In this document: positions 1-64,000 of the stretch, one piece after another
Numbering within the stretch: position 1 is the stretch's first letter
Layout: every line of letters begins with the position of its first letter
Source of the DNA: Acidobacteriota bacterium
GTDB lineage: Bacteria > Acidobacteriota > UBA4820
Direction: 5' to 3'
Assembly (NCBI GenBank): GCA_029559035.1
Contig: JAKQCT010000061.1
Location: forward strand, 94,162-158,161
Length of the DNA: 64,000 bases
The notes under the pieces: model-generated
The model's database searches: none
What the model saw: the letters and a program-made list of their open reading frames with translations, nothing else
Told to the model about the DNA's origin: nothing
Position numbers and translations under genes: made by a program

Positions 1-318
1 GAGGCGGGCCGTCACCCCCTGGCCGTTCACGACCGTTTCGCCGAAAGCGTTGGAATCGTAGGTTTCCGTCTTGGGGTCCACGTAGGCTATTATGTTGCCC
101 ATGTGGATCCTGGCGATCTCCACGCTCAGCCTGTAGACCAAATCCCTGCTGAGCACTCCCGTCACATCATCCACTATGACGAACCGGGAATATTTTCTGA
201 GGTCGCCCTCCCTCCTCAATTCCTTCCAGAAATTGAGCGCGTTGTCGTAGGATTCCGGCCCCTTCATGTGGACGAACATGTAGCCTTCCCTGTATTCATA
301 ACGCAGAGTGTAGGCCAC
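1..318 (-). CDS. hypothetical protein, N-terminal part (gene runs off the window start); putative GTG start at 316-318
   Basis: Minus-strand frame is open from 318 down to position 1 and translates to a well-composed sequence (VAYTLRYEYREGYMFVHMKGPESYDNALNFWKELRREGDL...GQGVTARL). It is absent from the ORF track because it is truncated. The plus-strand ORF 103..873 that overlaps it is low-complexity antisense. Confidence 0.3.
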   Translation of the reverse strand, partial: MAYTLRYEYREGYMFVHMKGPESYDNALNFWKELRREGDLRKYSRFVIVDDVTGVLSRDLVYRLSVEIARIHMGNIIAYVDPKTETYDSNAFGETVVNGQGVTARL

Positions 319-399
319 GGCTCACATCCCCGCTTTCCCTTTCATATCCTTAATCTTATTACCGGAATGCCGGGCAGTCAACACCGGCACCGGGACCTG

Positions 400-798
400 T
401 CATTCCTCCGTCGTGAACAGGGCCTTGACTTCTTCCTTGGAGAGGAGCACCAGAGTGAAAACGCCCAGGATCGTCCCCCAGGGAAAGAACACGCACGCGA
501 CGCCGCCCGTCACCAGGCAGAAATAGTAGTGCCTGGCCTGCCTGAGAAATCTTCCGGCGAAAAAAAGGCAGGTCCCGAAAGCCGCTCCGAGCAGTATCAG
601 GAAAGAAGCGACCAGGACGAATACCCCCCCGACGAGGGTAAGCGGGAACATCGCCCTGAGGTTGAACAGCGAAACTACGAGAAGGACCGACCCTATCGTG
701 AAATGTATCATCGGGATCAGAGCGATCATGGCCGCGAACGCCGCGACCACGTAATAGAAAACGCCGAGAAGCCTCAGGTTCTCCAGGTTCTTGTCCAT
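400..798 (-). CDS. small integral membrane protein (3-4 predicted TM helices), function unknown
   Basis: 132 aa with hydrophobic stretches typical of TM helices (VFYYVVAAFAAMIALIPMIHFTIGSVLLVVSLF...). No recognisable motif. Confidence 0.5.
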   Translation of the reverse strand: MDKNLENLRLLGVFYYVVAAFAAMIALIPMIHFTIGSVLLVVSLFNLRAMFPLTLVGGVFVLVASFLILLGAAFGTCLFFAGRFLRQARHYYFCLVTGGVACVFFPWGTILGVFTLVLLSKEEVKALFTTEE

Positions 799-826
799 GC
801 CGGCCCTCCCCCGCCGCGCCGGGCCT

Positions 827-1354
827 TCAGGAAACCTTCCGCATGCGGATCACTTCGGTTTTTTTTCCGCTGATCGAAGCACCTTCCCTGACGAACTCGG
901 TCGTTATGTCGAGGATCTCCTTCCCCTGGAGCTTGTAGGTGATCCTGTCGCCCTCGTTGGCTCCGACGCCGGTGAACACCGCCGACTTGCTGTCATGAAC
1001 ACCAAGCTTGAAGACAACTGTGCGGTCCCTGTCTTCCCACGCCGACTTCAGGCCGGGGCCGAAATGCCGTATCCTCATCACGGTGTCCGTACCCTCGGGC
1101 TCGATGACCATGATCTCGAAGAATGTCGATTCCCCGTCCTTCATCTCCCTGCACATCCCCATGAACGTCCCGCCGAGGTTGCTCCAGTGCTCTTCCATGA
1201 AGTTCTCCCCGTAGGCTTTCACCCACCTGCCGTCAAGCCACGAGATCACCTGCACCGGTTTGGGGTCGACCACCTTTTCGGCTGCGGGCGCGCCGTGAAA
1301 TGCAGCGAGGACGGCGACATAGACCGTCACGATCAATATCAGCGCTCTTCTCAT
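827..1354 (-). CDS. secreted/periplasmic hypothetical protein with signal peptide
   Basis: Start taken at the internal Met of MRRALILIVTVYVAVLAAFHGAPAAEK (signal peptide), with GGGAGGTG 6 nt upstream on the minus strand. No family recognised. Confidence 0.5.
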   Translation of the reverse strand: MRRALILIVTVYVAVLAAFHGAPAAEKVVDPKPVQVISWLDGRWVKAYGENFMEEHWSNLGGTFMGMCREMKDGESTFFEIMVIEPEGTDTVMRIRHFGPGLKSAWEDRDRTVVFKLGVHDSKSAVFTGVGANEGDRITYKLQGKEILDITTEFVREGASISGKKTEVIRMRKVS

Positions 1355-1395
1355 TTTCACACCTCCCAGAAATAACATTCTATCCCGCGGGGGCC

Positions 1396-1428
1396 AAAAG
1401 AAAAAAGGCCACGCCGCGGGGCATGGCC
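1396..1428 (-). terminator. candidate rho-independent terminator downstream of rubrerythrin (minus strand)
   Basis: A GC hairpin (ggccacgccgcggggcatggcc, 1407-1428) is followed on the minus strand by TTTTTTCTTTT (plus-strand aaaagaaaaaa, 1396-1406). It lies 25 nt after the rbr stop. Confidence 0.4.
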
Positions 1429-1452
1429 TGTCGGATCATGCAGAACGCGGAC

Positions 1453-2019
1453 CTACTCTGCCGGTTCGAAGTACGCCTTCGGGTGTTTGCAGAGAGGACA
1501 TGTTTCGGGGGCTTCCGACCCTTCGTGGATGTGGCCGCAGTTCCTGCATCTCCACCTTATCGGATTGTCCCTCTTGAAATATGTTCCCTTCTCCACCATT
1601 TCCTGGAGGACCTTGTAGCGTTTCTCATGCTCGACCTCGACCTTGCCGATGGCCCTGAATGTGAAGGCGACCGCCTTGAACCCCTCCTGTTCCGCGACCT
1701 CCGCGAACTCCGGGTACATCTTCGTGTGCTCGAAGTTCTCCCCTGACGCGGATTCCTTCAGGTTCTCCGCCGTGGTCCCTATCACGCCCGCGGGGAACGC
1801 CGCGGTGATCTCCACTTCGCCGCCCTCGAGCAGTTTGAAGAGGAGCTTCGCGTGCTCCAGTTCGTTGGCGGCCGTTTCCGAGAATATGGCTGCTATCTGC
1901 TCGTAACCCTCTTTCTTCGCCTTGCTCGCGAAGAAGGTGTACCTGTTCCTGGCCTGGGATTCCCCGGCGAAGGCGCAGAGGATGTTCTTTTCGGTCTTCG
2001 TTCCCTTGATGCCTGCCAT
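1453..2019 (-). CDS. rbr: rubrerythrin
   Basis: N-terminal ferritin-like di-iron domain with ExxH pairs (ENILCAFAGESQARNRY; ANELEHAKLL), plus a C-terminal rubredoxin-like CxxC...CxxC (CRNCGH...CPLCKH). AGGAGA RBS. Confidence 0.9.
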   Translation of the reverse strand: MAGIKGTKTEKNILCAFAGESQARNRYTFFASKAKKEGYEQIAAIFSETAANELEHAKLLFKLLEGGEVEITAAFPAGVIGTTAENLKESASGENFEHTKMYPEFAEVAEQEGFKAVAFTFRAIGKVEVEHEKRYKVLQEMVEKGTYFKRDNPIRWRCRNCGHIHEGSEAPETCPLCKHPKAYFEPAE

Positions 2020-2049
2020 TCTTATTCTCCTTTCGTCTTAAAAGTCCGT

Positions 2050-3027
2050 TCACATATCCATAACATAGGCAAAAACAAGCGGCGCCACGATCGTGGCGTC
2101 CGACTCTATGATGAACTTCGGAGTGTCGATCCCGAGCTTGCCCCAGGTGATCTTCTCGTTGGGCACCGCTCCGGAATACGAACCGTAGCTCGTCGTAGAA
2201 TCGGAGATCTGGCAGAAGTAGCCCCACAGGGGGACATTCTTCATCCTGAGGTCCTGGTGAAGCATCGGCACCACGCAGATCGGGAAATCCCCCGAGATGC
2301 CTCCCCCGATCTGGAAGAATCCGATCGAATGCTTCTTCGATGTCTTCATGTACCACTCGGCGAGTATCATCATGTATTCCATGCCGCTTCTCATAGTCAG
2401 CGGGTTCCTGATGTCCCCGTTCATGCAGTGGGCGGCGTACATGTTGCCGAGCGTGGCGTCCTCGGCTCCGGGGACGAAGATCGGGAGGTCCCTCTTCGCG
2501 GCCTCGAGCAGCCAGGAGTGTTTCGGGTCTATCTGGTAATATTTTTCGAGCTTCCCTGAGAGAAGTATCCTGAAGAGGAACTGGTGCGGGAAGCACCTTT
2601 CGCCCTTCCTGTCCGCGGCCATCCATTCCGCAAGGACAACCTTCTCGATCCTCCTCATCGCCTCCTCTTCGGGTATGCAGGTGTCGGTGACGCGGTTCAT
2701 GTGCCTGTCCAGCAGCTTCTTTTCGTCCTTCGGCGTCAGGTCGCGGTAGTTCGGTATCCTCGCGTAGTGGTCGTGGGCAACAAGGTTGAAGACGTCCTCC
2801 TCCAGGTTGGCCCCCGTGGTGCAGATCGCGTTGACCTTGCCCTTCCTTATCATCTCGGCGAGAGATATGCCGAGTTCCGCCGTGCTCATCGCCCCTCCCA
2901 GGGTAACGAGCATGTGGCCGCCCTTCTTCATGTGTTCCCCGTAAGCTTTCGCGGCGTCGACGAGCGCCGCCGCGTTGAAGTGCCTGAAGTTCATGTCGAT
3001 GAACTTTCTGATCTCGCCCTTTGCCAT
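2050..3027 (-). CDS. deoxyhypusine synthase-like protein (DHS / homospermidine synthase-like)
   Basis: Full-length DHS-family sequence (MAKGEIRKFIDMN...GGAMSTAELG...GANLEED...GGGISGDFPICV) at a typical length of 325 aa. Confidence 0.8.
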   Translation of the reverse strand: MAKGEIRKFIDMNFRHFNAAALVDAAKAYGEHMKKGGHMLVTLGGAMSTAELGISLAEMIRKGKVNAICTTGANLEEDVFNLVAHDHYARIPNYRDLTPKDEKKLLDRHMNRVTDTCIPEEEAMRRIEKVVLAEWMAADRKGERCFPHQFLFRILLSGKLEKYYQIDPKHSWLLEAAKRDLPIFVPGAEDATLGNMYAAHCMNGDIRNPLTMRSGMEYMMILAEWYMKTSKKHSIGFFQIGGGISGDFPICVVPMLHQDLRMKNVPLWGYFCQISDSTTSYGSYSGAVPNEKITWGKLGIDTPKFIIESDATIVAPLVFAYVMDM

Positions 3028-3243
3028 TTTCGTTCTCCCCTCTTACTGACCTTTTCTTCGTTCATCCCGCCGAAGCCGGGGCTTCCCGGTGGGCGGGCCA
3101 TCGCAAAGTCTATCAGAGGAATACCCTTTCTTCAACCGGCCGAGCTCCCTTACCAGAAGAACAGCGGGCGGCACTCTTCCCGCTCCCTGTGCACTTGCTT
3201 TCCGCCATGTTTTTAAGGTATTTTCTTAGCTTGAGGAGACAAT

Positions 3244-4176
3244 GTGATGCCTGATCCTGCCATTTCGATAAGGGGACTCAAAAAAACATTTGTGGGGCAT
3301 CTTTCCATCGGCAGGATACACGCCCTGCGGGGAGTGGACCTCGAAGTGCCGTCAACAGGCATCTACGGATTCCTCGGGCCGAACGGCGCGGGCAAGACGA
3401 CGACGCTGAAGATAGTCACCGGCCTTCTTTTCCCGTCGGAAGGAGAGGTCAGGATCATGGGCAGGCCCGCCGGGGACAACCTCGTCCGGATGAACCTCGG
3501 GTTCCTTCCCGAATCGCCCTATTTCTACGATTACCTCACCGGCGAGGAACTGGTCACATTTTTCGGAAGCCTCTTCGGTATCCCCGGGAAAGAGCTGAAG
3601 GATCGGACGAGGCTCCTTCTGGACATGGTCGGGCTCAGAGGCAAGGAAAAGCTCCCCCTCAGGAAGTATTCGAAAGGAATGCTTCAAAGGGTCGGCCTGG
3701 CGCAGGCGATGGTCAACGACCCCCAGATACTCATACTCGACGAACCGATGAGCGGCCTGGACCCGATAGGCAGGAGGGAGATCAGGGACCTCATCCTCGG
3801 CCTGAAGGAAAAAGGGAAGACAATTTTCTTCTCCTCTCACATCCTCGCGGACGCCGAGATGATATGCGACGAGGTGGCCATAATCGTCAAGGGGAAGGTG
3901 GTCCAGAAGGGGAGGCTCGAAGAACTCCTGGGCAAGGACGTGCGATTCTGGGACCTCTCGTTCAAGGGCCCTGCTGACGCCGAAGGCCTTCCGTCCCGGC
4001 ATGTCATAACATCGCACGAGGGATACACGATGATCAGGCTCGACTCGGAAGAAGCGGTCGAACAAGCGGTTTCCGAACTGCCGAAGCGGGGCGCGAGGAT
4101 CATCAGCCTGGTACCGCACAAGGCCTCGCTGGAGGAGCTTTTCCTCTCGAGCATAGAGGAGCGGGAAAATGACTGA
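3244..4176 (+). CDS. ABC transporter ATP-binding protein (ABC-2 type exporter)
   Basis: Walker A GPNGAGKTT, Q-loop, ABC signature LSGGMLQR-like (YSKGMLQRVGLA), Walker B ILILDEP, H-loop SSHIL. Confidence 0.85.
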   Translation: MMPDPAISIRGLKKTFVGHLSIGRIHALRGVDLEVPSTGIYGFLGPNGAGKTTTLKIVTGLLFPSEGEVRIMGRPAGDNLVRMNLGFLPESPYFYDYLTGEELVTFFGSLFGIPGKELKDRTRLLLDMVGLRGKEKLPLRKYSKGMLQRVGLAQAMVNDPQILILDEPMSGLDPIGRREIRDLILGLKEKGKTIFFSSHILADAEMICDEVAIIVKGKVVQKGRLEELLGKDVRFWDLSFKGPADAEGLPSRHVITSHEGYTMIRLDSEEAVEQAVSELPKRGARIISLVPHKASLEELFLSSIEEREND

Positions 4177-4963
4177 AAAACTCGGCGCGCTTTCTCTCCT
4201 GCAGGTCAGGGCGATAATGAAGAACACTTTCAAGGAAGCCATAAGGAGCCGCATCTTCTACATCCTGATGGCCTTCGCCGTAACCATGCTGGGATTTGCG
4301 GTCGTCCTGAGCTTCCTGACGCTGGGTTCCCAGAAGCGGGTGATCCTCGACCTGGGACTCGCGGGGATATCTTTCTTCTCCGTCATGACCTCCATTTTCG
4401 TAGGGATCGGCCTCATTTACCTCGAGGTCGAGAAGAAGACCATCTACAACGTCCTCCCAAAGCCGATGCCCAGGTCGAATTTCATTATCGGAAGGTATTT
4501 CGGGCTCATGGCCGTACTGGGGACCAACCTCCTGGCGATGCTCGCGATCCTGTCGGTCCTGCTCGCGGTCTTCAAGGGTTTCACCATGGCAGTCTTCCAG
4601 GCAGGCCTTTTCATATACATGGAACTGGCTATCATAACCGCCATCGCGATCTTCTTCTCCTCGGTCGCGTCTCCCGTCCTGAGCGCCATCTGCACTGTCT
4701 CCTTCTACATCATCGGGCACACCTCCAGCACTTTTCCCGACATCCTCGTTCCCCTGCTCAGGTCGCCTTTCCAGAAGAAGATCGCCACGTGGTTCTTCCA
4801 CCTGCTTCCCGACCTGAACATCCTCAATACCTCCAACCTCATCACCTACGACATACCGATCGCCGAGGGCTTCACGCTCAGGGCGCTGTTGTACACGGGC
4901 GTTTTCGTCTCCCTGCTCCTGCTCGCGGCCTGCCTGTGCTTCAGAAAAAGGGACCTGGTATGA
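4169..4963 (+). CDS. ABC-2 family transporter permease
   Basis: Six hydrophobic TM segments, immediately downstream of and overlapping the ATPase gene. Confidence 0.6.
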   Translation: MTEKLGALSLLQVRAIMKNTFKEAIRSRIFYILMAFAVTMLGFAVVLSFLTLGSQKRVILDLGLAGISFFSVMTSIFVGIGLIYLEVEKKTIYNVLPKPMPRSNFIIGRYFGLMAVLGTNLLAMLAILSVLLAVFKGFTMAVFQAGLFIYMELAIITAIAIFFSSVASPVLSAICTVSFYIIGHTSSTFPDILVPLLRSPFQKKIATWFFHLLPDLNILNTSNLITYDIPIAEGFTLRALLYTGVFVSLLLLAACLCFRKRDLV

Positions 4964-5844
4964 CGAAAGGACGCGCCGTCCGCGCGCTGGGCCTCGCCGC
5001 GGTCTTCGCGCTGCTCGCGTGCGCGTTCTCGCTTCACGTTAGGATGAGGGAGCTGACGGCGGGATACCCGGACGAGTACCGCTCCTACTACATCCCCTCC
5101 AGCACGCAGGCCAAGGCGTTCTCCCTGGGCTACCACAACGCCGCGGCGGACATCCTCTTCATCTGGTTCCTGCAGTTCTACGACTGGTACAACAGGAGCG
5201 TCAGGTACGGCTACATGGAGCATACCTTCGACGTGATGACTGACCTCGACCCGAAATTCCAGGAAGCCTACATGACCGCGGCCCTCTTCGCTTTCATACC
5301 CTTGAAATACGACTATGTCTACAAATTCCTCGACAAGGGCATAGAGAAGAACCCGGACAACTTCGTCCTTCCGTACGACGCGGGGTGTTACGCCTTCTTC
5401 TCTGAAAAGAACTTCGAGAGAGCGGCGAAATATTTCAAGATAGCCCAGGACAGGAACCCCGACAAGGCTCTCGTCAGGAACCTTTACGCCAAGGCGCTCT
5501 TGCAGAAGGGCGACCTCGAATCGGCGCTGGATTATTTCCGCGAGCTTTACAGGATATACGAGAACGATACGACGCCCGAAGGGAACTATTACAGGGCGGC
5601 TGCCGTGAGGCACATCTGGAGCACCGTGAACGCCATAGGAGAGAGGGACATAGGAAAGGCCGTGGAAGATTACAGGTCGAAGCACGGCAAGAACCCGCCG
5701 TCTCTCTCAGCCATCAAGAAGGAGGGCCTCCTCTCCGTCATCCCGAGGGATCCCGCTGGCAACGAGTTCGGTTACGATCCCGCAAGCGGCAGGATAACAT
5801 GCCTCACCCCCTTCGACCCGAAAAAGGCTATCGGAAGATGGTGA
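4960..5844 (+). CDS. exported hypothetical protein with TPR-like helical repeats
   Basis: ATG at 4960 gives MTKGRAVRALGLAAVFALLACAFS (signal/lipoprotein-like) and overlaps the permease stop (ATGA). Helical repeat-like C-terminal half. The track ORF from 4789 overlaps the upstream gene. Confidence 0.5.
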   Translation: MTKGRAVRALGLAAVFALLACAFSLHVRMRELTAGYPDEYRSYYIPSSTQAKAFSLGYHNAAADILFIWFLQFYDWYNRSVRYGYMEHTFDVMTDLDPKFQEAYMTAALFAFIPLKYDYVYKFLDKGIEKNPDNFVLPYDAGCYAFFSEKNFERAAKYFKIAQDRNPDKALVRNLYAKALLQKGDLESALDYFRELYRIYENDTTPEGNYYRAAAVRHIWSTVNAIGERDIGKAVEDYRSKHGKNPPSLSAIKKEGLLSVIPRDPAGNEFGYDPASGRITCLTPFDPKKAIGRW

Positions 5845-6638
5845 CCCTCCTCCTGGTGTTCTCCGCCCTGCTGGGGCTCGCCTGCGGGTCTTTCGCGAAC
5901 GTCCTCATATTCCGCCTTCCGAGGGACCTCTCAATAGTGAGGCCGCCGTCGCACTGCCCTTCCTGCGACAAAGAGATAAAATGGTACCGGAACATTCCGG
6001 TCCTTTCATTCGTGATCCTCGGGGGCAGATGCGCCGACTGCAAGGCCAGGATCTCTCCCCGCTATCCGCTCGTGGAGCTGCTCGTAGGGGTCCTGTTCTG
6101 GTTCGCCGCCTACAATTTCGCCCCCGCGTTCCCCCCCGACTGGAGGACTGTCCTGACGCTCGTTTCCTCGTGGATCTTTCTCCTGTTCACCACGGCCTTG
6201 ATATTCATCGACCTCGAACATTACATCCTTCCCGACAAGCTCACGCTGCCAGGGATAGTCATAGGGCTCGGCTCCAGTTTCTTCCTGCCCTGGACCAGTC
6301 CGCTGGAATCCATAGCGGGCGCCGCCGCCGGGGCTCTCATCCCGTCGGCGCTCATAGGCCTTTACGCGCTCAGGAAAATCGAGGCCATGGGATGGGGCGA
6401 CGTTAAGATGCTTGCCATGATCGGGGCCTTCCTCGGCTGGCAGGGGGTCATACTCACGCTCCTTATAGGCGCCGTACTCGGGACGGTGATCGGAGGGCTC
6501 TATATCTTGACCAGGAAAAAGGACAAGAGGACTCAGCTCCCGTTCGGAACCTTTCTCGGGATGGCGTCCTTTGTATCGATCTTCTGGGGGGAGAGCTTCT
6601 GGGAGTGGTACATGGGATTCTCGGGAGTCTCTCCTTGA
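5838..6638 (+). CDS. pilD: type IV prepilin peptidase (A24 family)
   Basis: N-terminal LGLACGSFANVLIFRLP, zinc-binding CPSCDKEI...CADCKARI tetracysteine, catalytic Asp region and GWGDVKM motif; 8 TM helices. The ATG overlaps the upstream stop (ATGGTGA). Confidence 0.85.
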   Translation: MVTLLLVFSALLGLACGSFANVLIFRLPRDLSIVRPPSHCPSCDKEIKWYRNIPVLSFVILGGRCADCKARISPRYPLVELLVGVLFWFAAYNFAPAFPPDWRTVLTLVSSWIFLLFTTALIFIDLEHYILPDKLTLPGIVIGLGSSFFLPWTSPLESIAGAAAGALIPSALIGLYALRKIEAMGWGDVKMLAMIGAFLGWQGVILTLLIGAVLGTVIGGLYILTRKKDKRTQLPFGTFLGMASFVSIFWGESFWEWYMGFSGVSP

Positions 6639-8320
6639 GGGGCAGGAGGATATTCTACCTTCAGGTGGCCTTCTTCCTGTTCGCTTTCTGCATAGGAATC
6701 CTGATCCTGATGAAACTGGTCTCGGACCTGAAGGACAGCTCCGCCGACCTTTCCCGGCAGATTAACGCGCGCAGCACCGCCATACTGGAGAAGTTCAAGC
6801 TGACGCACTTCCGGAAGCCCGACCCGGGAGACCCTCAGCTTTTCAGCCCGAGGGAGAAAGAGAGCGGAGATTATCACATCTCCTCGATCGGGTCCTATTT
6901 CGGCAGCAAAGCTCATTGGGTGCTGCCCAAGGATGCGTCGGTCCCTCTTTTTTCAGAACCGATGAAGGGCTTTTCGGATGTCATGGTCCTTTCCAGCTCG
7001 AGGCGGATGTTCCTCTCACGGATCGACGACGGCCGCACCCTCGCGATAGTGTTCGAGACTCCGAGATACAGGTCGCAGTGGCGCCAGACCATCACGATCT
7101 CGACCCTTCTGGTCCTCTTCGTGATCGCCGGGATGATACTGTTCTCATTCACCGTGAGGAGGTTCGTTCCCGAGGACCCTGACAGCCAACCCGCGAAACG
7201 CGACATCGGGCCGATGGATGCGGTGGTCATGATGAAGAAAACCGTCTCCGAGCTGAAGGAAAAGAACCGCGAGCTTGAAGAGAAACTCGGGGCGGAAAAG
7301 ACCAAGGCCAAGGGGGCCGCTTCGGTCCTGGAGAGCCTGACTTCCGGGCTTGACGCGGGATTCCTCCGGTTCGACCATTCGGGGAAACTCCAGGGACTGA
7401 ACCAGAACGCGAACCGTCTTCTGGGGCTGTCGGAGCTCATGACCATCGGGGACAGCCACGAGAAGATATTCAGGGGAAGGCCCGCCCTCAAGGAACTTGT
7501 GGACGATGCGATCGAACAGAAAGCGATACTTACTGCCGAGGCGGTCGAAGGATTCCAGGGGAAGCTTCTCCTCGTCCTGACCATACCGCTCCTCGACGAC
7601 CTTAACCATTTCCGGGGCGTCCTCCTTATAATCCACGACAGGAGCCGCTACTACGCGATGGAGAACGCCATAAGGGAAAAAGAAGCCCTGGCGAGGCTCG
7701 GCGAAGTTGCCGCGGGAGTGGCTCACGAGATAAGGAACGGCCTCAACGTCCTCTCCGGGGAACTGAGGCTCCTAAAGCAGGAGACCGGCGGCGGCCACGG
7801 GACGAGGACCGGCAGGATAGAGAACGAGATCGGCCAGATGGAAAGGGTCGTCAGGGACCTGCTTTACTACTCCAAGCCGCTTGCCCTGGAGAAGGAACCG
7901 ATCGGCCTGAGGGCTTTCGCGGGGGAGATCTTGAGATCGGCGGCCGCCCAATTCCCGGGAACAGCTTTCACCTCCGAAACGGAAGACGCGGACTTCAGCG
8001 GAGACCAGGATTCCCTCTTCAGGGCGGTTTCCAACGTGGTCTCCAACGCGGCGGAGGCGGCGGGAGAAGGCGGAGAAGTGTTCATAAGGGCCGCCGCGGC
8101 GGAAGACCGGGTGACCATCGGGGTCGAGGACAGCGGAGCCGGGGTTTCCGACGAAGCGGTCGCGGACCTCTTCTCGCTTTTCGCCTCTCACCGGAAGGGG
8201 GGCACGGGCCTCGGCCTCCCGATCTCCAGGAAGATCGCCAGGGAACACGGGGGCGAACTTTCCCTGGCGAAATGTGCTAAACTTGGAGGGGCGTGTTTTG
8301 AATTTAAATTACCCAGGTAG
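6605..8320 (+). CDS. sensor histidine kinase (2 TM helices, periplasmic sensor domain, PAS, HisKA, HATPase_c)
   Basis: Two TM helices flank a ~150 aa periplasmic segment. A coiled-coil linker follows, then a PAS-like region, the H-box HEIRNGLNVLSGEL, and N/G-boxes (NVVSNAAEA; GTGLGLPISRKIAREHGGEL). Confidence 0.8.
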   Translation: MVHGILGSLSLRGRRIFYLQVAFFLFAFCIGILILMKLVSDLKDSSADLSRQINARSTAILEKFKLTHFRKPDPGDPQLFSPREKESGDYHISSIGSYFGSKAHWVLPKDASVPLFSEPMKGFSDVMVLSSSRRMFLSRIDDGRTLAIVFETPRYRSQWRQTITISTLLVLFVIAGMILFSFTVRRFVPEDPDSQPAKRDIGPMDAVVMMKKTVSELKEKNRELEEKLGAEKTKAKGAASVLESLTSGLDAGFLRFDHSGKLQGLNQNANRLLGLSELMTIGDSHEKIFRGRPALKELVDDAIEQKAILTAEAVEGFQGKLLLVLTIPLLDDLNHFRGVLLIIHDRSRYYAMENAIREKEALARLGEVAAGVAHEIRNGLNVLSGELRLLKQETGGGHGTRTGRIENEIGQMERVVRDLLYYSKPLALEKEPIGLRAFAGEILRSAAAQFPGTAFTSETEDADFSGDQDSLFRAVSNVVSNAAEAAGEGGEVFIRAAAAEDRVTIGVEDSGAGVSDEAVADLFSLFASHRKGGTGLGLPISRKIAREHGGELSLAKCAKLGGACFEFKLPR

Positions 8321-8329
8321 GAGGCATAG

Positions 8330-9343
8330 ATGAAAAGAACGGTTTTTTTCATCCTCATTGCGGCGTTCGGGCTCTCCGTGCTCGCCCAGGAGATGTGGCA
8401 CTCGGGGACTATCGATTCGGGCCTTGCCAAGGCGAAGAAAGAGGACAAGGTCCTGTTACTCAAGTTCTACTCGGACACCTGACACTGGTGCAAAATACTG
8501 GACCGTGATGTCCTAACGCCTGAGAACACGAAACTTTTCACGAAGCTCTTCGTCATGATGAAGATCGACACGAGAAAGGAAGACGGCAAAGCTCTCCGCG
8601 AGAAATACGCCATCAGGGGAGTTCCGACCGTGGTGCTCCTGGACCGGGCCGGAAACGAGATAGACAGGATCGTCGGCTACGAAAAGAGGGACGCCTGGGT
8701 CAAGGAGATTCTCGGCTACGCTTTCAACGTGGGCACGCTCGCAGATCTTAAGGCGCAGGCCGACGAGAAGAAAAGCGGCGAGCTTTTCTTCAAGGTCGCC
8801 ATGAAATATTACGACCGCGGAGCTTACGCCGATTCCTCGGCATATATCGGCAGGGCCAAGTCCGATCAGGCGAACTCCGAAGAGCTAAAAGGCTCGATCG
8901 CCCTGCTCGAAGGTGAATGCCTCCTGCAGACGGAACCCGATAAGGGAAAGAAACTTCTCCGCGACATCATGGCGGGCTCCGACAAGGAGAAGGCCGATGC
9001 CGCGTTCGAGGACCTTGCGGGTTATTACAGGAAAAAGAAGGACCACGACGGGACCGTCTCGATCTTCAAGGAGATGCTCCTGAAGAAGGGCGACGACAAG
9101 GACTTCCTGAACAGCTACGCGTGGACCCTCGCCGAGATCGGCAGGGAACTGGAATCCGCGGCCGAAGCGGCCCGGAAGGCCGTGGAACTGAGCAAGGAGG
9201 ACCCGCAGATCCTGGACACGCTCGCCGAGGTATACTTCAAGATGGGGAAAAAGCAGCTCGCCGTGGAGACCATTGAGAAGGCCATCGCCAAGGAGCCTGA
9301 AGATGAGTATTACAAAGAACAGAGAGCAAAGTTCCTTGAATGA
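8330..9343 (+). CDS. periplasmic thioredoxin-fold (Thioredoxin_7/TlpA-like) plus TPR protein with in-frame TGA (8480-8482) at the CxxC position: probable selenocysteine (U-H-W-C) selenoprotein
   Basis: AGGAGG RBS, then ATG 8330, then signal peptide MKRTVFFILIAAFGLSVLAQE, then ...KVLLLKFYSDT-TGA-HWCKILDRDVL...KYAIRGVPTVVLLDRAGNEI (thioredoxin cis-Pro loop). The same frame continues into track ORF 8555..9343 (TPR-like C-terminal half). There is no other stop between 8483 and 9343. Confidence 0.55.
8500..8513 (+). other. candidate minimal bSECIS hairpin 17 nt downstream of the putative Sec-UGA
   Basis: GGAC-CGTGAT-GTCC (4-bp stem, 6-nt loop containing GU), within the coding sequence and immediately 3' of TGA 8480-8482. 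Folding and covariation were not checked. Confidence 0.2.
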
Positions 9344-9368
9344 AGGGGCCCCTCCGGCCCCGAGGGAG

Positions 9369-10529
9369 ATGTCGAAATTCGAAGAGGTCGAGCTGATACG
9401 CCTCCTGTCCGCTTCCAGGAACAGCTTCGACAAGCTGGAGCGTAAGCTCGGGAAGTACAGGGAGATCTACGGCGACGCCCTCTACACGAAACTGCTTTTC
9501 CTCATATCCCACCTGGATTTCAAGCCTGCCGTGGCGAAAAAGCATTACGAGGCCATCAGGGAGCACCACCGAAACTGCGAAGAGAAGATGCAGAGGCCGG
9601 TGGACATCCGCGTCGCTATGGCGGACTATTTCGTTTCCAACAAGAAAAAGATCAAGAACCCGATGGTCCTGGAGATCCACCTCTTCAGGCAGGCCCAGCA
9701 GGCCGGCTTCATAGACATGCTCACCTCGCTTTACAACTACTCGTTCCTGAGGGCCGCCCTTCCCCACGAGATGGCGCACTCCAAGCGCTACGCCGACCCC
9801 ATGAGCATAGTTTTCTTCGACCTCGACGATTTCAAGAAGGTCAACGACAAGTACGGCCACGAGATCGGCAACTCCTGCCTGAAGTACGTCGCGCAGGTGA
9901 TCCAGGCCTCCATCAGGGAAATGGACATGGCTTTCCGCTACGGCGGGGAGGAGTTCCTCTGCATCCTTCCAAAGACCGACAAGTTCGGCGCGCTGGCCGT
10001 CGCTGAAAGAATAAGGAAGACGCTCGAAAAAAGCGACCTCTCCTTCCTCGGGCAGAAGGACCTCAAAATATCGTTGAGCGGCGGAGTCTCGTCCTTCCCC
10101 GTCGACGGAGAACAGGGCGACTCACTCGTGAAGTTCGCCGACGAGGCGATGTACCGTGCCAAGAACAAGGGAAAGAACCGGATCGAGCTGTTCTCGCTTG
10201 AGAAGAGGGCTTACGAAAGGTTCGACGACAAGTTCAAGAGCGTGATCACGATAAACGGCAGCGATTACCCCGTAATGGGAAAGAACATCAGCATCGGGGG
10301 CTTTTATTTCGAGGGGAAACACGGAATGCAGTGCCCCGCGAAGGTCCCCTTCCGGATGGAGTTGGAACACCCCCTCTACAAGACCGCCGTCATAAAGGGC
10401 GACGGGAAGGTGACCCGGGTCGAGCCCCAGCCGGGCGGAAAATGCGGGATAGCGGTGACCTTCATGGGAATGAGGGCCGCCGACAGGGACATGCTGAGAA
10501 AGTACATATCGTTCCTTACTGCCAAATGA
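9369..10529 (+). CDS. diguanylate cyclase (GGDEF) with C-terminal PilZ domain
   Basis: GGDEF core RYGGEEFLCILP with upstream DLDDFKKVNDKYGH. C-terminal PilZ motifs RAYER (RxxxR) and NISIGG (D/NxSxxG). Start moved to the ATG at 9369 to avoid overlap with the upstream gene. Confidence 0.8.
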   Translation: MSKFEEVELIRLLSASRNSFDKLERKLGKYREIYGDALYTKLLFLISHLDFKPAVAKKHYEAIREHHRNCEEKMQRPVDIRVAMADYFVSNKKKIKNPMVLEIHLFRQAQQAGFIDMLTSLYNYSFLRAALPHEMAHSKRYADPMSIVFFDLDDFKKVNDKYGHEIGNSCLKYVAQVIQASIREMDMAFRYGGEEFLCILPKTDKFGALAVAERIRKTLEKSDLSFLGQKDLKISLSGGVSSFPVDGEQGDSLVKFADEAMYRAKNKGKNRIELFSLEKRAYERFDDKFKSVITINGSDYPVMGKNISIGGFYFEGKHGMQCPAKVPFRMELEHPLYKTAVIKGDGKVTRVEPQPGGKCGIAVTFMGMRAADRDMLRKYISFLTAK

Positions 10530-10532
10530 TGA

Positions 10533-12845
10533 ATGTTTGAGCTCATTTTCTTTTCCGCCGGGCTCGCCTCGTCTCTGTTCCTGAAGATATTCTTGCCGGC
10601 GCTGGGGATCTCGGTCCCGGCGCTTTTTCTTTTGTTCCCCGGCCCTTCCCGTTCCCGCGCGAAAAAGTCGCTCGTACTGATTATCGTCTTCTCCATCGGC
10701 CTGTCAATCGGGAACTTGAGGACTCGCGAGACCCCGAAGACTCCGCTTTTCGAGAAGGTTGCAGCCGCCCGCGGGGAAGTGCCCTGCTGGATCGAGGGAA
10801 AAGTGATCTCCTCCGAGCCGGACCCGGGAGGGTCGAAGGCGGTCGTGACGACGGATTGCTTCTTCAACGGAAACGAGAGAGTCCCGGACGAAAGCAGGAT
10901 CCAGCTTTACCTTCAGTTCGAACCGCCCCTGCCGGGCTCCCGGTTCAAGGCTTCCGCGATCCTCTTCCTCCCCGGCGAAGCGAGCAATCCCGGCCAGTTC
11001 GATTACAGGAAGAATCTCAGGGACAAGGGCATCCTTCTTTCGGGAAAAGTGAAGGACCGTACTCTTTTCGAGGTTACGGGACGGAACGGGCTGACGCTTC
11101 CCGGCCGGTACAGGGAGATGATCAGGAGGCAGGTCTCCGACTGGGGGGGCGATCAGAGCGGCGTCATCCTCGCCCTGCTCCTGGGGGAAAGAGGGCTGAT
11201 AAGCGAGGAAGCGGGCTCAAGTATGATCAGGTCGGGGCTCTATCACCTCGTCGCGCTCTCCGGGTTCAACATCGGAATGATAATGCTCCTAATCTCGTTC
11301 TTCTTCGTCCTTTTCAGGTCCTCCCCCGCTTCGGCTGATATTTTCGCGATGGCTTTCCTGCCTGTGTACGGCATGCTTGTGGGGCAACAGCCTTCCGTCT
11401 GGAGGGCCATCCTGATGGGGCTCATATTCCTTGCGGGAAGGCTGCTTGCCCGCCCCCACGCCGCGACGAGGGCACTCGTCATCACTTTCGCCGCGCTTCT
11501 GCTTGCCGATCCCCGCGACATAACCGATGTGGGGTTCCAGCTTACCTTCTCGGCGGCTCTGGGGATAATTCTGATGTACAGGCTCTGCCCCTCTCTGTTC
11601 AAAGAAGGCTCTCTGCCGGACTACGGTCTCAAGCTTTTCTGGGTCGGCCTTTCCGCCCAGCTCTTCACGCTCCCCATACTCGCGGTCTATTTCCAGAGGG
11701 TGTCCCCGGCGGGCTTTCTCTGGACGCCGTTCGCTTCCCTGCCGATGTTCCCCCTTTTCGCTTTCGGAATGGTCTATCTCTTCGGGGGCTGTTTCGTCCC
11801 GGGCCTGAACATCTTTCTCGTTTCGCTGATACGGTTCTTCACCGAGCTTTTCCTGATCGTCCCGAAGTGGGCTTCAGGCGTCAGGCTCTCCACGCTTTTC
11901 GTGCCGATGCCGTCGCTTTTCTATTTCCTGGCTTTCGCGGCAGCGCTCATGGTGATAGTTTTCGGAGGCAGGAGGCGCCTCGCCGGAGCTTTCATGATCG
12001 TCCCGGTGATCCTCGCGGCATATTTCTATCCCCATCCTTTCGAAAAAGCTCCCGCGGACTCCATGATCGTCCTCGACGTGGGACAGGGGTCGTGCCAGCT
12101 TCTCCTTTACGACGGGAGAAGCTACATGGTCGATGCTCCGGATACTTCCTACCGCTCCATATCAACGGCGAGGTCGGTGATCGAACCCGCGCTCTCGAGG
12201 CTGCATGTCGACGGCATCGACGGGATATTCATAACCCATTGGGACAGGGACCACGCGGGAGGGATAGGCGAGCTTGCCTCGGACATGCGGATAGGGTTCG
12301 TCGGATACCCGGCAGCCGCGCCGCCGTCCGAAGAGATCGCGGCGATGCTCGGAAAAAGGAAGATACGGACGATCCCCCTGAAGGCAGCCGACAGACTGCC
12401 TCTCGGCAGGGCTGAAATTTCGGTGCTTCATCCTCCTGAAAGTTCCGGAGGAAGCGACAACGACCTCTCCCTGGTCCTCAAGTTCACGATCGGGGACAGG
12501 GGCGTCCTATTCACGGGAGATGTGGAGAGAGAGGGGCTTGAAGAAGCGACGGAGGTTCCCGGACCGCTCTGCGCGGACATTCTCGTCGCCCCGCATCACG
12601 GGGCCAGAAAGACCCTTGATCCCATATTCGCCTCCGCCGTTTCCCCACGCTTCGCCGTCTTTTCCGTCGGGAAGAACAACCGGTTCAACCATCCGCACGC
12701 CCCCGTCCTCGATCTTTACAGGAGGCTGGGATCGAGGACTTTGAGGACGGACCGGGACGGCGCGGTTCTTTTCAGACTGGATGCAAGAGACACAACTCCC
12801 GTGACTTTCGCCTCGCGCGAATGGACGGAGGAACTGTGGCGCTGA
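10533..12845 (+). CDS. comEC: DNA internalisation competence protein ComEC/Rec2 (DUF4131, competence domain, metallo-beta-lactamase)
   Basis: Multi-TM competence domain, C-terminal MBL fold with ITHWDRDHAGG (HxHxDH-type). 770 aa, typical architecture. Confidence 0.85.
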   Translation: MFELIFFSAGLASSLFLKIFLPALGISVPALFLLFPGPSRSRAKKSLVLIIVFSIGLSIGNLRTRETPKTPLFEKVAAARGEVPCWIEGKVISSEPDPGGSKAVVTTDCFFNGNERVPDESRIQLYLQFEPPLPGSRFKASAILFLPGEASNPGQFDYRKNLRDKGILLSGKVKDRTLFEVTGRNGLTLPGRYREMIRRQVSDWGGDQSGVILALLLGERGLISEEAGSSMIRSGLYHLVALSGFNIGMIMLLISFFFVLFRSSPASADIFAMAFLPVYGMLVGQQPSVWRAILMGLIFLAGRLLARPHAATRALVITFAALLLADPRDITDVGFQLTFSAALGIILMYRLCPSLFKEGSLPDYGLKLFWVGLSAQLFTLPILAVYFQRVSPAGFLWTPFASLPMFPLFAFGMVYLFGGCFVPGLNIFLVSLIRFFTELFLIVPKWASGVRLSTLFVPMPSLFYFLAFAAALMVIVFGGRRRLAGAFMIVPVILAAYFYPHPFEKAPADSMIVLDVGQGSCQLLLYDGRSYMVDAPDTSYRSISTARSVIEPALSRLHVDGIDGIFITHWDRDHAGGIGELASDMRIGFVGYPAAAPPSEEIAAMLGKRKIRTIPLKAADRLPLGRAEISVLHPPESSGGSDNDLSLVLKFTIGDRGVLFTGDVEREGLEEATEVPGPLCADILVAPHHGARKTLDPIFASAVSPRFAVFSVGKNNRFNHPHAPVLDLYRRLGSRTLRTDRDGAVLFRLDARDTTPVTFASREWTEELWR

Positions 12846-13501
12846 AGCCGGGAGTTTATAAAACCGCGGTTTTGGAGCAGCGAAGGCTTCTGGCGATGCT
12901 CGAAGAACGGCCGATTTCCAAGCCCGTGCGGTTTGTAGGCGGAGCCGATGTCTCGAGTTCGATGTTCTCAAAGACCGGCTTCGGCGGGATCGTGGTCCTC
13001 GACCTTGAAAACAAAATGAAGCTCGAGGACAGCGCGGTCGTCAAGCGGGAGATCGATTTTCCATACATCCCCGGCCTTCTCGGTTTCAGGGAGGTCCCCG
13101 TCCTCTCGGCGGCTTACGGCCTTCTGAAGATAAAGCCTGACGTTATGATCGTCGACGCTCAGGGTGTCGCCCATCCGCGCGGTTTCGGCGCGGCGGCGCA
13201 CCTCGGGGTCGTCCTCGGAGTCCCGACGATCGGCTGCGCAAAGAGCCGCCTCTGCGGGGAATACGAAGATCCCGGAATGGAAAAAGGCAGCTCGACCCCT
13301 CTCAACCTCGACGGAAAAGAGATAGGCCGGGTCCTCAGGACAAGGACGAATGTTAAGCCTCTTTTCATTTCGAGGGGACACCTAGTGACGCTTCAAGATT
13401 GTCTTACCGTGGTTATGAGCTCTCTAACGAAATACCGTCTTCCCGAACCAATCAGATTAGCCCACCAGCTCGTCAACGAGTTCAGGAGAATAAATACCTG
13501 A
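12821..13501 (+). CDS. nfi: endonuclease V (deoxyinosine 3' endonuclease)
   Basis: FVGGADVS, YIPGLLGFREVP and DAQGVAHPRGFGAAAHLGVVLGVPTIGCAKS motifs characteristic of EndoV. Overlaps the comEC 3' end. Confidence 0.8.
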   Translation: MDGGTVALKPGVYKTAVLEQRRLLAMLEERPISKPVRFVGGADVSSSMFSKTGFGGIVVLDLENKMKLEDSAVVKREIDFPYIPGLLGFREVPVLSAAYGLLKIKPDVMIVDAQGVAHPRGFGAAAHLGVVLGVPTIGCAKSRLCGEYEDPGMEKGSSTPLNLDGKEIGRVLRTRTNVKPLFISRGHLVTLQDCLTVVMSSLTKYRLPEPIRLAHQLVNEFRRINT

Positions 13502-13512
13502 TCAGGTAATTC

Positions 13513-16500
13513 TTATTCGCATACCCCCGAACTGTTGACCATCCTTCCGTTTCCCGCAGGGCCTTCGCCGGAGCCGTTGGTGCCGCTGACGATGTACCAA
13601 TACAACCTGCCTATTTCAGAAGACGGATCGTCGGCGGATAGGTCTATCGATGTTGATGATCCCTCGTATCTCAGGCAGGAATCCGGATCCGCTGTCAGCA
13701 GGTTTGGAAGGCCGCTCTGGATTCCCCGGTAAAGCTTGTAGCCTGTCGCGCCTGTGAGGGAAGGCCAGCTCTGGCTCGTCCCGCTCCATGTCTGCCCGTT
13801 CTCGTACGTGTCGCCCGGCGCGCATTCCGTCAGGACCGCGTCGCATTCGCCCGAACCCACATAATCGCAGTTCATGGTCGTCGGCGGAGTATAGTTGATC
13901 CTGAGGATGGGGCGGTTCCCGCTAGTTCCGTTCTCCTTGGACGCGAAGATGTAGGTCAACGCGGTCTTGTCGTTCTCGACGCTTCCCTTCACTATCAGGC
14001 CGTAATTGTCACTCGTCCCGTCGACCCAATCCTGGACAAGGGAAGCTATGTTCCATATCTTCCAGCCCGTCGATGTTCCGCCCGTGATCGAAGCGTTCGC
14101 CGTGGAAGTGAATGACGGTTGGTTGGTCCAGGTGACCCCGGCCTCGGTCCAGCTCCCTGTGATCTTGTGGACGTTGAGCGTGAGGCCCGTCGTCGGAGCT
14201 GAGCTCGCGTAAAGCTCCAGCGTCGCCGAATTGATCACCGAATTTTCCGGTATCGCGGAAAGGTCGAACATGACAAGCGTCCTCTGCGCCTGGGACAATC
14301 TCGACTGCACAGACATCGTCGCCCCTGAACCGTAGTTCGTCCCGGCTGACCCCTGGTTCACATATGAATCCGCCGTCGACGGCTGAAGAACGAGGTCCGT
14401 CGGCACTCCCGCAGCTATCTGCCCCACCTGTACTAAGAACAGGTTCGTCTCGTCCGCTCCCGCAGGGGTGAGTTCCGTGCATACCTTGCTTCCAAGATTG
14501 AAGTTGATGTTGCCTCCGCAGGGTGTGAAGTCGTCGTCTATGACGAAGCTGTAAGCATATGTTCCAGTCCCGCCGGCGGCGATCGTCCCGAAAGAACCTG
14601 TGGGGTTGCATACAGTTATTCCGTTACCCGAAAAGACTGCAGTAACGTTCGACGCGGGAGTATTGCCCGAGTTAGTAACGGTAACAGGAACCGACCATTT
14701 CTCGCCCCTCTCAAAGTAACTGTCTCCGTCGCCAGTCACTTGCGAGAAAGTGCCGTGGGATTGGTAAATGATGTTCGGAATGCAGGGGGTTATAGTCACA
14801 GAGTGAGAATCGGAAGTACCAGAACAGCTATTGGAGTCTGTCACGGAGACAGTGTAACTGCCTGAAACGGTTGCCTCATATGCGCTTGAAGTTGCGCCCG
14901 AGATCTGAGAACCGTCGAGATTCCATTGGTAGGAGGAGTAGGAGGCGGGAATTGAGAGAGAAACGGAGGAAGAGGGGCAGGTGTTTGAGGTTGAACCGGA
15001 GATGGAGGGTTGAATAAAGGTGCCGGGATAGTAAATACCGCCTAAATGACCATTCCATGAGGATTGACCACCCCAAATAATCATGCTGTCCTCTGTCCAT
15101 ACAGCAGAATGATCATATCTTCCAACAGGAACAGGTGCCAATGTCGATGTTACAACCCATTTATCTTCCAATGGATAATATTTGCCCCCTGAATTTAGAT
15201 TATATCCATATGAACCATCGGATCGAAAGCCACCCCACACAATCATTTCGCTGCCTGTCCATACCACGCTATGCCAATATCTCTCTTCTGGACAGTTTGT
15301 TCCTGTCGATGTCGCGTTCCACGCATCCAAGTGGGGGTTATACCTGCCGCCTGTATTTAAGATGAAAGAAGAAGATCCATCATAAAATAGTCCTCCCCAA
15401 ATAATCATTTCAGAACCTGTCCAAACAGCAGTGTGATCCTTTCTCATGGATGGGAGATTAACACCAGTTGAAGTTGGTTGCCAGGAATCGTTCAAAGGAT
15501 TATACTTGCCTCCATCATTGTAATACTCGTAATTATTGTTACCTCCCCATACTATCATCTCGGTTCCAGACCAAACAGATGTATGATAACTTCGCACCGA
15601 TGGACAATTGACACCAATTGATGTGGAAAGCCAAGAGTTCGTTGATGGATTATATCTGCCGCCATCATTTTTGGGGGTTGGAAGATAGCCGTCCCCACCC
15701 CATATCACCATCTCCGATCCTGTCCAAACAGCAGTGTGACGGAATCTGGAGGCAGGCACGTTAATATCAAGAGAAGTTGAACTCCAAGTATCTGAAATTG
15801 GATTATATTTGCCGCCACAATTAAGATATGCAGAGCCGATATTATGTCCACCCCAGACAATCATTTCTGAGCCAGTCCAGACTGCTGTATGAAGGTGCCT
15901 TGGCATGGGACAATTAGCTCCAGTTGATGTTGAAATCCAGCTATCAGTTGAAGTGTTATACTTCCCTCCAGTATAGAGAGGATAGTAATTATCGGTGTAT
16001 GTAAGTCCACCCCAGACTATCATCTCTGTTCCTGTCCATACTGCGGTATGATCAGTTCGCTTTTCAGGATTATTAATTCTTGATGTTGGGACCCAATCAT
16101 CACTTGAGGGGTTGTAGCGCCCGCCTGTGTTAAGACTTTTACCATATCTATCATGGCCACCCCAAATAATCAACTCAATTCCTGTCCATATTCCTGAAAA
16201 CGACACTCTTGCCTGCGGAACATTTGCACTTTCAGAAGTGGCATTCCATGTGTCATTCGTCGGAATATATATTCCACCTGTATTAGCATAATCATCCTCA
16301 TCTATACCCCCCCATACAATCATCTCTGAACCAGTCCATATTGCAACATGACCCAATCTAGCAGAAGGAGTATTTGAATTCACTGACGTAATCACCCAAG
16401 TGTTGGAAACAGGATTATATCGGCCTCCAGAATTTTGATATCCATCTATATAAGCGTTATCTCCACCCCATATTATCATTTCAGACCCTGTCCATACTGC

Positions 16501-18075
16501 TGAGTGTCGACATCTGACGGATGGAACATTTGCTCCGGTTGAAGTCGATATCCAACCGTTTGTCATTGGATCGTATACCCCCCCTGTGTTGAAATATATG
16601 TATATGCTGCCATCATGATATACTCCTCCCCAGATTATCATCTTGGATCCAGTCCATACTGCTGAGTGCCACATTCTTGCAGATGGGGTTGTTGCCTCTA
16701 CTGAAGTTCCTATCCATTGACCAGTAGCTGGGTCGTATCTTCCTCCATCATTATAATAATATCTATTCGTACCACTACTGCTGTACCCTCCCCAAATTAT
16801 CATTTCACTTCCAGTCCATATAGCACTAGGATGGCTTCTCGCCGAAAGAGGGTTGGAATCTTCTGATATTAATAACCATGAATCTGATGATGGATTGTAT
16901 CGTCCTCCGTTTTTATAGTAGGTTGCGCCATTAAGCCCTCCCCAGACTATCATTTCAAGACCGGTCCATACCGCGGCACTCGATCCTCTTGGCGTAGGGA
17001 CATTAGAACTTGCAGAGATTCCCGTCCAATTATCGGTAGATGGATTATAAAGACCTCCAGTACTCAATGCCGTTAATTCATGATCGTGAAGAATAAAGCC
17101 ACCCCATATGATCATTTCAGTTCCAGTCCAAACCGCACAGTGACATATCCTCTCACAAGGCATATCATCCAAAATCCCGTTGTCCCAGCCCTCAACACAT
17201 CCACTTTCCATTACCGGCGGCAAGTACATTGAAACATTTCCTTCGGTCTTTGGCAGATTTTTTATCACCTCTTGGCCTTTTAACCATTCTTCTGAAGAGA
17301 CTTTCTTGAAGGTCATTCCTTCAACGATTATCTCTCCTTCATTCTTTAAAGCGGTGTGAAGTATCACAAAACAATCATTCTTCTCTATCACCCCGGATAT
17401 CTTCCCTTCTTCGGGTATCTCTTGGAACATCTTTTCGAATTCTTTTTCCGACAACCCTATAGAATGATCTTCAGGATCAAGTCTATCCATTTCCGGTTCG
17501 GAGTTTTTCATCTCCAGCCTGTAAGTCATCTTGCTGTACTTGCCTTCGGGATATGAGCAGAAGTTCTCTGTGGTTAATTTCTTCCGTATTTCTTCTGCTT
17601 TATCTCTCGTCTCCTTGTGGAACCTCTCATCATTCGCGTACCAGTTCCTGACGAGTCTGTCGGCGAGGACGGGCCTGGCGAGGCACTCTGCTATCAGGTA
17701 TGGGTCGTTATTGAGGGCTTCGAAAAGTTCGTTCAGCGTGGCAGGATCCTTGGTCCCTTTCGCCATCCTGTCCATCTCGGCCTGGAGCTGATCGCCGGTT
17801 ATGGGGCGGTACCAGTACTTTTCAAGGGCGGCGGATTTCTTGAGATAGTCCGTGACCTTGTTCTCTATCGTTTCTTTCGAGACCATCGTTTCGAAGGCGG
17901 GCTTCGGGGTCTTGTTCTCCTTCGGCCAGATGCGGTGGTTGTAATATACCTTCTCTATCGCCTCCTGCGCCTTCACCCTCTGCTCGATTGTCAGAGGCTC
18001 GCGCCCGAGAGCCGAAAAAGATGAAAGCATCAGAATTCCGGAAAACACAAAGAGAATAAGATCCCCTCTCTTCAT
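13513..18075 (-). CDS. giant secreted Kelch-repeat beta-propeller protein (~16 blades) with Ig-like region, DNRLRE-like domain and C-terminal FN3-like Cys-bracketed module
   Basis: Signal peptide MKRGDLILFVFSGILMLSSFSALG. About 16 repeats of the form RxxHTAVWTGSEMIVWGG...GGRYNPxTDxW. The C-terminal third has Ig-like segments, then SVQSRLSQAQRTLVMFDLSAIP...ATLELYA...GSWTEAGVTWTNQP (DNRLRE-like, ~13908-14388), then a terminal ~120 aa module shared with the FG-GAP protein. Confidence 0.8.
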   Translation of the reverse strand: MKRGDLILFVFSGILMLSSFSALGREPLTIEQRVKAQEAIEKVYYNHRIWPKENKTPKPAFETMVSKETIENKVTDYLKKSAALEKYWYRPITGDQLQAEMDRMAKGTKDPATLNELFEALNNDPYLIAECLARPVLADRLVRNWYANDERFHKETRDKAEEIRKKLTTENFCSYPEGKYSKMTYRLEMKNSEPEMDRLDPEDHSIGLSEKEFEKMFQEIPEEGKISGVIEKNDCFVILHTALKNEGEIIVEGMTFKKVSSEEWLKGQEVIKNLPKTEGNVSMYLPPVMESGCVEGWDNGILDDMPCERICHCAVWTGTEMIIWGGFILHDHELTALSTGGLYNPSTDNWTGISASSNVPTPRGSSAAVWTGLEMIVWGGLNGATYYKNGGRYNPSSDSWLLISEDSNPLSARSHPSAIWTGSEMIIWGGYSSSGTNRYYYNDGGRYDPATGQWIGTSVEATTPSARMWHSAVWTGSKMIIWGGVYHDGSIYIYFNTGGVYDPMTNGWISTSTGANVPSVRCRHSAVWTGSEMIIWGGDNAYIDGYQNSGGRYNPVSNTWVITSVNSNTPSARLGHVAIWTGSEMIVWGGIDEDDYANTGGIYIPTNDTWNATSESANVPQARVSFSGIWTGIELIIWGGHDRYGKSLNTGGRYNPSSDDWVPTSRINNPEKRTDHTAVWTGTEMIVWGGLTYTDNYYPLYTGGKYNTSTDSWISTSTGANCPMPRHLHTAVWTGSEMIVWGGHNIGSAYLNCGGKYNPISDTWSSTSLDINVPASRFRHTAVWTGSEMVIWGGDGYLPTPKNDGGRYNPSTNSWLSTSIGVNCPSVRSYHTSVWSGTEMIVWGGNNNYEYYNDGGKYNPLNDSWQPTSTGVNLPSMRKDHTAVWTGSEMIIWGGLFYDGSSSFILNTGGRYNPHLDAWNATSTGTNCPEERYWHSVVWTGSEMIVWGGFRSDGSYGYNLNSGGKYYPLEDKWVVTSTLAPVPVGRYDHSAVWTEDSMIIWGGQSSWNGHLGGIYYPGTFIQPSISGSTSNTCPSSSVSLSIPASYSSYQWNLDGSQISGATSSAYEATVSGSYTVSVTDSNSCSGTSDSHSVTITPCIPNIIYQSHGTFSQVTGDGDSYFERGEKWSVPVTVTNSGNTPASNVTAVFSGNGITVCNPTGSFGTIAAGGTGTYAYSFVIDDDFTPCGGNINFNLGSKVCTELTPAGADETNLFLVQVGQIAAGVPTDLVLQPSTADSYVNQGSAGTNYGSGATMSVQSRLSQAQRTLVMFDLSAIPENSVINSATLELYASSAPTTGLTLNVHKITGSWTEAGVTWTNQPSFTSTANASITGGTSTGWKIWNIASLVQDWVDGTSDNYGLIVKGSVENDKTALTYIFASKENGTSGNRPILRINYTPPTTMNCDYVGSGECDAVLTECAPGDTYENGQTWSGTSQSWPSLTGATGYKLYRGIQSGLPNLLTADPDSCLRYEGSSTSIDLSADDPSSEIGRLYWYIVSGTNGSGEGPAGNGRMVNSSGVCE

Positions 18076-18241
18076 CGTCGATCCCCCTGTCCTAGGCTTT
18101 ATTCTAATCCCATCAGCAACTTACTGCAAGGATGAAGACTCGAGAACCGCATCTTTCAATTGTCTTTTATTCGGTCAGGTAGTAAATTCTAATTTACGGG
18201 ATGCGGAAACAGAATTTCCCGGCATCCGAACCGGAGGCATC

Positions 18242-19042
18242 ATGAAAAAGATCCTGTTCATCCTGGCGCTTGCGGCATTGGTTACAGGGGTTATTCCCGG
18301 GGAGTCAAAGTTCCGTGAAAAGCCGGAGTGGAAAAAGTTCTTCGCCGCCGAGGGCGTTCCCGGAACGATCGTGGTGGTCGATGAGAGGAACGGCGACAGG
18401 CTCGTCTGCGATTCGGAGAGGGCAGGGACCAGGTTCCTTCCAGCCTCCACCTTCAAGGTGCCCCACGCGCTCTTCGCCCTCGACGCAGGCGTGGTCTCGG
18501 ACGAATTCCAGCTGTTCAAGTGGGACGGGGTGAAGCGGGAGATGGAAGGGTGGAACCGCGACCAGACATTGAGGTCCTCGATGAGATACTCGGTCGTCTG
18601 GCTCTACCAGGAGTTCGCGAGGAAGCTGGGGCAAGCGAAAGAAAAGGCCTACCTTGAGAAGATCGGATACGGCAACGCCGATCCTTCAGGAGGCGTGGAC
18701 AGGTTCTGGCTGGACGGAGGCCTCAGGATATCAGCCTTCGAACAGGTCGATTTTCTAAGACGCCTGTACAGGAACGAACTGCCTTTCAGGAAGGAGCACC
18801 AGCTCCTGGTGAAGGACATCATGGTGGTCGAGGCCAACAGGAAATACATCCTGCGCGCCAAGACGGGCTGGACGGGCCGCACGGAGAAGCAGATCGGCTG
18901 GTGGATCGGCTGGGTAGAGCTGGACGACGGCCCGGTCTTCTTCGCTCTCAACATCGACATGCCGGGAGGATCCAAGGACACTCCCAAGCGCGAGGCCATT
19001 TCGAGGGCCGTCCTGGGCTCGATCGGCGCTCTGCCGAAATAA
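18242..19042 (+). CDS. class D (OXA-type) beta-lactamase
   Basis: Signal peptide, then all class D motifs in order: S-T-F-K (ASTFKVPHA), S-x-V (YSVVW), Y-G-N (GYGNAD), K-T-G (AKTGWT), W-x-x-G (WWIGWVE). Confidence 0.85.
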   Translation: MKKILFILALAALVTGVIPGESKFREKPEWKKFFAAEGVPGTIVVVDERNGDRLVCDSERAGTRFLPASTFKVPHALFALDAGVVSDEFQLFKWDGVKREMEGWNRDQTLRSSMRYSVVWLYQEFARKLGQAKEKAYLEKIGYGNADPSGGVDRFWLDGGLRISAFEQVDFLRRLYRNELPFRKEHQLLVKDIMVVEANRKYILRAKTGWTGRTEKQIGWWIGWVELDDGPVFFALNIDMPGGSKDTPKREAISRAVLGSIGALPK

Positions 19043-19054
19043 CAAGGAGGTTCG

Positions 19055-19375
19055 ATGGCGAAACACGTGGTGCTTCTCAGGGACAAGAACAAGGGCACTC
19101 TCACTAAAGAGCTTCTGCTGAGGCACATCGGGCACCTAAGGTCCCTCAAGGCGGAAGGGCGTCTCCACCTCTGCGGCCCCTTCAAGGACGACAGCGGAGG
19201 ATTCATTTTGATCGAGGCCGGAAGCGAGAAGGAGGCGATGGACCTGGCTTCGAGGGACCCGTTCATCAGGGAGGGCTACTACCGCTCGCTCGAAGTTCAT
19301 GAACTGATGGAGAGCGGCGAGCACAACAACTGGCTCATGGACGACGACCAGACAAAAGGAAATCTAAAGGATTGA
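19055..19375 (+). CDS. YciI-like (Dabb/YCII family) protein
   Basis: ~100 aa with the conserved His (RHIGHLRSL) and GPF of the YCII family. Confidence 0.55.
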   Translation: MAKHVVLLRDKNKGTLTKELLLRHIGHLRSLKAEGRLHLCGPFKDDSGGFILIEAGSEKEAMDLASRDPFIREGYYRSLEVHELMESGEHNNWLMDDDQTKGNLKD

Positions 19376-20076
19376 ACCGCTACGCCGTCATCTCCGACAT
19401 CCACGGCAACATCCTGGCTCTTCAGGCGGTCCTTACAGATATCGAAAGGCGCAGTATCAGCGACATCATAAACCTGGGCGACAGCGTCCACGGCCCGCTC
19501 GAACCCGAGGCAACGGCGAGGCTTCTGATGGATCTTCACGCGAAAAACATCCGCGGCAACCAGGACAGGGACATACCCGAAGGAACGGCTAAAGCCCTAT
19601 CGCCACGGAGCGTAGAATGGCTCGAATCGTTGCCCGCGACCGGTTCCGTCGGTGAAGACATCTTCCTCTGCCACGGCACCCCGCGCGCGGACGACGAGTA
19701 CCTCCTCGAAAAGATCGAGAATGGAAAGGGCGTCCTGAAAGATGAAGCGGATATCATTCCCCTGCTCGCTGGCATCAAGCAGAAAGTCATCCTCTGCGGC
19801 CACAGCCATATCCCCCGCGTGATCTGTCTCAAGGAGGGTAGGCTGGTCGTAAATCCCGGCAGCGTGGGCCTCCCCGCGTACCAGGACGAGACTCCCGTCC
19901 CGCACATGATGGAAACCGGAAGCCACCACGCCCGCTACGCCATTCTCGAAAAGGACGGAACGGAATGGAAAGCGGAACTGATAGCGGTCCCCTACGATTT
20001 CGAAACAGCCGCGCGAAAGGCCCGGGCCAACGGAAGAGAAGATTGGGAGAGATGGCTCATGGAGGGAAGAGCGTGA
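19372..20076 (+). CDS. metallophosphoesterase (calcineurin-like phosphoesterase, YfcE-like)
   Basis: DIHGN, GDSVHGP, GNQDR and GHSHIP metal-binding motifs. Confidence 0.8.
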   Translation: MNRYAVISDIHGNILALQAVLTDIERRSISDIINLGDSVHGPLEPEATARLLMDLHAKNIRGNQDRDIPEGTAKALSPRSVEWLESLPATGSVGEDIFLCHGTPRADDEYLLEKIENGKGVLKDEADIIPLLAGIKQKVILCGHSHIPRVICLKEGRLVVNPGSVGLPAYQDETPVPHMMETGSHHARYAILEKDGTEWKAELIAVPYDFETAARKARANGREDWERWLMEGRA

Positions 20077-20188
20077 AGGAAGAAAGAAATTCAAAATTCT
20101 TACCCGGTTTTGAAGGTTACTTTTTGAACATCTTCCGGACGTCTTGACATCTTGACGTTATAATGTTACAAGATATCCGGAGGTTCCA

Positions 20189-20425
20189 GTGATGAAAGAA
20201 CAGGCGAAGCGGTCGACCATCTATCTTGACGAGGCTCTGCACAAGGCTCTGCGGATGAAGGCGGCCAGCACCGGAAGCACGATCAGCGAACTCGTGAACG
20301 ACGCCGTGCGCGATTCTTTGCGTGAAGACCAGGAAGACCTCGCGGCGTTCGAGGAGAGGGTCAAAGAACCGGAAGTCTCCTATGAAGCGCTCTTGAAAGA
20401 CCTAAAGGCTCATGGAAAGATATAG
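20189..20425 (+). CDS. relB: type II antitoxin (RHH/RelB-DinJ-like)
   Basis: 78 aa, charged, ribbon-helix-helix-like N-terminus. Overlaps the downstream toxin by 14 nt. Confidence 0.55.
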   Translation: MMKEQAKRSTIYLDEALHKALRMKAASTGSTISELVNDAVRDSLREDQEDLAAFEERVKEPEVSYEALLKDLKAHGKI

Positions 20426-20666
20426 GCAGGTATTCAAGAGGTCGGTCGCCAAAGACCTGCGGCCCATCCCCAACCGCGGTGTGGCAAGGATCCTCGACCG
20501 CCTGAAAGCCCTATCCGAAAATCCCCGCCCACCCGGATGCGAGAAGCTTTCCGGCCAGGAGCGGTACAGGATCAGACAGGGTAGTTTTCGCATCATATAC
20601 GAGATCAGGGACAAGATACTGCTTGTCGTCGTCGTGAAGATAGCCCACAGGAAAGAAGCGTATTAG
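20412..20666 (+). CDS. relE: type II toxin, RelE/ParE (StbE) family mRNA interferase
   Basis: ENPRPPGCEKLSGQERYRIRQGSFRIIYEIRDKILLVVVVKIAHRKEAY matches the RelE/StbE C-terminal signature. Confidence 0.75.
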   Translation: MERYRQVFKRSVAKDLRPIPNRGVARILDRLKALSENPRPPGCEKLSGQERYRIRQGSFRIIYEIRDKILLVVVVKIAHRKEAY

Positions 20667-20670
20667 CCAG

Positions 20671-20908
20671 GAAGCGCTGATGGCTGACGCCAGACTGAAG
20701 GCTGAAGGGTCAACAAGGAAATGATTCCACAAATTTAAAATTTAATCTTTAAAATTTGATATTTAATATTCAAGCGAAGCCGCATGGCTGACGCCAGGCT
20801 GAAGGCTGAAGGCTGAAGGGTCAATAAGGAAACAGATTCCTCAATTTTTCACTTTTCAATTTTCATTTTTAAATTTTCAATCACGGTTAAATGCCCGGCG
20901 CAGCCGGC
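20671..20908 (+). repeat. modular intergenic repeat, 2 tandem units (locus R1)
   Basis: Each unit has tggctgacgccag, (gctgaag)2-3, the tcaa(c/t)aaggaaa..gattcc.caatttt core, an AT-rich (ttttcaa)n block, and a terminal hairpin (caagcgaagc / ccggcGCAgccgg). It ends at the macro-domain gene stop. Confidence 0.8.
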
Positions 20909-20909
20909 T

Positions 20910-21431
20910 TTAACCTAAATGCTTCGCCGATTCCATGAACGCCTGGTATGTCTCGTCGTCGAAGAGGACTATGTGGACCTCTTCGGGGTATTCGTGGGAT
21001 TCGAAGAAATCACGGACCGTATGCAGGAGTATCTCCGCGCCGTTTCTGACCGGGAAGCCCGCTATGCCCATCCCGACCGCCGGCATGGCGATCTTCGCGA
21101 ATTTCCACTCCTCGGCCCTTTTCAACGAATTGATAACGGCGTTCCGCAGGCTATCTTCAGTGCACGGTTCCCTCGTGCCCATAGCGGCCGCGTGGATGAC
21201 ATAATCGGCGGGAAGCAGTCCGGCGCCCGTGACAACCGCCTCTCCCAGCGGAATGGATCCTATCCTGTCGCACTCCCGCTGGATCGAGGGGCCTCCCTTT
21301 TCCCTGATGGCCCCGGCGACGCCTCCTCCAAGCACCAGTTCCTTGTTGGCGGCGTTGACTATCGCGTCGACCTGCATTTCGGTGATATCGCCTTTTTCTA
21401 TGAAGATGCGGCTGTTCAGGATTCCAGCCAT
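20910..21431 (-). CDS. macro domain protein (O-acetyl-ADP-ribose deacetylase, MacroD/YmdB-like)
   Basis: GDITEMQVDAIVNAAN...GGGVAGAI and HAAAMG motifs. Confidence 0.85.
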   Translation of the reverse strand: MAGILNSRIFIEKGDITEMQVDAIVNAANKELVLGGGVAGAIREKGGPSIQRECDRIGSIPLGEAVVTGAGLLPADYVIHAAAMGTREPCTEDSLRNAVINSLKRAEEWKFAKIAMPAVGMGIAGFPVRNGAEILLHTVRDFFESHEYPEEVHIVLFDDETYQAFMESAKHLG

Positions 21432-23662
21432 TTTTCGATCTCCTCCTCGGAAATAAGGATCTCGCGGGATTTAACCCCGTTGGGAGGGCCGACGATGCCG
21501 CGCTCCTCCATGTTGTCCAGTAGTCTCGCCGCCCTCGCGTAGCCCAGCCTCATCTTCCTCTGGAGGTTGCTGGCCGTGGCGATCTTCGTTGAAACGACCA
21601 GCTTGACGGCGTCCTTGAAGAGCGGATCCTCGTAATTGTCCGCGCTGTCGGCTTCCCCGCTCAGGATGTCGCTCTTCTCCTTGAGCACCACGCTGTCGAA
21701 CTCCTGAGGCGCCTGCCTCGCTATGTACTGGATCACCCTCTGCGTCTCGATGGTCGAAAGGAAACCTCCGTGGATCCTGATCACGCGCGAAGAGCCTGGC
21801 GGGAGGAAGAGCATGTCTCCCTTGCCTTCGAGCGTTTCCGCTCCGTTCTGGTCGAGGATCAGCCTGCTCTCCAGTTTTTCGCGCACCTGGAAGGCCACCC
21901 TGGCCGGCAGGTTGCTCTTGATGACGCCGGTGATTACATCCCTCGAGGGCCTCTGCGTGGCAATTATCAGGTGTATGCCGACGGCGCGCGCCATCGCGGA
22001 GAGCCTGCCTATCGCCGTCTCGACCTCCTTCGCGACGACCGCCATCAGGTCGTAGAGCTCGTCAATTACTATCACGATGTACGGGATCGGCCTGGTCAGG
22101 GGGATCGCTTCGTCGTGGCCGTGGGGCGTGAGCGTCTTCACGAACCTGTTGTACTGCTCGATCGACCTGACCTGCGCCGCCGCGAAAAGCTTGTAGCGCT
22201 CCTGCATCTCCTTGAGGACCCATGTCAGCGCGCTCGCGGCTTTCTTGACATCCGTGACGACGGGGGTGAGCAGATGCGGCAGCCCCTCGTAGATCTTCAG
22301 CTCCACCTGCTTCGGGTCGATCATGATGAACTTGACCTCTTCGGGGCTGGACCTGAAGAGGATCGAATTGATGAGTGCGTTTATCCCGACGCTCTTTCCG
22401 GAGCCGGTCGTCCCGGCGACAAGCAGGTGCGGCATTTCCGTGAGGCTCGAAACGTACGGCGTTCCGTCCACGAGCTTCCCCATGGCGAGGGGCAGTTTCG
22501 TCGTGCTTTTCCTAAAATGATCCGATTCGACCAGCTCCCTGAAAGATATGAGCTCTCTCGATTCGTTCGGTATCTCCACCGCGATCGTCGCCGCCCCGGA
22601 CATCCTGTCGATGCGGACATGCTCCTTCCTGAGCCTGATCGCGAGATCCTCGGACGACTGCACCACCTTGGAGAACTTCACTCCGGCGGCCGGCTTGAAC
22701 TCGTAGATAGTCACCACAGGGCCGGGATGGATCTCGAGAACCTCCCCGGGAATGTCGAACTCGCCGAGCTTCTCTTCGATCTGTTTCGCCTGGACAAGCA
22801 GGGATTTGTCGTCGTAGGGAAGCTTGGACAGCGGCGGATCCAGAAGGTCCGCCGGAGGCAGCCTGTAGTCGCTTTCGTCGTCCGTCTCGAGAGGCAGGGG
22901 GGGCGCTTCCGGCTCTTCCTCCTGCTTGGCCGGGGCCTTCTCCCTGGTCTTCTGAGGGGGGGACGCCTTCTTTGCGGCTTCCGTCTGCTGGGCCCACTTC
23001 AGCCGGGCCTCTTCCACTTCCTGCTTTTCTTTCTCTTTCCTGCTTCTTTCCTTTTTCAGCCTGCGGTTCTCGAGGTACTTCCTGAATGGCGACGCGGCGG
23101 CCCGGAAAGGAGAGAGGGGCGAGAACCCGAAAAGGAATGCGAGACTCAGGAGGAACCATACCAGCGCCACGGCGAGAGCGCCGATCATGCCCATCCACGC
23201 GGAGAGCAGGGCGCCGATCACTATCCCGAAGAGGCCTCCCGAATGGACCGCGGCGTTCTGGCCCCAGAGAAAGGGGTTGAACTCGCCCACGGTCACGCTC
23301 ATCAGGAGCGAGAAGCTTGCCGCGAGAGATCCCCAGAGGATCAGCGGATAGAGCGAGTTTCCGCAGAGGACCCGCCAGCCCGAATAGAAGAGCATCGCGG
23401 GAACGATCAGCGCCGCGAAACCGAGCATGCCCACGAGAAGGTCCGCGAGGTAGGAACCCAGCCCTCCTACCCAGTTCATGGGTATCTTCGAGAAATTTCC
23501 CACCGCTTTCGAGAAAAAGCCCGGATCGAGAGGATGATATGAAACAAGGGAAAGGAGCGCCAGCAGGCCGGCAATCCAGAGGACCACCACCACGCTTTCG
23601 CGCATGGCGGTCCGCGATCGGTCCGAAACCGGGCTTTCCTTCAACAATCCGTTCGAGGCCAA
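21416..23662 (-). CDS. ftsK: DNA translocase FtsK/SpoIIIE
   Basis: N-terminal 4-TM domain, Pro/Glu-rich linker, motor domain with Walker A GTTGSGKS, C-terminal gamma (winged-helix KOPS-reading) domain ASNLQRKMRLGYARAARLLD. Confidence 0.9.
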   Translation of the reverse strand: MASNGLLKESPVSDRSRTAMRESVVVVLWIAGLLALLSLVSYHPLDPGFFSKAVGNFSKIPMNWVGGLGSYLADLLVGMLGFAALIVPAMLFYSGWRVLCGNSLYPLILWGSLAASFSLLMSVTVGEFNPFLWGQNAAVHSGGLFGIVIGALLSAWMGMIGALAVALVWFLLSLAFLFGFSPLSPFRAAASPFRKYLENRRLKKERSRKEKEKQEVEEARLKWAQQTEAAKKASPPQKTREKAPAKQEEEPEAPPLPLETDDESDYRLPPADLLDPPLSKLPYDDKSLLVQAKQIEEKLGEFDIPGEVLEIHPGPVVTIYEFKPAAGVKFSKVVQSSEDLAIRLRKEHVRIDRMSGAATIAVEIPNESRELISFRELVESDHFRKSTTKLPLAMGKLVDGTPYVSSLTEMPHLLVAGTTGSGKSVGINALINSILFRSSPEEVKFIMIDPKQVELKIYEGLPHLLTPVVTDVKKAASALTWVLKEMQERYKLFAAAQVRSIEQYNRFVKTLTPHGHDEAIPLTRPIPYIVIVIDELYDLMAVVAKEVETAIGRLSAMARAVGIHLIIATQRPSRDVITGVIKSNLPARVAFQVREKLESRLILDQNGAETLEGKGDMLFLPPGSSRVIRIHGGFLSTIETQRVIQYIARQAPQEFDSVVLKEKSDILSGEADSADNYEDPLFKDAVKLVVSTKIATASNLQRKMRLGYARAARLLDNMEERGIVGPPNGVKSREILISEEEIEKWLES

Positions 23663-23760
23663 ATCCTTGTCCCTCCCTGACCTTCTCTGACCATTTAAAA
23701 ATACCTCTTTTCACGATTTATAGCAAGATTGACGGGGCATTGGAGGCGGTCGGGGCCGTT

Positions 23761-23788
23761 TTGTCCCAGCCGGGAATGAGGCTATAAT
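23761..23788 (+). promoter_or_regulatory. candidate sigma70 promoter for the MFS gene (TTGTCC-N16-TATAAT)
   Basis: ttgtcc 23761-23766, tataat 23783-23788. GGAG RBS and a TTG start at 23809 follow. Confidence 0.3.
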
Positions 23789-23808
23789 CAGCCATTGGAG
23801 ACGGTTCG

Positions 23809-24984
23809 TTGAAGAAGAACGCCACTGTGCTCGCGCTCTCGGCCCTTTCCCACGTCATGGTGGATTCTCTCACCGTGGCCATAGCGGTTATCGTGGCCGA
23901 ACTGTTCGGAAGAAGCGGCCGCTACCTTAGCGTCGGAGCGATCCTCGCATTCTTCACACTCGCGACGGCGATATCCGAGCCGCTCTGGGGAAGGCTCTCC
24001 GATTCCACTGGAAGACGGGGAGCGATCGTTTCGCTGGGAATTATCTTCGCGGGGTTCTTCTTCTTTTCCTTCTCGATGATAGACCCGAAAGGGGATCACG
24101 CCGTCGTCCTCTTCTCGTTCGCCTCGTTCATGACGGGAATAGCCGCCGGAACCTACCACTCGGTGGCCACGGCGCTGCTTAACGAGCAGGCCGTCAGCTC
24201 GAACCGGGGGCTCTACCAGGGGATCAACAACGCCGGCGGGAGCCTCGGAAGGACAGCGGCGCCCCTGGTGATAGGGCTTCTTCTCAGCAGGTCCGGGATG
24301 ACAGCGGTGTTCGTTCCCTACCTGGTATTCGGAGCGGCGGTGGGGCTGGTCTCCCTCGCCCTCTTCCCGCGCTCCCAGGCTTCGCCCGGAAATGATCGCG
24401 GCGAGAGTTCCCCTCTTCGCGCCGGCCTCGGAAGGTTCACCGCCGGGCTGATGCTCTTCTCTTTCCTGAGGACCGCCTTTTTCCTGACGGCGATGAACTT
24501 CCTTCCTTCTTACCTGATGGGTTTCAAGGGGCTAGAGGCTCTTCCGGCGGGCTACATAATGACATTCATCCTTGCCACAGGGGTGATAGCCCAGCCGATC
24601 GGAGGCATCATATCGGACCTGAGGGACAGGTCGAAACTCATGGCTCTGCTCCTGGCGGTCGCCGGTGTTTCGTTCGGTATGGCCATACTTGTGCCGATGG
24701 CAGCTTCAGTGATCCTTCTCGCCGTTTCGTTCTTCTGTCTTCTCATGACCTTCCCGATACTCTTCGCCCTCATCGGCGATTTCGTGCCGAGGGAAAGGAT
24801 GGGATGGATGACAGGCCTCGTGTCGGGGGCCGGAGGGATCTCTGCCACGATCTTCCAGTTCGCGACGGGCTATTTTTCAGAGGTATTTCACCCGCCGGCG
24901 GTGCTCCTCGCGCTTTCCGCCCTGCCCGTGATCTCCGCCGCGGTCGCCTTCCGGCTCGCTCCGCGCGGAGCTATGAAAGCGTGA
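23809..24984 (+). CDS. MFS transporter
   Basis: 12 TM segments, MFS motif-A-like GRLSDSTGRR between TM2 and TM3. TTG start. Confidence 0.7.
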   Translation: MKKNATVLALSALSHVMVDSLTVAIAVIVAELFGRSGRYLSVGAILAFFTLATAISEPLWGRLSDSTGRRGAIVSLGIIFAGFFFFSFSMIDPKGDHAVVLFSFASFMTGIAAGTYHSVATALLNEQAVSSNRGLYQGINNAGGSLGRTAAPLVIGLLLSRSGMTAVFVPYLVFGAAVGLVSLALFPRSQASPGNDRGESSPLRAGLGRFTAGLMLFSFLRTAFFLTAMNFLPSYLMGFKGLEALPAGYIMTFILATGVIAQPIGGIISDLRDRSKLMALLLAVAGVSFGMAILVPMAASVILLAVSFFCLLMTFPILFALIGDFVPRERMGWMTGLVSGAGGISATIFQFATGYFSEVFHPPAVLLALSALPVISAAVAFRLAPRGAMKA

Positions 24985-25543
24985 TCTTCGTTATTTCCGC
25001 GCCGAGGCTTCTCAGCGACGCGATCATCGAAAGGACGGGCCTTATGTCTCCCTCTATCGAGCCTCCGGCCCTCAGTTCGTAGGAATGCTCGGGAGCGTAA
25101 AGCTCCACTCCCTTCGCCCCTTCCCGAAAGGTCTCCGTGATCTTCTTCCTTAACTCCACGCGGACGCCTTCCTCCGGCTTTTCAAGAAGCAGTTTTGCCT
25201 TCCCGCCCGCTTCCCTGCTGAAAAGCTCGATGGAGAAAAGCGCGGAAGCCTTGGAGTAAGCGCGGAATGTTTTCTCGGCGGCGGGGAACCCTTCTTTTTC
25301 GAGAGCGGAGAGCGCTTCCATCACGGCGGCCCGCGCCGGTTCGGGGACCAGCAGGTGCGCGACCTCCTCCCCCGGATGAGCCAACTCCTGGAGGAGTTCC
25401 CTGAAACTTTCCCTCTCTATCTCTTCCCTTTCGAGGTTGAGCACTTCCGACGCGTCACCCCTGGCCCTCAGCCATCCCCTTATGAACCCTTCGCCGATGC
25501 CCCTGGCTGTTGATATAACCATTTCGACATATTTCTGAGACAC
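24971..25543 (-). CDS. hypothetical protein (GTG start), last gene of a 3-gene minus-strand operon
   Basis: Balanced composition with GGAGGG 7 nt upstream of GTG. Converges with and overlaps the MFS gene 3' end by 14 nt. No family recognised. Confidence 0.45.
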   Translation of the reverse strand: MSQKYVEMVISTARGIGEGFIRGWLRARGDASEVLNLEREEIERESFRELLQELAHPGEEVAHLLVPEPARAAVMEALSALEKEGFPAAEKTFRAYSKASALFSIELFSREAGGKAKLLLEKPEEGVRVELRKKITETFREGAKGVELYAPEHSYELRAGGSIEGDIRPVLSMIASLRSLGAEITKITLS

Positions 25544-25553
25544 TGCGGCCCTC

Positions 25554-26984
25554 CTAAAGGAAAATCAACACCACAAGGATGAAGATCGGAACCAGAACCG
25601 GAACAGACCACTTGAAGATGTAGCCAAGGAAAGAAGGCATGGCGATCCCGCCTTCCTCCGCTATCGACTTCACCATGAAGTTCGGAGCGTTGCCGATGTA
25701 TGTGACGGCCCCCATGAAGACGGCTCCCAGCGATATGGCCTCGAGATGGAGCTCGTGGTTGGAGATAAGGTCCATGATCGCCTCTTTTTCGGGAAGCCCC
25801 GGGGAAAAGTGGCCGAGCGCCATGTTGAGGAAGGTCAGGTAGGTGGGCGCGTTGTCGAGGAACGACGAAAGTATCCCCGTCAGCCAGAAGTAGTGCCACG
25901 GTTCGCTCGCCCCTCCCACTATCATCGCCATGTGTCCCTTGTCGCCCGCCTTGAGCATCGCGAGCGCGGGGATCATCGTTATGAATATCGCGGCGAAGAG
26001 GATGGCGACCTCCCTCATCGGCTCCCAGCTGAAGCCGTTGTCGTCCCTCATCTTCCTCGATGTGAGTTTCAGCGAGACGATCCCGGCCGCCACGGTCAGT
26101 ATTTCCCTGATGAGGTCCTGGTATTCGAGGTGTATCTCCCCCAGGTGCAAGGCCCCCAGATGGAAAGTTCCCGAGAACAGCACCGAACCGAGGATGCACA
26201 GGATCAGGAGAAAGTTGAAAGACCCTTCTATCCTGAATTTTTCGGTGGCCTGCCTTTCTACTTCACGAGGTTCGGCCCCGCGATCCCTGGCGTAGTAGCG
26301 CGAATCCACGATGAAAAAGACAGAAAGAAGGATAACCGACGCGAAAAGGAACGGAAGGAACAGCTTGAGCGTCCAGAAGAAAGGAACGCCGCGCAAGAAC
26401 CCCAGGAAAAGGGGAGGATCTCCCAGCGGCGTCAGGGACCCTCCGATGTTCGCGACAAGGAAGATGAAGAATACGATTATGTGCTTCCTGTGCCGTCTTC
26501 CGCTGTTGGCGCGCATGAGGGGCCTTATGAGGAGCATGGCGGCACCCGTGGTTCCCATCAAGGAGGCTATCGATGTCCCGATGGCGAGCAGGGCCGTGTT
26601 GAATACCGGCGTTCCCGCGAAGGTCCCCCGGAAGACTATGCCCCCCGAAACGGTATAAAGTCCCCATAAAAGGATAAGGAAGGGCACATAGTCGAGAAGG
26701 ATTATGTGGAGGATCTCCATGACCGCCTGCGCCCTGTAAACCGCGATGAATGGAACCGCGAAGGCGATCCCCCAAGCGAGCGAGACGAGCGGGTACCTTT
26801 TGTGCCAGAAATGGGGAAAGAACAGCGGAAAAAGGGATATGGAGAGAAGTATTCCCGCGAACGGTATCACGGAGTACAGGGGAAGATTCTCCCCGAAGCC
26901 TGCTCCCTCAGATGCGGATAGCGCTAGCGGCGAGGCCAGGAACAACAACGCCGCCGCGAGCGCTCTTGACATGATCCCCGTCAT
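25554..26984 (-). CDS. ion transporter superfamily permease (ArsB/NhaD/citrate-transporter-like)
   Basis: 476 aa, ~11-12 TM helices with an internal duplicated topology typical of the IT superfamily. Confidence 0.55.
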   Translation of the reverse strand: MTGIMSRALAAALLFLASPLALSASEGAGFGENLPLYSVIPFAGILLSISLFPLFFPHFWHKRYPLVSLAWGIAFAVPFIAVYRAQAVMEILHIILLDYVPFLILLWGLYTVSGGIVFRGTFAGTPVFNTALLAIGTSIASLMGTTGAAMLLIRPLMRANSGRRHRKHIIVFFIFLVANIGGSLTPLGDPPLFLGFLRGVPFFWTLKLFLPFLFASVILLSVFFIVDSRYYARDRGAEPREVERQATEKFRIEGSFNFLLILCILGSVLFSGTFHLGALHLGEIHLEYQDLIREILTVAAGIVSLKLTSRKMRDDNGFSWEPMREVAILFAAIFITMIPALAMLKAGDKGHMAMIVGGASEPWHYFWLTGILSSFLDNAPTYLTFLNMALGHFSPGLPEKEAIMDLISNHELHLEAISLGAVFMGAVTYIGNAPNFMVKSIAEEGGIAMPSFLGYIFKWSVPVLVPIFILVVLIFL

Positions 26985-28294
26985 AGTATCGATTTCTTGA
27001 ACTCATTGCCTCCGAGGATCAGGAAATCCACAGCGAGTTTCCAGGAGCCTTCGTTGTCCCTGTTCCAGACATGCAGGAATGTGCCCCTCTGATATGGCTG
27101 AGGGCCCTTGGCTTCAGCGCCTCCCCAGACGACCGCTATGTCGCGGCCTTTGGCGGTCATCGTCCTTACGATGTTCCCCTCCAGGAATCCTCTTTCCACG
27201 ACCGACTTCAGGAATACCTGTTTCTTTCCGCGGATCATCGGCCCGTTGTGTCGGATCTTCATTATGTCGTTGTCGGCGAACGAGTCGTATGCTTTCGCCC
27301 ATCCGCCGCGTTTCAGGGCGCCGAAAAGTTCCTTTTCGATCTCATCGATATCATTCCCTGCGAAAAGGCCCTTCTTTTCGAACTGCGAGCCGATCTCCGT
27401 CACGGGAGGCCTTTTTTCGGTCTTGTATCCGCGGACAAGGTTGTTCTTCGCGTGGATTATTATCTTCCATTCTTTCTTCACTTTTTTCCAGACGTTCACG
27501 TACTGGCCGCCCCAGATGACCTTTCCGTTCCTCGTCTCCTCCCAGTCGCCTACCACATAGCCGTAATCGCAGGCTGAAGAAACCTTGACGGAGAAAGGCC
27601 TGAAGACTATGGACTGTCCCGCTTCGGCCGCTTCGGCGTAGGTCTTTCCTTCGATGATCGTCGAAGCTACGACTATCGAGTCCTTCGAGAAGAACGCCTT
27701 GAAGGCCGGCCCCGTGCCGGCTTCCCTGACAATCTGGTTGAACTTGCTTTCAATCTCGAGTACGGAGCAGTTGTCGTCTTCGTCCTCCTCCTCGCCGTCC
27801 GCTCCTTCCGTGTCGTCCTCGTAGTCCTCGTCGTCATGAACGTTAGCGGATGCCGCCGGGTTGGACTCCTGTTTCACCTCGGGTTTGGCTGTCGGAGCGG
27901 GAGCAGGCTGCTGCGGCTTGGCTTCCGGTGCGGGAGCCGCCGCAGGCGCAGGTTGCTGTGGATTCGCCGCGGGAGCCGGGGTCGCTTGTGGCGCGGCCGC
28001 GGGCTTGGGTTCGCCGCGACGCGTCGTCCTCGGTCCCTGAGCTCTCGGATCGGTCTTCCGCTCGGGCTTGGCTTGCGGAGCGGGCTCGATCTTCCCTTCG
28101 GGTTTAGCCTCCTGCATGGCTTCAGGCTTTTTTTCCTGGTTCGGATCAACCGTCGCCTCGGGCTTGACTTCCTGCTTCGGTTCGGCCCGGGATTCGGGCT
28201 TCGCTTCCGGCTTGACCTCCTGCGCGGCGAGGGAATTCAAAAGGAAAAAGGAAAGGATCATAACGACGATAAGGGCGAGATTCTTCTTCATCAA
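26981..28294 (-). CDS. secreted protein with Pro/Glu/Lys-rich low-complexity linker, acidic stretch and two NTF2-like (DUF4440/SnoaL-like) domains
   Basis: Signal peptide MMKKNLALIVVMILSFFLLNSLAA, then (KPE/EVKPE)n and PAPAAAPAPEAKPQQPAPAP, then DDEDYEDD, then two copies of a fold ending ...VWKKVKKEWKIIIHA / ...LHVWNRDNEGSWKLAVDF. Confidence 0.6.
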   Translation of the reverse strand: MMKKNLALIVVMILSFFLLNSLAAQEVKPEAKPESRAEPKQEVKPEATVDPNQEKKPEAMQEAKPEGKIEPAPQAKPERKTDPRAQGPRTTRRGEPKPAAAPQATPAPAANPQQPAPAAAPAPEAKPQQPAPAPTAKPEVKQESNPAASANVHDDEDYEDDTEGADGEEEDEDDNCSVLEIESKFNQIVREAGTGPAFKAFFSKDSIVVASTIIEGKTYAEAAEAGQSIVFRPFSVKVSSACDYGYVVGDWEETRNGKVIWGGQYVNVWKKVKKEWKIIIHAKNNLVRGYKTEKRPPVTEIGSQFEKKGLFAGNDIDEIEKELFGALKRGGWAKAYDSFADNDIMKIRHNGPMIRGKKQVFLKSVVERGFLEGNIVRTMTAKGRDIAVVWGGAEAKGPQPYQRGTFLHVWNRDNEGSWKLAVDFLILGGNEFKKSIL

Positions 28295-28370
28295 TCAACT
28301 CCTTGCGGGCCTCAAAAGCCCAATAAATGGTATATCCTGGAGCAGGTTAAGTCAAGGCGATAACTCGCCG

Positions 28371-28431
28371 GCGCTGAAGGCTGATGGCTGATGGCTGATG
28401 GCAAGAATAAATAGGGAACAGGAATTGATCC
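28371..28431 (+). repeat. degenerate partial unit of the modular repeat (gctgaag then (gctgatg)3, with a diverged core)
   Basis: gcgctgaaggctgatggctgatggctgatggcaagaataaatagggaacaggaattgatcc. Confidence 0.5.
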
Positions 28432-28565
28432 CGCCCAAACAAGCCAGTGCGTGAAGAACCGGGATCTCGCGCCAAAACAGATCGAACCATGTCCCACTAT
28501 CCGCGAGCGAAAAAGCGCCTCCATCACTAATGACGGATTGGCGAGGCGGAGTGTCTATGGCGATA

Positions 28566-28833
28566 GGGCGGAAGGCTGACGGCTGAAGGCTGGTGTCCTT
28601 CGGACGGCGCTGAAGGCTGAAGAGTTGAAGCGCTGAAGTTAAATATGGAATGGGATCTCTTTGGTAGGCGCGGGCTTTACGCCCGCGGGCGCGCCCGTGA
28701 AGGGCGCGCCTACCCAAAAACCCCACGCTCTCGCTCTCTCCCTTTGCAAAGGGGGTTCAAGGGGGTTTTCCCACAATTTTTCACTTTTCAATTTTCAACT
28801 TTCATTTTTCATTGCAAGCGAAGCATCGCCCCC
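28566..28833 (+). repeat. modular repeat unit (locus R2) carrying a ~110-bp GC-hairpin insertion
   Basis: The heptamer block includes the gtccttcggac stem-loop sub-module. The core is interrupted at 28661-28770 by three GC palindromes. The unit then resumes with ttttcacttttcaattttcaactttcatttttcattgcaagcgaagcatcgccccc. Confidence 0.7.
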
Positions 28834-28845
28834 GGGCAATTGATA

Positions 28846-30072
28846 TCAGTCTGTTTTTACTTCTTTTTTTTCTCTGCTTGCAGGCACGAGGAAGATCATG
28901 AGGCCGAGCGCTGCGACGAGGAAGATCGAAACGAATACCGCTACCGTCCGCATCCCGTAAAGGTCCATGATCAGCCCGCCGGCGAAGGGGAAGGCGATCT
29001 GCGGGACCGTGTTCAAGAACCCGTGCCACGCCAGCACCGAGTGCCTGTCCTCGGGAGCGGGAAGCGCCATCATCCAGCTGTTCTGCGTCGTGAACTCCGA
29101 CGAGACATAGATCCCCAGCGCGACGGCCAGGAGGATGTAGGAGAAGGTGAAACTGCCGAAGATCATCAGCACCGTAGCTACGAGGAAAGCCGTCGTCGAG
29201 AAGACCACCGGGAACTTGTTGTTGACGCTGTCCCCCCACCTCCCCAGCGCAAGGCTCGCGACGGCCTGGGATAGGAGCAGGAAGACGCCGATCGAGATGG
29301 CGGCCGAGCTCGCCCCGTGCCTCTTCTCCATGTAATCGACGATATAGAAGGAGCTGACGATAAGGTAGCATCCCCTGAGTATCCACCTGAAGCCGCACAT
29401 CGGGATGAGCCAGTTGTATTTTTCCGCTAGCTTCCGAAAGGAGACATAAGGCGTTTCGTGGACGCCCTCGAAGCTCTCCTCCTTCGTCCCGAAGAAGAAG
29501 AAGGTCCCGACGAACATCGTCAGGAACGCGATGAGGAAGAGGACAGACGCCCTCGCCGCGTCGAAAGAAACCCCGTAGATGCGTGAGGCTGCCCATACGC
29601 CCAGCGCCCCCGTGAGTGTCTGGCAGAAGAAGATCAGGCCGAAGGCCCTCCCCCTCGCCGAGGGGTCGAGTATCTTCGCCATGTAGCTGAGCCATAGCGG
29701 CAGCACGAGTCCGATGGACGCGCAGTGGACGGCCCAGGCGATCAATATCACCGCGGCCGGCTTGCCGTAACCTCCGTAGAGCATTATCGATACGGCCAGC
29801 AATGGAAGCGTTACCGGGATGTGAAGAAGTATCAGGGGAAGTTTAAGCTTCCCCGCGCCGCCGAACAGCTTCGGGGAAAGCAATTGGGGAATCCCGACTC
29901 CGACGGAAGCGATGACCGGAACGAGGGCGATCTCGATATGGCTGGCTCCCAGGTCCTTCAGGATGACGGGTAGAATGGCGGACATCGAGATGATGTTCAT
30001 CCCCGCCCCCCAGAAAAGTTCTACGAGGCCCAGGAAAACCGTGTTCCGGGCGTGGACGCGTCCCTGTTCCAT
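28846..30072 (-). CDS. MFS transporter
   Basis: 12 predicted TM helices; MFS-like loop motifs. Confidence 0.7.
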   Translation of the reverse strand: MEQGRVHARNTVFLGLVELFWGAGMNIISMSAILPVILKDLGASHIEIALVPVIASVGVGIPQLLSPKLFGGAGKLKLPLILLHIPVTLPLLAVSIMLYGGYGKPAAVILIAWAVHCASIGLVLPLWLSYMAKILDPSARGRAFGLIFFCQTLTGALGVWAASRIYGVSFDAARASVLFLIAFLTMFVGTFFFFGTKEESFEGVHETPYVSFRKLAEKYNWLIPMCGFRWILRGCYLIVSSFYIVDYMEKRHGASSAAISIGVFLLLSQAVASLALGRWGDSVNNKFPVVFSTTAFLVATVLMIFGSFTFSYILLAVALGIYVSSEFTTQNSWMMALPAPEDRHSVLAWHGFLNTVPQIAFPFAGGLIMDLYGMRTVAVFVSIFLVAALGLMIFLVPASREKKEVKTD

Positions 30073-30081
30073 TTGAAAGGG

Positions 30082-32238
30082 TCAGCTTTCCCTGGGGACT
30101 ATCTCCGCGAAGTCCGCGATCTTGTAGAAGAGCTTCGTCAACCTTTCGAGAAGGGCCAGCCGGTTCTGCTGGACCGCCGTCTTCTGCGGGTCCTTTCCTT
30201 CCGGGTCGCACATCACCAGGACCTCGTCGTAGAACTTGTCGACGTGGGGCCTCAGGGTGGCTATCGAACGCAGTGCCCCGCGGTATTCGCCCCTCGCGAT
30301 GTCCTCTTCCGCCTTGTCCTTTATCTGGATGTACGCCTTGTGGAGTTCCCTTTCGCAGACGCCTTCCTTCGAATTCTCCGGCAGGAACTTTGCCGGGTCG
30401 AGGCGGTACGAGGGAAGGCCCTTGAGGATGTTCCTGGATCGCTTGAAGGCGACTCCCAGGGCGTCGAAGTCCTCGCGGTGCTCCTGCCTCACGGCGTTGA
30501 GCGCGGAGAGCCTCTCCCCCATGTCGATGAGGTTGTTCATCGGGGTGGCAAGGACCGCGTTTATCTCGTCGTACTGGAACCTGGACTTGCCGTCGGGGCT
30601 TTTCGCGTTCTCGAAGAAATGCCGCAGCCTCTCTTTGAGGAATTCGAGCAGTTCCGGGCAATCCTTGCCGTACCACCTTCTGGCCAGTTCCTCGAGCGAA
30701 ACCTTCGGCTTCGCTCCACCTTCGTAAAGGGAAGCGTCGGCAAGTATCTCGACCACCATCTTTCCCGCGCGCCTGAGGCCGAACGGGTCCTTCGAACCAG
30801 TAGGAGTTTCCTTTATCTTGAAGAACTCGATCAGCGTGTCGAAACGGTCCGCCACGGTGACGGCGAGGGAATAGGGGCTCGCCTTTCCGTCCTCTCCCAT
30901 AACGGGCTGGTAATGCTCAGATATAGCGCGTGCGATCCTCGGGTCCTCGCCCTGCGACTCGGCGTAGAGCCCGCCGGCGACGCCCTGCAGCGAGGTGAAT
31001 TCCTTCTCCTGGACCAGCAATGAAGCGAGGTCGCACTTGGAAAGGAGGGCGGCCTTCGCGGCGACGTCCGGATCTATGGAGAAGAATGGCGCCAGCTCCC
31101 TCGCGTAGCGCTCCATCCTTCTGGATTTATCGTAGTAGGTCCCGATCTTGGGGTGGTAGAGGATGCCCTTGAGTTCTTCCAGCCGCTTTTCCAGCTTCAC
31201 CGCCTTGTCGTGCTCGTAGAAGAACTTGGCGTCCTGGAGCCGCGCGATGGTGACGTTCTTCAACCCTTCGAGTATGGTCCTTGTCTCTCCCAGGGTCCGC
31301 GGGCCGTCGCACACGGCGAGGAAGTAAGGCAGGATCTCGTGCTTCGAACCGATCCCATTCTTATAGACGCTGAAGAACTTCTGGTGCTCCCTGAGGCAGG
31401 TCGAGAGAACGGGCGTCGGAAGCGACAGGAATTCCTGGGGTATCTCTCCGAGCACCACCGACGGGAACTCCGAGAGGAAGATTACGGACTTTAGAAGCTC
31501 CTCAGTTTCGGGTTTGTCGTCATGCCATTTGCCGTCAACCGATTCGGCCAGGTCGCCCAGCGCCCTGAGGATCTTTTTCCTTCTCTCCTCGATGTCGGCT
31601 ATGACATGCTCGTGCTTCAGCGTGTCGAAGTAGGCCGTGGGGTCGGCCACGACCGCGCCTTCCTTGCCGAAAACCCTGTGGCCCCGCGTCGTGTTGCCCG
31701 CTTCGACTCCCTTGATGTTCATGGGGACGACTTTCGTGTCGAGAAGCGCCAGGACCCATCTGACCGGCCTCACGAATTCGTGCTCTCCGTCCCCCCATTT
31801 CATCGATTTGGGAAGGTAAAGGGAATCGACGGCCGCCGGGATCACTTCGGCGAGGATCTCCTCCGCCGTTCTTCCTTTTACCTGGACCTCCGCGCCGACG
31901 ACCTTGCCCTTGGGGCCTTCGATCACCTTCAGTTCTTCCAGCTTGAGGCCGTTCTTTTTCGCGAAACCTTCGGCGGCCTTGGTCCACTCTCCATTGTCAT
32001 TCATGGCTATGGAAGCGGGCGGCCCCAGAAGGGTCTCGTCGCTGTCCGGCTGTTTTTCAGCGATGTTCCAGATACAGAGCCCGATCCTTCTGGGAGCCCC
32101 GAACTTCTTTATCGCTTCGAAAGGAATCCTCTTCTCCGCGAGCCTCGCCCTCACCTTGTCCTCGAGTTCTCCGACAAGAGCGGGTATCATGTTCGACGGG
32201 ATCTCCTCCGTGCCTATCTCTATGATGAAGTCAGCCAT
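30082..32238 (-). CDS. glyS: glycine--tRNA ligase beta subunit
   Basis: Start taken at MADFIIEIGTEEIPS (the track ORF carries an N-terminal artefactual extension); full-length GlyS with C-terminal anticodon-binding region. Overlaps glyQ by 8 nt. Confidence 0.9.
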   Translation of the reverse strand: MADFIIEIGTEEIPSNMIPALVGELEDKVRARLAEKRIPFEAIKKFGAPRRIGLCIWNIAEKQPDSDETLLGPPASIAMNDNGEWTKAAEGFAKKNGLKLEELKVIEGPKGKVVGAEVQVKGRTAEEILAEVIPAAVDSLYLPKSMKWGDGEHEFVRPVRWVLALLDTKVVPMNIKGVEAGNTTRGHRVFGKEGAVVADPTAYFDTLKHEHVIADIEERRKKILRALGDLAESVDGKWHDDKPETEELLKSVIFLSEFPSVVLGEIPQEFLSLPTPVLSTCLREHQKFFSVYKNGIGSKHEILPYFLAVCDGPRTLGETRTILEGLKNVTIARLQDAKFFYEHDKAVKLEKRLEELKGILYHPKIGTYYDKSRRMERYARELAPFFSIDPDVAAKAALLSKCDLASLLVQEKEFTSLQGVAGGLYAESQGEDPRIARAISEHYQPVMGEDGKASPYSLAVTVADRFDTLIEFFKIKETPTGSKDPFGLRRAGKMVVEILADASLYEGGAKPKVSLEELARRWYGKDCPELLEFLKERLRHFFENAKSPDGKSRFQYDEINAVLATPMNNLIDMGERLSALNAVRQEHREDFDALGVAFKRSRNILKGLPSYRLDPAKFLPENSKEGVCERELHKAYIQIKDKAEEDIARGEYRGALRSIATLRPHVDKFYDEVLVMCDPEGKDPQKTAVQQNRLALLERLTKLFYKIADFAEIVPRES

Positions 32239-33097
32239 TTTTCTTCTCCACGAGGCCCTGCGATTCGAGGTACTTGCGGGCGGAAAGTATCGCGAGCCTC
32301 CTGACCCTCTTGATGAGGTCCTGCCGCGCGGAGACCGAAATGGCGCCACGGGCGTCGAGGACGTTGAAGATGTGGCTCGCCTTCAGGCAGAAATCGTAGC
32401 CGGGAAGATAGAGGTCGTTGTTCAGGAGCCTCACGCACTCGGCCTCGCACTCGTTGAACCATTTTCCGAAGAGCTCGATGTTGGCGGCGGAATAGTTGAA
32501 GATGGAGAACTGCTTCTCCGTCTCGCGCCGCATGTCGCCGTAGGTGAAACGCTCGTTCCAGTGAAGGTCGTATATGTTGCCTATCCTGTTGAGGAACATG
32601 CAGAGCCTCTCTATGCCGTAGGTTATCTCGACCGTCACGGGCTTCAGCTCGAAGCCGCCCGACTGCTGAAAGTATGTGAACTGCGTGATCTCGGTCCCAT
32701 CCAGCATAACCTGCCAGCCGACGCCCCAAGCTCCGAGGGTCGGGGCTTCCCAGTTGTCCTCCTCGAACTTGAGGTCGTGCTTCTTGAGGTCTATGCCGAA
32801 GAACTCGAGGCTCCTGAGGTATTTCTCCTGGATGTCCTCGGGGCTCGGCTTCACTATGACCTGGAACTGGTGGTGCTTCTCGACCCTCTGGGGGTTCTCC
32901 CCGTACCTGCCGTCCCTGGGCCTGCGGCACGGCTCCACGTAGGCGCTTGCGTAAGGCTTCGGGCCGAGCACCCTGAAGAAGGTCTCGGGGTTCATTGTCC
33001 CGGCGCCTTTCTCGAGGTCGTATGGCTCGGCGATCAGGCACCCCTCTCCCGCCCAGAATTCCTTCATTTTCCGGATAAGTTCCTGTATGGTTATCAT
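32231..33097 (-). CDS. glyQ: glycine--tRNA ligase alpha subunit
   Basis: MITIQELIRKMKEFW...highly conserved GlyQ sequence; 288 aa. Confidence 0.9.
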   Translation of the reverse strand: MITIQELIRKMKEFWAGEGCLIAEPYDLEKGAGTMNPETFFRVLGPKPYASAYVEPCRRPRDGRYGENPQRVEKHHQFQVIVKPSPEDIQEKYLRSLEFFGIDLKKHDLKFEEDNWEAPTLGAWGVGWQVMLDGTEITQFTYFQQSGGFELKPVTVEITYGIERLCMFLNRIGNIYDLHWNERFTYGDMRRETEKQFSIFNYSAANIELFGKWFNECEAECVRLLNNDLYLPGYDFCLKASHIFNVLDARGAISVSARQDLIKRVRRLAILSARKYLESQGLVEKKNG

Positions 33098-33101
33098 CTC
33101 T

Positions 33102-33824
33102 CTACATCCCGATCCGGAGCGTGTTTATATCGCTCCCCAATAGGTGGTAAATGTTGAAATATAGCATAGTTTCCAGCTCTTTTGGAAATGTTTGCCCCTT
33201 CTTTTGAGAGAGTCCCGCCGGGGGCTTCGAGAAAACCTCTTTGATGAGATTCACCGATTCGGCGCCAAGTAGAAAGCCGCCCTCCTTGTGGCATTTCGGG
33301 CAGAGCCAGCCGCCCTCCTCCTTCTGGAAAGCCCTGGGAATGTCCGCAGACCCGCACTTCCCGCAAAGGCCGGGAGAAGAAAGGACCCCTTCCAGCTTCA
33401 GGAGCCAGTAAAGAAAGTAGTTGAAGACCCATCTCGGGGGGGCTTTCTCTTTCATAGCCGACACCGAAGCCCTGACCAGCCTGAATATCTCTTCCTCGGC
33501 CTGCCCCTCGACCATCGCCCTGCACAGGATCTCCGAGATGGCGAACGCCGCCTTCGAGCTTTCCGTATCCGAAAAGAGGGAAAAGGCGCTTGAGACAAGT
33601 TCCGCCTGCCTCAGAGTGCCGAGGTCGCTCCCCTCCTTCTTCACGAACTCGATCTCCACAAGGTTCATGGTCTCGATGTTCCCGCGGAAGGGGGATTTTT
33701 GCCTTTTCGCGCCTTTCGCTACCAGCTTGATGGCGCCTGCTTCCCGGGTGAAGAAATGTACAATGAAGGATGATTCGGTGAAATCGTATTTCCTGAGGAC
33801 AAAAGCTTCAGCCTTTGTCAGCAC
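33102..33824 (-). CDS. recO: DNA repair protein RecO
   Basis: N-terminal OB fold (AFVLRKYDFTESS) and C-terminal zinc finger CGKCGS...CPKCH. Located immediately upstream of glyQS, as in many bacteria. Confidence 0.8.
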   Translation of the reverse strand: MLTKAEAFVLRKYDFTESSFIVHFFTREAGAIKLVAKGAKRQKSPFRGNIETMNLVEIEFVKKEGSDLGTLRQAELVSSAFSLFSDTESSKAAFAISEILCRAMVEGQAEEEIFRLVRASVSAMKEKAPPRWVFNYFLYWLLKLEGVLSSPGLCGKCGSADIPRAFQKEEGGWLCPKCHKEGGFLLGAESVNLIKEVFSKPPAGLSQKKGQTFPKELETMLYFNIYHLLGSDINTLRIGM

Positions 33825-34995
33825 CGGACCGCTCCGCCGAACGGGCGAGCCCCGCGAAGAAAGCGAAAAGGCCCGCGACCTCGGCGTCCCCCAGATTGTA
33901 TTCGAAGAGCCCTCCGAGGAGGAAATAACAGCAGATGGCGAGGAAGCCCCATTTCGAAGGACTCCCGCTTTTGATGATGGAGAGCAGGAGGACGGCTATG
34001 AAAGCGAGATACCCGGCGAGCCCGACTATCCCGCTCTCGACAAGCACCATAAGGTAGCTGTTGTGGGTGTGGCATTCGGTATTGAATCCCACCTTGTGGG
34101 GATAGACGACCCTGTCGTTGTATTTATCCCTGAACTCCTTCGAGTTGGCGGTGTAGCAGCCGGGGCCCCAGCCGAAGACCGGTTTTACCGCGGCCATCTC
34201 CATCCCGCTCCTGAAAAGATATACCCTTTCCGCGAAGGAGCCGTTCTTCATGCTGAAAAGGTTGAACGCTCTCTCTTTCACATGCCGCGGAGAAACAATG
34301 AACACAACGATAAGGATGGCCGCCGCCGAGGCCAAAGCTTTCAGGATGTGGCGCTTCGACGACCCGTAAAGCAGAACGGGAAGACAGAGGATCATCACCA
34401 GCAGATACCCTCTGGACTGGCTGAGGAGCAGGCACAGCATGGCCGCGGAAGCACCCGCGACCAAGATCTTTTTCCTCTCTCCGTAGATGATCCCCGCGAG
34501 GAGGAACAGCAGGATGATCCCCATGAACCCGGCGAACGTGAGGTGATGGCTGAAGAAACCGGTTGAAGGGTCCGACCCGATGGGCATTTTCGAGAAGAGC
34601 CTCTGCTTGTGGAAGTTGGTGCCGAAGAGGAATTCGACGACAGCCATCGCCGCGGCGAAGAGCGAACCGATCGCGAGGAACGCCCTGAACTTCGGGAGCT
34701 TTTCCACGCAATAAGGCGACAGGCCGTAGCCCGCCATGAACCCTGCCGCGAGCGCCCACCAGTCCCTGATCCCCTTCAAGGCCGCGTGAGTGTCGGCGCT
34801 GAAGAAGACGGAAAACAACTGCGTGACGATAAAAATGAAAAAGAAGATTAGCTGCATGTTGACGGGGATCTTTTTCGCGGCCAGCTTCACGATGCAGAAG
34901 ATGAAGAGCGCCGCGAGGCAAAGGTTCTGGACGAAGATGGAGAGCGGCGAACCCGCGCCGTAAAGGTAGAAGAGGAAAAGCTCAGCGTTCGGCAA
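33808..34995 (-). CDS. O-antigen ligase (WaaL/Wzy_C) family membrane protein
   Basis: Multi-TM protein with a periplasmic loop containing HNSYLMVLVESGIVGL (O-antigen ligase signature). Confidence 0.7.
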   Translation of the reverse strand: MPNAELFLFYLYGAGSPLSIFVQNLCLAALFIFCIVKLAAKKIPVNMQLIFFFIFIVTQLFSVFFSADTHAALKGIRDWWALAAGFMAGYGLSPYCVEKLPKFRAFLAIGSLFAAAMAVVEFLFGTNFHKQRLFSKMPIGSDPSTGFFSHHLTFAGFMGIILLFLLAGIIYGERKKILVAGASAAMLCLLLSQSRGYLLVMILCLPVLLYGSSKRHILKALASAAAILIVVFIVSPRHVKERAFNLFSMKNGSFAERVYLFRSGMEMAAVKPVFGWGPGCYTANSKEFRDKYNDRVVYPHKVGFNTECHTHNSYLMVLVESGIVGLAGYLAFIAVLLLSIIKSGSPSKWGFLAICCYFLLGGLFEYNLGDAEVAGLFAFFAGLARSAERSGADKG

Positions 34996-36121
34996 GGGCT
35001 ATCTCCATCACTTTCTTTATCTGGATACCGGGATTGAAGCTTTTCAAAACCCTCTCCCTTCCCTTGCTTCCCATCTCTCCGCGCAGTTCCGGTGAAACGA
35101 TAAGCTTTTCGACCGCTTCGCGGAGATGCTCTTCCTCCTTAGGAACCACAAAGCCGGTGACTCCGTCCTCGACTATCTCCTGCAGGGCACCGCTCTTCGT
35201 GACAACGACGGGGAGGCTCCTCGCCATCCCCTCAACCGACACGAGGCCGAAAGGCTCCTCCCACACCGAAGGCACCACAAGTATGTCCATCCCGTCGTAA
35301 AAATCCCTTCCCTCTATCATGCCCGTGAAACGGACCTTATCCCCGCCGGGGAAGCCCGACGCCAGCTTCTTTATTTCGTCCTCTTCTTTTTTGTTCTCGA
35401 AATCGGAGCTTCCCGCGACAACGAGACGAAGCGACGGATGGATCGTCAGAAGAGGAAGCAGCGCGTTCAGGAAGAGCCTCTGCCCTTTCGTCGGGGAGAT
35501 CCTTCCTATGACCCCCGCCGCGATGTCGGAACCGCCGATGCCGAGCCTATTCCTTATCTCAGCCCTGCGCGAGGGTTCGGAGAGGAATTCGGGGCTCACC
35601 CAGTAGGGAACTGTCTGCATCTTCCCGGGTTTTACCGATGTGAACGGGGCTGAGACCTTTTTCGAGCACGCTACGGCCGACCTCACCACATCGCTTTTCA
35701 GCAGATGGGAGATCAGCATCTTCTCGGCTCCCCTCTCGAAGAGCAGGTGAAGCTGAAGATGGACCGGCACCCCGGCGCCCTTCCCAGCCATCACGCAGGG
35801 AAGGAATATCCTCGGGCCGTTGGCGAATATGAGATCGGCCTTCAGCTCGTCCGCGATGTCGGAGATGCGGTTCGACGCCCTCATGCACCTCGGCGGGTAG
35901 GCGATCTTCTCGAAGATATTTTTCCTGCCGGCCGTCATCCCCGGAAAGGGAAAAGCGAAGAACGGTATCCCTTTTTCAGCCGCGGCCTTCGTCACGTAGC
36001 CCTCATCGGGTAGCATCAGGAAGGGAGAGTGGCCGTTTTCCAGCGACCAGTTCATGAGGTCGAGGAGGACCCTCTGGCCTCCGCCGAGCGACGAGTTCTG
36101 GTCGACGAAGAGTATCTTCAC
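34982..36121 (-). CDS. glycosyltransferase family 4 (GT-B)
   Basis: EPFGLVSVEGMARSLPVVVTKSGALQEIVEDGVTGFVV (the E-x7-E region of GT4). Confidence 0.85.
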   Translation of the reverse strand: MKILFVDQNSSLGGGQRVLLDLMNWSLENGHSPFLMLPDEGYVTKAAAEKGIPFFAFPFPGMTAGRKNIFEKIAYPPRCMRASNRISDIADELKADLIFANGPRIFLPCVMAGKGAGVPVHLQLHLLFERGAEKMLISHLLKSDVVRSAVACSKKVSAPFTSVKPGKMQTVPYWVSPEFLSEPSRRAEIRNRLGIGGSDIAAGVIGRISPTKGQRLFLNALLPLLTIHPSLRLVVAGSSDFENKKEEDEIKKLASGFPGGDKVRFTGMIEGRDFYDGMDILVVPSVWEEPFGLVSVEGMARSLPVVVTKSGALQEIVEDGVTGFVVPKEEEHLREAVEKLIVSPELRGEMGSKGRERVLKSFNPGIQIKKVMEIALAER

Positions 36122-37248
36122 CGGTCCTCCCGCCTGGAAGCCACGAATTCCGATATCTCGCGGACGAAGCGCTCCTTCGAGAACTTCTTCGCGTTCTCCG
36201 TCATCGCTTCCCTTCGGAAGTTCTTCTCGATCCTCTCGAACTTCCTGACAGCCCCGGCTAACGAATCCGAGTCCTGGCTGTCGAAGAAGATCCCCGTCGC
36301 GGATGAATAATCTTCCCCCGCGGGAGGAACAACGGTCTCGAGAGCCCCTCCCCTGCCGTAGGCTATCACCGGCGTCCCGAGAGCCTGGGCTTCGACAGGA
36401 AGTATCCCGAAATCCTCGAGGGCCGGAAATATGAGGGCGCGCGCGGAGGCGATCTCCCTTCTCAGCTCGTCCTTCGGAAGATGGCCGAGAAAAGTGACGT
36501 TGTCCGGTGCGGTCTTTTGGAGCTCCGCGAGCTGGGGCCCTCCTCCGGCGATCCTGACGGGCGCTCCGATCTTCCCGGCGGCTTCTACGACAAGGTCCGC
36601 CCTCTTGTACTGCACCAGCCTCGAAGCGAAAATGAAATGGCCGCCCTTCGGCGTCCCTTCTTCAAGAGGTTCTACTCCGCATGGCGGATAGATCGTCACG
36701 GCCTCTTTTCCCCAGCAGTTCTTTATCCGCGAGGCGATGAAATTAGAATTGGAGACATAGTAGCGAGCCCTCGAGGAGACGCGCCTGTCCCACCTCCTGA
36801 TGTAAGAAAGCGCCGCCTTCGCCAGCCACGACTTGGGCCCGGACGCCATCCCCGATAGTGCCAGGTATTCGTCCATCATGTCCCAGGCGTACCTTATCGG
36901 AGTGTGGCAGTAGCAGATGTGGAGCTGTTCCGGCGTTGTTCTCACCCCGTGAGCCACGCAGTGGGATGAGGATATGACAACGTCGCAGTCTGTTATCTTC
37001 AGCCTTTCCACCGCGAAGGGGAAAAGCGGCAGAAGCTTCCTGTACCGCCTGCGCGCCCATTTCGTGTCGAGGAAGGTCGTGTGGATACGGCATTTCGAGA
37101 TCGGCGACGAGGCGAAGTTCTCCGGGTCGTAGAAGAGGGTGTGGATGTCCTTCGGCAGGAATGTTTCGACCAGGGCCTCGACGACGCTCTCCGCGCCGCC
37201 GAAATCGACGAGCCAGTCGTGCACCAGCGCAACTCTCATTTCATCCAT
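36118..37248 (-). CDS. glycosyltransferase family 4 (GT-B)
   Basis: N-terminal VALVHDWLVDFGGAE and C-terminal EDFGILPVEAQALGTPVIAYGRGGALETV. Confidence 0.85.
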   Translation of the reverse strand: MDEMRVALVHDWLVDFGGAESVVEALVETFLPKDIHTLFYDPENFASSPISKCRIHTTFLDTKWARRRYRKLLPLFPFAVERLKITDCDVVISSSHCVAHGVRTTPEQLHICYCHTPIRYAWDMMDEYLALSGMASGPKSWLAKAALSYIRRWDRRVSSRARYYVSNSNFIASRIKNCWGKEAVTIYPPCGVEPLEEGTPKGGHFIFASRLVQYKRADLVVEAAGKIGAPVRIAGGGPQLAELQKTAPDNVTFLGHLPKDELRREIASARALIFPALEDFGILPVEAQALGTPVIAYGRGGALETVVPPAGEDYSSATGIFFDSQDSDSLAGAVRKFERIEKNFRREAMTENAKKFSKERFVREISEFVASRREDR

Positions 37249-37269
37249 CGGCCTTCCAGGCTCCGGCTC

Positions 37270-38481
37270 CTACTTGATCAGCCAGAGCTCCGTCTGAAGG
37301 TGGGAAAGGTATTTCGCGCCGTCCTCGGCGACGATGACGTCCTCCTCTATCCCGATCGCGCCCATTCCAGGAACTTTGAGGGACGGCTCCAGGGTGAAGA
37401 CCTGGTTCGCGCCCAGTTTCATGAAGGGCGTGTTCTTGTACCTCGCCCACGCGGGCCCGAGGAGCGCTCCGCCGTCGTGGACGTAACGGCCGAGCTGGTG
37501 GCCGAGGGCGTGAGGGTATTCGGGGTATCCGTTCTTCGTCACGTGGCCTCTCGTTATGTTGTCGAGCTCTATGCCCTGCGCTCCCGGCCTGAGGGCTTTT
37601 CCGCTCTCGACGATCGCGTCCCTGATGGTGTTGAATCCCTTCACCGCCGCTTCGGGGGCTTTGTCCTCCCCGTCCTTCAAAATGTACCAGGTCCTCTGGA
37701 GGTCCGACGCGTAGCCGTTGTAGAAGACGCCCATGTCGACGTGCAGGAGGTCGCCCTTCTGGATCTTATTGTCCGTCACCTGGCCGTGACCCATGCCGTC
37801 GCCCCTGTCCCCCGAAAAGACGAGGGTCTCGAAGCTGGGCTTCAGTCCGCGCGAAGCGAACCTCTCCTGGATGAAGTCGTAGACCTCCCTCTCGGTCCTA
37901 CCGGCCTTCAGAAAACCGGAGATCTCGGTGAATATTTCTTCCGTGACCTCGACCGCCTTTTCTATATATTCTATTTCCATTGGGCTCTTCTGCGAGATGA
38001 GGCTGCCGATCACTTCTTCGGCGGAAACGATCTCCGCTCCAGGGACCGCTTCCTTTATCATCTTCTCCATGTAGACGTACTTTCCGTAAGTGATTCCGTC
38101 GGCCGAGGCGTCCGAGAAGGAATAGTTGAGCGCCACCTTCTTCGGCGAATGCTCCTTCATGAGCTGGGTCATCGGCTCCCTGAAGTCCTGGACGTATGGC
38201 AGCATCTTCGTGTAGAGCTTGGAATCCCTGAAGGGCTGTTCGTCGAACTGGCCGAGGATCACGAATTTCTCTCCGCTTTTGGTGATGACCACCGCGCTCT
38301 CCCAGGTGAGATCCGACACGGCGATGTAATCGAAGATCCTCTCCCTTCCGGCCGAGGTCTCCTGCACGAAAGTGATCCACATGTCGATGTCTTTTTCCCT
38401 CAGGAGCTTCGAAGCCTGCTCCAGCTTCTGTGCCACGATCTCAACCGGCGCGAAATCTTTTCCCATAGCATCCTCCTTCAA
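37270..38481 (-). CDS. M24 family metallopeptidase (Xaa-Pro aminopeptidase/prolidase-like)
   Basis: Creatinase N-domain plus pita-bread domain with metal ligands (DLLHVDMG, HGxGHxxG-like HALGHQLG, EPSL...E). Confidence 0.85.
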   Translation of the reverse strand: MKEDAMGKDFAPVEIVAQKLEQASKLLREKDIDMWITFVQETSAGRERIFDYIAVSDLTWESAVVITKSGEKFVILGQFDEQPFRDSKLYTKMLPYVQDFREPMTQLMKEHSPKKVALNYSFSDASADGITYGKYVYMEKMIKEAVPGAEIVSAEEVIGSLISQKSPMEIEYIEKAVEVTEEIFTEISGFLKAGRTEREVYDFIQERFASRGLKPSFETLVFSGDRGDGMGHGQVTDNKIQKGDLLHVDMGVFYNGYASDLQRTWYILKDGEDKAPEAAVKGFNTIRDAIVESGKALRPGAQGIELDNITRGHVTKNGYPEYPHALGHQLGRYVHDGGALLGPAWARYKNTPFMKLGANQVFTLEPSLKVPGMGAIGIEEDVIVAEDGAKYLSHLQTELWLIK

Positions 38482-38592
38482 AGGCGGTGGAATTTCTCGA
38501 ACAATAAGTATAAAGAAAACAGTCTCCGATTGAAAGGCTGGGAAGAAGCGGGCGGTTCTCCGTTATGATAGAATTCCTTTTCAGGGGGTAAC

Positions 38593-40221
38593 ATGAGAAG
38601 GTCCTTTGCGATCCTCGTCATCGACGACAACCATCCCGAGTACGGTCGGAAGCTATCCCGGGAAATGAAAAAGAAAAGGAAAGAGTGGTCTTTTATCTTC
38701 GCTTCGGACGAAAAATCCGCCCGCGCCGTCCTGCGCGAAGCGCCCCCTGACCTGGTTCTCCTCGACACCGACCTCTCGAGGAAAGGCCGCGAGGGGCTGG
38801 GGCTCATCCGCCACATCCGCGAGAAATACCCGCAGATACCGGTGATATTGATGACCGCCTCCAAGAAATGCGATATCGTAAGGGACTCCTTCATTACGAA
38901 GGCGACGCAGGATTCGCTCAAGGTGGCCGAAGTGGCGCCCCAGGGCTTCGTATTCAAGGACGAGATCTTCGACCCCGACAGCAGCTTCGCCCTCCTCGAA
39001 AAGGAGATATCGCGGGCTCTCAGGAAGTTCGGAAGGGTCCGCAACACGACGGGAGTGCTGATCACCCACGGCACCGACACTTTCGCCTGGGTGCTTGCCT
39101 ACCTGCGATATTCGCTGAAGGGGCTAACCGCGAACGTCGCCGTGACGGGCTCTCAGATACCCCTCGAAGCGACGTTCTCGCCTTCGGACGCGATCGGGAA
39201 CCTGAGGACGGCGATATTCCTCCTTTCGAAGCTCAGCCCGGCGCACCTTTTCGCGGTCTTCAACAACGGCAAGCAGGTCTTCTCGGGAAGGCTTATCAAG
39301 TTCAGGAAATGGGACCCCGAGGCGTTCGAGGGAAGGCTGGCCGCCTCCGTGACGCACGACGGGATAAAGATCCTGAGGGACGACTGGGTGCTGATCCCTT
39401 ACGAGGACCAGAAGCTCGAGGACCTGCACCTTCTCAGGACGGGCGGGACGATAGAATCCTCGCAGAAGAAGGGCGGCGGGCTGTCGCCTAAGGGCCATTT
39501 CGTGCCGGAGTACATCAGGACCTCTTTATCCGGTTATTTCGACAAGCTTCACACCCACGACATCGTCGCGCTCGACTCTTCCAACATTTCTTACGAGGAA
39601 TGGGAGAAGCTCTCGAAAGCGATAGAGAAACTGGGGCTGTGCGAGGCGGACACCAAGTTCGAAAAGGGCGTCAAGCCGATCTTCGTGAACCCGCTCTTCA
39701 CGACGCAGGACTACAGGAAGTTCTTCAACTTCTGCGGGCAGGGGGCGATATTGCTCGGCTACGGCGCGGGCAACGCCAACGTCCTCGAGAAGTCTCCAAG
39801 GTCCATTCTTCCGGCCCTGAGGGAGGCGATCGAGGGCGGCATGGTAGTCGCCGTAACGTCCCAGGTCCCTCTCGAATCCTACGACGCGGAATACGAAAGC
39901 GGCAGGAAGCTTCTCGAAGCGGGCGGCATCCCGTGCGGCGACCTTTCGTTCTCGGACGCACAGGTGAAGCTCAGCTACATCCTCGGGCACAGGGAAAAGA
40001 TCAGGGAGGCGGCGGAAGAAGCGGGGCTCAGCGAGGAGCTCGTGATCGTTTCGTCGTTCCTTTCGGGCGTCACGCTCTTCAGGAGCCAGAGCGACGAACT
40101 GCAGAAAAGGTTCACCCGCGAGAAGAAGGGCCTGATAAGGCTTCTGCCGAAGGACCCGTTCGTCTTCAGGCCTTTCGACTACGCCCTGAAAAAGATCATC
40201 GCCACTCTGAAAGAGCCTTGA
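38593..40221 (+). CDS. response-regulator receiver domain fused to an L-asparaginase-like domain (N-domain motif order permuted)
   Basis: REC: ILVIDD...DLVLLDTDL...PVILMTAS. Asparaginase: VLITHGTDT (~aa 165) comes BEFORE LLRTGGTIES...VALDSSNISYEEWEKLSKAI (~aa 285), which is followed by the C-domain LLGYGAGNANV...VVAVTSQVPLES. Confidence 0.75.
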   Translation: MRRSFAILVIDDNHPEYGRKLSREMKKKRKEWSFIFASDEKSARAVLREAPPDLVLLDTDLSRKGREGLGLIRHIREKYPQIPVILMTASKKCDIVRDSFITKATQDSLKVAEVAPQGFVFKDEIFDPDSSFALLEKEISRALRKFGRVRNTTGVLITHGTDTFAWVLAYLRYSLKGLTANVAVTGSQIPLEATFSPSDAIGNLRTAIFLLSKLSPAHLFAVFNNGKQVFSGRLIKFRKWDPEAFEGRLAASVTHDGIKILRDDWVLIPYEDQKLEDLHLLRTGGTIESSQKKGGGLSPKGHFVPEYIRTSLSGYFDKLHTHDIVALDSSNISYEEWEKLSKAIEKLGLCEADTKFEKGVKPIFVNPLFTTQDYRKFFNFCGQGAILLGYGAGNANVLEKSPRSILPALREAIEGGMVVAVTSQVPLESYDAEYESGRKLLEAGGIPCGDLSFSDAQVKLSYILGHREKIREAAEEAGLSEELVIVSSFLSGVTLFRSQSDELQKRFTREKKGLIRLLPKDPFVFRPFDYALKKIIATLKEP

Positions 40222-40239
40222 TTCCTTAGCTTGAGGATC

Positions 40240-41388
40240 TCATTTTTTATCGGCGGCCCGGGCGGGTTTTTCACCTGAAGCCACCACCGCGACGAGGCGC
40301 CTCACAAGTTCGAACCCGTTGGTCGCCCCGTGATTGAGGACGCACCCCGAAACTGTCATGTCGAGCGACGGTATGTAAAACGCGAACGTGTTCCAGAACC
40401 CCTGGTGCCCTATGGCGAGCCGGCCGTCGCACTCCTTGACCATCAGGCCTAACCTGTAAGGATAGGTCCCCCGCCCGAGCATCTCCCTTATCGTGCGCGG
40501 CTTGTCGAAAACCTCCCCCGATATGAGCTTTCGCGTGAAGATCGCCATGTCCCTCGTGTCGGAGACTATGCCCCCTCCTCCGTAGAGATCGTAAGAGGCG
40601 GTCCAGCCCGTGACATCCCGATCGCCGAAATATTGATGGGCCCTCGGGCCTGCGCCTTCCGGAGCCTTCTCCATGTACTCCCAGTGGGTCGCCTTCAGGC
40701 CGAGCATGTCATATCGGAGAAGCTCCCGGACGGCCGGGCCGAGCTTCATCCCGGTCCACTTCTCGAGCAGCGTCCCCAGAAGCACATATCCGCTGTCGCT
40801 GTACTGGTACTTCTCCCCGGGCTTCCCCACCGGCTCCCGCCATTCGACGAGAAGGCGAAGCTGTTCATCGGGCGTCCAAGGGTAGTCGTGGTTCGAAATT
40901 ATCCGTTCCTCGAAACGATCATCGCTGGTGTGGTCCCCGAAGCCGGCGGTGTGGCTGAGCACCTGTGCCAGGGTTATGGAATCCACATCATAACCGTCGC
41001 TCTTCAGAAGTTTTGACTGCTCCGTGGAGATGTGCTTCGACAGAGGATCGTCGAGGTTTACCCGCCTCCTTTCCGCAAGGCGCAGAACTGATGCCGCCAC
41101 ATAGGTCTTGGTGTTGCTGGCCACTCGGAAGGTATGAAACTGAGTGAGCGGCCCGGCCTCCCCGCGGTCTGCTTTGCCCGCCGCTCCTGACCAATCCAGC
41201 CCTTTTTCGGGGCAGATGACGGTCACGCACACTCCCGGCGCGGACGGGTTTTCCGTGAGGAACGTCTCTATCGTTTTCTGAAGCCTCGTTTTCATTTCCG
41301 CTTCCTGCGCCCGAATCGTTCCTGAGGCAAAAAACATTGCTGTCGCGAAGATCGATAGTTTGATGAAGCCCGATGTTCTCCCTGTCAT
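40240..41388 (-). CDS. serine hydrolase, beta-lactamase/transpeptidase-like fold (class C beta-lactamase/esterase family)
   Basis: Signal peptide, S-x-x-K (VASNTKTY), YSDSGY (Y-x-N-like) and HTAGF motifs. Confidence 0.75.
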   Translation of the reverse strand: MTGRTSGFIKLSIFATAMFFASGTIRAQEAEMKTRLQKTIETFLTENPSAPGVCVTVICPEKGLDWSGAAGKADRGEAGPLTQFHTFRVASNTKTYVAASVLRLAERRRVNLDDPLSKHISTEQSKLLKSDGYDVDSITLAQVLSHTAGFGDHTSDDRFEERIISNHDYPWTPDEQLRLLVEWREPVGKPGEKYQYSDSGYVLLGTLLEKWTGMKLGPAVRELLRYDMLGLKATHWEYMEKAPEGAGPRAHQYFGDRDVTGWTASYDLYGGGGIVSDTRDMAIFTRKLISGEVFDKPRTIREMLGRGTYPYRLGLMVKECDGRLAIGHQGFWNTFAFYIPSLDMTVSGCVLNHGATNGFELVRRLVAVVASGEKPARAADKK

Positions 41389-41520
41389 CCCGCCTCCACG
41401 CGAGCCGTTGTCATTTCAGCCCGGCCAGGAACCATTTTATCAGGTTTTGGAAAGGAAAAGAGGACTCCAAAAGAAGGGTCTCCCGCATGGATAGAAAAGC
41501 ATGCGTATTATCCCTGACCC

Positions 41521-41964
41521 CTACTCTTTCTTCATCAGCCGGAAGCCATTCTCAGCCGGGCCTGCATCAGTGAACCCGCATTTTTCCAGGACCCTTATCG
41601 AAGCGGTGTTGTTTTTGGACACTCCGGCATAAATCGGGCGGTCAGTCTCCGCCTCGAGGAAAAGCTCAAGCGCTTTTGTCGCTAAGCCCTTCCCCCAGTA
41701 CTCCCTGCCTATCCAGTACCCGACCTCCCGCCTGCCTTCGACGATAAAGCTGACGATGTTGCCCGCGACCTCTCCGTTAAAGAGGATGGTCCTTTTCAGG
41801 ACGAGGCCGTCCTCCATGATCTTCCGCCAGTGGGCAATGAACGCCGCTTCGTCCCTGCTTTTGAACTCGGCCATCGCCGCCGCGTCGGGATCAGCCTGGT
41901 GCAGGAAGAAAACGGGAAGGTCCTCCGCTTTCACTTCCCGAAGCGTGATCTCTGCATCCCTCAT
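41521..41964 (-). CDS. GNAT family N-acetyltransferase
   Basis: GNAT motif A region VGYWIGREYWGKGLATKA. Confidence 0.8.
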   Translation of the reverse strand: MRDAEITLREVKAEDLPVFFLHQADPDAAAMAEFKSRDEAAFIAHWRKIMEDGLVLKRTILFNGEVAGNIVSFIVEGRREVGYWIGREYWGKGLATKALELFLEAETDRPIYAGVSKNNTASIRVLEKCGFTDAGPAENGFRLMKKE

Positions 41965-42045
41965 TTTTGCGTCCCCTCACGGGAGAGAACCGGCAGTCAT
42001 AATCCGTATCCCCCTCTCTGAAAACGCCTTCCCGCGCGCCCTTAG

Positions 42046-42474
42046 TTAGTTGGCTTCGACCATCTCCGCCCACGCGGCCCTCTCGAGCACGGCCGTGAGC
42101 TCATAGATCATCAGGCTCTGCCTGAGGACCGTCTGAAGCATCGCTTTCAGCGGTTCGTTCCTAATGTCTGAGTTGCGGTCAAGGTCGATCTTTTTCATCC
42201 GCCACTCCGGGAACAGGCGCTCCATCTCGCCTTCCTCCGATTTTAAAAGGAGTATGTCCTTGTGGCGGGGGTCCTTGAGGAGAGAGCTCCAGAGCGAATC
42301 TATCGCCTCGGGAGGGCCTTCTATCACCTGGAAAAAGATCCCGCCCGAAGCCATGAGAGCACCTGTGATGTCCTTTTTCGAGTTGTTCTCCCCCGCGATC
42401 TTTGCAAGCTCATCTATCTCGGGGGTTGAAAGCTGTTTCGCGAACCTGCTTATGTACTTTATCCTTTTTAGCAA
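42046..42474 (-). CDS. BLUF domain blue-light photoreceptor (short, single-domain)
   Basis: YISRF...(Y)...ITGALMASGGIFFQVIEGPPEAIDSLWSSLLKDPRHKDILLL...W(R)M matches the BLUF flavin-binding core (conserved Tyr, Gln in FQVIEG, Trp/Met C-terminal to it). Confidence 0.8.
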   Translation of the reverse strand: MLKRIKYISRFAKQLSTPEIDELAKIAGENNSKKDITGALMASGGIFFQVIEGPPEAIDSLWSSLLKDPRHKDILLLKSEEGEMERLFPEWRMKKIDLDRNSDIRNEPLKAMLQTVLRQSLMIYELTAVLERAAWAEMVEAN

Positions 42475-42558
42475 GGCATCCTCCTCTGATTAATGATCAA
42501 ACCTTAACTTTTGCGTTTGTATTCCGCAACGACACCTTTTTCGGAAATATAAACTATT

Positions 42559-43356
42559 TCACGCGAGCACTCCCCGTAGCCGCCCGCCGTCAACCGGCAG
42601 GGAAACACCCGTGATGTATGAAGCCTGTTCCGAGCAGAGGAAGGCAGTTGCGGCTGCGATCTCTTCCGGCTGAGCCATCCTTCGCATGGGGATGGAAGCC
42701 TCCCACTCCTCGCGGACTTTCTCGGGAGTGACACTCCTCTTCGCCGCCAGCGCGGAGGAGAGTTCCAGGTGCCTCTCTGTCCTCGTGTATCCGGGGCAGA
42801 TCGAATTGACGGTGATCCCTTCCTTCGCGACCTCGTTCGAAAGAGTCTTCAGGAATCCTGTCAGGCCCGCCCTGAAAGTATTCGACAGCGCGAGGTTCTC
42901 TATCGGCTCGAAGACCGAAACGGAAGTTATCGCGACTATCCTCCCCCATTTCTTTTCTCTCATCGAAGGAAGAAAAGCGCGGACAAGCCTGACGGTCGAG
43001 AGAAAGGTCTGCCGGAAGCCGCCATCTAGGCTCTCCTCGTCCATGACTTCAAGCGCCCCGCCCGCCTTTGGACCTCCGCAGTTGGCGATGAGGATATCGA
43101 TGCCGCCGAATGTTTTGACGGTATTCATAACCGCCGCGTCGATCTCATCCTCTTTCGTCAGGTCGCAGTTGTGGAACGACGCCTTAACGCCGTATCGCGA
43201 TCCGAGATCTTCCGCCCTCTTTTCAAGAAGCTCTCCGTTCCTCGCTACAAGGAATAAATCAGCTCCTTCCCGGGCGAGCGATTCCGCCGACGCATAGCCG
43301 ATTCCCTTGGAACTTCCGGCAACGAAGGCTCTCTTTCCTCTTAGACCTAGATCCAT
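42559..43356 (-). CDS. SDR family oxidoreductase
   Basis: TGxxxGIG cofactor motif (AGSSKGIGYA), NCGG, and catalytic S...Y-x3-K region. Confidence 0.85.
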   Translation of the reverse strand: MDLGLRGKRAFVAGSSKGIGYASAESLAREGADLFLVARNGELLEKRAEDLGSRYGVKASFHNCDLTKEDEIDAAVMNTVKTFGGIDILIANCGGPKAGGALEVMDEESLDGGFRQTFLSTVRLVRAFLPSMREKKWGRIVAITSVSVFEPIENLALSNTFRAGLTGFLKTLSNEVAKEGITVNSICPGYTRTERHLELSSALAAKRSVTPEKVREEWEASIPMRRMAQPEEIAAATAFLCSEQASYITGVSLPVDGGRLRGVLA

Positions 43357-43392
43357 TTTACCTCCATTTTGGGTTTTGTCACGTCAAAAAGA

Positions 43393-43584
43393 TCAGGCCG
43401 GTTTCCTGTTCTCGAACCAGAGATACGCGGCGATACCTCCCGCGAACAGGAAGCCGACAACGCTCATCCAGAGCGGTACCTCCGCGCCGCCCACAACCAC
43501 TTCCAGCCGGAATATGACTCTCAGCAGATGAGCCAGGGAAACGATCGTCAGGATGATCATCGCCAGCACAACGGATCTTTTCAT
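43393..43584 (-). CDS. small membrane protein (2 TM helices), hypothetical
   Basis: Start taken at the internal Met (MKRSVVLAMIILTIVSLAHLL...). The longer track ORF has a non-membrane N-terminal extension. Confidence 0.35.
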   Translation of the reverse strand: MKRSVVLAMIILTIVSLAHLLRVIFRLEVVVGGAEVPLWMSVVGFLFAGGIAAYLWFENRKPA

Positions 43585-43687
43585 GGCATCCTCCCATCGG
43601 TTTTCTTCACAGTTCAATATTAAACCCTGCCGGGATTTTTTAAAAGAAGGAATAAAACCGGCTGGTCGGAGATTTATTCTTTGTGAG

Positions 43688-43715
43688 TTGAAAATCACGC
43701 AGACTCTGTTATAAT
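43688..43715 (+). promoter_or_regulatory. candidate sigma70 promoter of the cupin-hcp-rubredoxin operon (TTGAAA-N16-TGnTATAAT)
   Basis: ttgaaa 43688-43693; tg 43707-43708; tataat 43710-43715; AAAGGAGAG RBS before ATG 43749. Confidence 0.45.
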
Positions 43716-43748
43716 TTCCACACCACATTTTTTCGAAAGGAGAGAGAG

Positions 43749-44069
43749 ATGCCTGAAAACGCCTTCATAGCGAAGCTCGACGGAATGATCCAGTTCGCCG
43801 ACAAGGGGATAGTCTCGAAATCGATCTACGACTCTAAACACTCCAAGGTGGTGCTATTCTGTTTCGAGGAAGGGCAGTTCCTGAGCGAACACACGGCGCC
43901 CTTCGAGGCTCACATAAACGTCCTCGACGGGGAGGGAGAATTCCTTCTCGGCACGGAAACCTTAACCGGGACTAAAGGTTCTTTCTTTGTGATGAACAAG
44001 GGAATGCTTCACGCCATCAAGGCGAAAAAGAGGCTCGTCTTTCTCTTGACTTTAATCAAGGAAAGCTGA
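43749..44069 (+). CDS. cupin domain protein
   Basis: ~105 aa with two His-containing cupin motifs (EHTAPFEAH...; GMLHAIKA). Confidence 0.7.
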   Translation: MPENAFIAKLDGMIQFADKGIVSKSIYDSKHSKVVLFCFEEGQFLSEHTAPFEAHINVLDGEGEFLLGTETLTGTKGSFFVMNKGMLHAIKAKKRLVFLLTLIKES

Positions 44070-44072
44070 ACC

Positions 44073-44101
44073 CCTTTCAAGTAGAATGTGTTCTTGAAAG
44101 G
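44073..44101 (+). promoter_or_regulatory. inverted repeat CCTTTCAAG-N11-CTTGAAAGG between cupin gene and hcp (regulator site or attenuator hairpin)
   Basis: A perfect 9-bp inverted repeat 30 nt upstream of the hcp start. Confidence 0.25.
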
Positions 44102-44131
44102 GCATGAAGCCCGCGTGAAAGGAGGAGCCAA

Positions 44132-45793
44132 ATGTTTTGTTTTCAGTGCCAGGAAACGGCGAAGAACACGGGATGCACGGTAAAAGGGGTCTGCGGCAAA
44201 CAGGAAAGCACGGCCGACCTGCAGGACCTTCTAATATTCGTTCTCAAGGGGATCGCGGTCTACCAGGACAAGCTCAGGGAACTGGACGAACCGTGCCGCT
44301 GCAACCATGAGTTCATCATCAAGAGCCTCTTCGCGACGATCACGAACGCCAATTTCGACGACGCCCGCTTCACGACGCTCATAACCGAGGCGCTCGAGCG
44401 GCGCGAGAAGTCCAGAGCGAAGTTCCTCGAGGTGTGGAAGAAGAAGAACGGAAGCGATTTCAACGGAACGCTCCACGCGTCCGCCACCTGGACGGGAGCT
44501 CCTTCGACCTTCGCGGCTCAGGCGAAGCTGGCCGGCATACTCGCCACAGGCAACGAGGACGTAAGGTCTCTGAGGGAACTGCTGGTGATCGGACTCAAGG
44601 GCATCGCGGCCTACGCCGAACACGCCTGGGTGCTCGGGCACAAGAAGGACGAGATAGGCGATTTCATGATAGAAGCTCTCGCATCGACCACAAAGGACCT
44701 TCCGGTGGACCAGATGGTAGGCCTCGTAATGAAAGCCGGACAAACTGCCGTGACGACGATGGCCCTTTTGGACGAGGCGAACACCAGGGCATACGGGAAC
44801 CCCGAGATCACCGAAGTGAACATCGGCGTCGGCAAAAACCCCGGCATCCTGATCTCCGGACACGACCTCAAGGACATGGAAGAACTTCTCAAGCAGACAG
44901 AAGGGACGGGAGTTGACGTCTACACCCACAGCGAAATGCTGCCCGCCCATTACTATCCCGCCTTCAAGAAATACAAGCACTTCGTCGGCAACTACGGCAA
45001 CTCCTGGTGGAAACAGAACGAAGAGTTCGAATCCTTCAACGGCCCGATCCTGCTCACCACGAACTGCCTCGTCCCGCTGAGGAAGGAGAACACCTACCTC
45101 GACAGGCTATTCACGACGGGAGTTGCCGGCTACCAAGGAGCGACGCATATTGTCGACAGGCCCGAAGGAGGAAGAAAAGACTTCTCCGTCATCATCGAGA
45201 AGGCGAAGAAGTGCCCGCCCCCGAAGGAGATCGAGACCGGGAAGATCATCGGCGGCTTCGCCCACAACCAGGTGATGGCGGTGGCCGACAAGGTCGTCGA
45301 GGCGGTAAAGTCGGGCGCGATCAAACGCTTCGTGGTCATGGCCGGCTGCGACGGAAGGATGAAGAACCGCAGCTACTTCACCGAGGTCGCCGAAGCTCTG
45401 CCGAAGGACACGATCATCCTCACCGCGGGCTGCGCGAAGTACCGCTATAACAAGCTTCCGCTGGGCGACATCGGCGGCATCCCGCGAGTCCTCGACGCCG
45501 GGCAGTGCAACGACAGCTACTCCCTCGCCGTGATAGCCCTCAAGCTCAAGGAAGTGTTCGGCCTTGACGACATCAACAAGCTTCCATTATCCTTTGATAT
45601 CGCCTGGTACGAGCAGAAGGCCGTCGCCGTGCTTCTCGCCCTGCTCTACCTGGGAGTGAAAGGGATACGCCTGGGGCCGACCCTTCCGGCGTTCCTTTCA
45701 CCCAACGTCGCGAAGGTGCTGGTCGAGAAGTTCGACATCAAGCCGATCGCTACCGTCCATGAGGACGTTGCCGCGATGATGGCTGGAAACTGA
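44132..45793 (+). CDS. hcp: hydroxylamine reductase / hybrid-cluster protein
   Basis: N-terminal Cys cluster [23 protein letters not shown], full-length 553 aa. Confidence 0.9.
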
Positions 45794-45824
45794 TGATGAC
45801 CGTTTTTCTTGAGAAGGAGGAAGC

Positions 45825-45989
45825 ATGAGCAAGTGGCGCTGTATTCCGTGCGGTTACATTTACGACCCTGCCGAAGGCGACGCGGACGGCGGGATAGCAC
45901 CCGGCACCGCGTTCGAAGACCTTCCGGCCGACTGGGTCTGTCCCGTCTGCGGCGTGGGCAAGGAGGACTTCGAGAAGCTTGAAGAGTAG
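45825..45989 (+). CDS. rubredoxin (54 aa), absent from the ORF track
   Basis: [54 protein letters not shown] with CxxCG...CPxCG iron-binding knuckles. GAAGGAGG RBS 6 nt upstream. Confidence 0.85.
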
Positions 45990-46016
45990 CGTTCAGTTAA
46001 ATATTAACAATCATAA

Positions 46017-46045
46017 GGGGCGGTCATCCGCCCCTTTTTCTTTTT
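46017..46045 (+). terminator. rho-independent terminator after rubredoxin
   Basis: ggggcgg-tcat-ccgcccc followed by tttttcttttt. Confidence 0.65.
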
Positions 46046-46128
46046 GGCTGAATTGCATTTTCCCGTTCCTTGCCATAAAATAATTTCTTGATAATTGAAA
46101 AACATCGCTCTTGAGAAGGGGGTATCAA

Positions 46129-49100
46129 ATGAAAAGATCCTTCGCTTTTCAGGTCTCTTTACTAATGCTGGCGGCGGTCGTACTGGCGGGCGTATCTTCA
46201 TTAGGGCAGGACAAGCTTCTTGCCGGCGGCGGCAGGGTCGATCTTCCGCCCGGCGCGAGCGGCGACTGGTGGTCCACCGTCCAGCAGAACATCATGGAGG
46301 AGGAATACCATTTTTCCCCCTCATCAGGCGAGAAGAACGCCCTCTACCAGGCGCCCAACAGGGCGCATGGTTTCAGGAGCTACTTCAACGAGAAGGGCGT
46401 CAGGCTCGTCCCGAGGACGGAGGAGAAGCCTTCTTGGGAGTTGGGACTGGAGCTTGCCGGAAAGGCTGAAGGCTCAAGGCTGAAGGCTGATGTAAAAGCC
46501 GACGGCGACAGGATCGAGATAAACAGGGGCGATATCGTCGAATGGTACGTCAACGACGAGAACGGACTCGAACAGGGCTTCACGATTTTGAGGCCGCTTC
46601 CCTCTACCGAACCGGGCAAACTGAGCCTCGACATGAAGCTGACGGGCAACCTGCTCCCCCGTTTTTCTGAAGACGGCCTGGAAGTGACATTTTTCAAAGA
46701 GGGGGGTATCAGCGTCCTGAGCTACCGTGAACTGATCGTTAAAGATTCGGAAGGCAGGCTTCTTGCATCCGGTTTTATCCCCATCCGGGGAGGCATCAGG
46801 ATCTCGATCGACGACGATAATGCGATATATCCCATCACCATCGACCCGATGCTTTCTGCTCCCGCCTGGACCTGGGAACCGAACCAGGCTCTCGCGAGTT
46901 TCGGTCAATCCGTCTCATCGGCGGGCGACGTGAACGGCGACGGCTACAGTGATGTCATCATATCGGCGCACAGATACGACAACGGCCAGAACGAAGAAGG
47001 CAGGGTGTATGTCTTTCACGGTTCGGCTTCAGGGCTCTCTTCCAGCCCGGACTGGACCGCGGAATCCGACCAGGCTGAAGCCTATTTCGGACACAGTGTT
47101 TCCACGGCAGGGGATGTGAACGGAGACGGTTACAGCGATGTGATCATCGGCGCGAGATTGTTCGATAACGGACAGACGAACGAAGGAAGGGCTTTTGTCT
47201 ACCACGGATCGTCTTCGGGGCTTTCCCCGACACCCGCATGGACAGCCGAATCCGACCAGGGAGAGGCATTTTTCGGCATGAGCGTTTCGACTGCCGGCGA
47301 CATCAACGGGGACGGATATTCGGATGTCATCGTGGGGGCGCCATATTATCAAAGCGGCGTGCTGGAAGAAGACGAAGGAGCAGTTTTCTTTTATCCCGGC
47401 TCTTCCTCCGGGTTGAGCCCGACTTCCACCTGGAGCAGGCAGGGAAACCTTGCCGGGGCCAATTTCGGGTACAGCGTTTCCAACGCCGGGGATGTGAACG
47501 GTGACGGATACAGCGACATAATTGTCGGAGCCAGATACTATTCCAACGGACAGTCGGAAGAAGGAAGGGTGTATGTCTATCCGGGATCCAACAAGGGTCT
47601 GCAGGCAGCGATCTGGATCAAGGAGCTGGACATAGCGAACGCCAATTTCGGGTACAGCGTCTCGGACGCCGGCGACGTGAACGGCGACGGATACGGAGAC
47701 GTGACCATTGCCGCCCCCGGAACGGCTCTCGCGTATGTCTATCACGGTTCTTCCTCCGGCCCGGGTTCTTCCGCGGCATGGACGGGAACGGGAGCTTCCT
47801 GCGTGTCTTCAGCCGGCGACGCCAACGGCGACGGGTTCGGCGACATCGTAACAGCGTCCGCCGCATACGACAACGGTCAGACAGACGAAGGAGCCGGGTT
47901 CGTCTTTTTCGGGTCGTCTTCGGGGCTTTCCGCGACAGCCGATTGGATCGGGGAGTCAAATCAGACTTACGCCTATCTCGGTAGTTGTTCGTCCGCGGGA
48001 GATGTCAACGGCGACGGTTTCTCGGACATTCTCCTTGGTTCTACCTATTACAGCAACGGAGAAACCTCGGAGGGAAGGGCGTTCCTTTATTATGGAAGCG
48101 GGTCCGGCATCGCCGCAACTCCCTCCGCGGTCCGAGATTCAAATCAGGCGGAGGCTAAATTCGGGACGAGCGTTTCATCGGCAGGCGACGTCAACGGGGA
48201 CGGCTACGGCGACATCCTGGTAGGAGCTCCTTACTACGACAACGGCCAGGCTGACGAAGGCGCCGCTTTTGTCTATTACGGATCATATTCCGGACCATCT
48301 TCAACTCCCGACTGGATCGGGGAATCCAATAACGCTGGAGCGTTGTTCGGCTTCAGCGTGGCTCCCGCGGGCGACATCAACGGCGACGGGTTCGGAGACA
48401 TCCTAGTCGGAGCACCGGAGTTTACCAACGGGCAAGCCGAAGAAGGAGCTACGTTCGCTTATTACGGATCCGCGACCGGGCTCTCTGCGACTCCCGACTG
48501 GACCGTGGAATCTGACCAGGGATACTCATATTTCGGATGCAGTGTCGCCTCCGCAGGTGATGTGAACAGTGACGGCCGACATGATGTTATTGTCGGAGCC
48601 CGTTATTATTATCTTGGCGAGAACTGGGAAGGAGCCGCTTTTGTTTATCACGGATCGGCCGCGGGATTGTCCCTGACCCCCAGCTGGACAGGGCAATCTG
48701 ACCAGGAGGATGCCAGTTACGGTTTCAGCGTTTCCGGCGGAGGGGATATCAACCTCGACGGTTACGACGATATTATCGTCGGCGCTCCCCTTTTCGACAA
48801 CGGAAACACCGACGAGGGCGCCGCATTCGTTTATCTGGGATCGGCCTCCGGCGTCCATTCCTCCCATTACTGGCGGGGCGAATGCAACCAGGACGGCGCC
48901 TGGTATGGATACAGCCTCGCCTCTTTGGGAACTGTCAACAGGGATACCGCCCCGGAGATCGTCATCGGAGCTCCCCGTTATTCGTATGGCAGTTTATCCG
49001 AAGCTGGAAGGGTCGATATCCACACTCTCTACTCGCTTCCCGACCAATCCCCTGAATGGACGACGGGATCTGACCAGGCAGGTGCCATGATGGGTTACTC

Positions 49101-50196
49101 GGTTTCTTCCGCGGGAGATGTCAACGGGGACGGGTTCACGGATTTAGCAATCGGAGCGCCATATTACTCCAACGGCCAGGCCAACGAGGGAAGGGTTTAC
49201 CTCTACTACAGTTCGGCATCCGGATGGTTCGATTCCTATTCGGTCATGGAATCGGACCAAACCGGCGCTTCACTTGGCATGTCGGCAGCTTCGGCGGGAG
49301 ACGTGAACGGGGACGGCATCGGAGACTTCATAACCGGAGTCCCCTGGTATGATAACGGTCAGACCAACGAAGGCGGGGCGTATCTTTTTTACGGAGGTAA
49401 ATCCGGCGGGGCCCAGATTAAACCAAGACAGTTCAGGCCGGATCATTCGGCGCAGATAGTCCCCGCGCTCTATTCCAATTCCGAGGATTCCTTCGCCGTG
49501 AGGTTCAACGCCTTTTCCTACTGCGGAAGGGCGCTCGCTAAGGTGGAATACCAATGGACCGAATACGGTTTCTTCAACCCCGCGAACTACGACACTTACG
49601 AGACCGACTGGATCGATCTTTCAATCCCTGGAACCCAAATGGATCACGTTTTTTCGTCCCTGCTGACCGATCATTTCTTCAAGTGGCGCGCCAGGCTGAA
49701 GTTCCACCCGAAGTACGGAGAACCCATTTTAAGCCGCTGGTATTATGTCCAGGGAAACTCCCTTGAACAATTCGACGTCAGGGTCGGCCTGGATGAAAGC
49801 GGAGACAACGACGGCGACGGAGTTCCCAACGAAACCGACTGCGCCCCTTACGACAACACTGTATGGGCAAGCCCCTCGCAGGCCGTTTCAAACCTTAAGA
49901 TCACGAGGGCTGCCACGGACAACTTTTCATGGTCCATGCCTCCTTCGGGAACATGGGGCTCTACTGCTCTCTCGATCGACATCCTGAGGAGCGACAGCCC
50001 ATCGATGTTCGACGGGAGCCACGCGACCTGCAGGGCGGCGAATCTATCCGACTCCACGGTCGCGTTCACCGACACCGCGGAGCCGATGAGCGGCAATGTC
50101 TGGTTCTACCTTTTAAGGCTCGAGAATGGCTGCGGTACCTTGAGCGGGTTCGATTCCCAAGGAACGCCAAGAGATCCGGACCTTGAATGTAATTGA
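46129..50196 (+). CDS. giant secreted FG-GAP (integrin-alpha-like) repeat protein (14 repeats) with C-terminal FN3-like Cys-bracketed module
   Basis: GAAGGGGG RBS, then signal peptide MKRSFAFQVSLLMLAAVVLAGVSSLG. About 14 repeats of the form FG.SVS.AGDVNGDGY.D...GAP...NG...EG..YV..GS..GL. The C-terminus has CAPYD...SW...C...GNVWFYLLRLENGCG...C, homologous to the Kelch protein C-terminus. Confidence 0.8.
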   Translation: MKRSFAFQVSLLMLAAVVLAGVSSLGQDKLLAGGGRVDLPPGASGDWWSTVQQNIMEEEYHFSPSSGEKNALYQAPNRAHGFRSYFNEKGVRLVPRTEEKPSWELGLELAGKAEGSRLKADVKADGDRIEINRGDIVEWYVNDENGLEQGFTILRPLPSTEPGKLSLDMKLTGNLLPRFSEDGLEVTFFKEGGISVLSYRELIVKDSEGRLLASGFIPIRGGIRISIDDDNAIYPITIDPMLSAPAWTWEPNQALASFGQSVSSAGDVNGDGYSDVIISAHRYDNGQNEEGRVYVFHGSASGLSSSPDWTAESDQAEAYFGHSVSTAGDVNGDGYSDVIIGARLFDNGQTNEGRAFVYHGSSSGLSPTPAWTAESDQGEAFFGMSVSTAGDINGDGYSDVIVGAPYYQSGVLEEDEGAVFFYPGSSSGLSPTSTWSRQGNLAGANFGYSVSNAGDVNGDGYSDIIVGARYYSNGQSEEGRVYVYPGSNKGLQAAIWIKELDIANANFGYSVSDAGDVNGDGYGDVTIAAPGTALAYVYHGSSSGPGSSAAWTGTGASCVSSAGDANGDGFGDIVTASAAYDNGQTDEGAGFVFFGSSSGLSATADWIGESNQTYAYLGSCSSAGDVNGDGFSDILLGSTYYSNGETSEGRAFLYYGSGSGIAATPSAVRDSNQAEAKFGTSVSSAGDVNGDGYGDILVGAPYYDNGQADEGAAFVYYGSYSGPSSTPDWIGESNNAGALFGFSVAPAGDINGDGFGDILVGAPEFTNGQAEEGATFAYYGSATGLSATPDWTVESDQGYSYFGCSVASAGDVNSDGRHDVIVGARYYYLGENWEGAAFVYHGSAAGLSLTPSWTGQSDQEDASYGFSVSGGGDINLDGYDDIIVGAPLFDNGNTDEGAAFVYLGSASGVHSSHYWRGECNQDGAWYGYSLASLGTVNRDTAPEIVIGAPRYSYGSLSEAGRVDIHTLYSLPDQSPEWTTGSDQAGAMMGYSVSSAGDVNGDGFTDLAIGAPYYSNGQANEGRVYLYYSSASGWFDSYSVMESDQTGASLGMSAASAGDVNGDGIGDFITGVPWYDNGQTNEGGAYLFYGGKSGGAQIKPRQFRPDHSAQIVPALYSNSEDSFAVRFNAFSYCGRALAKVEYQWTEYGFFNPANYDTYETDWIDLSIPGTQMDHVFSSLLTDHFFKWRARLKFHPKYGEPILSRWYYVQGNSLEQFDVRVGLDESGDNDGDGVPNETDCAPYDNTVWASPSQAVSNLKITRAATDNFSWSMPPSGTWGSTALSIDILRSDSPSMFDGSHATCRAANLSDSTVAFTDTAEPMSGNVWFYLLRLENGCGTLSGFDSQGTPRDPDLECN
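46464..46492 (+). repeat. in-frame heptanucleotide tract (ggctgaa ggctcaa ggctgaa ggctgat g) inside the FG-GAP gene
   Basis: It is the same heptamer as the intergenic repeat's (GCTGAAG)n block and encodes GKAEGSRLKADVKAD within the N-terminal domain. Confidence 0.6.
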
Positions 50197-50222
50197 CTGT
50201 CTCTGACTATTCACATCGACCT

Positions 50223-50250
50223 GGGCGCGATCCGTCGCGCCCTATTTTTT
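50223..50250 (+). terminator. rho-independent terminator after the FG-GAP gene
   Basis: gggcgcga-tccg-tcgcgccc followed by tatttttt. Overlaps the stop of the convergent small ORF. Confidence 0.5.
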
Positions 50251-50469
50251 CCGCAGCTCCCTTCTTTTCCTGAACCACTCCTCCGCGGCTGTCAGCGCGC
50301 CCGCAGACCATTTGCCGAAGCCGACTCTTGTCATGATCCTGTCCAGGCCGTTTATCATCCAAAGGATCCATCTTTCGGCTGTGAAGACAAGAACGGCCAG
50401 CAGGAAGGCCGCCAGGATGGTCGTGACGAGAAGAATCAGCGTGATCATGGACCCATTATAACCCGTCAA
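50242..50469 (-). CDS. small membrane protein, hypothetical
   Basis: 75 aa with one strong TM helix (ITLILLVTTILAAFLLAVLVF) and a basic C-terminus. Confidence 0.4.
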   Translation of the reverse strand: MTGYNGSMITLILLVTTILAAFLLAVLVFTAERWILWMINGLDRIMTRVGFGKWSAGALTAAEEWFRKRRELRKK

Positions 50470-50470
50470 G

Positions 50471-50734
50471 GGCTGAGAGCTGAAGCCTGACTTCAGTCTG
50501 AAGGCTTAAGGCTGAAGGTTGAAGTTTGATAGGGGAAATGGATTCCATAATTTTAAGCTTTTCAATTTTCAATCTTCAATTTTCAATGCAAGCGCAGCTT
50601 GCCGGGCTGGCGCCAAGGCCTAGGGCTGAAGCCGGATGGCTGAAGTTCTATAAGGAAATGGATTCCATAATTTTGAACTTTTCAATTTTCATTTTTCAAA
50701 TTTCAATGCAAGCGCAGCTTGCCTGATAATCCCC
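50471..50734 (+). repeat. modular intergenic repeat, 2 units (locus R3)
   Basis: ggctgagagctgaag...ctgaaggttgaagtttgataggggaaatggattccataattttaagcttttcaattttcaatcttcaattttcaatgcaagcgcagcttgcc, then a second unit ending caagcgcagcttgcctgataatcccc. Confidence 0.8.
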
Positions 50735-50747
50735 TCAACTGTATAAT
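50719..50747 (+). promoter_or_regulatory. candidate promoter for the AsmA-like gene using the repeat terminus as -35 (TTGCCT-N17-TATAAT)
   Basis: ttgcct 50719-50724 (the end of the repeat hairpin), tataat 50742-50747 preceded by tg. The ATG is at 50821. Confidence 0.35.
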
Positions 50748-50820
50748 CGTTCGGGGTGAAACACGGATGGTGTTTATGAACGAAAAAGAATGACTGCTCT
50801 GAAAGTCAAAGGGTGAAAAG

Positions 50821-52797
50821 ATGAAATTCCTCGCGAAAGTTTTTGTCGGCCTCGGTTTTATTTTTCTTTTTTTCCTGATCGGAGCGGTCGCTCTCTACAT
50901 TTTCGGCGGGAACTGGGCGGTAAATTCCGGGTTCCTGGAAAACCTGCTGAGCCGTCACCCGGAGCGTTTCAAGATCGAATGGGAGTCTGGCAAATTCTCC
51001 ATGCCCGGCACATTCAGGCTCGAAGGACTCGCCATAAAGAGCCGCAGCGCGGGAAGGGAAACCCTCATCAAAGCGGACAAGTGCGAACTCAAGATAAAGC
51101 CTCTCAAGCTCTTCCTCTGCAAGGCGGACTTCAGGGATGCCCGGGCTGAAGGCTTCACCCTCTGGACGAGGCGGAACGGAGAAGCAGGCGCGCGGGACCC
51201 GCTTGCGCCCCCTATAACGGAAAACGCCGGAAACACCGGCCACCACGGAGGGGGCGGAAAAATCGCCTCACCTTGGAGCCTCAGCTTCGGAAAACTTAAG
51301 ATCAACGAAATCCGCGAGATCTGGATAGACTCCTACAGGACCAACGGGGTATGCTCCGCGGAAGCGAACTTCTATTTCCGGATCAGGGGCGCCATGGAAG
51401 CGCGCGACGTACGGTTCTCCCTGAAAGACGCCACCATGAGGAAAGGCGCCGAAACTATCGCCTCGGGACTTGGCCTGGACATTGACGGCAGCATCGACCG
51501 CGTGATTCCGGCGAAACACAAAGGGCGTGCTTTTCTCCGTTTCGTAAACGCCAGATGCAAGGGAAAAGGCGATGTGCGGAGTCTCGGGTTCCTGAACCAG
51601 GCTTTCGGGGATAACGCCCCGGTCAGGTTCACCGGGAACGGAAACCTCCTGATGGACATATCGATAGCTCAAGGAGTCATCGGCCCCGGGTCTTCGCTTT
51701 CATGGAGCGGGAAGGGACTGACCGGCTCATCGGCGGGCGTCTCGGCGAAAGGAGACGGAGCTCTCTCCGGAGGCACCGGCGCCGGCGGAACGGCTTTCTC
51801 GCTGACCGCCAAATGGTCGAAGATCGTTGTTTCCCTGGAAGGTATACCGCCGATCCCGATCGAAGGGCCGGGATTGACCGCGGTCGTCACCACGCCCAGG
51901 CTTGACCTTGCGTCAGACAACGACGATCTTGCCGCGAAGCTTGACCTGCCGGAATCAAGGATATCCAACTTGTCGCTTCTTAACGGCTTGCTTCCCCCTC
52001 AAAGCCCGGTAGCGTTCAGTCCGGGATCGGAGGGCCGTCTCAGGGCCAACCTGGAACTGAAGGACAAGGACCCTCGCGGAGAAGCTTATATCGAAGGGAC
52101 CCGTGTCGGTATCAGCCTCAAGCAGCAGTCCTTGCGCGGCGATTTTCACGCCCTGCTGCGCTTGAGCGGAGGAGACCTCAAGGCGAAGACATTCGACATT
52201 TCAGGGAGCAAATTCGGCCTCGGGAACGCGGACCTGACAAATTCATCCGGTCAGGTTACCGATAGAGGATGGAAGGGAGATGTAGCTCTTTCGGAATCTT
52301 CTCTCAGGCTTTCGGTTCCTGCCGCGATAAAGACGAAGGCAGAAGTGACATTGTCCGACACCCGCCCTGTAATGGCCGCGCTGATACCCGAGAACAAAAT
52401 GTCGAAGTGGCTGGATCCTATCCTCGACATTCCAGATGTGAGAGGCACCGCCGAGATCGAGACCGACGGCAAGAGAACGACCGTCAGGAACGCCGACCTT
52501 CGCGGCCGCGACCTCCGCCTCATCGCGGACCTGACCATGTATGAAGGTCTCACCGAAGGTACGATGCGGGCAGAGTACCACGGCCTCTCGGGGACCATAG
52601 CTTTCAAGGGCCGGGACGTTGAGCTGAACATGGGCGGATTGAAGGTAGGCGGAGACATAGGAACTTTGGGGAAGATCGTAACCGACGTTGTGACAGACGA
52701 TGCGAACGTCGACAAGGCGGTCGGAGCCGCGAAAAAGGGATTGGACAAACTTAAGAAGCGATTCGGGAAGAAAGAAAAGGAAGGCGAGAACAAGTAG
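50821..52797 (+). CDS. AsmA-like / DUF748-type envelope protein (N-terminal TM anchor, long Gly/Ser-rich beta-rich periplasmic region)
   Basis: MKFLAKVFVGLGFIFLFFLIGAVALYIF anchor, followed by an AsmA-like N-terminal segment (ERFKIEWESGKFSMPGTFRLEGLAIKS...). Remote similarity only. Confidence 0.45.
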   Translation: MKFLAKVFVGLGFIFLFFLIGAVALYIFGGNWAVNSGFLENLLSRHPERFKIEWESGKFSMPGTFRLEGLAIKSRSAGRETLIKADKCELKIKPLKLFLCKADFRDARAEGFTLWTRRNGEAGARDPLAPPITENAGNTGHHGGGGKIASPWSLSFGKLKINEIREIWIDSYRTNGVCSAEANFYFRIRGAMEARDVRFSLKDATMRKGAETIASGLGLDIDGSIDRVIPAKHKGRAFLRFVNARCKGKGDVRSLGFLNQAFGDNAPVRFTGNGNLLMDISIAQGVIGPGSSLSWSGKGLTGSSAGVSAKGDGALSGGTGAGGTAFSLTAKWSKIVVSLEGIPPIPIEGPGLTAVVTTPRLDLASDNDDLAAKLDLPESRISNLSLLNGLLPPQSPVAFSPGSEGRLRANLELKDKDPRGEAYIEGTRVGISLKQQSLRGDFHALLRLSGGDLKAKTFDISGSKFGLGNADLTNSSGQVTDRGWKGDVALSESSLRLSVPAAIKTKAEVTLSDTRPVMAALIPENKMSKWLDPILDIPDVRGTAEIETDGKRTTVRNADLRGRDLRLIADLTMYEGLTEGTMRAEYHGLSGTIAFKGRDVELNMGGLKVGGDIGTLGKIVTDVVTDDANVDKAVGAAKKGLDKLKKRFGKKEKEGENK

Positions 52798-52805
52798 ACA
52801 ACGGG

Positions 52806-53056
52806 GCGGAAGACTGACGGCTGGCGCCAAGTATGAAGGCGGACTAGCTAGGAGGCGGGGAAGCTAGGAAGCTTGAAAGCTCCATAAGGAAATATATTCC
52901 ACAATTTTAATATTTTCATTTTTCAATCTTCAATTTTCAATTCAGGCGAAGCCATACGGCTATCGCCAGCGCTGAAGGCTGAAGGCTGAAGGTTCAATAG
53001 GGAAAATGATTTCTTAATTTTTCAATCTTCAATTTTCAATTCAGGCGAAGCCTGCT
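52806..53056 (+). repeat. modular intergenic repeat, 2 units (locus R4)
   Basis: ...ccataaggaaatatattccacaattttaatattttcatttttcaatcttcaattttcaattcaggcgaagcc..., then gcgctgaaggctgaaggctgaaggttcaatagggaaaatgatttcttaatttttcaatcttcaattttcaattcaggcgaagcctgc, ending at the adh stop. Confidence 0.8.
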
Positions 53057-54096
53057 CAGCTCAGTGTCAGCACCTTCGCGCCCCTGATCTGCCTCTGCTT
53101 GATCTGCTTGAGGGCCGTCACGGCGTCTTCAAGGTGAAAGAGCTCGACCTGAGGCTTGATGCCGAATTTATCCGCGAGCTTCAGGAATTCGTCGATGTCT
53201 TTCCTGGTCACGTTGGCCACGCTCTTGATTTCTTTCTCCTGCCAGAGGTGTTTTCCGTAATCCAGCAGCATCAGCCCCCCCTTGTCCGTGTTCTCTTTTC
53301 TTATGGCGTTGATAACAAGCCTTCCCCCCGGCTGAAGATTCTCCATGGCGCATACTACCGTTTTCCACACGGGAGTGGTGTCGATCACCGCCTTCATTCT
53401 CGCGGGGGGCTTGTCCGAAATGTCGCCCGTCCATTCCGCCCCGAGTTCTTTCGCGAACGCCCTCTCCTTGGCGCTTCTTGCGAAGACATAGAACCTGTTC
53501 TCCGGGTAGAGCGACTTGGCCAGCTTGAGAACAAGGTGCGCCGAAGCGCCGAACCCAGTGAACCCCAGATGGTCCCCCTCCTTTATGCCCGAGAGCTTGA
53601 GCGACCTGTATCCCACTGCTCCCGCGCAGAGTAGTGGCGCGGTCTCCTCGTCGGTCAAGCTGCGCGGCACCTTGAAGGCGAAGTTCTCGTCCGCGACCAT
53701 GTACTCGGCGTACCCGCCGTCCATGTCCCTTCCGGTCGCGATGTAACCCTCGCATAGGTTCTCCATCCCGCCCCGGCATTTCTCGCATTTCCCGCACGCC
53801 CAGCCTATCCATCCTACTGCGGCTCTTTCCCCAATCGTGAACTTGCGGGCGCTCGTGCCCCTCGCGACGACAGTCCCGACCACCTGGTGTCCCGGAATTA
53901 CGGGGAATTCCGGCGGAGGCGTCCTCCCCTCTATCTCGTCGAGTTCCGTGTGGCAGACGCCCGATGCCGAGACCTTGACGAGTATCTCGTTCGTCTTCGG
54001 CTCGGGGACCTCGCACTCGATCAGGTCCAGCAGGCGCCTGTCGTCGAGCACGCTTCCCGTCCTGTTTATCACCCACGCCCGCATCTTAGAAGGCAT
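53056..54096 (-). CDS. zinc-dependent alcohol dehydrogenase (MDR family)
   Basis: GVCHTELDEIEG (catalytic Zn), structural-Zn Cys cluster CGKCEKCRGGMENLC, GxGxxG-like NAD site. Confidence 0.85.
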   Translation of the reverse strand: MPSKMRAWVINRTGSVLDDRRLLDLIECEVPEPKTNEILVKVSASGVCHTELDEIEGRTPPPEFPVIPGHQVVGTVVARGTSARKFTIGERAAVGWIGWACGKCEKCRGGMENLCEGYIATGRDMDGGYAEYMVADENFAFKVPRSLTDEETAPLLCAGAVGYRSLKLSGIKEGDHLGFTGFGASAHLVLKLAKSLYPENRFYVFARSAKERAFAKELGAEWTGDISDKPPARMKAVIDTTPVWKTVVCAMENLQPGGRLVINAIRKENTDKGGLMLLDYGKHLWQEKEIKSVANVTRKDIDEFLKLADKFGIKPQVELFHLEDAVTALKQIKQRQIRGAKVLTLS

Positions 54097-56383
54097 GACT
54101 GAACACCTCCTTGATGTCGTCCACGAAGATCATTTCCGTGCTCGACAGCACGGACTTCGGAAGCTCCGCCGTGTCCTTCCTGTTGAACGAAGGCAGGACG
54201 ACCCTCCTGATCCTCGACCTGTGCGCCGCGAGGATCTTCTCTCTCACCCCGCCCACCGGCAGGACGTCTCCTCTGAGCGTTATCTCCCCGGTGAAGGCCG
54301 TGTCCCTGTCCACCTTTTTTCCCGTCAGGACCGAATAGAGCGCCACCGCTATCGTGATGCCCGCTGACGGCCCGTCCTTCGGGATGGCGCCTTCGGGGAA
54401 ATGGATGTGCACGTCCTTCTTCGACAGCGATCTCGCGTTCAGTTTGAGCTCCGACGCCTTCGACCTTATGAATGTGAGCGCAGCCTGCGCCGACTCCTTC
54501 ATGACCTCGCCGAGCTGTCCCGTCAGCGTCAGGTTCCCCGTGCCGTCAATGACCGAGGCTTCCACGAAAAGCACTTCCCCCCCGACTTCCGTATATGCCA
54601 GGCCTGTCGCTACCCCCACCTTCTCCTTTTTCATCCGCTCGTTGCAGAAGAATGGTTGAGGCCCGAGTATCTTCCTCGCCTCTTGATCGCCTATCCTTTC
54701 GCCGACGGCTTTCCCCCTTGCCAGTTTCAGAGCGGCGTTCCTGTAAATCTTCTCGAGCTCCCTCTCCAGGTTCCTCAGCCCTGCTTCGCGCGTGTAGCTT
54801 CGGATTACGGCGGTTATCGCCCGGTCGTCTATCGATATCCTGTCGCCTACCCCCGTCGAGGCTTTTATCCGTTTCACCAGGTGCCTCTTCGCGATCGAAA
54901 TCTTTTCTTCCTCGGTATACGAAGGCAGTTCCAAGATCTCGAGCCTGTCGAGGAAAGCGGGGTGTATCCCTTCGGTCGTGTTCGCGGTGGTTATGAATAG
55001 GACTTTGGACAGGTCGAAAGGGAAGCCGAGGTAGTTGTCGACAAAGTGGTTGTTCTGCACCGGGTCCAGGGCCTCGAGAAGAGCGGACGACGGGTCTCCC
55101 CTGAAATCCATACCAACCTTGTCTATCTCGTCCAGCAGGAAGAGAGGGTTCATCGTCTTGGCCATCCTCAGCCCCTGGATGATCCTGCCGGGCATCGCGC
55201 CGATGTAAGTCTTCCTGTGGCCGCGTATCTCCGCTTCGTCCTTGATGCCGCCCAGCGACATCTGGACGAACTTCCTTCCGAGCGCCCCCGCGATAGCCTT
55301 TCCGAGGCTCGTCTTTCCTACCCCGGGCGGCCCGACGAGACAGAAGATCCTCCCACCGCCCTTTCCTCCTATCTTAAGGACCGCGAGATGCTCCAGGATC
55401 CTCCGCTTGACCTTCTGGAGCCCGAAGTGCTCCTTGTCGAGCAGCCGTTTCACCTTTCCGAGATCCAGGTTGTCTTCCGTGAACTTCCCCCAGGGCAGGT
55501 CGAAGACCAAGTCGAGGTAAGGCTTGAGCTGGGCCGTTTCCTCGGAATATGGAGAAAGCCGCGCCAGCCTGCCGATCTCCTTGACGAGGTGCTCCCTGAC
55601 GGCTTCCGGAGCATCGAGAGATTCGGCCTTCCCGAGATACGGCGCTTCGGTTCCCTCCTGCTCCCTGCCCTGGGAGAGTTCCGACTGGATCGTTTCCATC
55701 TGCTGCTTCAGGAAGTATTCCCTCTGCCTCTTGTCTATCTCGTTGTAGGTCTTGTTCTCCATCTCCACGCGGATCGATTCGATCTCGATCTCGCTCTGGA
55801 GGAACTTGTGGAGCAGATCCACCCTCTTCCGCGGGTCCGCCTCCGAAAGAAGTTCCCCCGCCTTGTCTGGCGGCAGTGAAAGCTCCTGCGCGAGTATGTC
55901 GGAGAACCGTCCGGGAAGCCTTATCCTTGAAAGTTCGTCCACGAAGGCCGGGGAGATCGTCCCCGCGGAGACGGCAAGGCCGTTCAGCCGGTCGAGGATC
56001 CCCCTGATCTTTGCGGCCGCGAGAGGAGAAGATCCTTTCAATGGCTTGTCCGGTAAAGGCGCGTGCCTGACGGCTGTCGTCCCGCCATCTTTTGGGCGTG
56101 AGAACCTCGTCCTGCAGACTCCCTGGACTACCAGCGACATTCGGCCCTCGCCCGCTCCTTCTGACTGAAGGACCTTGCAGACCGTTCCGACGCCTTTGTC
56201 CGAACCTGGCACCGCGATTATAAGGAACTCCGCCGAAGCCATCACGCGGGCATTCGGAGCGTTCCCTTCCCCGTCCGCCACGGCGAGCTTTTCTATTCCG
56301 AAAGGAAAAACGGCCCTGTCGGCGTGTTCCCAGACCAAAAGCTTTTCGGGGACGGGAAGAAGACCCTGGGGCTTACGGGCCAT
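54086..56383 (-). CDS. lon: ATP-dependent Lon protease
   Basis: LON N-domain, AAA+ Walker A GPPGVGKTSLGKAIA, protease domain with catalytic Ser in DGPSAGITIAVALYS. Confidence 0.9.
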   Translation of the reverse strand: MARKPQGLLPVPEKLLVWEHADRAVFPFGIEKLAVADGEGNAPNARVMASAEFLIIAVPGSDKGVGTVCKVLQSEGAGEGRMSLVVQGVCRTRFSRPKDGGTTAVRHAPLPDKPLKGSSPLAAAKIRGILDRLNGLAVSAGTISPAFVDELSRIRLPGRFSDILAQELSLPPDKAGELLSEADPRKRVDLLHKFLQSEIEIESIRVEMENKTYNEIDKRQREYFLKQQMETIQSELSQGREQEGTEAPYLGKAESLDAPEAVREHLVKEIGRLARLSPYSEETAQLKPYLDLVFDLPWGKFTEDNLDLGKVKRLLDKEHFGLQKVKRRILEHLAVLKIGGKGGGRIFCLVGPPGVGKTSLGKAIAGALGRKFVQMSLGGIKDEAEIRGHRKTYIGAMPGRIIQGLRMAKTMNPLFLLDEIDKVGMDFRGDPSSALLEALDPVQNNHFVDNYLGFPFDLSKVLFITTANTTEGIHPAFLDRLEILELPSYTEEEKISIAKRHLVKRIKASTGVGDRISIDDRAITAVIRSYTREAGLRNLERELEKIYRNAALKLARGKAVGERIGDQEARKILGPQPFFCNERMKKEKVGVATGLAYTEVGGEVLFVEASVIDGTGNLTLTGQLGEVMKESAQAALTFIRSKASELKLNARSLSKKDVHIHFPEGAIPKDGPSAGITIAVALYSVLTGKKVDRDTAFTGEITLRGDVLPVGGVREKILAAHRSRIRRVVLPSFNRKDTAELPKSVLSSTEMIFVDDIKEVFSHAF

Positions 56384-56388
56384 GAAGG

Positions 56389-56835
56389 CTATTCCTTGTG
56401 AACTGTTATCGGATGAGGGGCTCCCCGCCTGTCCTTGACCTTCGGGAACTCGATCCTGAGAACTCCCTTGCGGAATACGGCTTCACCCTTGTGCGTGTTG
56501 AACGGGCCGTCGATGAGAATGTTCTTCTTGAACTTTCCTTTGGACCTCTCCATCAGGTGGAAATGCGAGGAGCTCTTTTTGACGCCGTGCCCCCTGATTC
56601 CCTCGATTATAACGTGGTCGCCGATGGCCGTTATCTTAAGGCTGTCGGGCTTCGTCCCGGCGAGGTCCATCTCCACGATTATCGCCGAGGATGTCTCGAA
56701 TATGTCATAGGCGGGAGCGTATTCGATCGCGTAGGAATCTTCTTCGCTCTCGAGAGCTTCCAGGACTTCGAAGATCCTGTTCATCTCGGACTGCAGCCGC
56801 ATCAGCTCCAGGACCGAAGAGAGGACGCGTGTCAT
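56389..56835 (-). CDS. Hsp20/alpha-crystallin family small heat-shock protein
   Basis: Alpha-crystallin domain (DIFETSSAIIVEMDLAGTKPDSLKI...GVLRIEFPK). Confidence 0.85.
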   Translation of the reverse strand: MTRVLSSVLELMRLQSEMNRIFEVLEALESEEDSYAIEYAPAYDIFETSSAIIVEMDLAGTKPDSLKITAIGDHVIIEGIRGHGVKKSSSHFHLMERSKGKFKKNILIDGPFNTHKGEAVFRKGVLRIEFPKVKDRRGAPHPITVHKE

Positions 56836-57320
56836 CCCTCATCCCCGTGTTTGTGACTCTCTGGCCGGTGGGGCTCGGCGAGGCGCTTGACCTCCTCGAT
56901 GAACTCGCTGATGTCTCCGAACCTCCTGTAAACGCTCGCGAAACGGACATACGCAACCTGGTCGAGCTCCTTGAGCCTGTCCATGATGATGTTGCCTATC
57001 GTGCTCGTCGGGACTTCCCTGTCGGGAGAGTTCTGAATGAGGCCTTCTATCTCGTCAGCGATCCCCTCGAGCGTCGAGGAAGGCACGGCCCTCTTCTCGC
57101 AAGCCCGGAAAAGCCCGGCGAGGAGCTTTTCCCTGTCGAACTTCTGACGGTTGCCGTCCCTCTTGACGACCTGGAACGGGATCGTTTCTATCCTTTCGTA
57201 GGTAGTGAACCTGCGGTGGCAGTCGAGGCACTCGCGCCGCCTCCTGATGCTTGCGCCCTGGGAGACCTCCCTGGAATCCACCACTTTATCTTCCATATGA
57301 CCGCAAAATGGGCAGAGCAC
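56832..57320 (-). CDS. nrdR: transcriptional repressor NrdR
   Basis: MLCPFCGH...DSRE zinc ribbon (CxxC...CxxC) plus ATP-cone. Confidence 0.9.
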   Translation of the reverse strand: MLCPFCGHMEDKVVDSREVSQGASIRRRRECLDCHRRFTTYERIETIPFQVVKRDGNRQKFDREKLLAGLFRACEKRAVPSSTLEGIADEIEGLIQNSPDREVPTSTIGNIIMDRLKELDQVAYVRFASVYRRFGDISEFIEEVKRLAEPHRPESHKHGDEG

Positions 57321-57381
57321 TGTGCACCTCCTTGAAAAAGTCTACAACATATAGTTATAAGTGTAAATAGCAAGTCAATAT

Positions 57382-57673
57382 AGGGCTGATGGCTGGCGCC
57401 TAGGCTGAAGGCTGAAGGCGGATGGCTGGTGTCCTTCGGACGGCGCTGAAGGCTGAAGCGCTGAAGTTCAATAAGGAAAATGATTCCTCAATTTTGATAT
57501 TTTCAATTTTCAATTTGATATTTTAAATGCAGGCGAAGCCTGCCGGGCTGACGCCAGAACTGAAGAGCTGAAGCGCTGAAGGCTGAAGTTCAATAAGGAA
57601 AATGATTCCACATTTTTTCACTTTTCAATCTTCACTTTTCATTTTTCAATTCAAGCTACGCTTGCCTATCCCC
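57382..57673 (+). repeat. modular intergenic repeat, 2 units (locus R5), including the gtccttcggac sub-module
   Basis: ...ggctggtgtccttcggacggcgctgaaggctgaagcgctgaagttcaataaggaaaatgattcctcaattttgatattttcaattttcaatttgatattttaaatgcaggcgaagcctgcc | gggctgacgccagaactgaag...caagctacgcttgcctatcccc. Confidence 0.85.
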
Positions 57674-57697
57674 TATTTGCCTGACCTCCCATCCTTT

Positions 57698-58762
57698 TCA
57701 GTAATAAAGATTGGGACCCCAGTTCGGAGTTTCGCCTTTATTGATGGCTTCCATGAAACAATTCGCCTCTTTCCAGAAGCTTGAACATTTCCCTAAAAAC
57801 TCGAGGACTACCTTTTTTTCTCCCTTTTCCAACAATTCCTTGGCGAGCGTCAGGTTGGGCCCGAAAGTATCGAGGTTTGGAGAACCGGGCGACTCCGAAG
57901 CTTTCAGCAGGAAGCTCTTCGCCTCATCCATTTTCCCTTCGCGCAGGGCTATTCTCCCCAGGACAAGGTTGCCGTCATAAAGCGCGTTGCCGTAATTCCA
58001 GTTCTTCATGTCCTTTTGGGCATTTTTCAGCAGAAGTCTGGCATAAGTTCCGGCCTTTTCGATCTCATCAGCTTCAAAAGCACATTTCGCAAGATCGTTA
58101 AGCAGAGGGAACCGGTACTCGTCATTTGTCTTTGCAAGAGCATAAGCTTCTTCCAAAAGCGCGAGAGCTTTGGCGTTCCTGTTTCTTGTCGATCCGGCAT
58201 CATCCTTTTCCGTCTGCCTTCCCAGGCGGTACAAGTGCGCAAGTTCTTCCGGCCATTTTGGATTGGCAGGTTCGAGTTTCTTGCATCTCAGGAACAGTTC
58301 TTCGGAGGTTGTTCTTTCGTAAAGCGTAAGAGCCCGCGCCGCGTTGCCGAGTATCGAGGCATCGGCCGGGTTTCTCTTCACGTGCCTGAGCCAGAGCTTC
58401 TTGCCTTTTTCATAAGCCTTTCCGTCAATCCTTGGATCGAGGGCGCACTCATAAACGGCCATCTTCGAGGCGGGAAAGTTATTGATGACCCAGAGAGCGT
58501 GCTTGGCGAACAACTTCCTGGCCTCAGGAGAGGATAACCGCTCCGTTCCATAATGTATAAGCAGTTTTTCCCTGGCCGCCAGATCAGAAGGGTTCTTTTT
58601 CACCTGGTTCTCTAGAGATGTAATCTCCTCTGCCGACATATTCCACTTCGAGATCAAATAGTCAGCATCATTCGATTCGTCTTCCGGTGGTCCCGCGATA
58701 GCGAAAACGGAAAACAGAAGGATCGCCGCAGAAAGGAATAATCTGTTGTTAGATCTGCGCAT
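57698..58762 (-). CDS. exported TPR-like repeat protein, hypothetical
   Basis: Start at the internal ATG (MRRSNNRLFLSAAILLFSVFAIAG, signal peptide) preceded by GGGGAGG. Helical repeat composition throughout. Confidence 0.55.
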   Translation of the reverse strand: MRRSNNRLFLSAAILLFSVFAIAGPPEDESNDADYLISKWNMSAEEITSLENQVKKNPSDLAAREKLLIHYGTERLSSPEARKLFAKHALWVINNFPASKMAVYECALDPRIDGKAYEKGKKLWLRHVKRNPADASILGNAARALTLYERTTSEELFLRCKKLEPANPKWPEELAHLYRLGRQTEKDDAGSTRNRNAKALALLEEAYALAKTNDEYRFPLLNDLAKCAFEADEIEKAGTYARLLLKNAQKDMKNWNYGNALYDGNLVLGRIALREGKMDEAKSFLLKASESPGSPNLDTFGPNLTLAKELLEKGEKKVVLEFLGKCSSFWKEANCFMEAINKGETPNWGPNLYY

Positions 58763-58787
58763 ACTTACCTCCCCTTCAACCATTTCC

Positions 58788-58987
58788 TTTTTTGCTTTTC
58801 ATTTTTCACTTCTCATTTTTCAATCTTCAATTTTAAATGCAGGCGAAGCCTGCCTGGCTGACGCCAGAACTGAAGCGTGAAGCGCTGAAGCGCTGAAGTT
58901 CAATAAGGAAAATGATTCCTCAATTTTGATATTTTCAATTTTCAATTTGATATTTAAAATGCAGGCGAAGCCTGCCTCCCCCCCTCC
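58788..58987 (+). repeat. modular intergenic repeat (locus R6): partial AT-rich/hairpin unit plus one full unit; 3' end overlaps the PPC-protein CDS terminus
   Basis: ttttttgcttttcatttttcacttctcatttttcaatcttcaattttaaatgcaggcgaagcctgcc | tggctgacgccagaactgaagcgtgaagcgctgaagcgctgaagttcaataaggaaaatgattcctc...aaaatgcaggcgaagcctgcctccccccc. Confidence 0.85.
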
Positions 58988-59772
58988 TGCCACGCGTTGG
59001 CGAGCCTGTTGTAGAGGATGGTGGTCGACTGGTTTGTTCCGCTGATGATCGTGATCGGCACCCACGATCCGTCCTTGGGGAACATCGCCTTGAGGGCGGC
59101 TCCCTTCTTCAGTTTCAAAAGGGTCGTCTCCTTGACAGTGAAATTGGTCCACTCGTTTCCGTTGATCACCACCCTTGTTCCGCTGTAGAACCTGTTCCCG
59201 AAGATCAAAAGCCTGAAGGGATTCCCTGCCTTTGAAAGACTGCTGACGGAGGGAGCTTCTCCCTGAGCACCCACGTCGACCCTCAGGAAGTAATCTGTCG
59301 GTCCCGGTTCGAAGCAGTAGTAAATAGTCGAGAGGCTGACGCCGATGATATAGGTCCCAGGCTCGAGATAAGTGTTCACGATCTCGGGGTTGCCGCAGGT
59401 TATCCCGCAGGTGTAATCGCCGCACTCGTTCAGGTTCAAGAGGTTAAGGTCCTGATCCATCAGGTATAGGTCTGCATCCACATATCCGTAAAAAAGCAGG
59501 TTCACGGAGTAATAACCGGCCTGTGAAACCGTTAAGGCGTAAAGGTCCTCGATATATTCGTCGCCGTCATCATACCCGAAGTAAAGACAGCCTTCGGTAT
59601 CTTGCGTCGAGACCGAACCGTAAACTCCCATCCCGGGATGAAGCGTCTGATAGGCGTCTCCGCCCCCCGCGAGGGTTATGCAGCCGTTAGGCTCCGCTTC
59701 GTTTATGGTCTGCGAGAATGCCGAGATCCCCACAAAAATAACAATCGACAGAACAAAAAGAGCCTTTTTCAT
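58954..59772 (-). CDS. secreted protein with pre-peptidase C-terminal (PPC)-like domain and Ig-like domain
   Basis: Signal peptide MKKALFVLSIVIFVGISAFS. EAEPNG...GGGDAYQ...DDGDEYIEDLYALTVSQAGYYSVNL...DADLYLMDQD matches PPC-domain motifs. The last 8 codons plus stop lie inside repeat R6. Confidence 0.6.
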   Translation of the reverse strand: MKKALFVLSIVIFVGISAFSQTINEAEPNGCITLAGGGDAYQTLHPGMGVYGSVSTQDTEGCLYFGYDDGDEYIEDLYALTVSQAGYYSVNLLFYGYVDADLYLMDQDLNLLNLNECGDYTCGITCGNPEIVNTYLEPGTYIIGVSLSTIYYCFEPGPTDYFLRVDVGAQGEAPSVSSLSKAGNPFRLLIFGNRFYSGTRVVINGNEWTNFTVKETTLLKLKKGAALKAMFPKDGSWVPITIISGTNQSTTILYNRLANAWQEGGRQASPAF

Positions 59773-59798
59773 ATCAACCTCCGTTTTACAGCGCCATT

Positions 59799-61181
59799 CT
59801 ACTCCATATTTTCGTCCGAGTCATCAATATTCCCTGATATCAGGAACCTGTCCGTCTGCGACACTATGATCTTGGAAAGAAGAAGGAGCGAAATCAGGTT
59901 CGGAACCGCCATCAGCCCGTTGGCTATGTCCGCGAAGCTCCAGACGCTCTTCAAAGCGACGATGCTTCCCACGAAAACGAGGAGGACCCAGAGGACCCTG
60001 TACGGGATCCTGACCTTCTCCCCGCAGAGATATTCCGCCGCCTTTTCCCCGTAATACTCCCAGCCGAGGATCGTCGAGAAGACGAAGGTGAAGAGAGAGA
60101 TAGTCAATATGGCCGGGCCGAAGAAGGAGAGGTCCGTGAAAGCTTCCTTTGTCAGAGCCGCGCCTCCGTGCCCCGCCTCCCACTTTCCCGAATTGACGAG
60201 CACAAGGCCGGTCATGGCGCAGACGACCACCGTGTCCCAGAAGGTTCCGGTCATGGAGACGAGCGCCTGCCTCACGCTGTTCTTTGTCTGTGCCGCTGCC
60301 GCGATGATCGGCGCGCTCCCGAGTCCCGATTCGTTGGAGAAGAGCCCTCTCGCCACTCCGAACCTGATAGCTTCCTTGATCGTCGCGCCCAGGAATCCTC
60401 CGATCGCCGCCTGGCCGGTGAAGGCCGAAGTGAAGATCAGCGAGATCGACCCGGGGATCTTTTCAAAATGAATCACAAGAAGGGTCAGGCAGCCAAGGAC
60501 ATAGACGATAACCATGAAAGGGACGAGCTTCTCGCAGAACGAGGCGATCCATTTGACGCCACCCAGGATGACCACGGCAGTGAAGATAGCCAGAAGAGCC
60601 CCGACGAAATAGGTCGATGTTCTCGCGCCGTTTTCGCTTACTCCGTGATGGACCAGTGTCTCCCTGAAGAGCGCGGATATCGCGTTCGCCTGGACCATGC
60701 AGCCTATCCCGAAAGCGGCGACCGCCGTGAGGAAGGCGAAGGTCACTCCGAGCCATTTCGCCTTGAGCCCCTTTTCGAGGACGTACATCGGGCCGCCGAC
60801 CACCTCACCCTTGGGATTGCGCGTCCTGAAATTGACGCTGAGAAGGGCCTCGGAGTACTTGGTCGCGATCCCGAATACGCCCGTGAGCCACATCCAGAGG
60901 ACCGCTCCCGGCCCTCCCGCGGAGACAGCCGTCGCGACGCCCACGATATTCCCCGTTCCGATCGTGGCCGCGAGCGCGGTCGTGAGCGCGCCGAACTGGC
61001 TTATCTCACCCGCGCCTTCCCTTTTCCTGCTCAGGGAGATCTTTATCGCGAGCGGGATGAACCGCTGGATGAAATTCAGCCTGAGCGTCAGGAATATGTG
61101 GGTCCCCATCAGCAGGATGAGAAGCGGGTATCCCCACACGATGTCGCTTATCTTCGAAAGGATCTGCTCCAGAACTTCCAT
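59799..61181 (-). CDS. sodium:alanine (amino acid) symporter, AGCS family
   Basis: FGALTTALAATIGTGNIVGVATAVSAGGPGAVLWMW signature of the AgcS family; ~11 TM. Confidence 0.85.
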   Translation of the reverse strand: MEVLEQILSKISDIVWGYPLLILLMGTHIFLTLRLNFIQRFIPLAIKISLSRKREGAGEISQFGALTTALAATIGTGNIVGVATAVSAGGPGAVLWMWLTGVFGIATKYSEALLSVNFRTRNPKGEVVGGPMYVLEKGLKAKWLGVTFAFLTAVAAFGIGCMVQANAISALFRETLVHHGVSENGARTSTYFVGALLAIFTAVVILGGVKWIASFCEKLVPFMVIVYVLGCLTLLVIHFEKIPGSISLIFTSAFTGQAAIGGFLGATIKEAIRFGVARGLFSNESGLGSAPIIAAAAQTKNSVRQALVSMTGTFWDTVVVCAMTGLVLVNSGKWEAGHGGAALTKEAFTDLSFFGPAILTISLFTFVFSTILGWEYYGEKAAEYLCGEKVRIPYRVLWVLLVFVGSIVALKSVWSFADIANGLMAVPNLISLLLLSKIIVSQTDRFLISGNIDDSDENME

Positions 61182-61255
61182 CTTTCCTCCAAGGAATTAT
61201 TATATCAAAGACCGGGAACGGGGAAGGATGGATCGTCCGCAGGGGGCGCACTATC

Positions 61256-61565
61256 AAGAGCTGAAGGCGGATGGCTGAAGGGTCAATAGGGAAAATGACT
61301 CCACCAAATTAGATTCTTCATTTTTCAATCTTCCATTTTTAATTCAAGCGAAGCTCGTGCAGCGCTGAAGGTTTAAGGCTGAAGCTCATTAAGGAAATGA
61401 ATACCACAAATTTCAAATTTGAAATTTAATCCTTAAAATTTAAAATGCAGGCGCTGACTGCAGGGCTGAAGTGCTGAAGTTCAAAAAGGAAATGGATTCC
61501 TCAATTTTAATATTTTCAATTTTCATTTTTCAATTTAAAATTCAAGCGAAGCTTGTAACTCCCCC
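61256..61565 (+). repeat. modular intergenic repeat, 3 units (locus R7)
   Basis: Three consecutive units, each with gctgaag-type heptamers, a tcaa.aaggaaa.g..t.c core, an AT-rich (ttttcaa)n block, and a terminal caagcgaagc / gcaggcg.. hairpin. It ends tcccc, 5 nt before the STAS gene stop. Confidence 0.8.
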
Positions 61566-61570
61566 TTTCC

Positions 61571-61900
61571 TCAGAACGATCTCAGCGCTTCTTCTTCCGT
61601 GTCGTAGATGTCGAAAACGGTGGAGAGCTTCGTGATGTCGAGAATGCCCCTGACATTCGTGGTCGGATTGGCAAGCTTGACGACCGCCTTGTAACGCTGG
61701 GCGCTGACGAGCGATGAAACAAGCTCGGCGAGGGCGGCGGAACCCATGATGGGGATGCCTCCCATCTCGAGGACGATCCTTTTTACTCCCTTGCGGAGCA
61801 TTTCGAGGACTGTCTCCCTCAAGAGGTTTTCTTCCTGGCCTATCTTTCCGGTCAGGCGTAAAAGAGCCACTCCGTTCATAAGGATGGTTTCTGACTGCAT
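61571..61900 (-). CDS. STAS domain protein (anti-sigma factor antagonist, SpoIIAA-like)
   Basis: Start at the internal Met (MQSETILMNGVALLRLTGKI...). Conserved phosphorylatable Ser region (GIPIMGSAALAELV). Confidence 0.7.
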   Translation of the reverse strand: MQSETILMNGVALLRLTGKIGQEENLLRETVLEMLRKGVKRIVLEMGGIPIMGSAALAELVSSLVSAQRYKAVVKLANPTTNVRGILDITKLSTVFDIYDTEEEALRSF

Positions 61901-61983
61901 GGATCCTCCCGACAAAGATTTTACCACAAGTCAAGCCATAAACTTATATATAACAATGCGAAAAGAAGACTGTTCAGGCGGCG

Positions 61984-62106
61984 CTTGCCGGGCTGATGGT
62001 TAACCCCAGACCTGAAGTTCAATAAGGAAATGGATTCCACAGGTTTAATATTTTCAATCTTCATTTTTCAATTCAAGCGAAGCTTGTTCTCTCCGCCTGT
62101 TACCTT
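61984..62106 (+). repeat. modular intergenic repeat, 1 unit preceded by an orphan hairpin (locus R8)
   Basis: caggcggcgcttgcc gggctgatggttaaccccagacctgaag ttcaataaggaaatggattccacaggtttaatattttcaatcttcatttttcaattcaagcgaagcttgttctctccgcc. Confidence 0.8.
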
Positions 62107-62134
62107 TTCCCTCTTCCCGCATCTTCTGTATAAT
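62106..62134 (+). promoter_or_regulatory. possible promoter of the tolC-like/MFP operon (weak -35, TGTATAAT -10)
   Basis: tataat 62129-62134 directly preceded by tg; GGAGG RBS 6 nt before ATG 62159. Confidence 0.2.
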
Positions 62135-62158
62135 GGTGACATCAGAGCGGAGGTCGGA

Positions 62159-63490
62159 ATGAAGATGTTCAAAACTATAATGACGATGATCCTGGCGGCG
62201 GCGACCCCTTTAGCCGCACAGGAAACCGTTGCCGTGACGCTGGACGAGGCGGTCTCCACCGCCCTTAGGCAGAACAACCTGCTGAATGCCGCGCGAATGG
62301 GAGTCGACAAGGCTGTCGGGATGAAAAAGGAAGCCGACTCGTACTATTTCCCGCAGATTGACCTGAGCCTCGCCTACAGCAGGACCGACAACCCCGTCTA
62401 TGTCTTCATGGGCAAGCTGACGCAGGAGAGATTCTCGATGATGGATTTCGCCATCGACAACCTGAACACCCCCGCCCCTCTGACCAACTACCAGGGAAAG
62501 GTAAGCCTCGCGATGCCGATCTGGACGGGCGGGAAGATCAGCGCGGCCGGCAGGGCGGCAAAATTGGGGATCACTGCGGCCGAGAGCATGGCTAAGGAAG
62601 CCGAAGAGGCGACCAGGAGCGGCGTGACACGGGCCTTCTTCGGCGCCCTCCTCGCCGAAGAAGCCGTCGGCGTTTATCAAGAAGCCGCCGAGACCGCACT
62701 AGCGCACGAAAAGAGGATAACCGCGATGCACAGGGAAGGGCTGGTCCTCGACTCGGACCTCCTCAGGATGAGGGTCTATCTCTCTGAAATCCAGCAGGAG
62801 CTCGCTTCGAGGAAGGCCGACCTCGAGATAGCGAGAGAATACCTCGCCTACGCGATGGGCGTGACGGAGAAGGTAACGCCCGAGGGAGACATCGCCTCTT
62901 ACATTCCTCCCGAGAAAACCCTTGAAATGCTTTCCGAAGCGGCTCAGGCCAACCGCGGAGAACTTCTCGCCCTCGAAGCCCGGGTGAAACAGGCGGGAGA
63001 GGGAGTGAAGATCAAGAAAGCCGATTACCTGCCGCAGGTAGGCCTAGGGGCGTCCCTCGAAAGGGATTACTTCAACAGAAGCGAGTACGGAAAGAACTGG
63101 GCCGTCGGAGTGGAAGTGAGGATACCTGTCTTCGACGCGGGGAGAAGAGGCGGGGCGCTCATGCAGGCGAGGTCCGACGAACTGCAGGCAGCCTCGGCGC
63201 TCGCCGACCTCAGGATGAAGGTGCTTCTCGAAGTTAAGGAGTCTTACCTGAAGCTGAAAGCCGACGAGGAGAGGATAGCCGTCACCGCCAAGGCTCTCGA
63301 ACAGGCGAGGGAGAACCAGAGGATCGTCTCGAAGCGTTACGAAGAGGGAATGGCTCTGGTGACGGAGCTTCTCGACGCCGACATACTGGTCACATCCACA
63401 AGACTTTCAAGAGCAAAATCTTATTTTGACGCGCTGTCCGAAAAGGCCGCTCTCGCGGCCGCGGTCGGCGGCGCGCATCTGCTTCAGTAG
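62159..63490 (+). CDS. TolC-family outer-membrane efflux protein
   Basis: Signal peptide MKMFKTIMTMILAAATPLAA. Two OEP repeats with coiled-coil/beta-barrel alternation (LSLAYSRTD...; LGASLERDYF...). Confidence 0.8.
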   Translation: MKMFKTIMTMILAAATPLAAQETVAVTLDEAVSTALRQNNLLNAARMGVDKAVGMKKEADSYYFPQIDLSLAYSRTDNPVYVFMGKLTQERFSMMDFAIDNLNTPAPLTNYQGKVSLAMPIWTGGKISAAGRAAKLGITAAESMAKEAEEATRSGVTRAFFGALLAEEAVGVYQEAAETALAHEKRITAMHREGLVLDSDLLRMRVYLSEIQQELASRKADLEIAREYLAYAMGVTEKVTPEGDIASYIPPEKTLEMLSEAAQANRGELLALEARVKQAGEGVKIKKADYLPQVGLGASLERDYFNRSEYGKNWAVGVEVRIPVFDAGRRGGALMQARSDELQAASALADLRMKVLLEVKESYLKLKADEERIAVTAKALEQARENQRIVSKRYEEGMALVTELLDADILVTSTRLSRAKSYFDALSEKAALAAAVGGAHLLQ

Positions 63491-63502
63491 AAGGAGCCTG
63501 AA

Positions 63503-64000
63503 ATGAAGAAATTGATCTATCTCGCCGCCGCGCTGGCCGTTGTTTCGTTGCTGGCATGCTCTTCCGGAAAAGACGAGTCCGGCCCCAAGGAAACCGTCAA
63601 GGTCAGTCTCGGAAAAGCCGAAAAAAGGCAGTTCTCCTCCGAAGAGAACTATGTCGGGGCCATAAAGTCCAGAGACACAGTCAACATTTCGACGAAGATG
63701 ATGGGGAGGCTCCTCTCGCTCAAGGTATCCGAGGGCGACGCCGTAAAGAAGGGACAGCTCCTCGCGGAGGTGGACGCCGCGGAGGCGGAGAGCGCCTACC
63801 GCCAATCGGGCGCCGGGCTCAAGGCCGCCGAAGTGAACGCCGCCAACATGGAGCGCGACCTCGAACGGTTCAGGAGGCTCTTCGAAGAAAAGGCCGTGAC
63901 TCGCCACCAGCTCGAACAGATGGAAGCGGGAGCGGCCGCCGCGAAGGCGCAGATGGAGCAGGCTTCCGCGAGCCTCAAAATGGCGGGGACGCTCCTCTCA
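63503..64000 (+). CDS. efflux periplasmic adaptor (HlyD/MFP family) lipoprotein, 5' part (continues beyond window)
   Basis: AAGGAG RBS, then lipobox LAAALAVVSLLACSS. Biotinyl-lipoyl-like segment LKVSEGDAVKKGQLLAEVD and coiled-coil. Confidence 0.8.
   Translation, partial: MKKLIYLAAALAVVSLLACSSGKDESGPKETVKVSLGKAEKRQFSSEENYVGAIKSRDTVNISTKMMGRLLSLKVSEGDAVKKGQLLAEVDAAEAESAYRQSGAGLKAAEVNAANMERDLERFRRLFEEKAVTRHQLEQMEAGAAAAKAQMEQASASLKMAGTLLS

Follow-up and report, generated by a model that had tools for sequence, protein, structure and literature searches.

A modular intergenic repeat in an uncultured Acidobacteriota genome

The window analysed here, a stretch of 64,000 nucleotides from an uncultured Acidobacteriota bacterium (contig JAKQCT010000061.1 of assembly GCA_029559035.1), comes from the same species as the NCBI MAG GCA_032942435.1. 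It carries at least 15 copies of a modular repeat of ~105-120 nt in eight intergenic spots, all on the + strand (Table 1), a density of about one locus per 7 kb. A unit consists, in order, of (GCTGAAG)n, a core GTTCAATAAGGAAAATGATTCC, (TTTTCAA)n, and a GC-rich stem of 5-6 bp with a 3-nt loop. The core, which contains a GGAA-N5-TTCC mini-palindrome, is conserved between units, and the numbers of both G-heptads and T-heptads differ from copy to copy. The T-heptad tract makes a ~45-nt island of very low GC in a genome of 57% GC. Arrays hold one to three units, head-to-tail, with optional linker modules (GGC-N4-GCC and GTCC-TTC-GGAC), and unrelated small repeats are nested within some units.

Table 1. 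Repeat units and related features in the window (all positions in window coordinates).
Feature	Position	Strand	Hairpin or content	Context
Repeat unit 1 of two-unit tandem	20694..20804	+	degenerate, CAAGC-GAA-GCCGC, 20771-20783, 2/5 pairs	missing from near-identical strains L035 and L052
Repeat unit 2	20805..20915	+	extended, GGTTAAA-TGC-[CCGGC-GCA-GCCGG]-C-TTTAACC, 20885-20915; inner hairpin 20895-20907	3' arm overlaps stop codon (20910-20912) of - strand Macro-domain gene
Composite locus, split unit	28366..28849	+	G-heptads with variant core 28366-28440; GTCC-TTC-GGAC module about 28596-28606; nested ~130-nt unrelated repeat about 28640-28770, then T-heptads	
Composite locus, decayed hairpin	28814-28828	+	GCAAGC-GAA-GCATCG	
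Five lone G-heptads, not a full unit	46458..46492	+	GGCTGAAGGCTCAAGGCTGAAGGCTGATG	inside coding region of FG-GAP protein gene
Repeat unit	50472..50603	+	GCAAGC-GCA-GCTTGC, 50588-50602	
Repeat unit	50631..50723	+	GCAAGC-GCA-GCTTGC, 50708-50722	
Repeat unit	52865..52957	+	decayed, GGC-GAA-GCC, 52945-52953	
Repeat unit	52978..53055	+	CAGGC-GAA-GCCTG, 53042-53054	hairpin 1 nt before stop codon (53056-53058) of - strand alcohol-dehydrogenase gene
Linker plus full unit	57383..57544	+	linker: G-heptads, GTCC-TTC-GGAC mini-hairpin about 57430-57440; unit 57452-57544	
Hairpin of unit 57452-57544	57529-57543	+	GCAGGC-GAA-GCCTGC	
Repeat unit	57574..57666	+	CAAGC-TAC-GCTTG, 57652-57664	32 nt from stop codon (57698) of - strand TPR gene
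Partial unit (T-heptads and hairpin)	58783..58853	+	GCAGGC-GAA-GCCTGC, 58839-58853	begins at start codon of - strand TPR gene
Repeat unit	58884..58976	+	GCAGGC-GAA-GCCTGC, 58961-58975	overlaps 3' end of - strand ORF 58954-59772
Repeat unit	61253..61359	+	CAAGC-GAA-GCTCG, 61345-61357; one A.C mismatch (G.U on - strand)	
Repeat unit	61370..61462	+	variant, TGCAG-GCGCTGA-CTGCA, 61446-61462	
Repeat unit	61465..61557	+	CAAGC-GAA-GCTTG, 61543-61555	hairpin 16 nt from stop codon (61571-61573) of - strand STAS gene
Single repeat unit	62003..62088	+	CAAGC-GAA-GCTTG, 62074-62086	

A pattern that excludes the hairpin finds 92 more matches outside the window, in 40 metagenome loci. In the syntenic stretches fetched from two relatives (GlyS 81% and 60% identical) the repeat family did not turn up, and a core-pattern scan of a genome contig collection gave eight single chance matches from unrelated taxa and no species representative with the repeat. 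Viral contigs (pattern scan) and plasmid and phage collections (blastn) gave no match to it. Rfam 15 has no match anywhere in the window at gathering thresholds; relaxing the search to E <= 5 over 57330-57700 returns noise alone (bit scores 9-18, far under threshold). Literature searched for the heptad strings yielded nothing relevant. The repeat is a lineage-restricted, high-copy, non-coding intergenic element, and its family is previously undescribed; its kind, that of the REP, BIME and BOX repeats of bacteria, is already familiar and is not a new type of system.

The 15-nt stem-loop stands at the same position in 68-69 distinct copies, always intergenic, as in other extragenic repeats built on a short GC-rich palindrome, and the modular build, variable internal module number and intergenic clusters are those of a mosaic repeat of BIME/BOX type. 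Structure beyond the local hairpin is hard to find. An inverted-repeat search within three units gave that hairpin and AT-rich chance arms only, with unit ends non-complementary and no terminal inverted repeats. Inspection of array ends revealed no shared flank and no duplication, and the left boundary is fuzzy, grading into heptads. Whole units show no long stem-loop and a mean MFE z of -0.91 (+ strand) or -0.87 (- strand) over 50 copies, and a two-unit region scores -0.88 and -2.08. A global fold that pairs G-heptads with T-heptads occurs in some MFE structures and was rejected, being no better than in shuffles.

Array turnover and comparison between strains

Against the near-identical strains L035 and L052 the window differs by an exact one-unit (104-nt) indel; array units are gained and lost as whole tandem blocks by recombination between direct repeats. 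A 2-nt deletion in L035 and L052 still leaves a foldable hairpin, CCGG-CGC-CCGG. The extended hairpin at 20885-20915 is unique to its unit and conserved between the window and L037, where the unit is about 95% identical and the region overall 81%; the sole stem change is a mismatch of the A.C/G.U type. In L045, the unit behind one paralogous TPR gene copy carries GCACGC-GAC-GCGTGC, and CAAGC-T(A/G)C-GCTTG is found behind the other copy and in the window. At the L045 site orthologous to 58839 a whole alternative version of the hairpin is present, in the manner of a replacement.

Hairpins are kept better in internal array units than in gene-proximal terminal units (5.03 vs 4.15 of 6 pairs). A reading of the hairpin as a terminator that the genes already had, and that the repeat merely targets, was dismissed, since internal units have this hairpin too, with constant spacing from the T-heptads.

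The terminal stem-loop is conserved as structure

A first-pass annotation of this DNA had described terminal stem-loops in which A or G in the 5' arm goes with T or C, respectively, in the 3' arm, and such stem-loops do exist. The exact sequence GCAGGCGAAGCCTGC occurs at 57529, 58839 and 58961 (three matches vs 0.00 expected from shuffles), CAAGC-NNN-GCTTG occurs exactly at 50589, 50709, 57652, 61543 and 62074 (five vs 0.05), and CCGGC-GCA-GCCGG stands at 20895-20907 as described. Four of the annotated coordinates were off by 1-10 nt (58843 for 58839, 61547 for 61543, 62084 for 62074, 50708 for 50709). At 53042 the annotated hairpin is present as CAGGC-GAA-GCCTG (53042-53054), but its stem is 5 bp long, the outer pair being T.C, and the supposed CAAGC-GAA-GCTTG at 20771 is the degenerate copy of Table 1.

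In the alignment of window copies (A1) the variable pair is G-C in six copies, A-T in six, A.C in one and A.A in one; Fisher's exact test of G/A against C/T gives p = 0.005, a value overstated by treating copies as independent. A MAFFT alignment of 68 distinct copies (A2), recruited by a pattern outside the hairpin and fitted to no structure, extends these counts to 37 G-C, 19 A-T, 2 C-G and 10 other or unpaired. Its stem cells are paired at 82.4%, compared with 78.6 +/- 0.7 after shuffling (0/500 shuffles reach the observed value), and with the 3' partner slid out of place only 32-46% of cells pair; the covariation score is 0.138 against 0.092 shuffled (0/500). In a model-fitted alignment of 69 distinct copies (A3), each of the six hairpin pairs has some copy in which both partners are changed, and further pair types number 22 against 14.7 (0/500 shuffles). 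The same place can hold stems that are unrelated in sequence (GCACGC/GCGTGC, AAAGGC/GCCTTT, CGCGC/GCGCG, ACGGC/GCCGT, CCGGC/GCCGG); the fixed alignment frame contains five different perfect inner stems, and additional hairpins lie out of frame. Folding of the hairpin region (26 alignment columns, about 21-24 nt per copy) gives a mean RNA MFE of -5.6 (+ strand) and -6.1 (- strand) vs about -2.0 kcal/mol shuffled, and a DNA MFE of -4.0 vs -0.95 shuffled.

The stem-loop is the part of the unit that is kept as structure, not as sequence. The annotation had proposed this, naming independent variation of the paired positions in a larger alignment as the result that would speak against it, and the larger alignment favoured covariation; its further statement that the loop varies while pairing holds is borne out by free loops over stems of unrelated sequence. 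In 39 of 68 copies the element strand has a GNA loop with a closing C-G pair (GCGNAGC, the loop being GAA or GCA), against 7 on the other strand, and TAC, ACA, ATT, TCC and more make up the other loops, in about 40% of copies. The near-invariant central GGAA-N5-TTCC helix gives no evidence for or against pairing there, and RNAalifold found no consensus structure in the gappy 68-sequence alignment or on either strand of a cleaned version. Pairing fails in 15-20% of stem cells, and decay is seen in many terminal copies. Two common hairpin versions, which could have spread by copying or gene conversion, carry the G-C/A-T switch, and by itself it may represent few events. On a neighbour-joining tree, Fitch parsimony counts 19 changes of pair state against a null of 18, that is, no phylogenetic signal, a count in which many events are inseparable from module shuffling or a poor tree.

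Orientation, gene context and a proposed role at mRNA 3' ends

Between co-directional genes, the unit lies antisense in 12 contexts and sense in 2 (p = 0.013), and the distance from the hairpin end to the opposite-strand stop codon is about -40 to +30 nt in most cases. Stem mismatches are A.C in 18 cases (7 in well-aligned copies) and G.T in 4 (2). Since A.C on the element strand is G.U on the opposite strand, this bias counts for an opposite-strand RNA, with the qualification that the 7-to-2 count is not significant and that mutation differing between the strands could produce the same imbalance. On the opposite strand the RNA hairpin is also slightly more stable. From these weak statistics we infer that the hairpin may work as RNA, in opposite-strand transcripts.

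The repeat is most likely a REP/BIME/BOX-like element whose hairpin acts in mRNA 3' ends. The overall reading, in which the hairpin is the 3'-terminal module of the repeat and serves as a 3'-end RNA stem-loop, we put at a little under one chance in two (about 0.45). With units mostly antisense to the flanking genes, the hairpin would come first in the transcript, at the stop codon of the upstream gene, and it may be a stem-loop that protects or processes the 3' end, much as REPs stabilise upstream mRNA (those near stop codons affect translation). Behind it, the A/U-rich heptads would stay single-stranded and open to cleavage.

Several observations count against this reading. A role at gene 3' ends predicts that terminal units keep the hairpin better, and the opposite is seen, although internal units may be younger. 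The presence of GCGNAGC on the element strand points to single-stranded DNA of the other strand. All nine window loci share one strand, convergent and divergent ones included, for which transcription alone is insufficient; divergent promoter regions (e.g. at 50.5 kb and 62.0 kb) also hold units. Where the hairpin touches the stop codon, the terminating ribosome would melt it.

A bolder extension, which we consider a long shot, would make the unit a portable, copy-number-tunable 3'-UTR device rather than selfish DNA. Read on the opposite strand, the stop-codon hairpin would be melted by the ribosome and followed by unstructured A/U-rich heptads and then by (CUUCAGC)n heptads, rich in C and poor in G, much like a Rho-loading site. 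Such a device could tie the end of translation to Rho-dependent termination or to decay of the mRNA and insulate neighbour genes, its strength being set by heptad and unit number.

Competing explanations

The strongest competitor to the 3'-end reading, itself unlikely, makes the hairpin a signal for mobilisation, a transposase recognition hairpin having been among the annotation's suggestions, and the unit a non-autonomous mobile element. Its folded single-stranded DNA hairpin would be recognised by a Y1/HUH transposase (RAYT or IS200/IS605 type) encoded elsewhere in the genome, with compensatory changes arising in copies that still propagate, and decay following insertion. Replication-linked single-strand transposition is the known behaviour of IS608, and the one strand shared by the window copies fits it. 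So do the high copy number within one narrow lineage, the family's absence from the syntenic stretches fetched from the two relatives, the better hairpins of presumably younger internal units, and a GC/AT state of the variable pair that is uncoupled from the rest of the unit (the 19 parsimony changes vs 18 under the null). The 39-to-7 strand preference of GCGNAGC also favours it, GNA triloops closed by C-G being exceptionally stable in DNA (PMC13037366, PMC3201870). On the other side, no transposase appears among the ORFs examined, including the genes between inverted unit pairs, and no RAYT gene is present among the ORFs Pfam-scanned in the window and loci (about 64 kb of genome plus fragments). 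The hairpin stands at one end alone, with no inverted doublets or terminal inverted repeats and no conserved flank or target motif seen. The sole polymorphism is a tandem unit indel that recombination, not transposition, explains, unit orientation relative to local GC skew is split (11 loci vs 9), and an old copy shared by orthology has kept its private hairpin while the genomes diverged by 19%. Inverted unit pairs, rare and more than 1 kb apart, were considered as the ends of composite elements and set aside: they enclose ordinary genes or genes without a Pfam hit.

It is rather improbable that structure is under no selection at all. A few hairpin versions would then have been spread by copying, unequal recombination and gene conversion, with intra-strand template switching in quasi-palindromes carrying a change over from one arm to the other, so that apparent compensation is a side effect of mutation; such switching is known to generate perfect stems and to preserve them, and can yield compensated stems without selection (PMC8794818). 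The two common versions do differ in the loop as well (GCAGGC-GAA-GCCTGC and GCAAGC-GCA-GCTTGC), the L045 hairpin opposite 58839 looks replaced as a whole, arrays turn over by unit indels, and the unpaired stem cells and decayed terminal copies noted above also fit. However, at least five inner stems and several out-of-frame ones, unrelated in sequence, share one position and would need many separate templated events, every one of them ending in a hairpin; the private extended hairpin is conserved across species-level divergence, and the deletion variant still folds.

Action at the DNA level, which the annotation had suggested in the form of REP-like gyrase/IHF sites and in which AT-rich heptads and a cruciform-prone palindrome would bind nucleoid proteins or gyrase, is very unlikely. 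It would suit the T-heptad island of very low GC, a true palindrome that forms on both strands with equal DNA stability, the conservation of the whole orthologous unit (not the hairpin alone) between the window and L037, and the single strand of the window copies. A 15-nt palindrome with a 3-nt loop is, though, very short for cruciform extrusion, the IHF consensus (WATCAANNNNTTR) is absent from the core by inspection, and sequence-specific binding predicts conserved sequence where the stems vary freely.

The hairpin is not a canonical intrinsic terminator, and the chance that these GC-rich stem-loops at gene 3' ends are Rho-independent terminators, "terminator-like" RNA ends as the annotation had suggested, is slight: on the + strand the T-rich sequence comes ahead of the stem, and on the - strand what comes after it is A-rich, so that a U-tract fails on both; stems are only 5-6 bp; one of the four hairpins in 57300-59050 passes a simple rule (58975-58961, - strand, tail ATTTTAAATA), in a region with 3 passing sites vs 2.7 expected; and textbook terminators, long-stemmed and with T-runs, do occur in this genome, at about 46017-46050 and 50226-50262.

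Relation to known repeats

Small structured intergenic repeats are well studied in a few cultured Proteobacteria and Firmicutes; uncultured phyla have, to our knowledge, received hardly any such attention. Here an Acidobacteriota lineage from sludge and digesters has a dense repeat of its own, whose heptad arms and single terminal hairpin are unlike the described families. Repeats of this sort interrupt metagenome assemblies and give rise to length polymorphisms between strains, and the dozens of hairpin variants are a natural set for weighing selection against templated mutation as the source of compensatory change. If hairpins abutting stop codons do affect mRNA fate, they would add a layer of post-transcriptional control across the whole genome of this organism.

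Cyanobacterial STRR sequences are tandem heptamer arrays in non-coding DNA, variable in copy number and with small repeats nested among them, all features of the present repeat. Here, by contrast, the heptamers are GCTGAAG and TTTTCAA, the arrays form two constant arms within a larger unit that also has a core and a terminal hairpin, and the phylum is another. BOX elements of Streptococcus pneumoniae follow the scheme boxA-(boxB)n-boxC with modules of 45-60 nt, and their transcripts are predicted to fold globally. Both they and this repeat are modular, intergenic and about 100-200 nt long with a variable internal module number, have no coding capacity and no associated transposase (for this repeat, among the ORFs scanned), and have been proposed to affect expression of neighbours. 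Unlike BOX, this repeat has heptads in place of 45-60-nt modules, an apparently unrelated sequence, an unrelated host phylum, and no global fold (z about -0.9).

The REP/BIME elements and REPINs of enterobacteria and pseudomonads (PMC3116915, PMC3337134) are, like this repeat, extragenic repeats around a short GC-rich imperfect palindrome. They share with it a hundreds-of-copies style, mosaic clusters with other motifs, and intergenic positions, often at 3' ends, and in both the structure is kept as the sequence drifts. The units differ in standing head-to-tail on one strand, not as inverted doublets (PMC3337134), and in having a palindrome of only 15 nt, two heptad arrays and a conserved non-palindromic core; there is no GTAG-type 5' motif and no apparent sequence similarity. 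Bacterial MITEs (Correia/NEMIS, ERIC, RUP, RPE, YPAL) are likewise small (<200 bp), non-coding, multi-copy and mostly intergenic, and some are co-transcribed, altering mRNA stability (PMC2229807). This repeat departs from them in having no terminal inverted repeats, no TA termini or target-site duplication seen and no long stem-loop, and in that its observed polymorphism is a tandem block indel.

The d(GCGNAGC) mini-hairpin (PMC13037366, PMC3201870), a structural motif and not a genetic element, is what those 39 copies carry at the stem tip, on the element strand; with other loops in the remainder, the motif is not required.

Covariation of the terminal hairpin

The first-pass annotation held that the terminal stem-loops of the repeat differ between copies by matched base changes, with structure and not primary sequence conserved; the first claim is confirmed, and the second withstands the refuting test proposed with it, in pair counts and shuffle controls on larger alignments of 68-69 distinct copies. 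In MAFFT, 68 distinct copies were aligned with no structure fitted, and the alignment was scored for the named 6-bp hairpin plus the central 4-bp helix; 82.4% of cells are paired, against 78.6 +/- 0.7 when shuffled (0/500 reach the observed value) and 32-46% with partners slid, and the covariation score is 0.138 against 0.092 shuffled (0/500). A covariance model built with the same structure, and so biased towards it by construction, aligned 87 matches (69 distinct) with 85.0% paired cells against 78.8 (0/500), 22 further pair types against 14.7 in the control (0/500), and all six hairpin pairs altered on both sides. The central GGAA/TTCC helix is uninformative because it is nearly invariant. 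The variable pair first noticed, A/G in the 5' arm with T/C in the 3' arm, reads GC 37, AU 19, CG 2 and other 10 times in the MAFFT alignment (G/A vs C/T, Fisher's exact p = 2e-13, which overstates the evidence because the copies are not independent).

The diversity of hairpin sequences supports structural conservation as the pair counts do. In a fixed frame there are 48 distinct hairpin 15-mers, 19 of them with all five inner pairs Watson-Crick, built on five inner stems (CAGGC, CAAGC, CACGC, CGCGC and AAGGC). Out of frame, hairpins of unrelated sequence occupy the same place: ACGGC-GCCA-GCCGT, CCGGC-GCA-GCCGG within GGTTAAA...TTTAACC, GCCGCGG-ATTC-CCGCGGC, and an 11-bp stem. The loop is highly variable (GAA, GCA, GTA, ACA, TAA, TAC, TCC, ATT, CCA, GAC and others). 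Within the window, the exact 15-mer GCAGGCGAAGCCTGC occurs 3 times where shuffles predict 0.00, and CAAGC-NNN-GCTTG 5 times where 0.05 is expected. The stretch 57529-57666 spans the terminal hairpins of two successive units. Apart from four coordinates misplaced by 1-10 nt, and the 20771 copy, which was listed as CAAGC-GAA-GCTTG but reads CAAGC-GAA-GCCGC, a decayed stem, the original hairpin list is accurate.

A neighbour-joining tree built from the columns outside the hairpin needs 19 changes in the GC/AT state of the variable pair, against 18 +/- 1.6 with tips shuffled. Kinship among the units is therefore not what makes the two letters occur together; the figure fits many compensatory events, a hairpin shuffled as a linked module, or a poor tree alike. 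Copying may account for the spread of the two commonest versions, GCAGGC-GAA-GCCTGC and GCAAGC-GCA-GCTTGC. By our own reading of the stem variants, the rarer stems require at least about 10 further compensated pair changes.

Anatomy of the repeat

Direct-repeat, core-motif and nhmmer profile searches place 15 units at 8 intergenic sites in the window, 15/15 on the + strand, as are 27/27 dimers of the GCTGAAG-type heptad (G-heptad). Each unit comprises (GCTGAAG)n, then GTTCAATAAGGAAAATGATTCC with a GGAA-N5-TTCC mini-palindrome inside, then (TTTTCAA)n, and lastly the terminal stem-loop, from which a C-GGGCTGA(C/T)G linker often runs on to the next unit. Arrays hold 1-3 units head-to-tail; the number of heptads differs among copies, and linkers hold optional small modules. 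One of these, GTCC-TTC/TGC-GGAC, has a variant, GCAGGCGTGTCCTGCGGACAG, in 8 distinct copies (metagenome loci L019, L031, L034, L039 and L048); where the module overlaps the terminal stem, as in one subfamily of hairpins, two mutually exclusive hairpins are possible (GCAGG-CGTGT-CCTGC or GTCC-TGC-GGAC). Five repeat-type G-heptads also lie in frame within the coding sequence of a 1361-aa FG-GAP repeat protein (…AGKAEGSRLKADV…), on the strand shared by all intergenic copies.

Features of the window and of related loci
Feature	Position	Strand	Remark
Hairpin GCAGGC-GAA-GCCTGC	57529-57543	+	Terminal hairpin, first unit of 57529-57666
Hairpin CAAGC-TAC-GCTTG	57652-57664	+	Terminal hairpin, next unit
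Repeat sites	20.7, 28.6, 50.5, 52.9, 57.4, 58.8, 61.3, 62.0 kb	all +	Direct-repeat, core-motif, nhmmer
Hairpin	53042-53054		Opposite-strand stop codon 53056-53058
Outer stem	20909-20915		Covers opposite-strand stop codon 20910-20912
Linker module	57425-57445; 28590-28606		GTCC-TTC/TGC-GGAC
C-run after hairpin	58976-58990; 61558-61566; 57667-57675; 50733-50738; 28829-28834		Also several metagenome loci
G-heptads in FG-GAP gene	46458-46492	+	Five, in frame
Nested small repeat	28640-28770		Inside a unit
Same nested repeat	L034:393-505; L039:3255-3367; L041:4115-4227		Metagenome loci
Terminator, rubredoxin gene	~46017-46050		GGGGCGG-TCAT-CCGCCCC + T-run
Terminator, FG-GAP gene	50226-50262		GGGCGCGA-TCCG-TCGCGCCC + TATTTTTT
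Region upstream of nrdR	57310-57390		~80 nt
Kelch/CBM96 gene	13513-18075	-	1520 aa
RHH antitoxin + ParE toxin	20189-20666		Directly upstream of 20.7-kb array

Orthologous sites and strain differences

Orthologous sites were compared with metagenome loci L045 (84% identical to the window), L037 (81% overall) and the near-identical strains L035/L052 (>= 99%). At 57652 the window has CAAGC-TAC-GCTTG and L045 CAAGC-TGC-GCTTG, a change confined to the loop, with the heptads diverged. At 58839, GCAGGC-GAA-GCCTGC faces GCAAGC-GCA-GCTTGC in L045, a compensated difference that, the L045 form being the other common version, is likely a conversion. L045 shows a one-sided break at 58961 (GAAGGC-AAA-GCCTGC), and behind a duplicated TPR gene a unique GCACGC-GAC-GCGTGC, a compensated transversion pair. 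The unit at the 3' end of a Macro gene is ~95% identical over ~105 nt between window and L037, its private 31-nt extended hairpin included; the sole stem change is C.A on the element strand (the + strand of the window) and G.U on the other. L035 and L052 (21310-21490) differ from window 20694-20804 by exactly one whole unit (104 nt) lying between direct repeats, and a neighbouring hairpin has a 2-nt deletion (CCGGC-GCA-GCCGG to CCGG-CGC-CCGG) with a hairpin retained, so arrays are length-polymorphic within the species.

Placement relative to genes and possible roles

Gene context comes from crude ORFs corrected by Pfam. With co-directional neighbours, the repeat lies antisense in 12 contexts and sense in 2 (p = 0.013), and the hairpin end usually falls within -40 to +30 nt of the opposite-strand gene's stop codon. 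Stem mismatches are A.C in 18 cases and G.T in 4 overall (7 and 2 in well-aligned copies), A.C being a wobble pair on the gene strand, and the hairpin region is slightly more stable folded as opposite-strand RNA. These weak but independent hints converge on a hairpin that would work within the upstream gene's 3' UTR, as an mRNA 3'-end stem-loop; we rank this reading first, tentatively, at a probability of about 0.45.

Against this stand three observations: in 39/68 loops the element strand carries the d(GCGNAGC) mini-hairpin motif (PMC13037366, PMC3201870), internal units retain the consensus hairpin better than gene-proximal units do, and a single strand is common to all window loci regardless of gene arrangement. 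All three fit a mobilisation signal acting as single-stranded DNA, a somewhat unlikely explanation; they also fit the plain youth of tandem copies. Templated mutation or copying without selection is a less likely source of the paired changes. Template switching can mimic compensatory change in the absence of selection (PMC8794818). That the hairpin is a DNA-level protein site seems improbable. An intrinsic terminator is very improbable, and a canonical one was rejected: the stem has T-rich DNA ahead of it on one strand and A-rich DNA behind it on the other, and terminator-like matches in the scanned stretch 57300-59050 are at chance level. In contrast to the repeat hairpins, textbook intrinsic terminators employed by this organism stand after the rubredoxin and FG-GAP genes.

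A C-run (CTCCCCC, TCCCC) lies 1-12 nt past the hairpin in ~9/25 gene-proximal units, with ~10% expected by chance; both figures are rough and were counted by hand. Read on the gene strand, this is a GGGGAG-like purine run between stop codon and hairpin. It may belong to the element or reflect a preference for certain targets.

Class and distribution

The repeat is a new family within a known class, the small structured intergenic repeats. REP/BIME and BOX are closest to it in logic (PMC3116915, PMC3337134, PMC2229807), and its heptad arms resemble cyanobacterial STRR repeats. It is not a usual MITE (no terminal inverted repeats in the three units searched; no folding into one long stem-loop, with z about -0.9 for both strands), nor a REPIN, because inverted doublets are absent. 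No transposase was seen among the ORFs examined, no Rfam family matches, and the literature yielded no description of the family.

The window is ordinary chromosome (FtsK, Lon, GlyQS, NrdR, hybrid-cluster protein and others). Its GlyS is 95% identical to a protein cluster named 'Acidobacteriota bacterium', and its 20-41 kb are essentially identical to NCBI MAG GCA_032942435.1 (contig JAWDGN010000018.1, 702 kb). A pattern placed outside the hairpin on purpose recruited 40 metagenome loci, sampled from sludge and digesters, with 92 further profile hits within them. One scan of species-representative genomes gave chance hits only, the viral contigs, phages and plasmids searched held 0 copies, and syntenic stretches from relatives with 81% and 60% identical GlyS held none. 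With copies present in genomes at 81-84% nucleotide identity (L037, L045), the family looks restricted to a narrow clade. A weak model match (37.6 bits) in a low-GC organism, at L024:1257-1362, is AT-rich with a core-like motif, GGAAAACAATTCC, and directly precedes what the N-terminal sequence indicates to be a ribosomal protein L11 (rplK) gene; the match is probably due to chance and was excluded from the family count.

Other small repeats and neighbouring features

The unit at 28.6-28.85 kb is interrupted by an unrelated repeat of GC-rich hairpins (GGCGCGGGCTTTACGCCCGCGGGCGCGCC...) and a palindrome, CCCTTTGCAAAGGG; recurring in other loci, it looks like a second family inserting into the first. 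A ~125-nt element (…CCCACGGGCTTACGCCCGGGG…GGGATTTTAGTAAGGAATTC) between T-heptads (TTTTCAA-type) and terminal hairpin, at L041:4126-4282 and, in opposite orientation, L028:3070-3130, behaves like a mobile small repeat of a third kind. The Kelch/beta-propeller + CBM96 gene has 150-162-nt internal DNA repeats; its GC of 0.46-0.50 falls clearly short of the 0.57 averaged over the window, so it may be acquired. One array adjoins a toxin-antitoxin pair, an RHH antitoxin with a ParE toxin. Upstream of nrdR, ~80 nt are 100% identical between window and L045, against just 84-87% for the flanking genes. The stretch contains a promoter-like TTTACA-17-TAGACT and ACTATATGTTGT, which resembles an NrdR box, and is probably a strongly constrained autoregulatory region.
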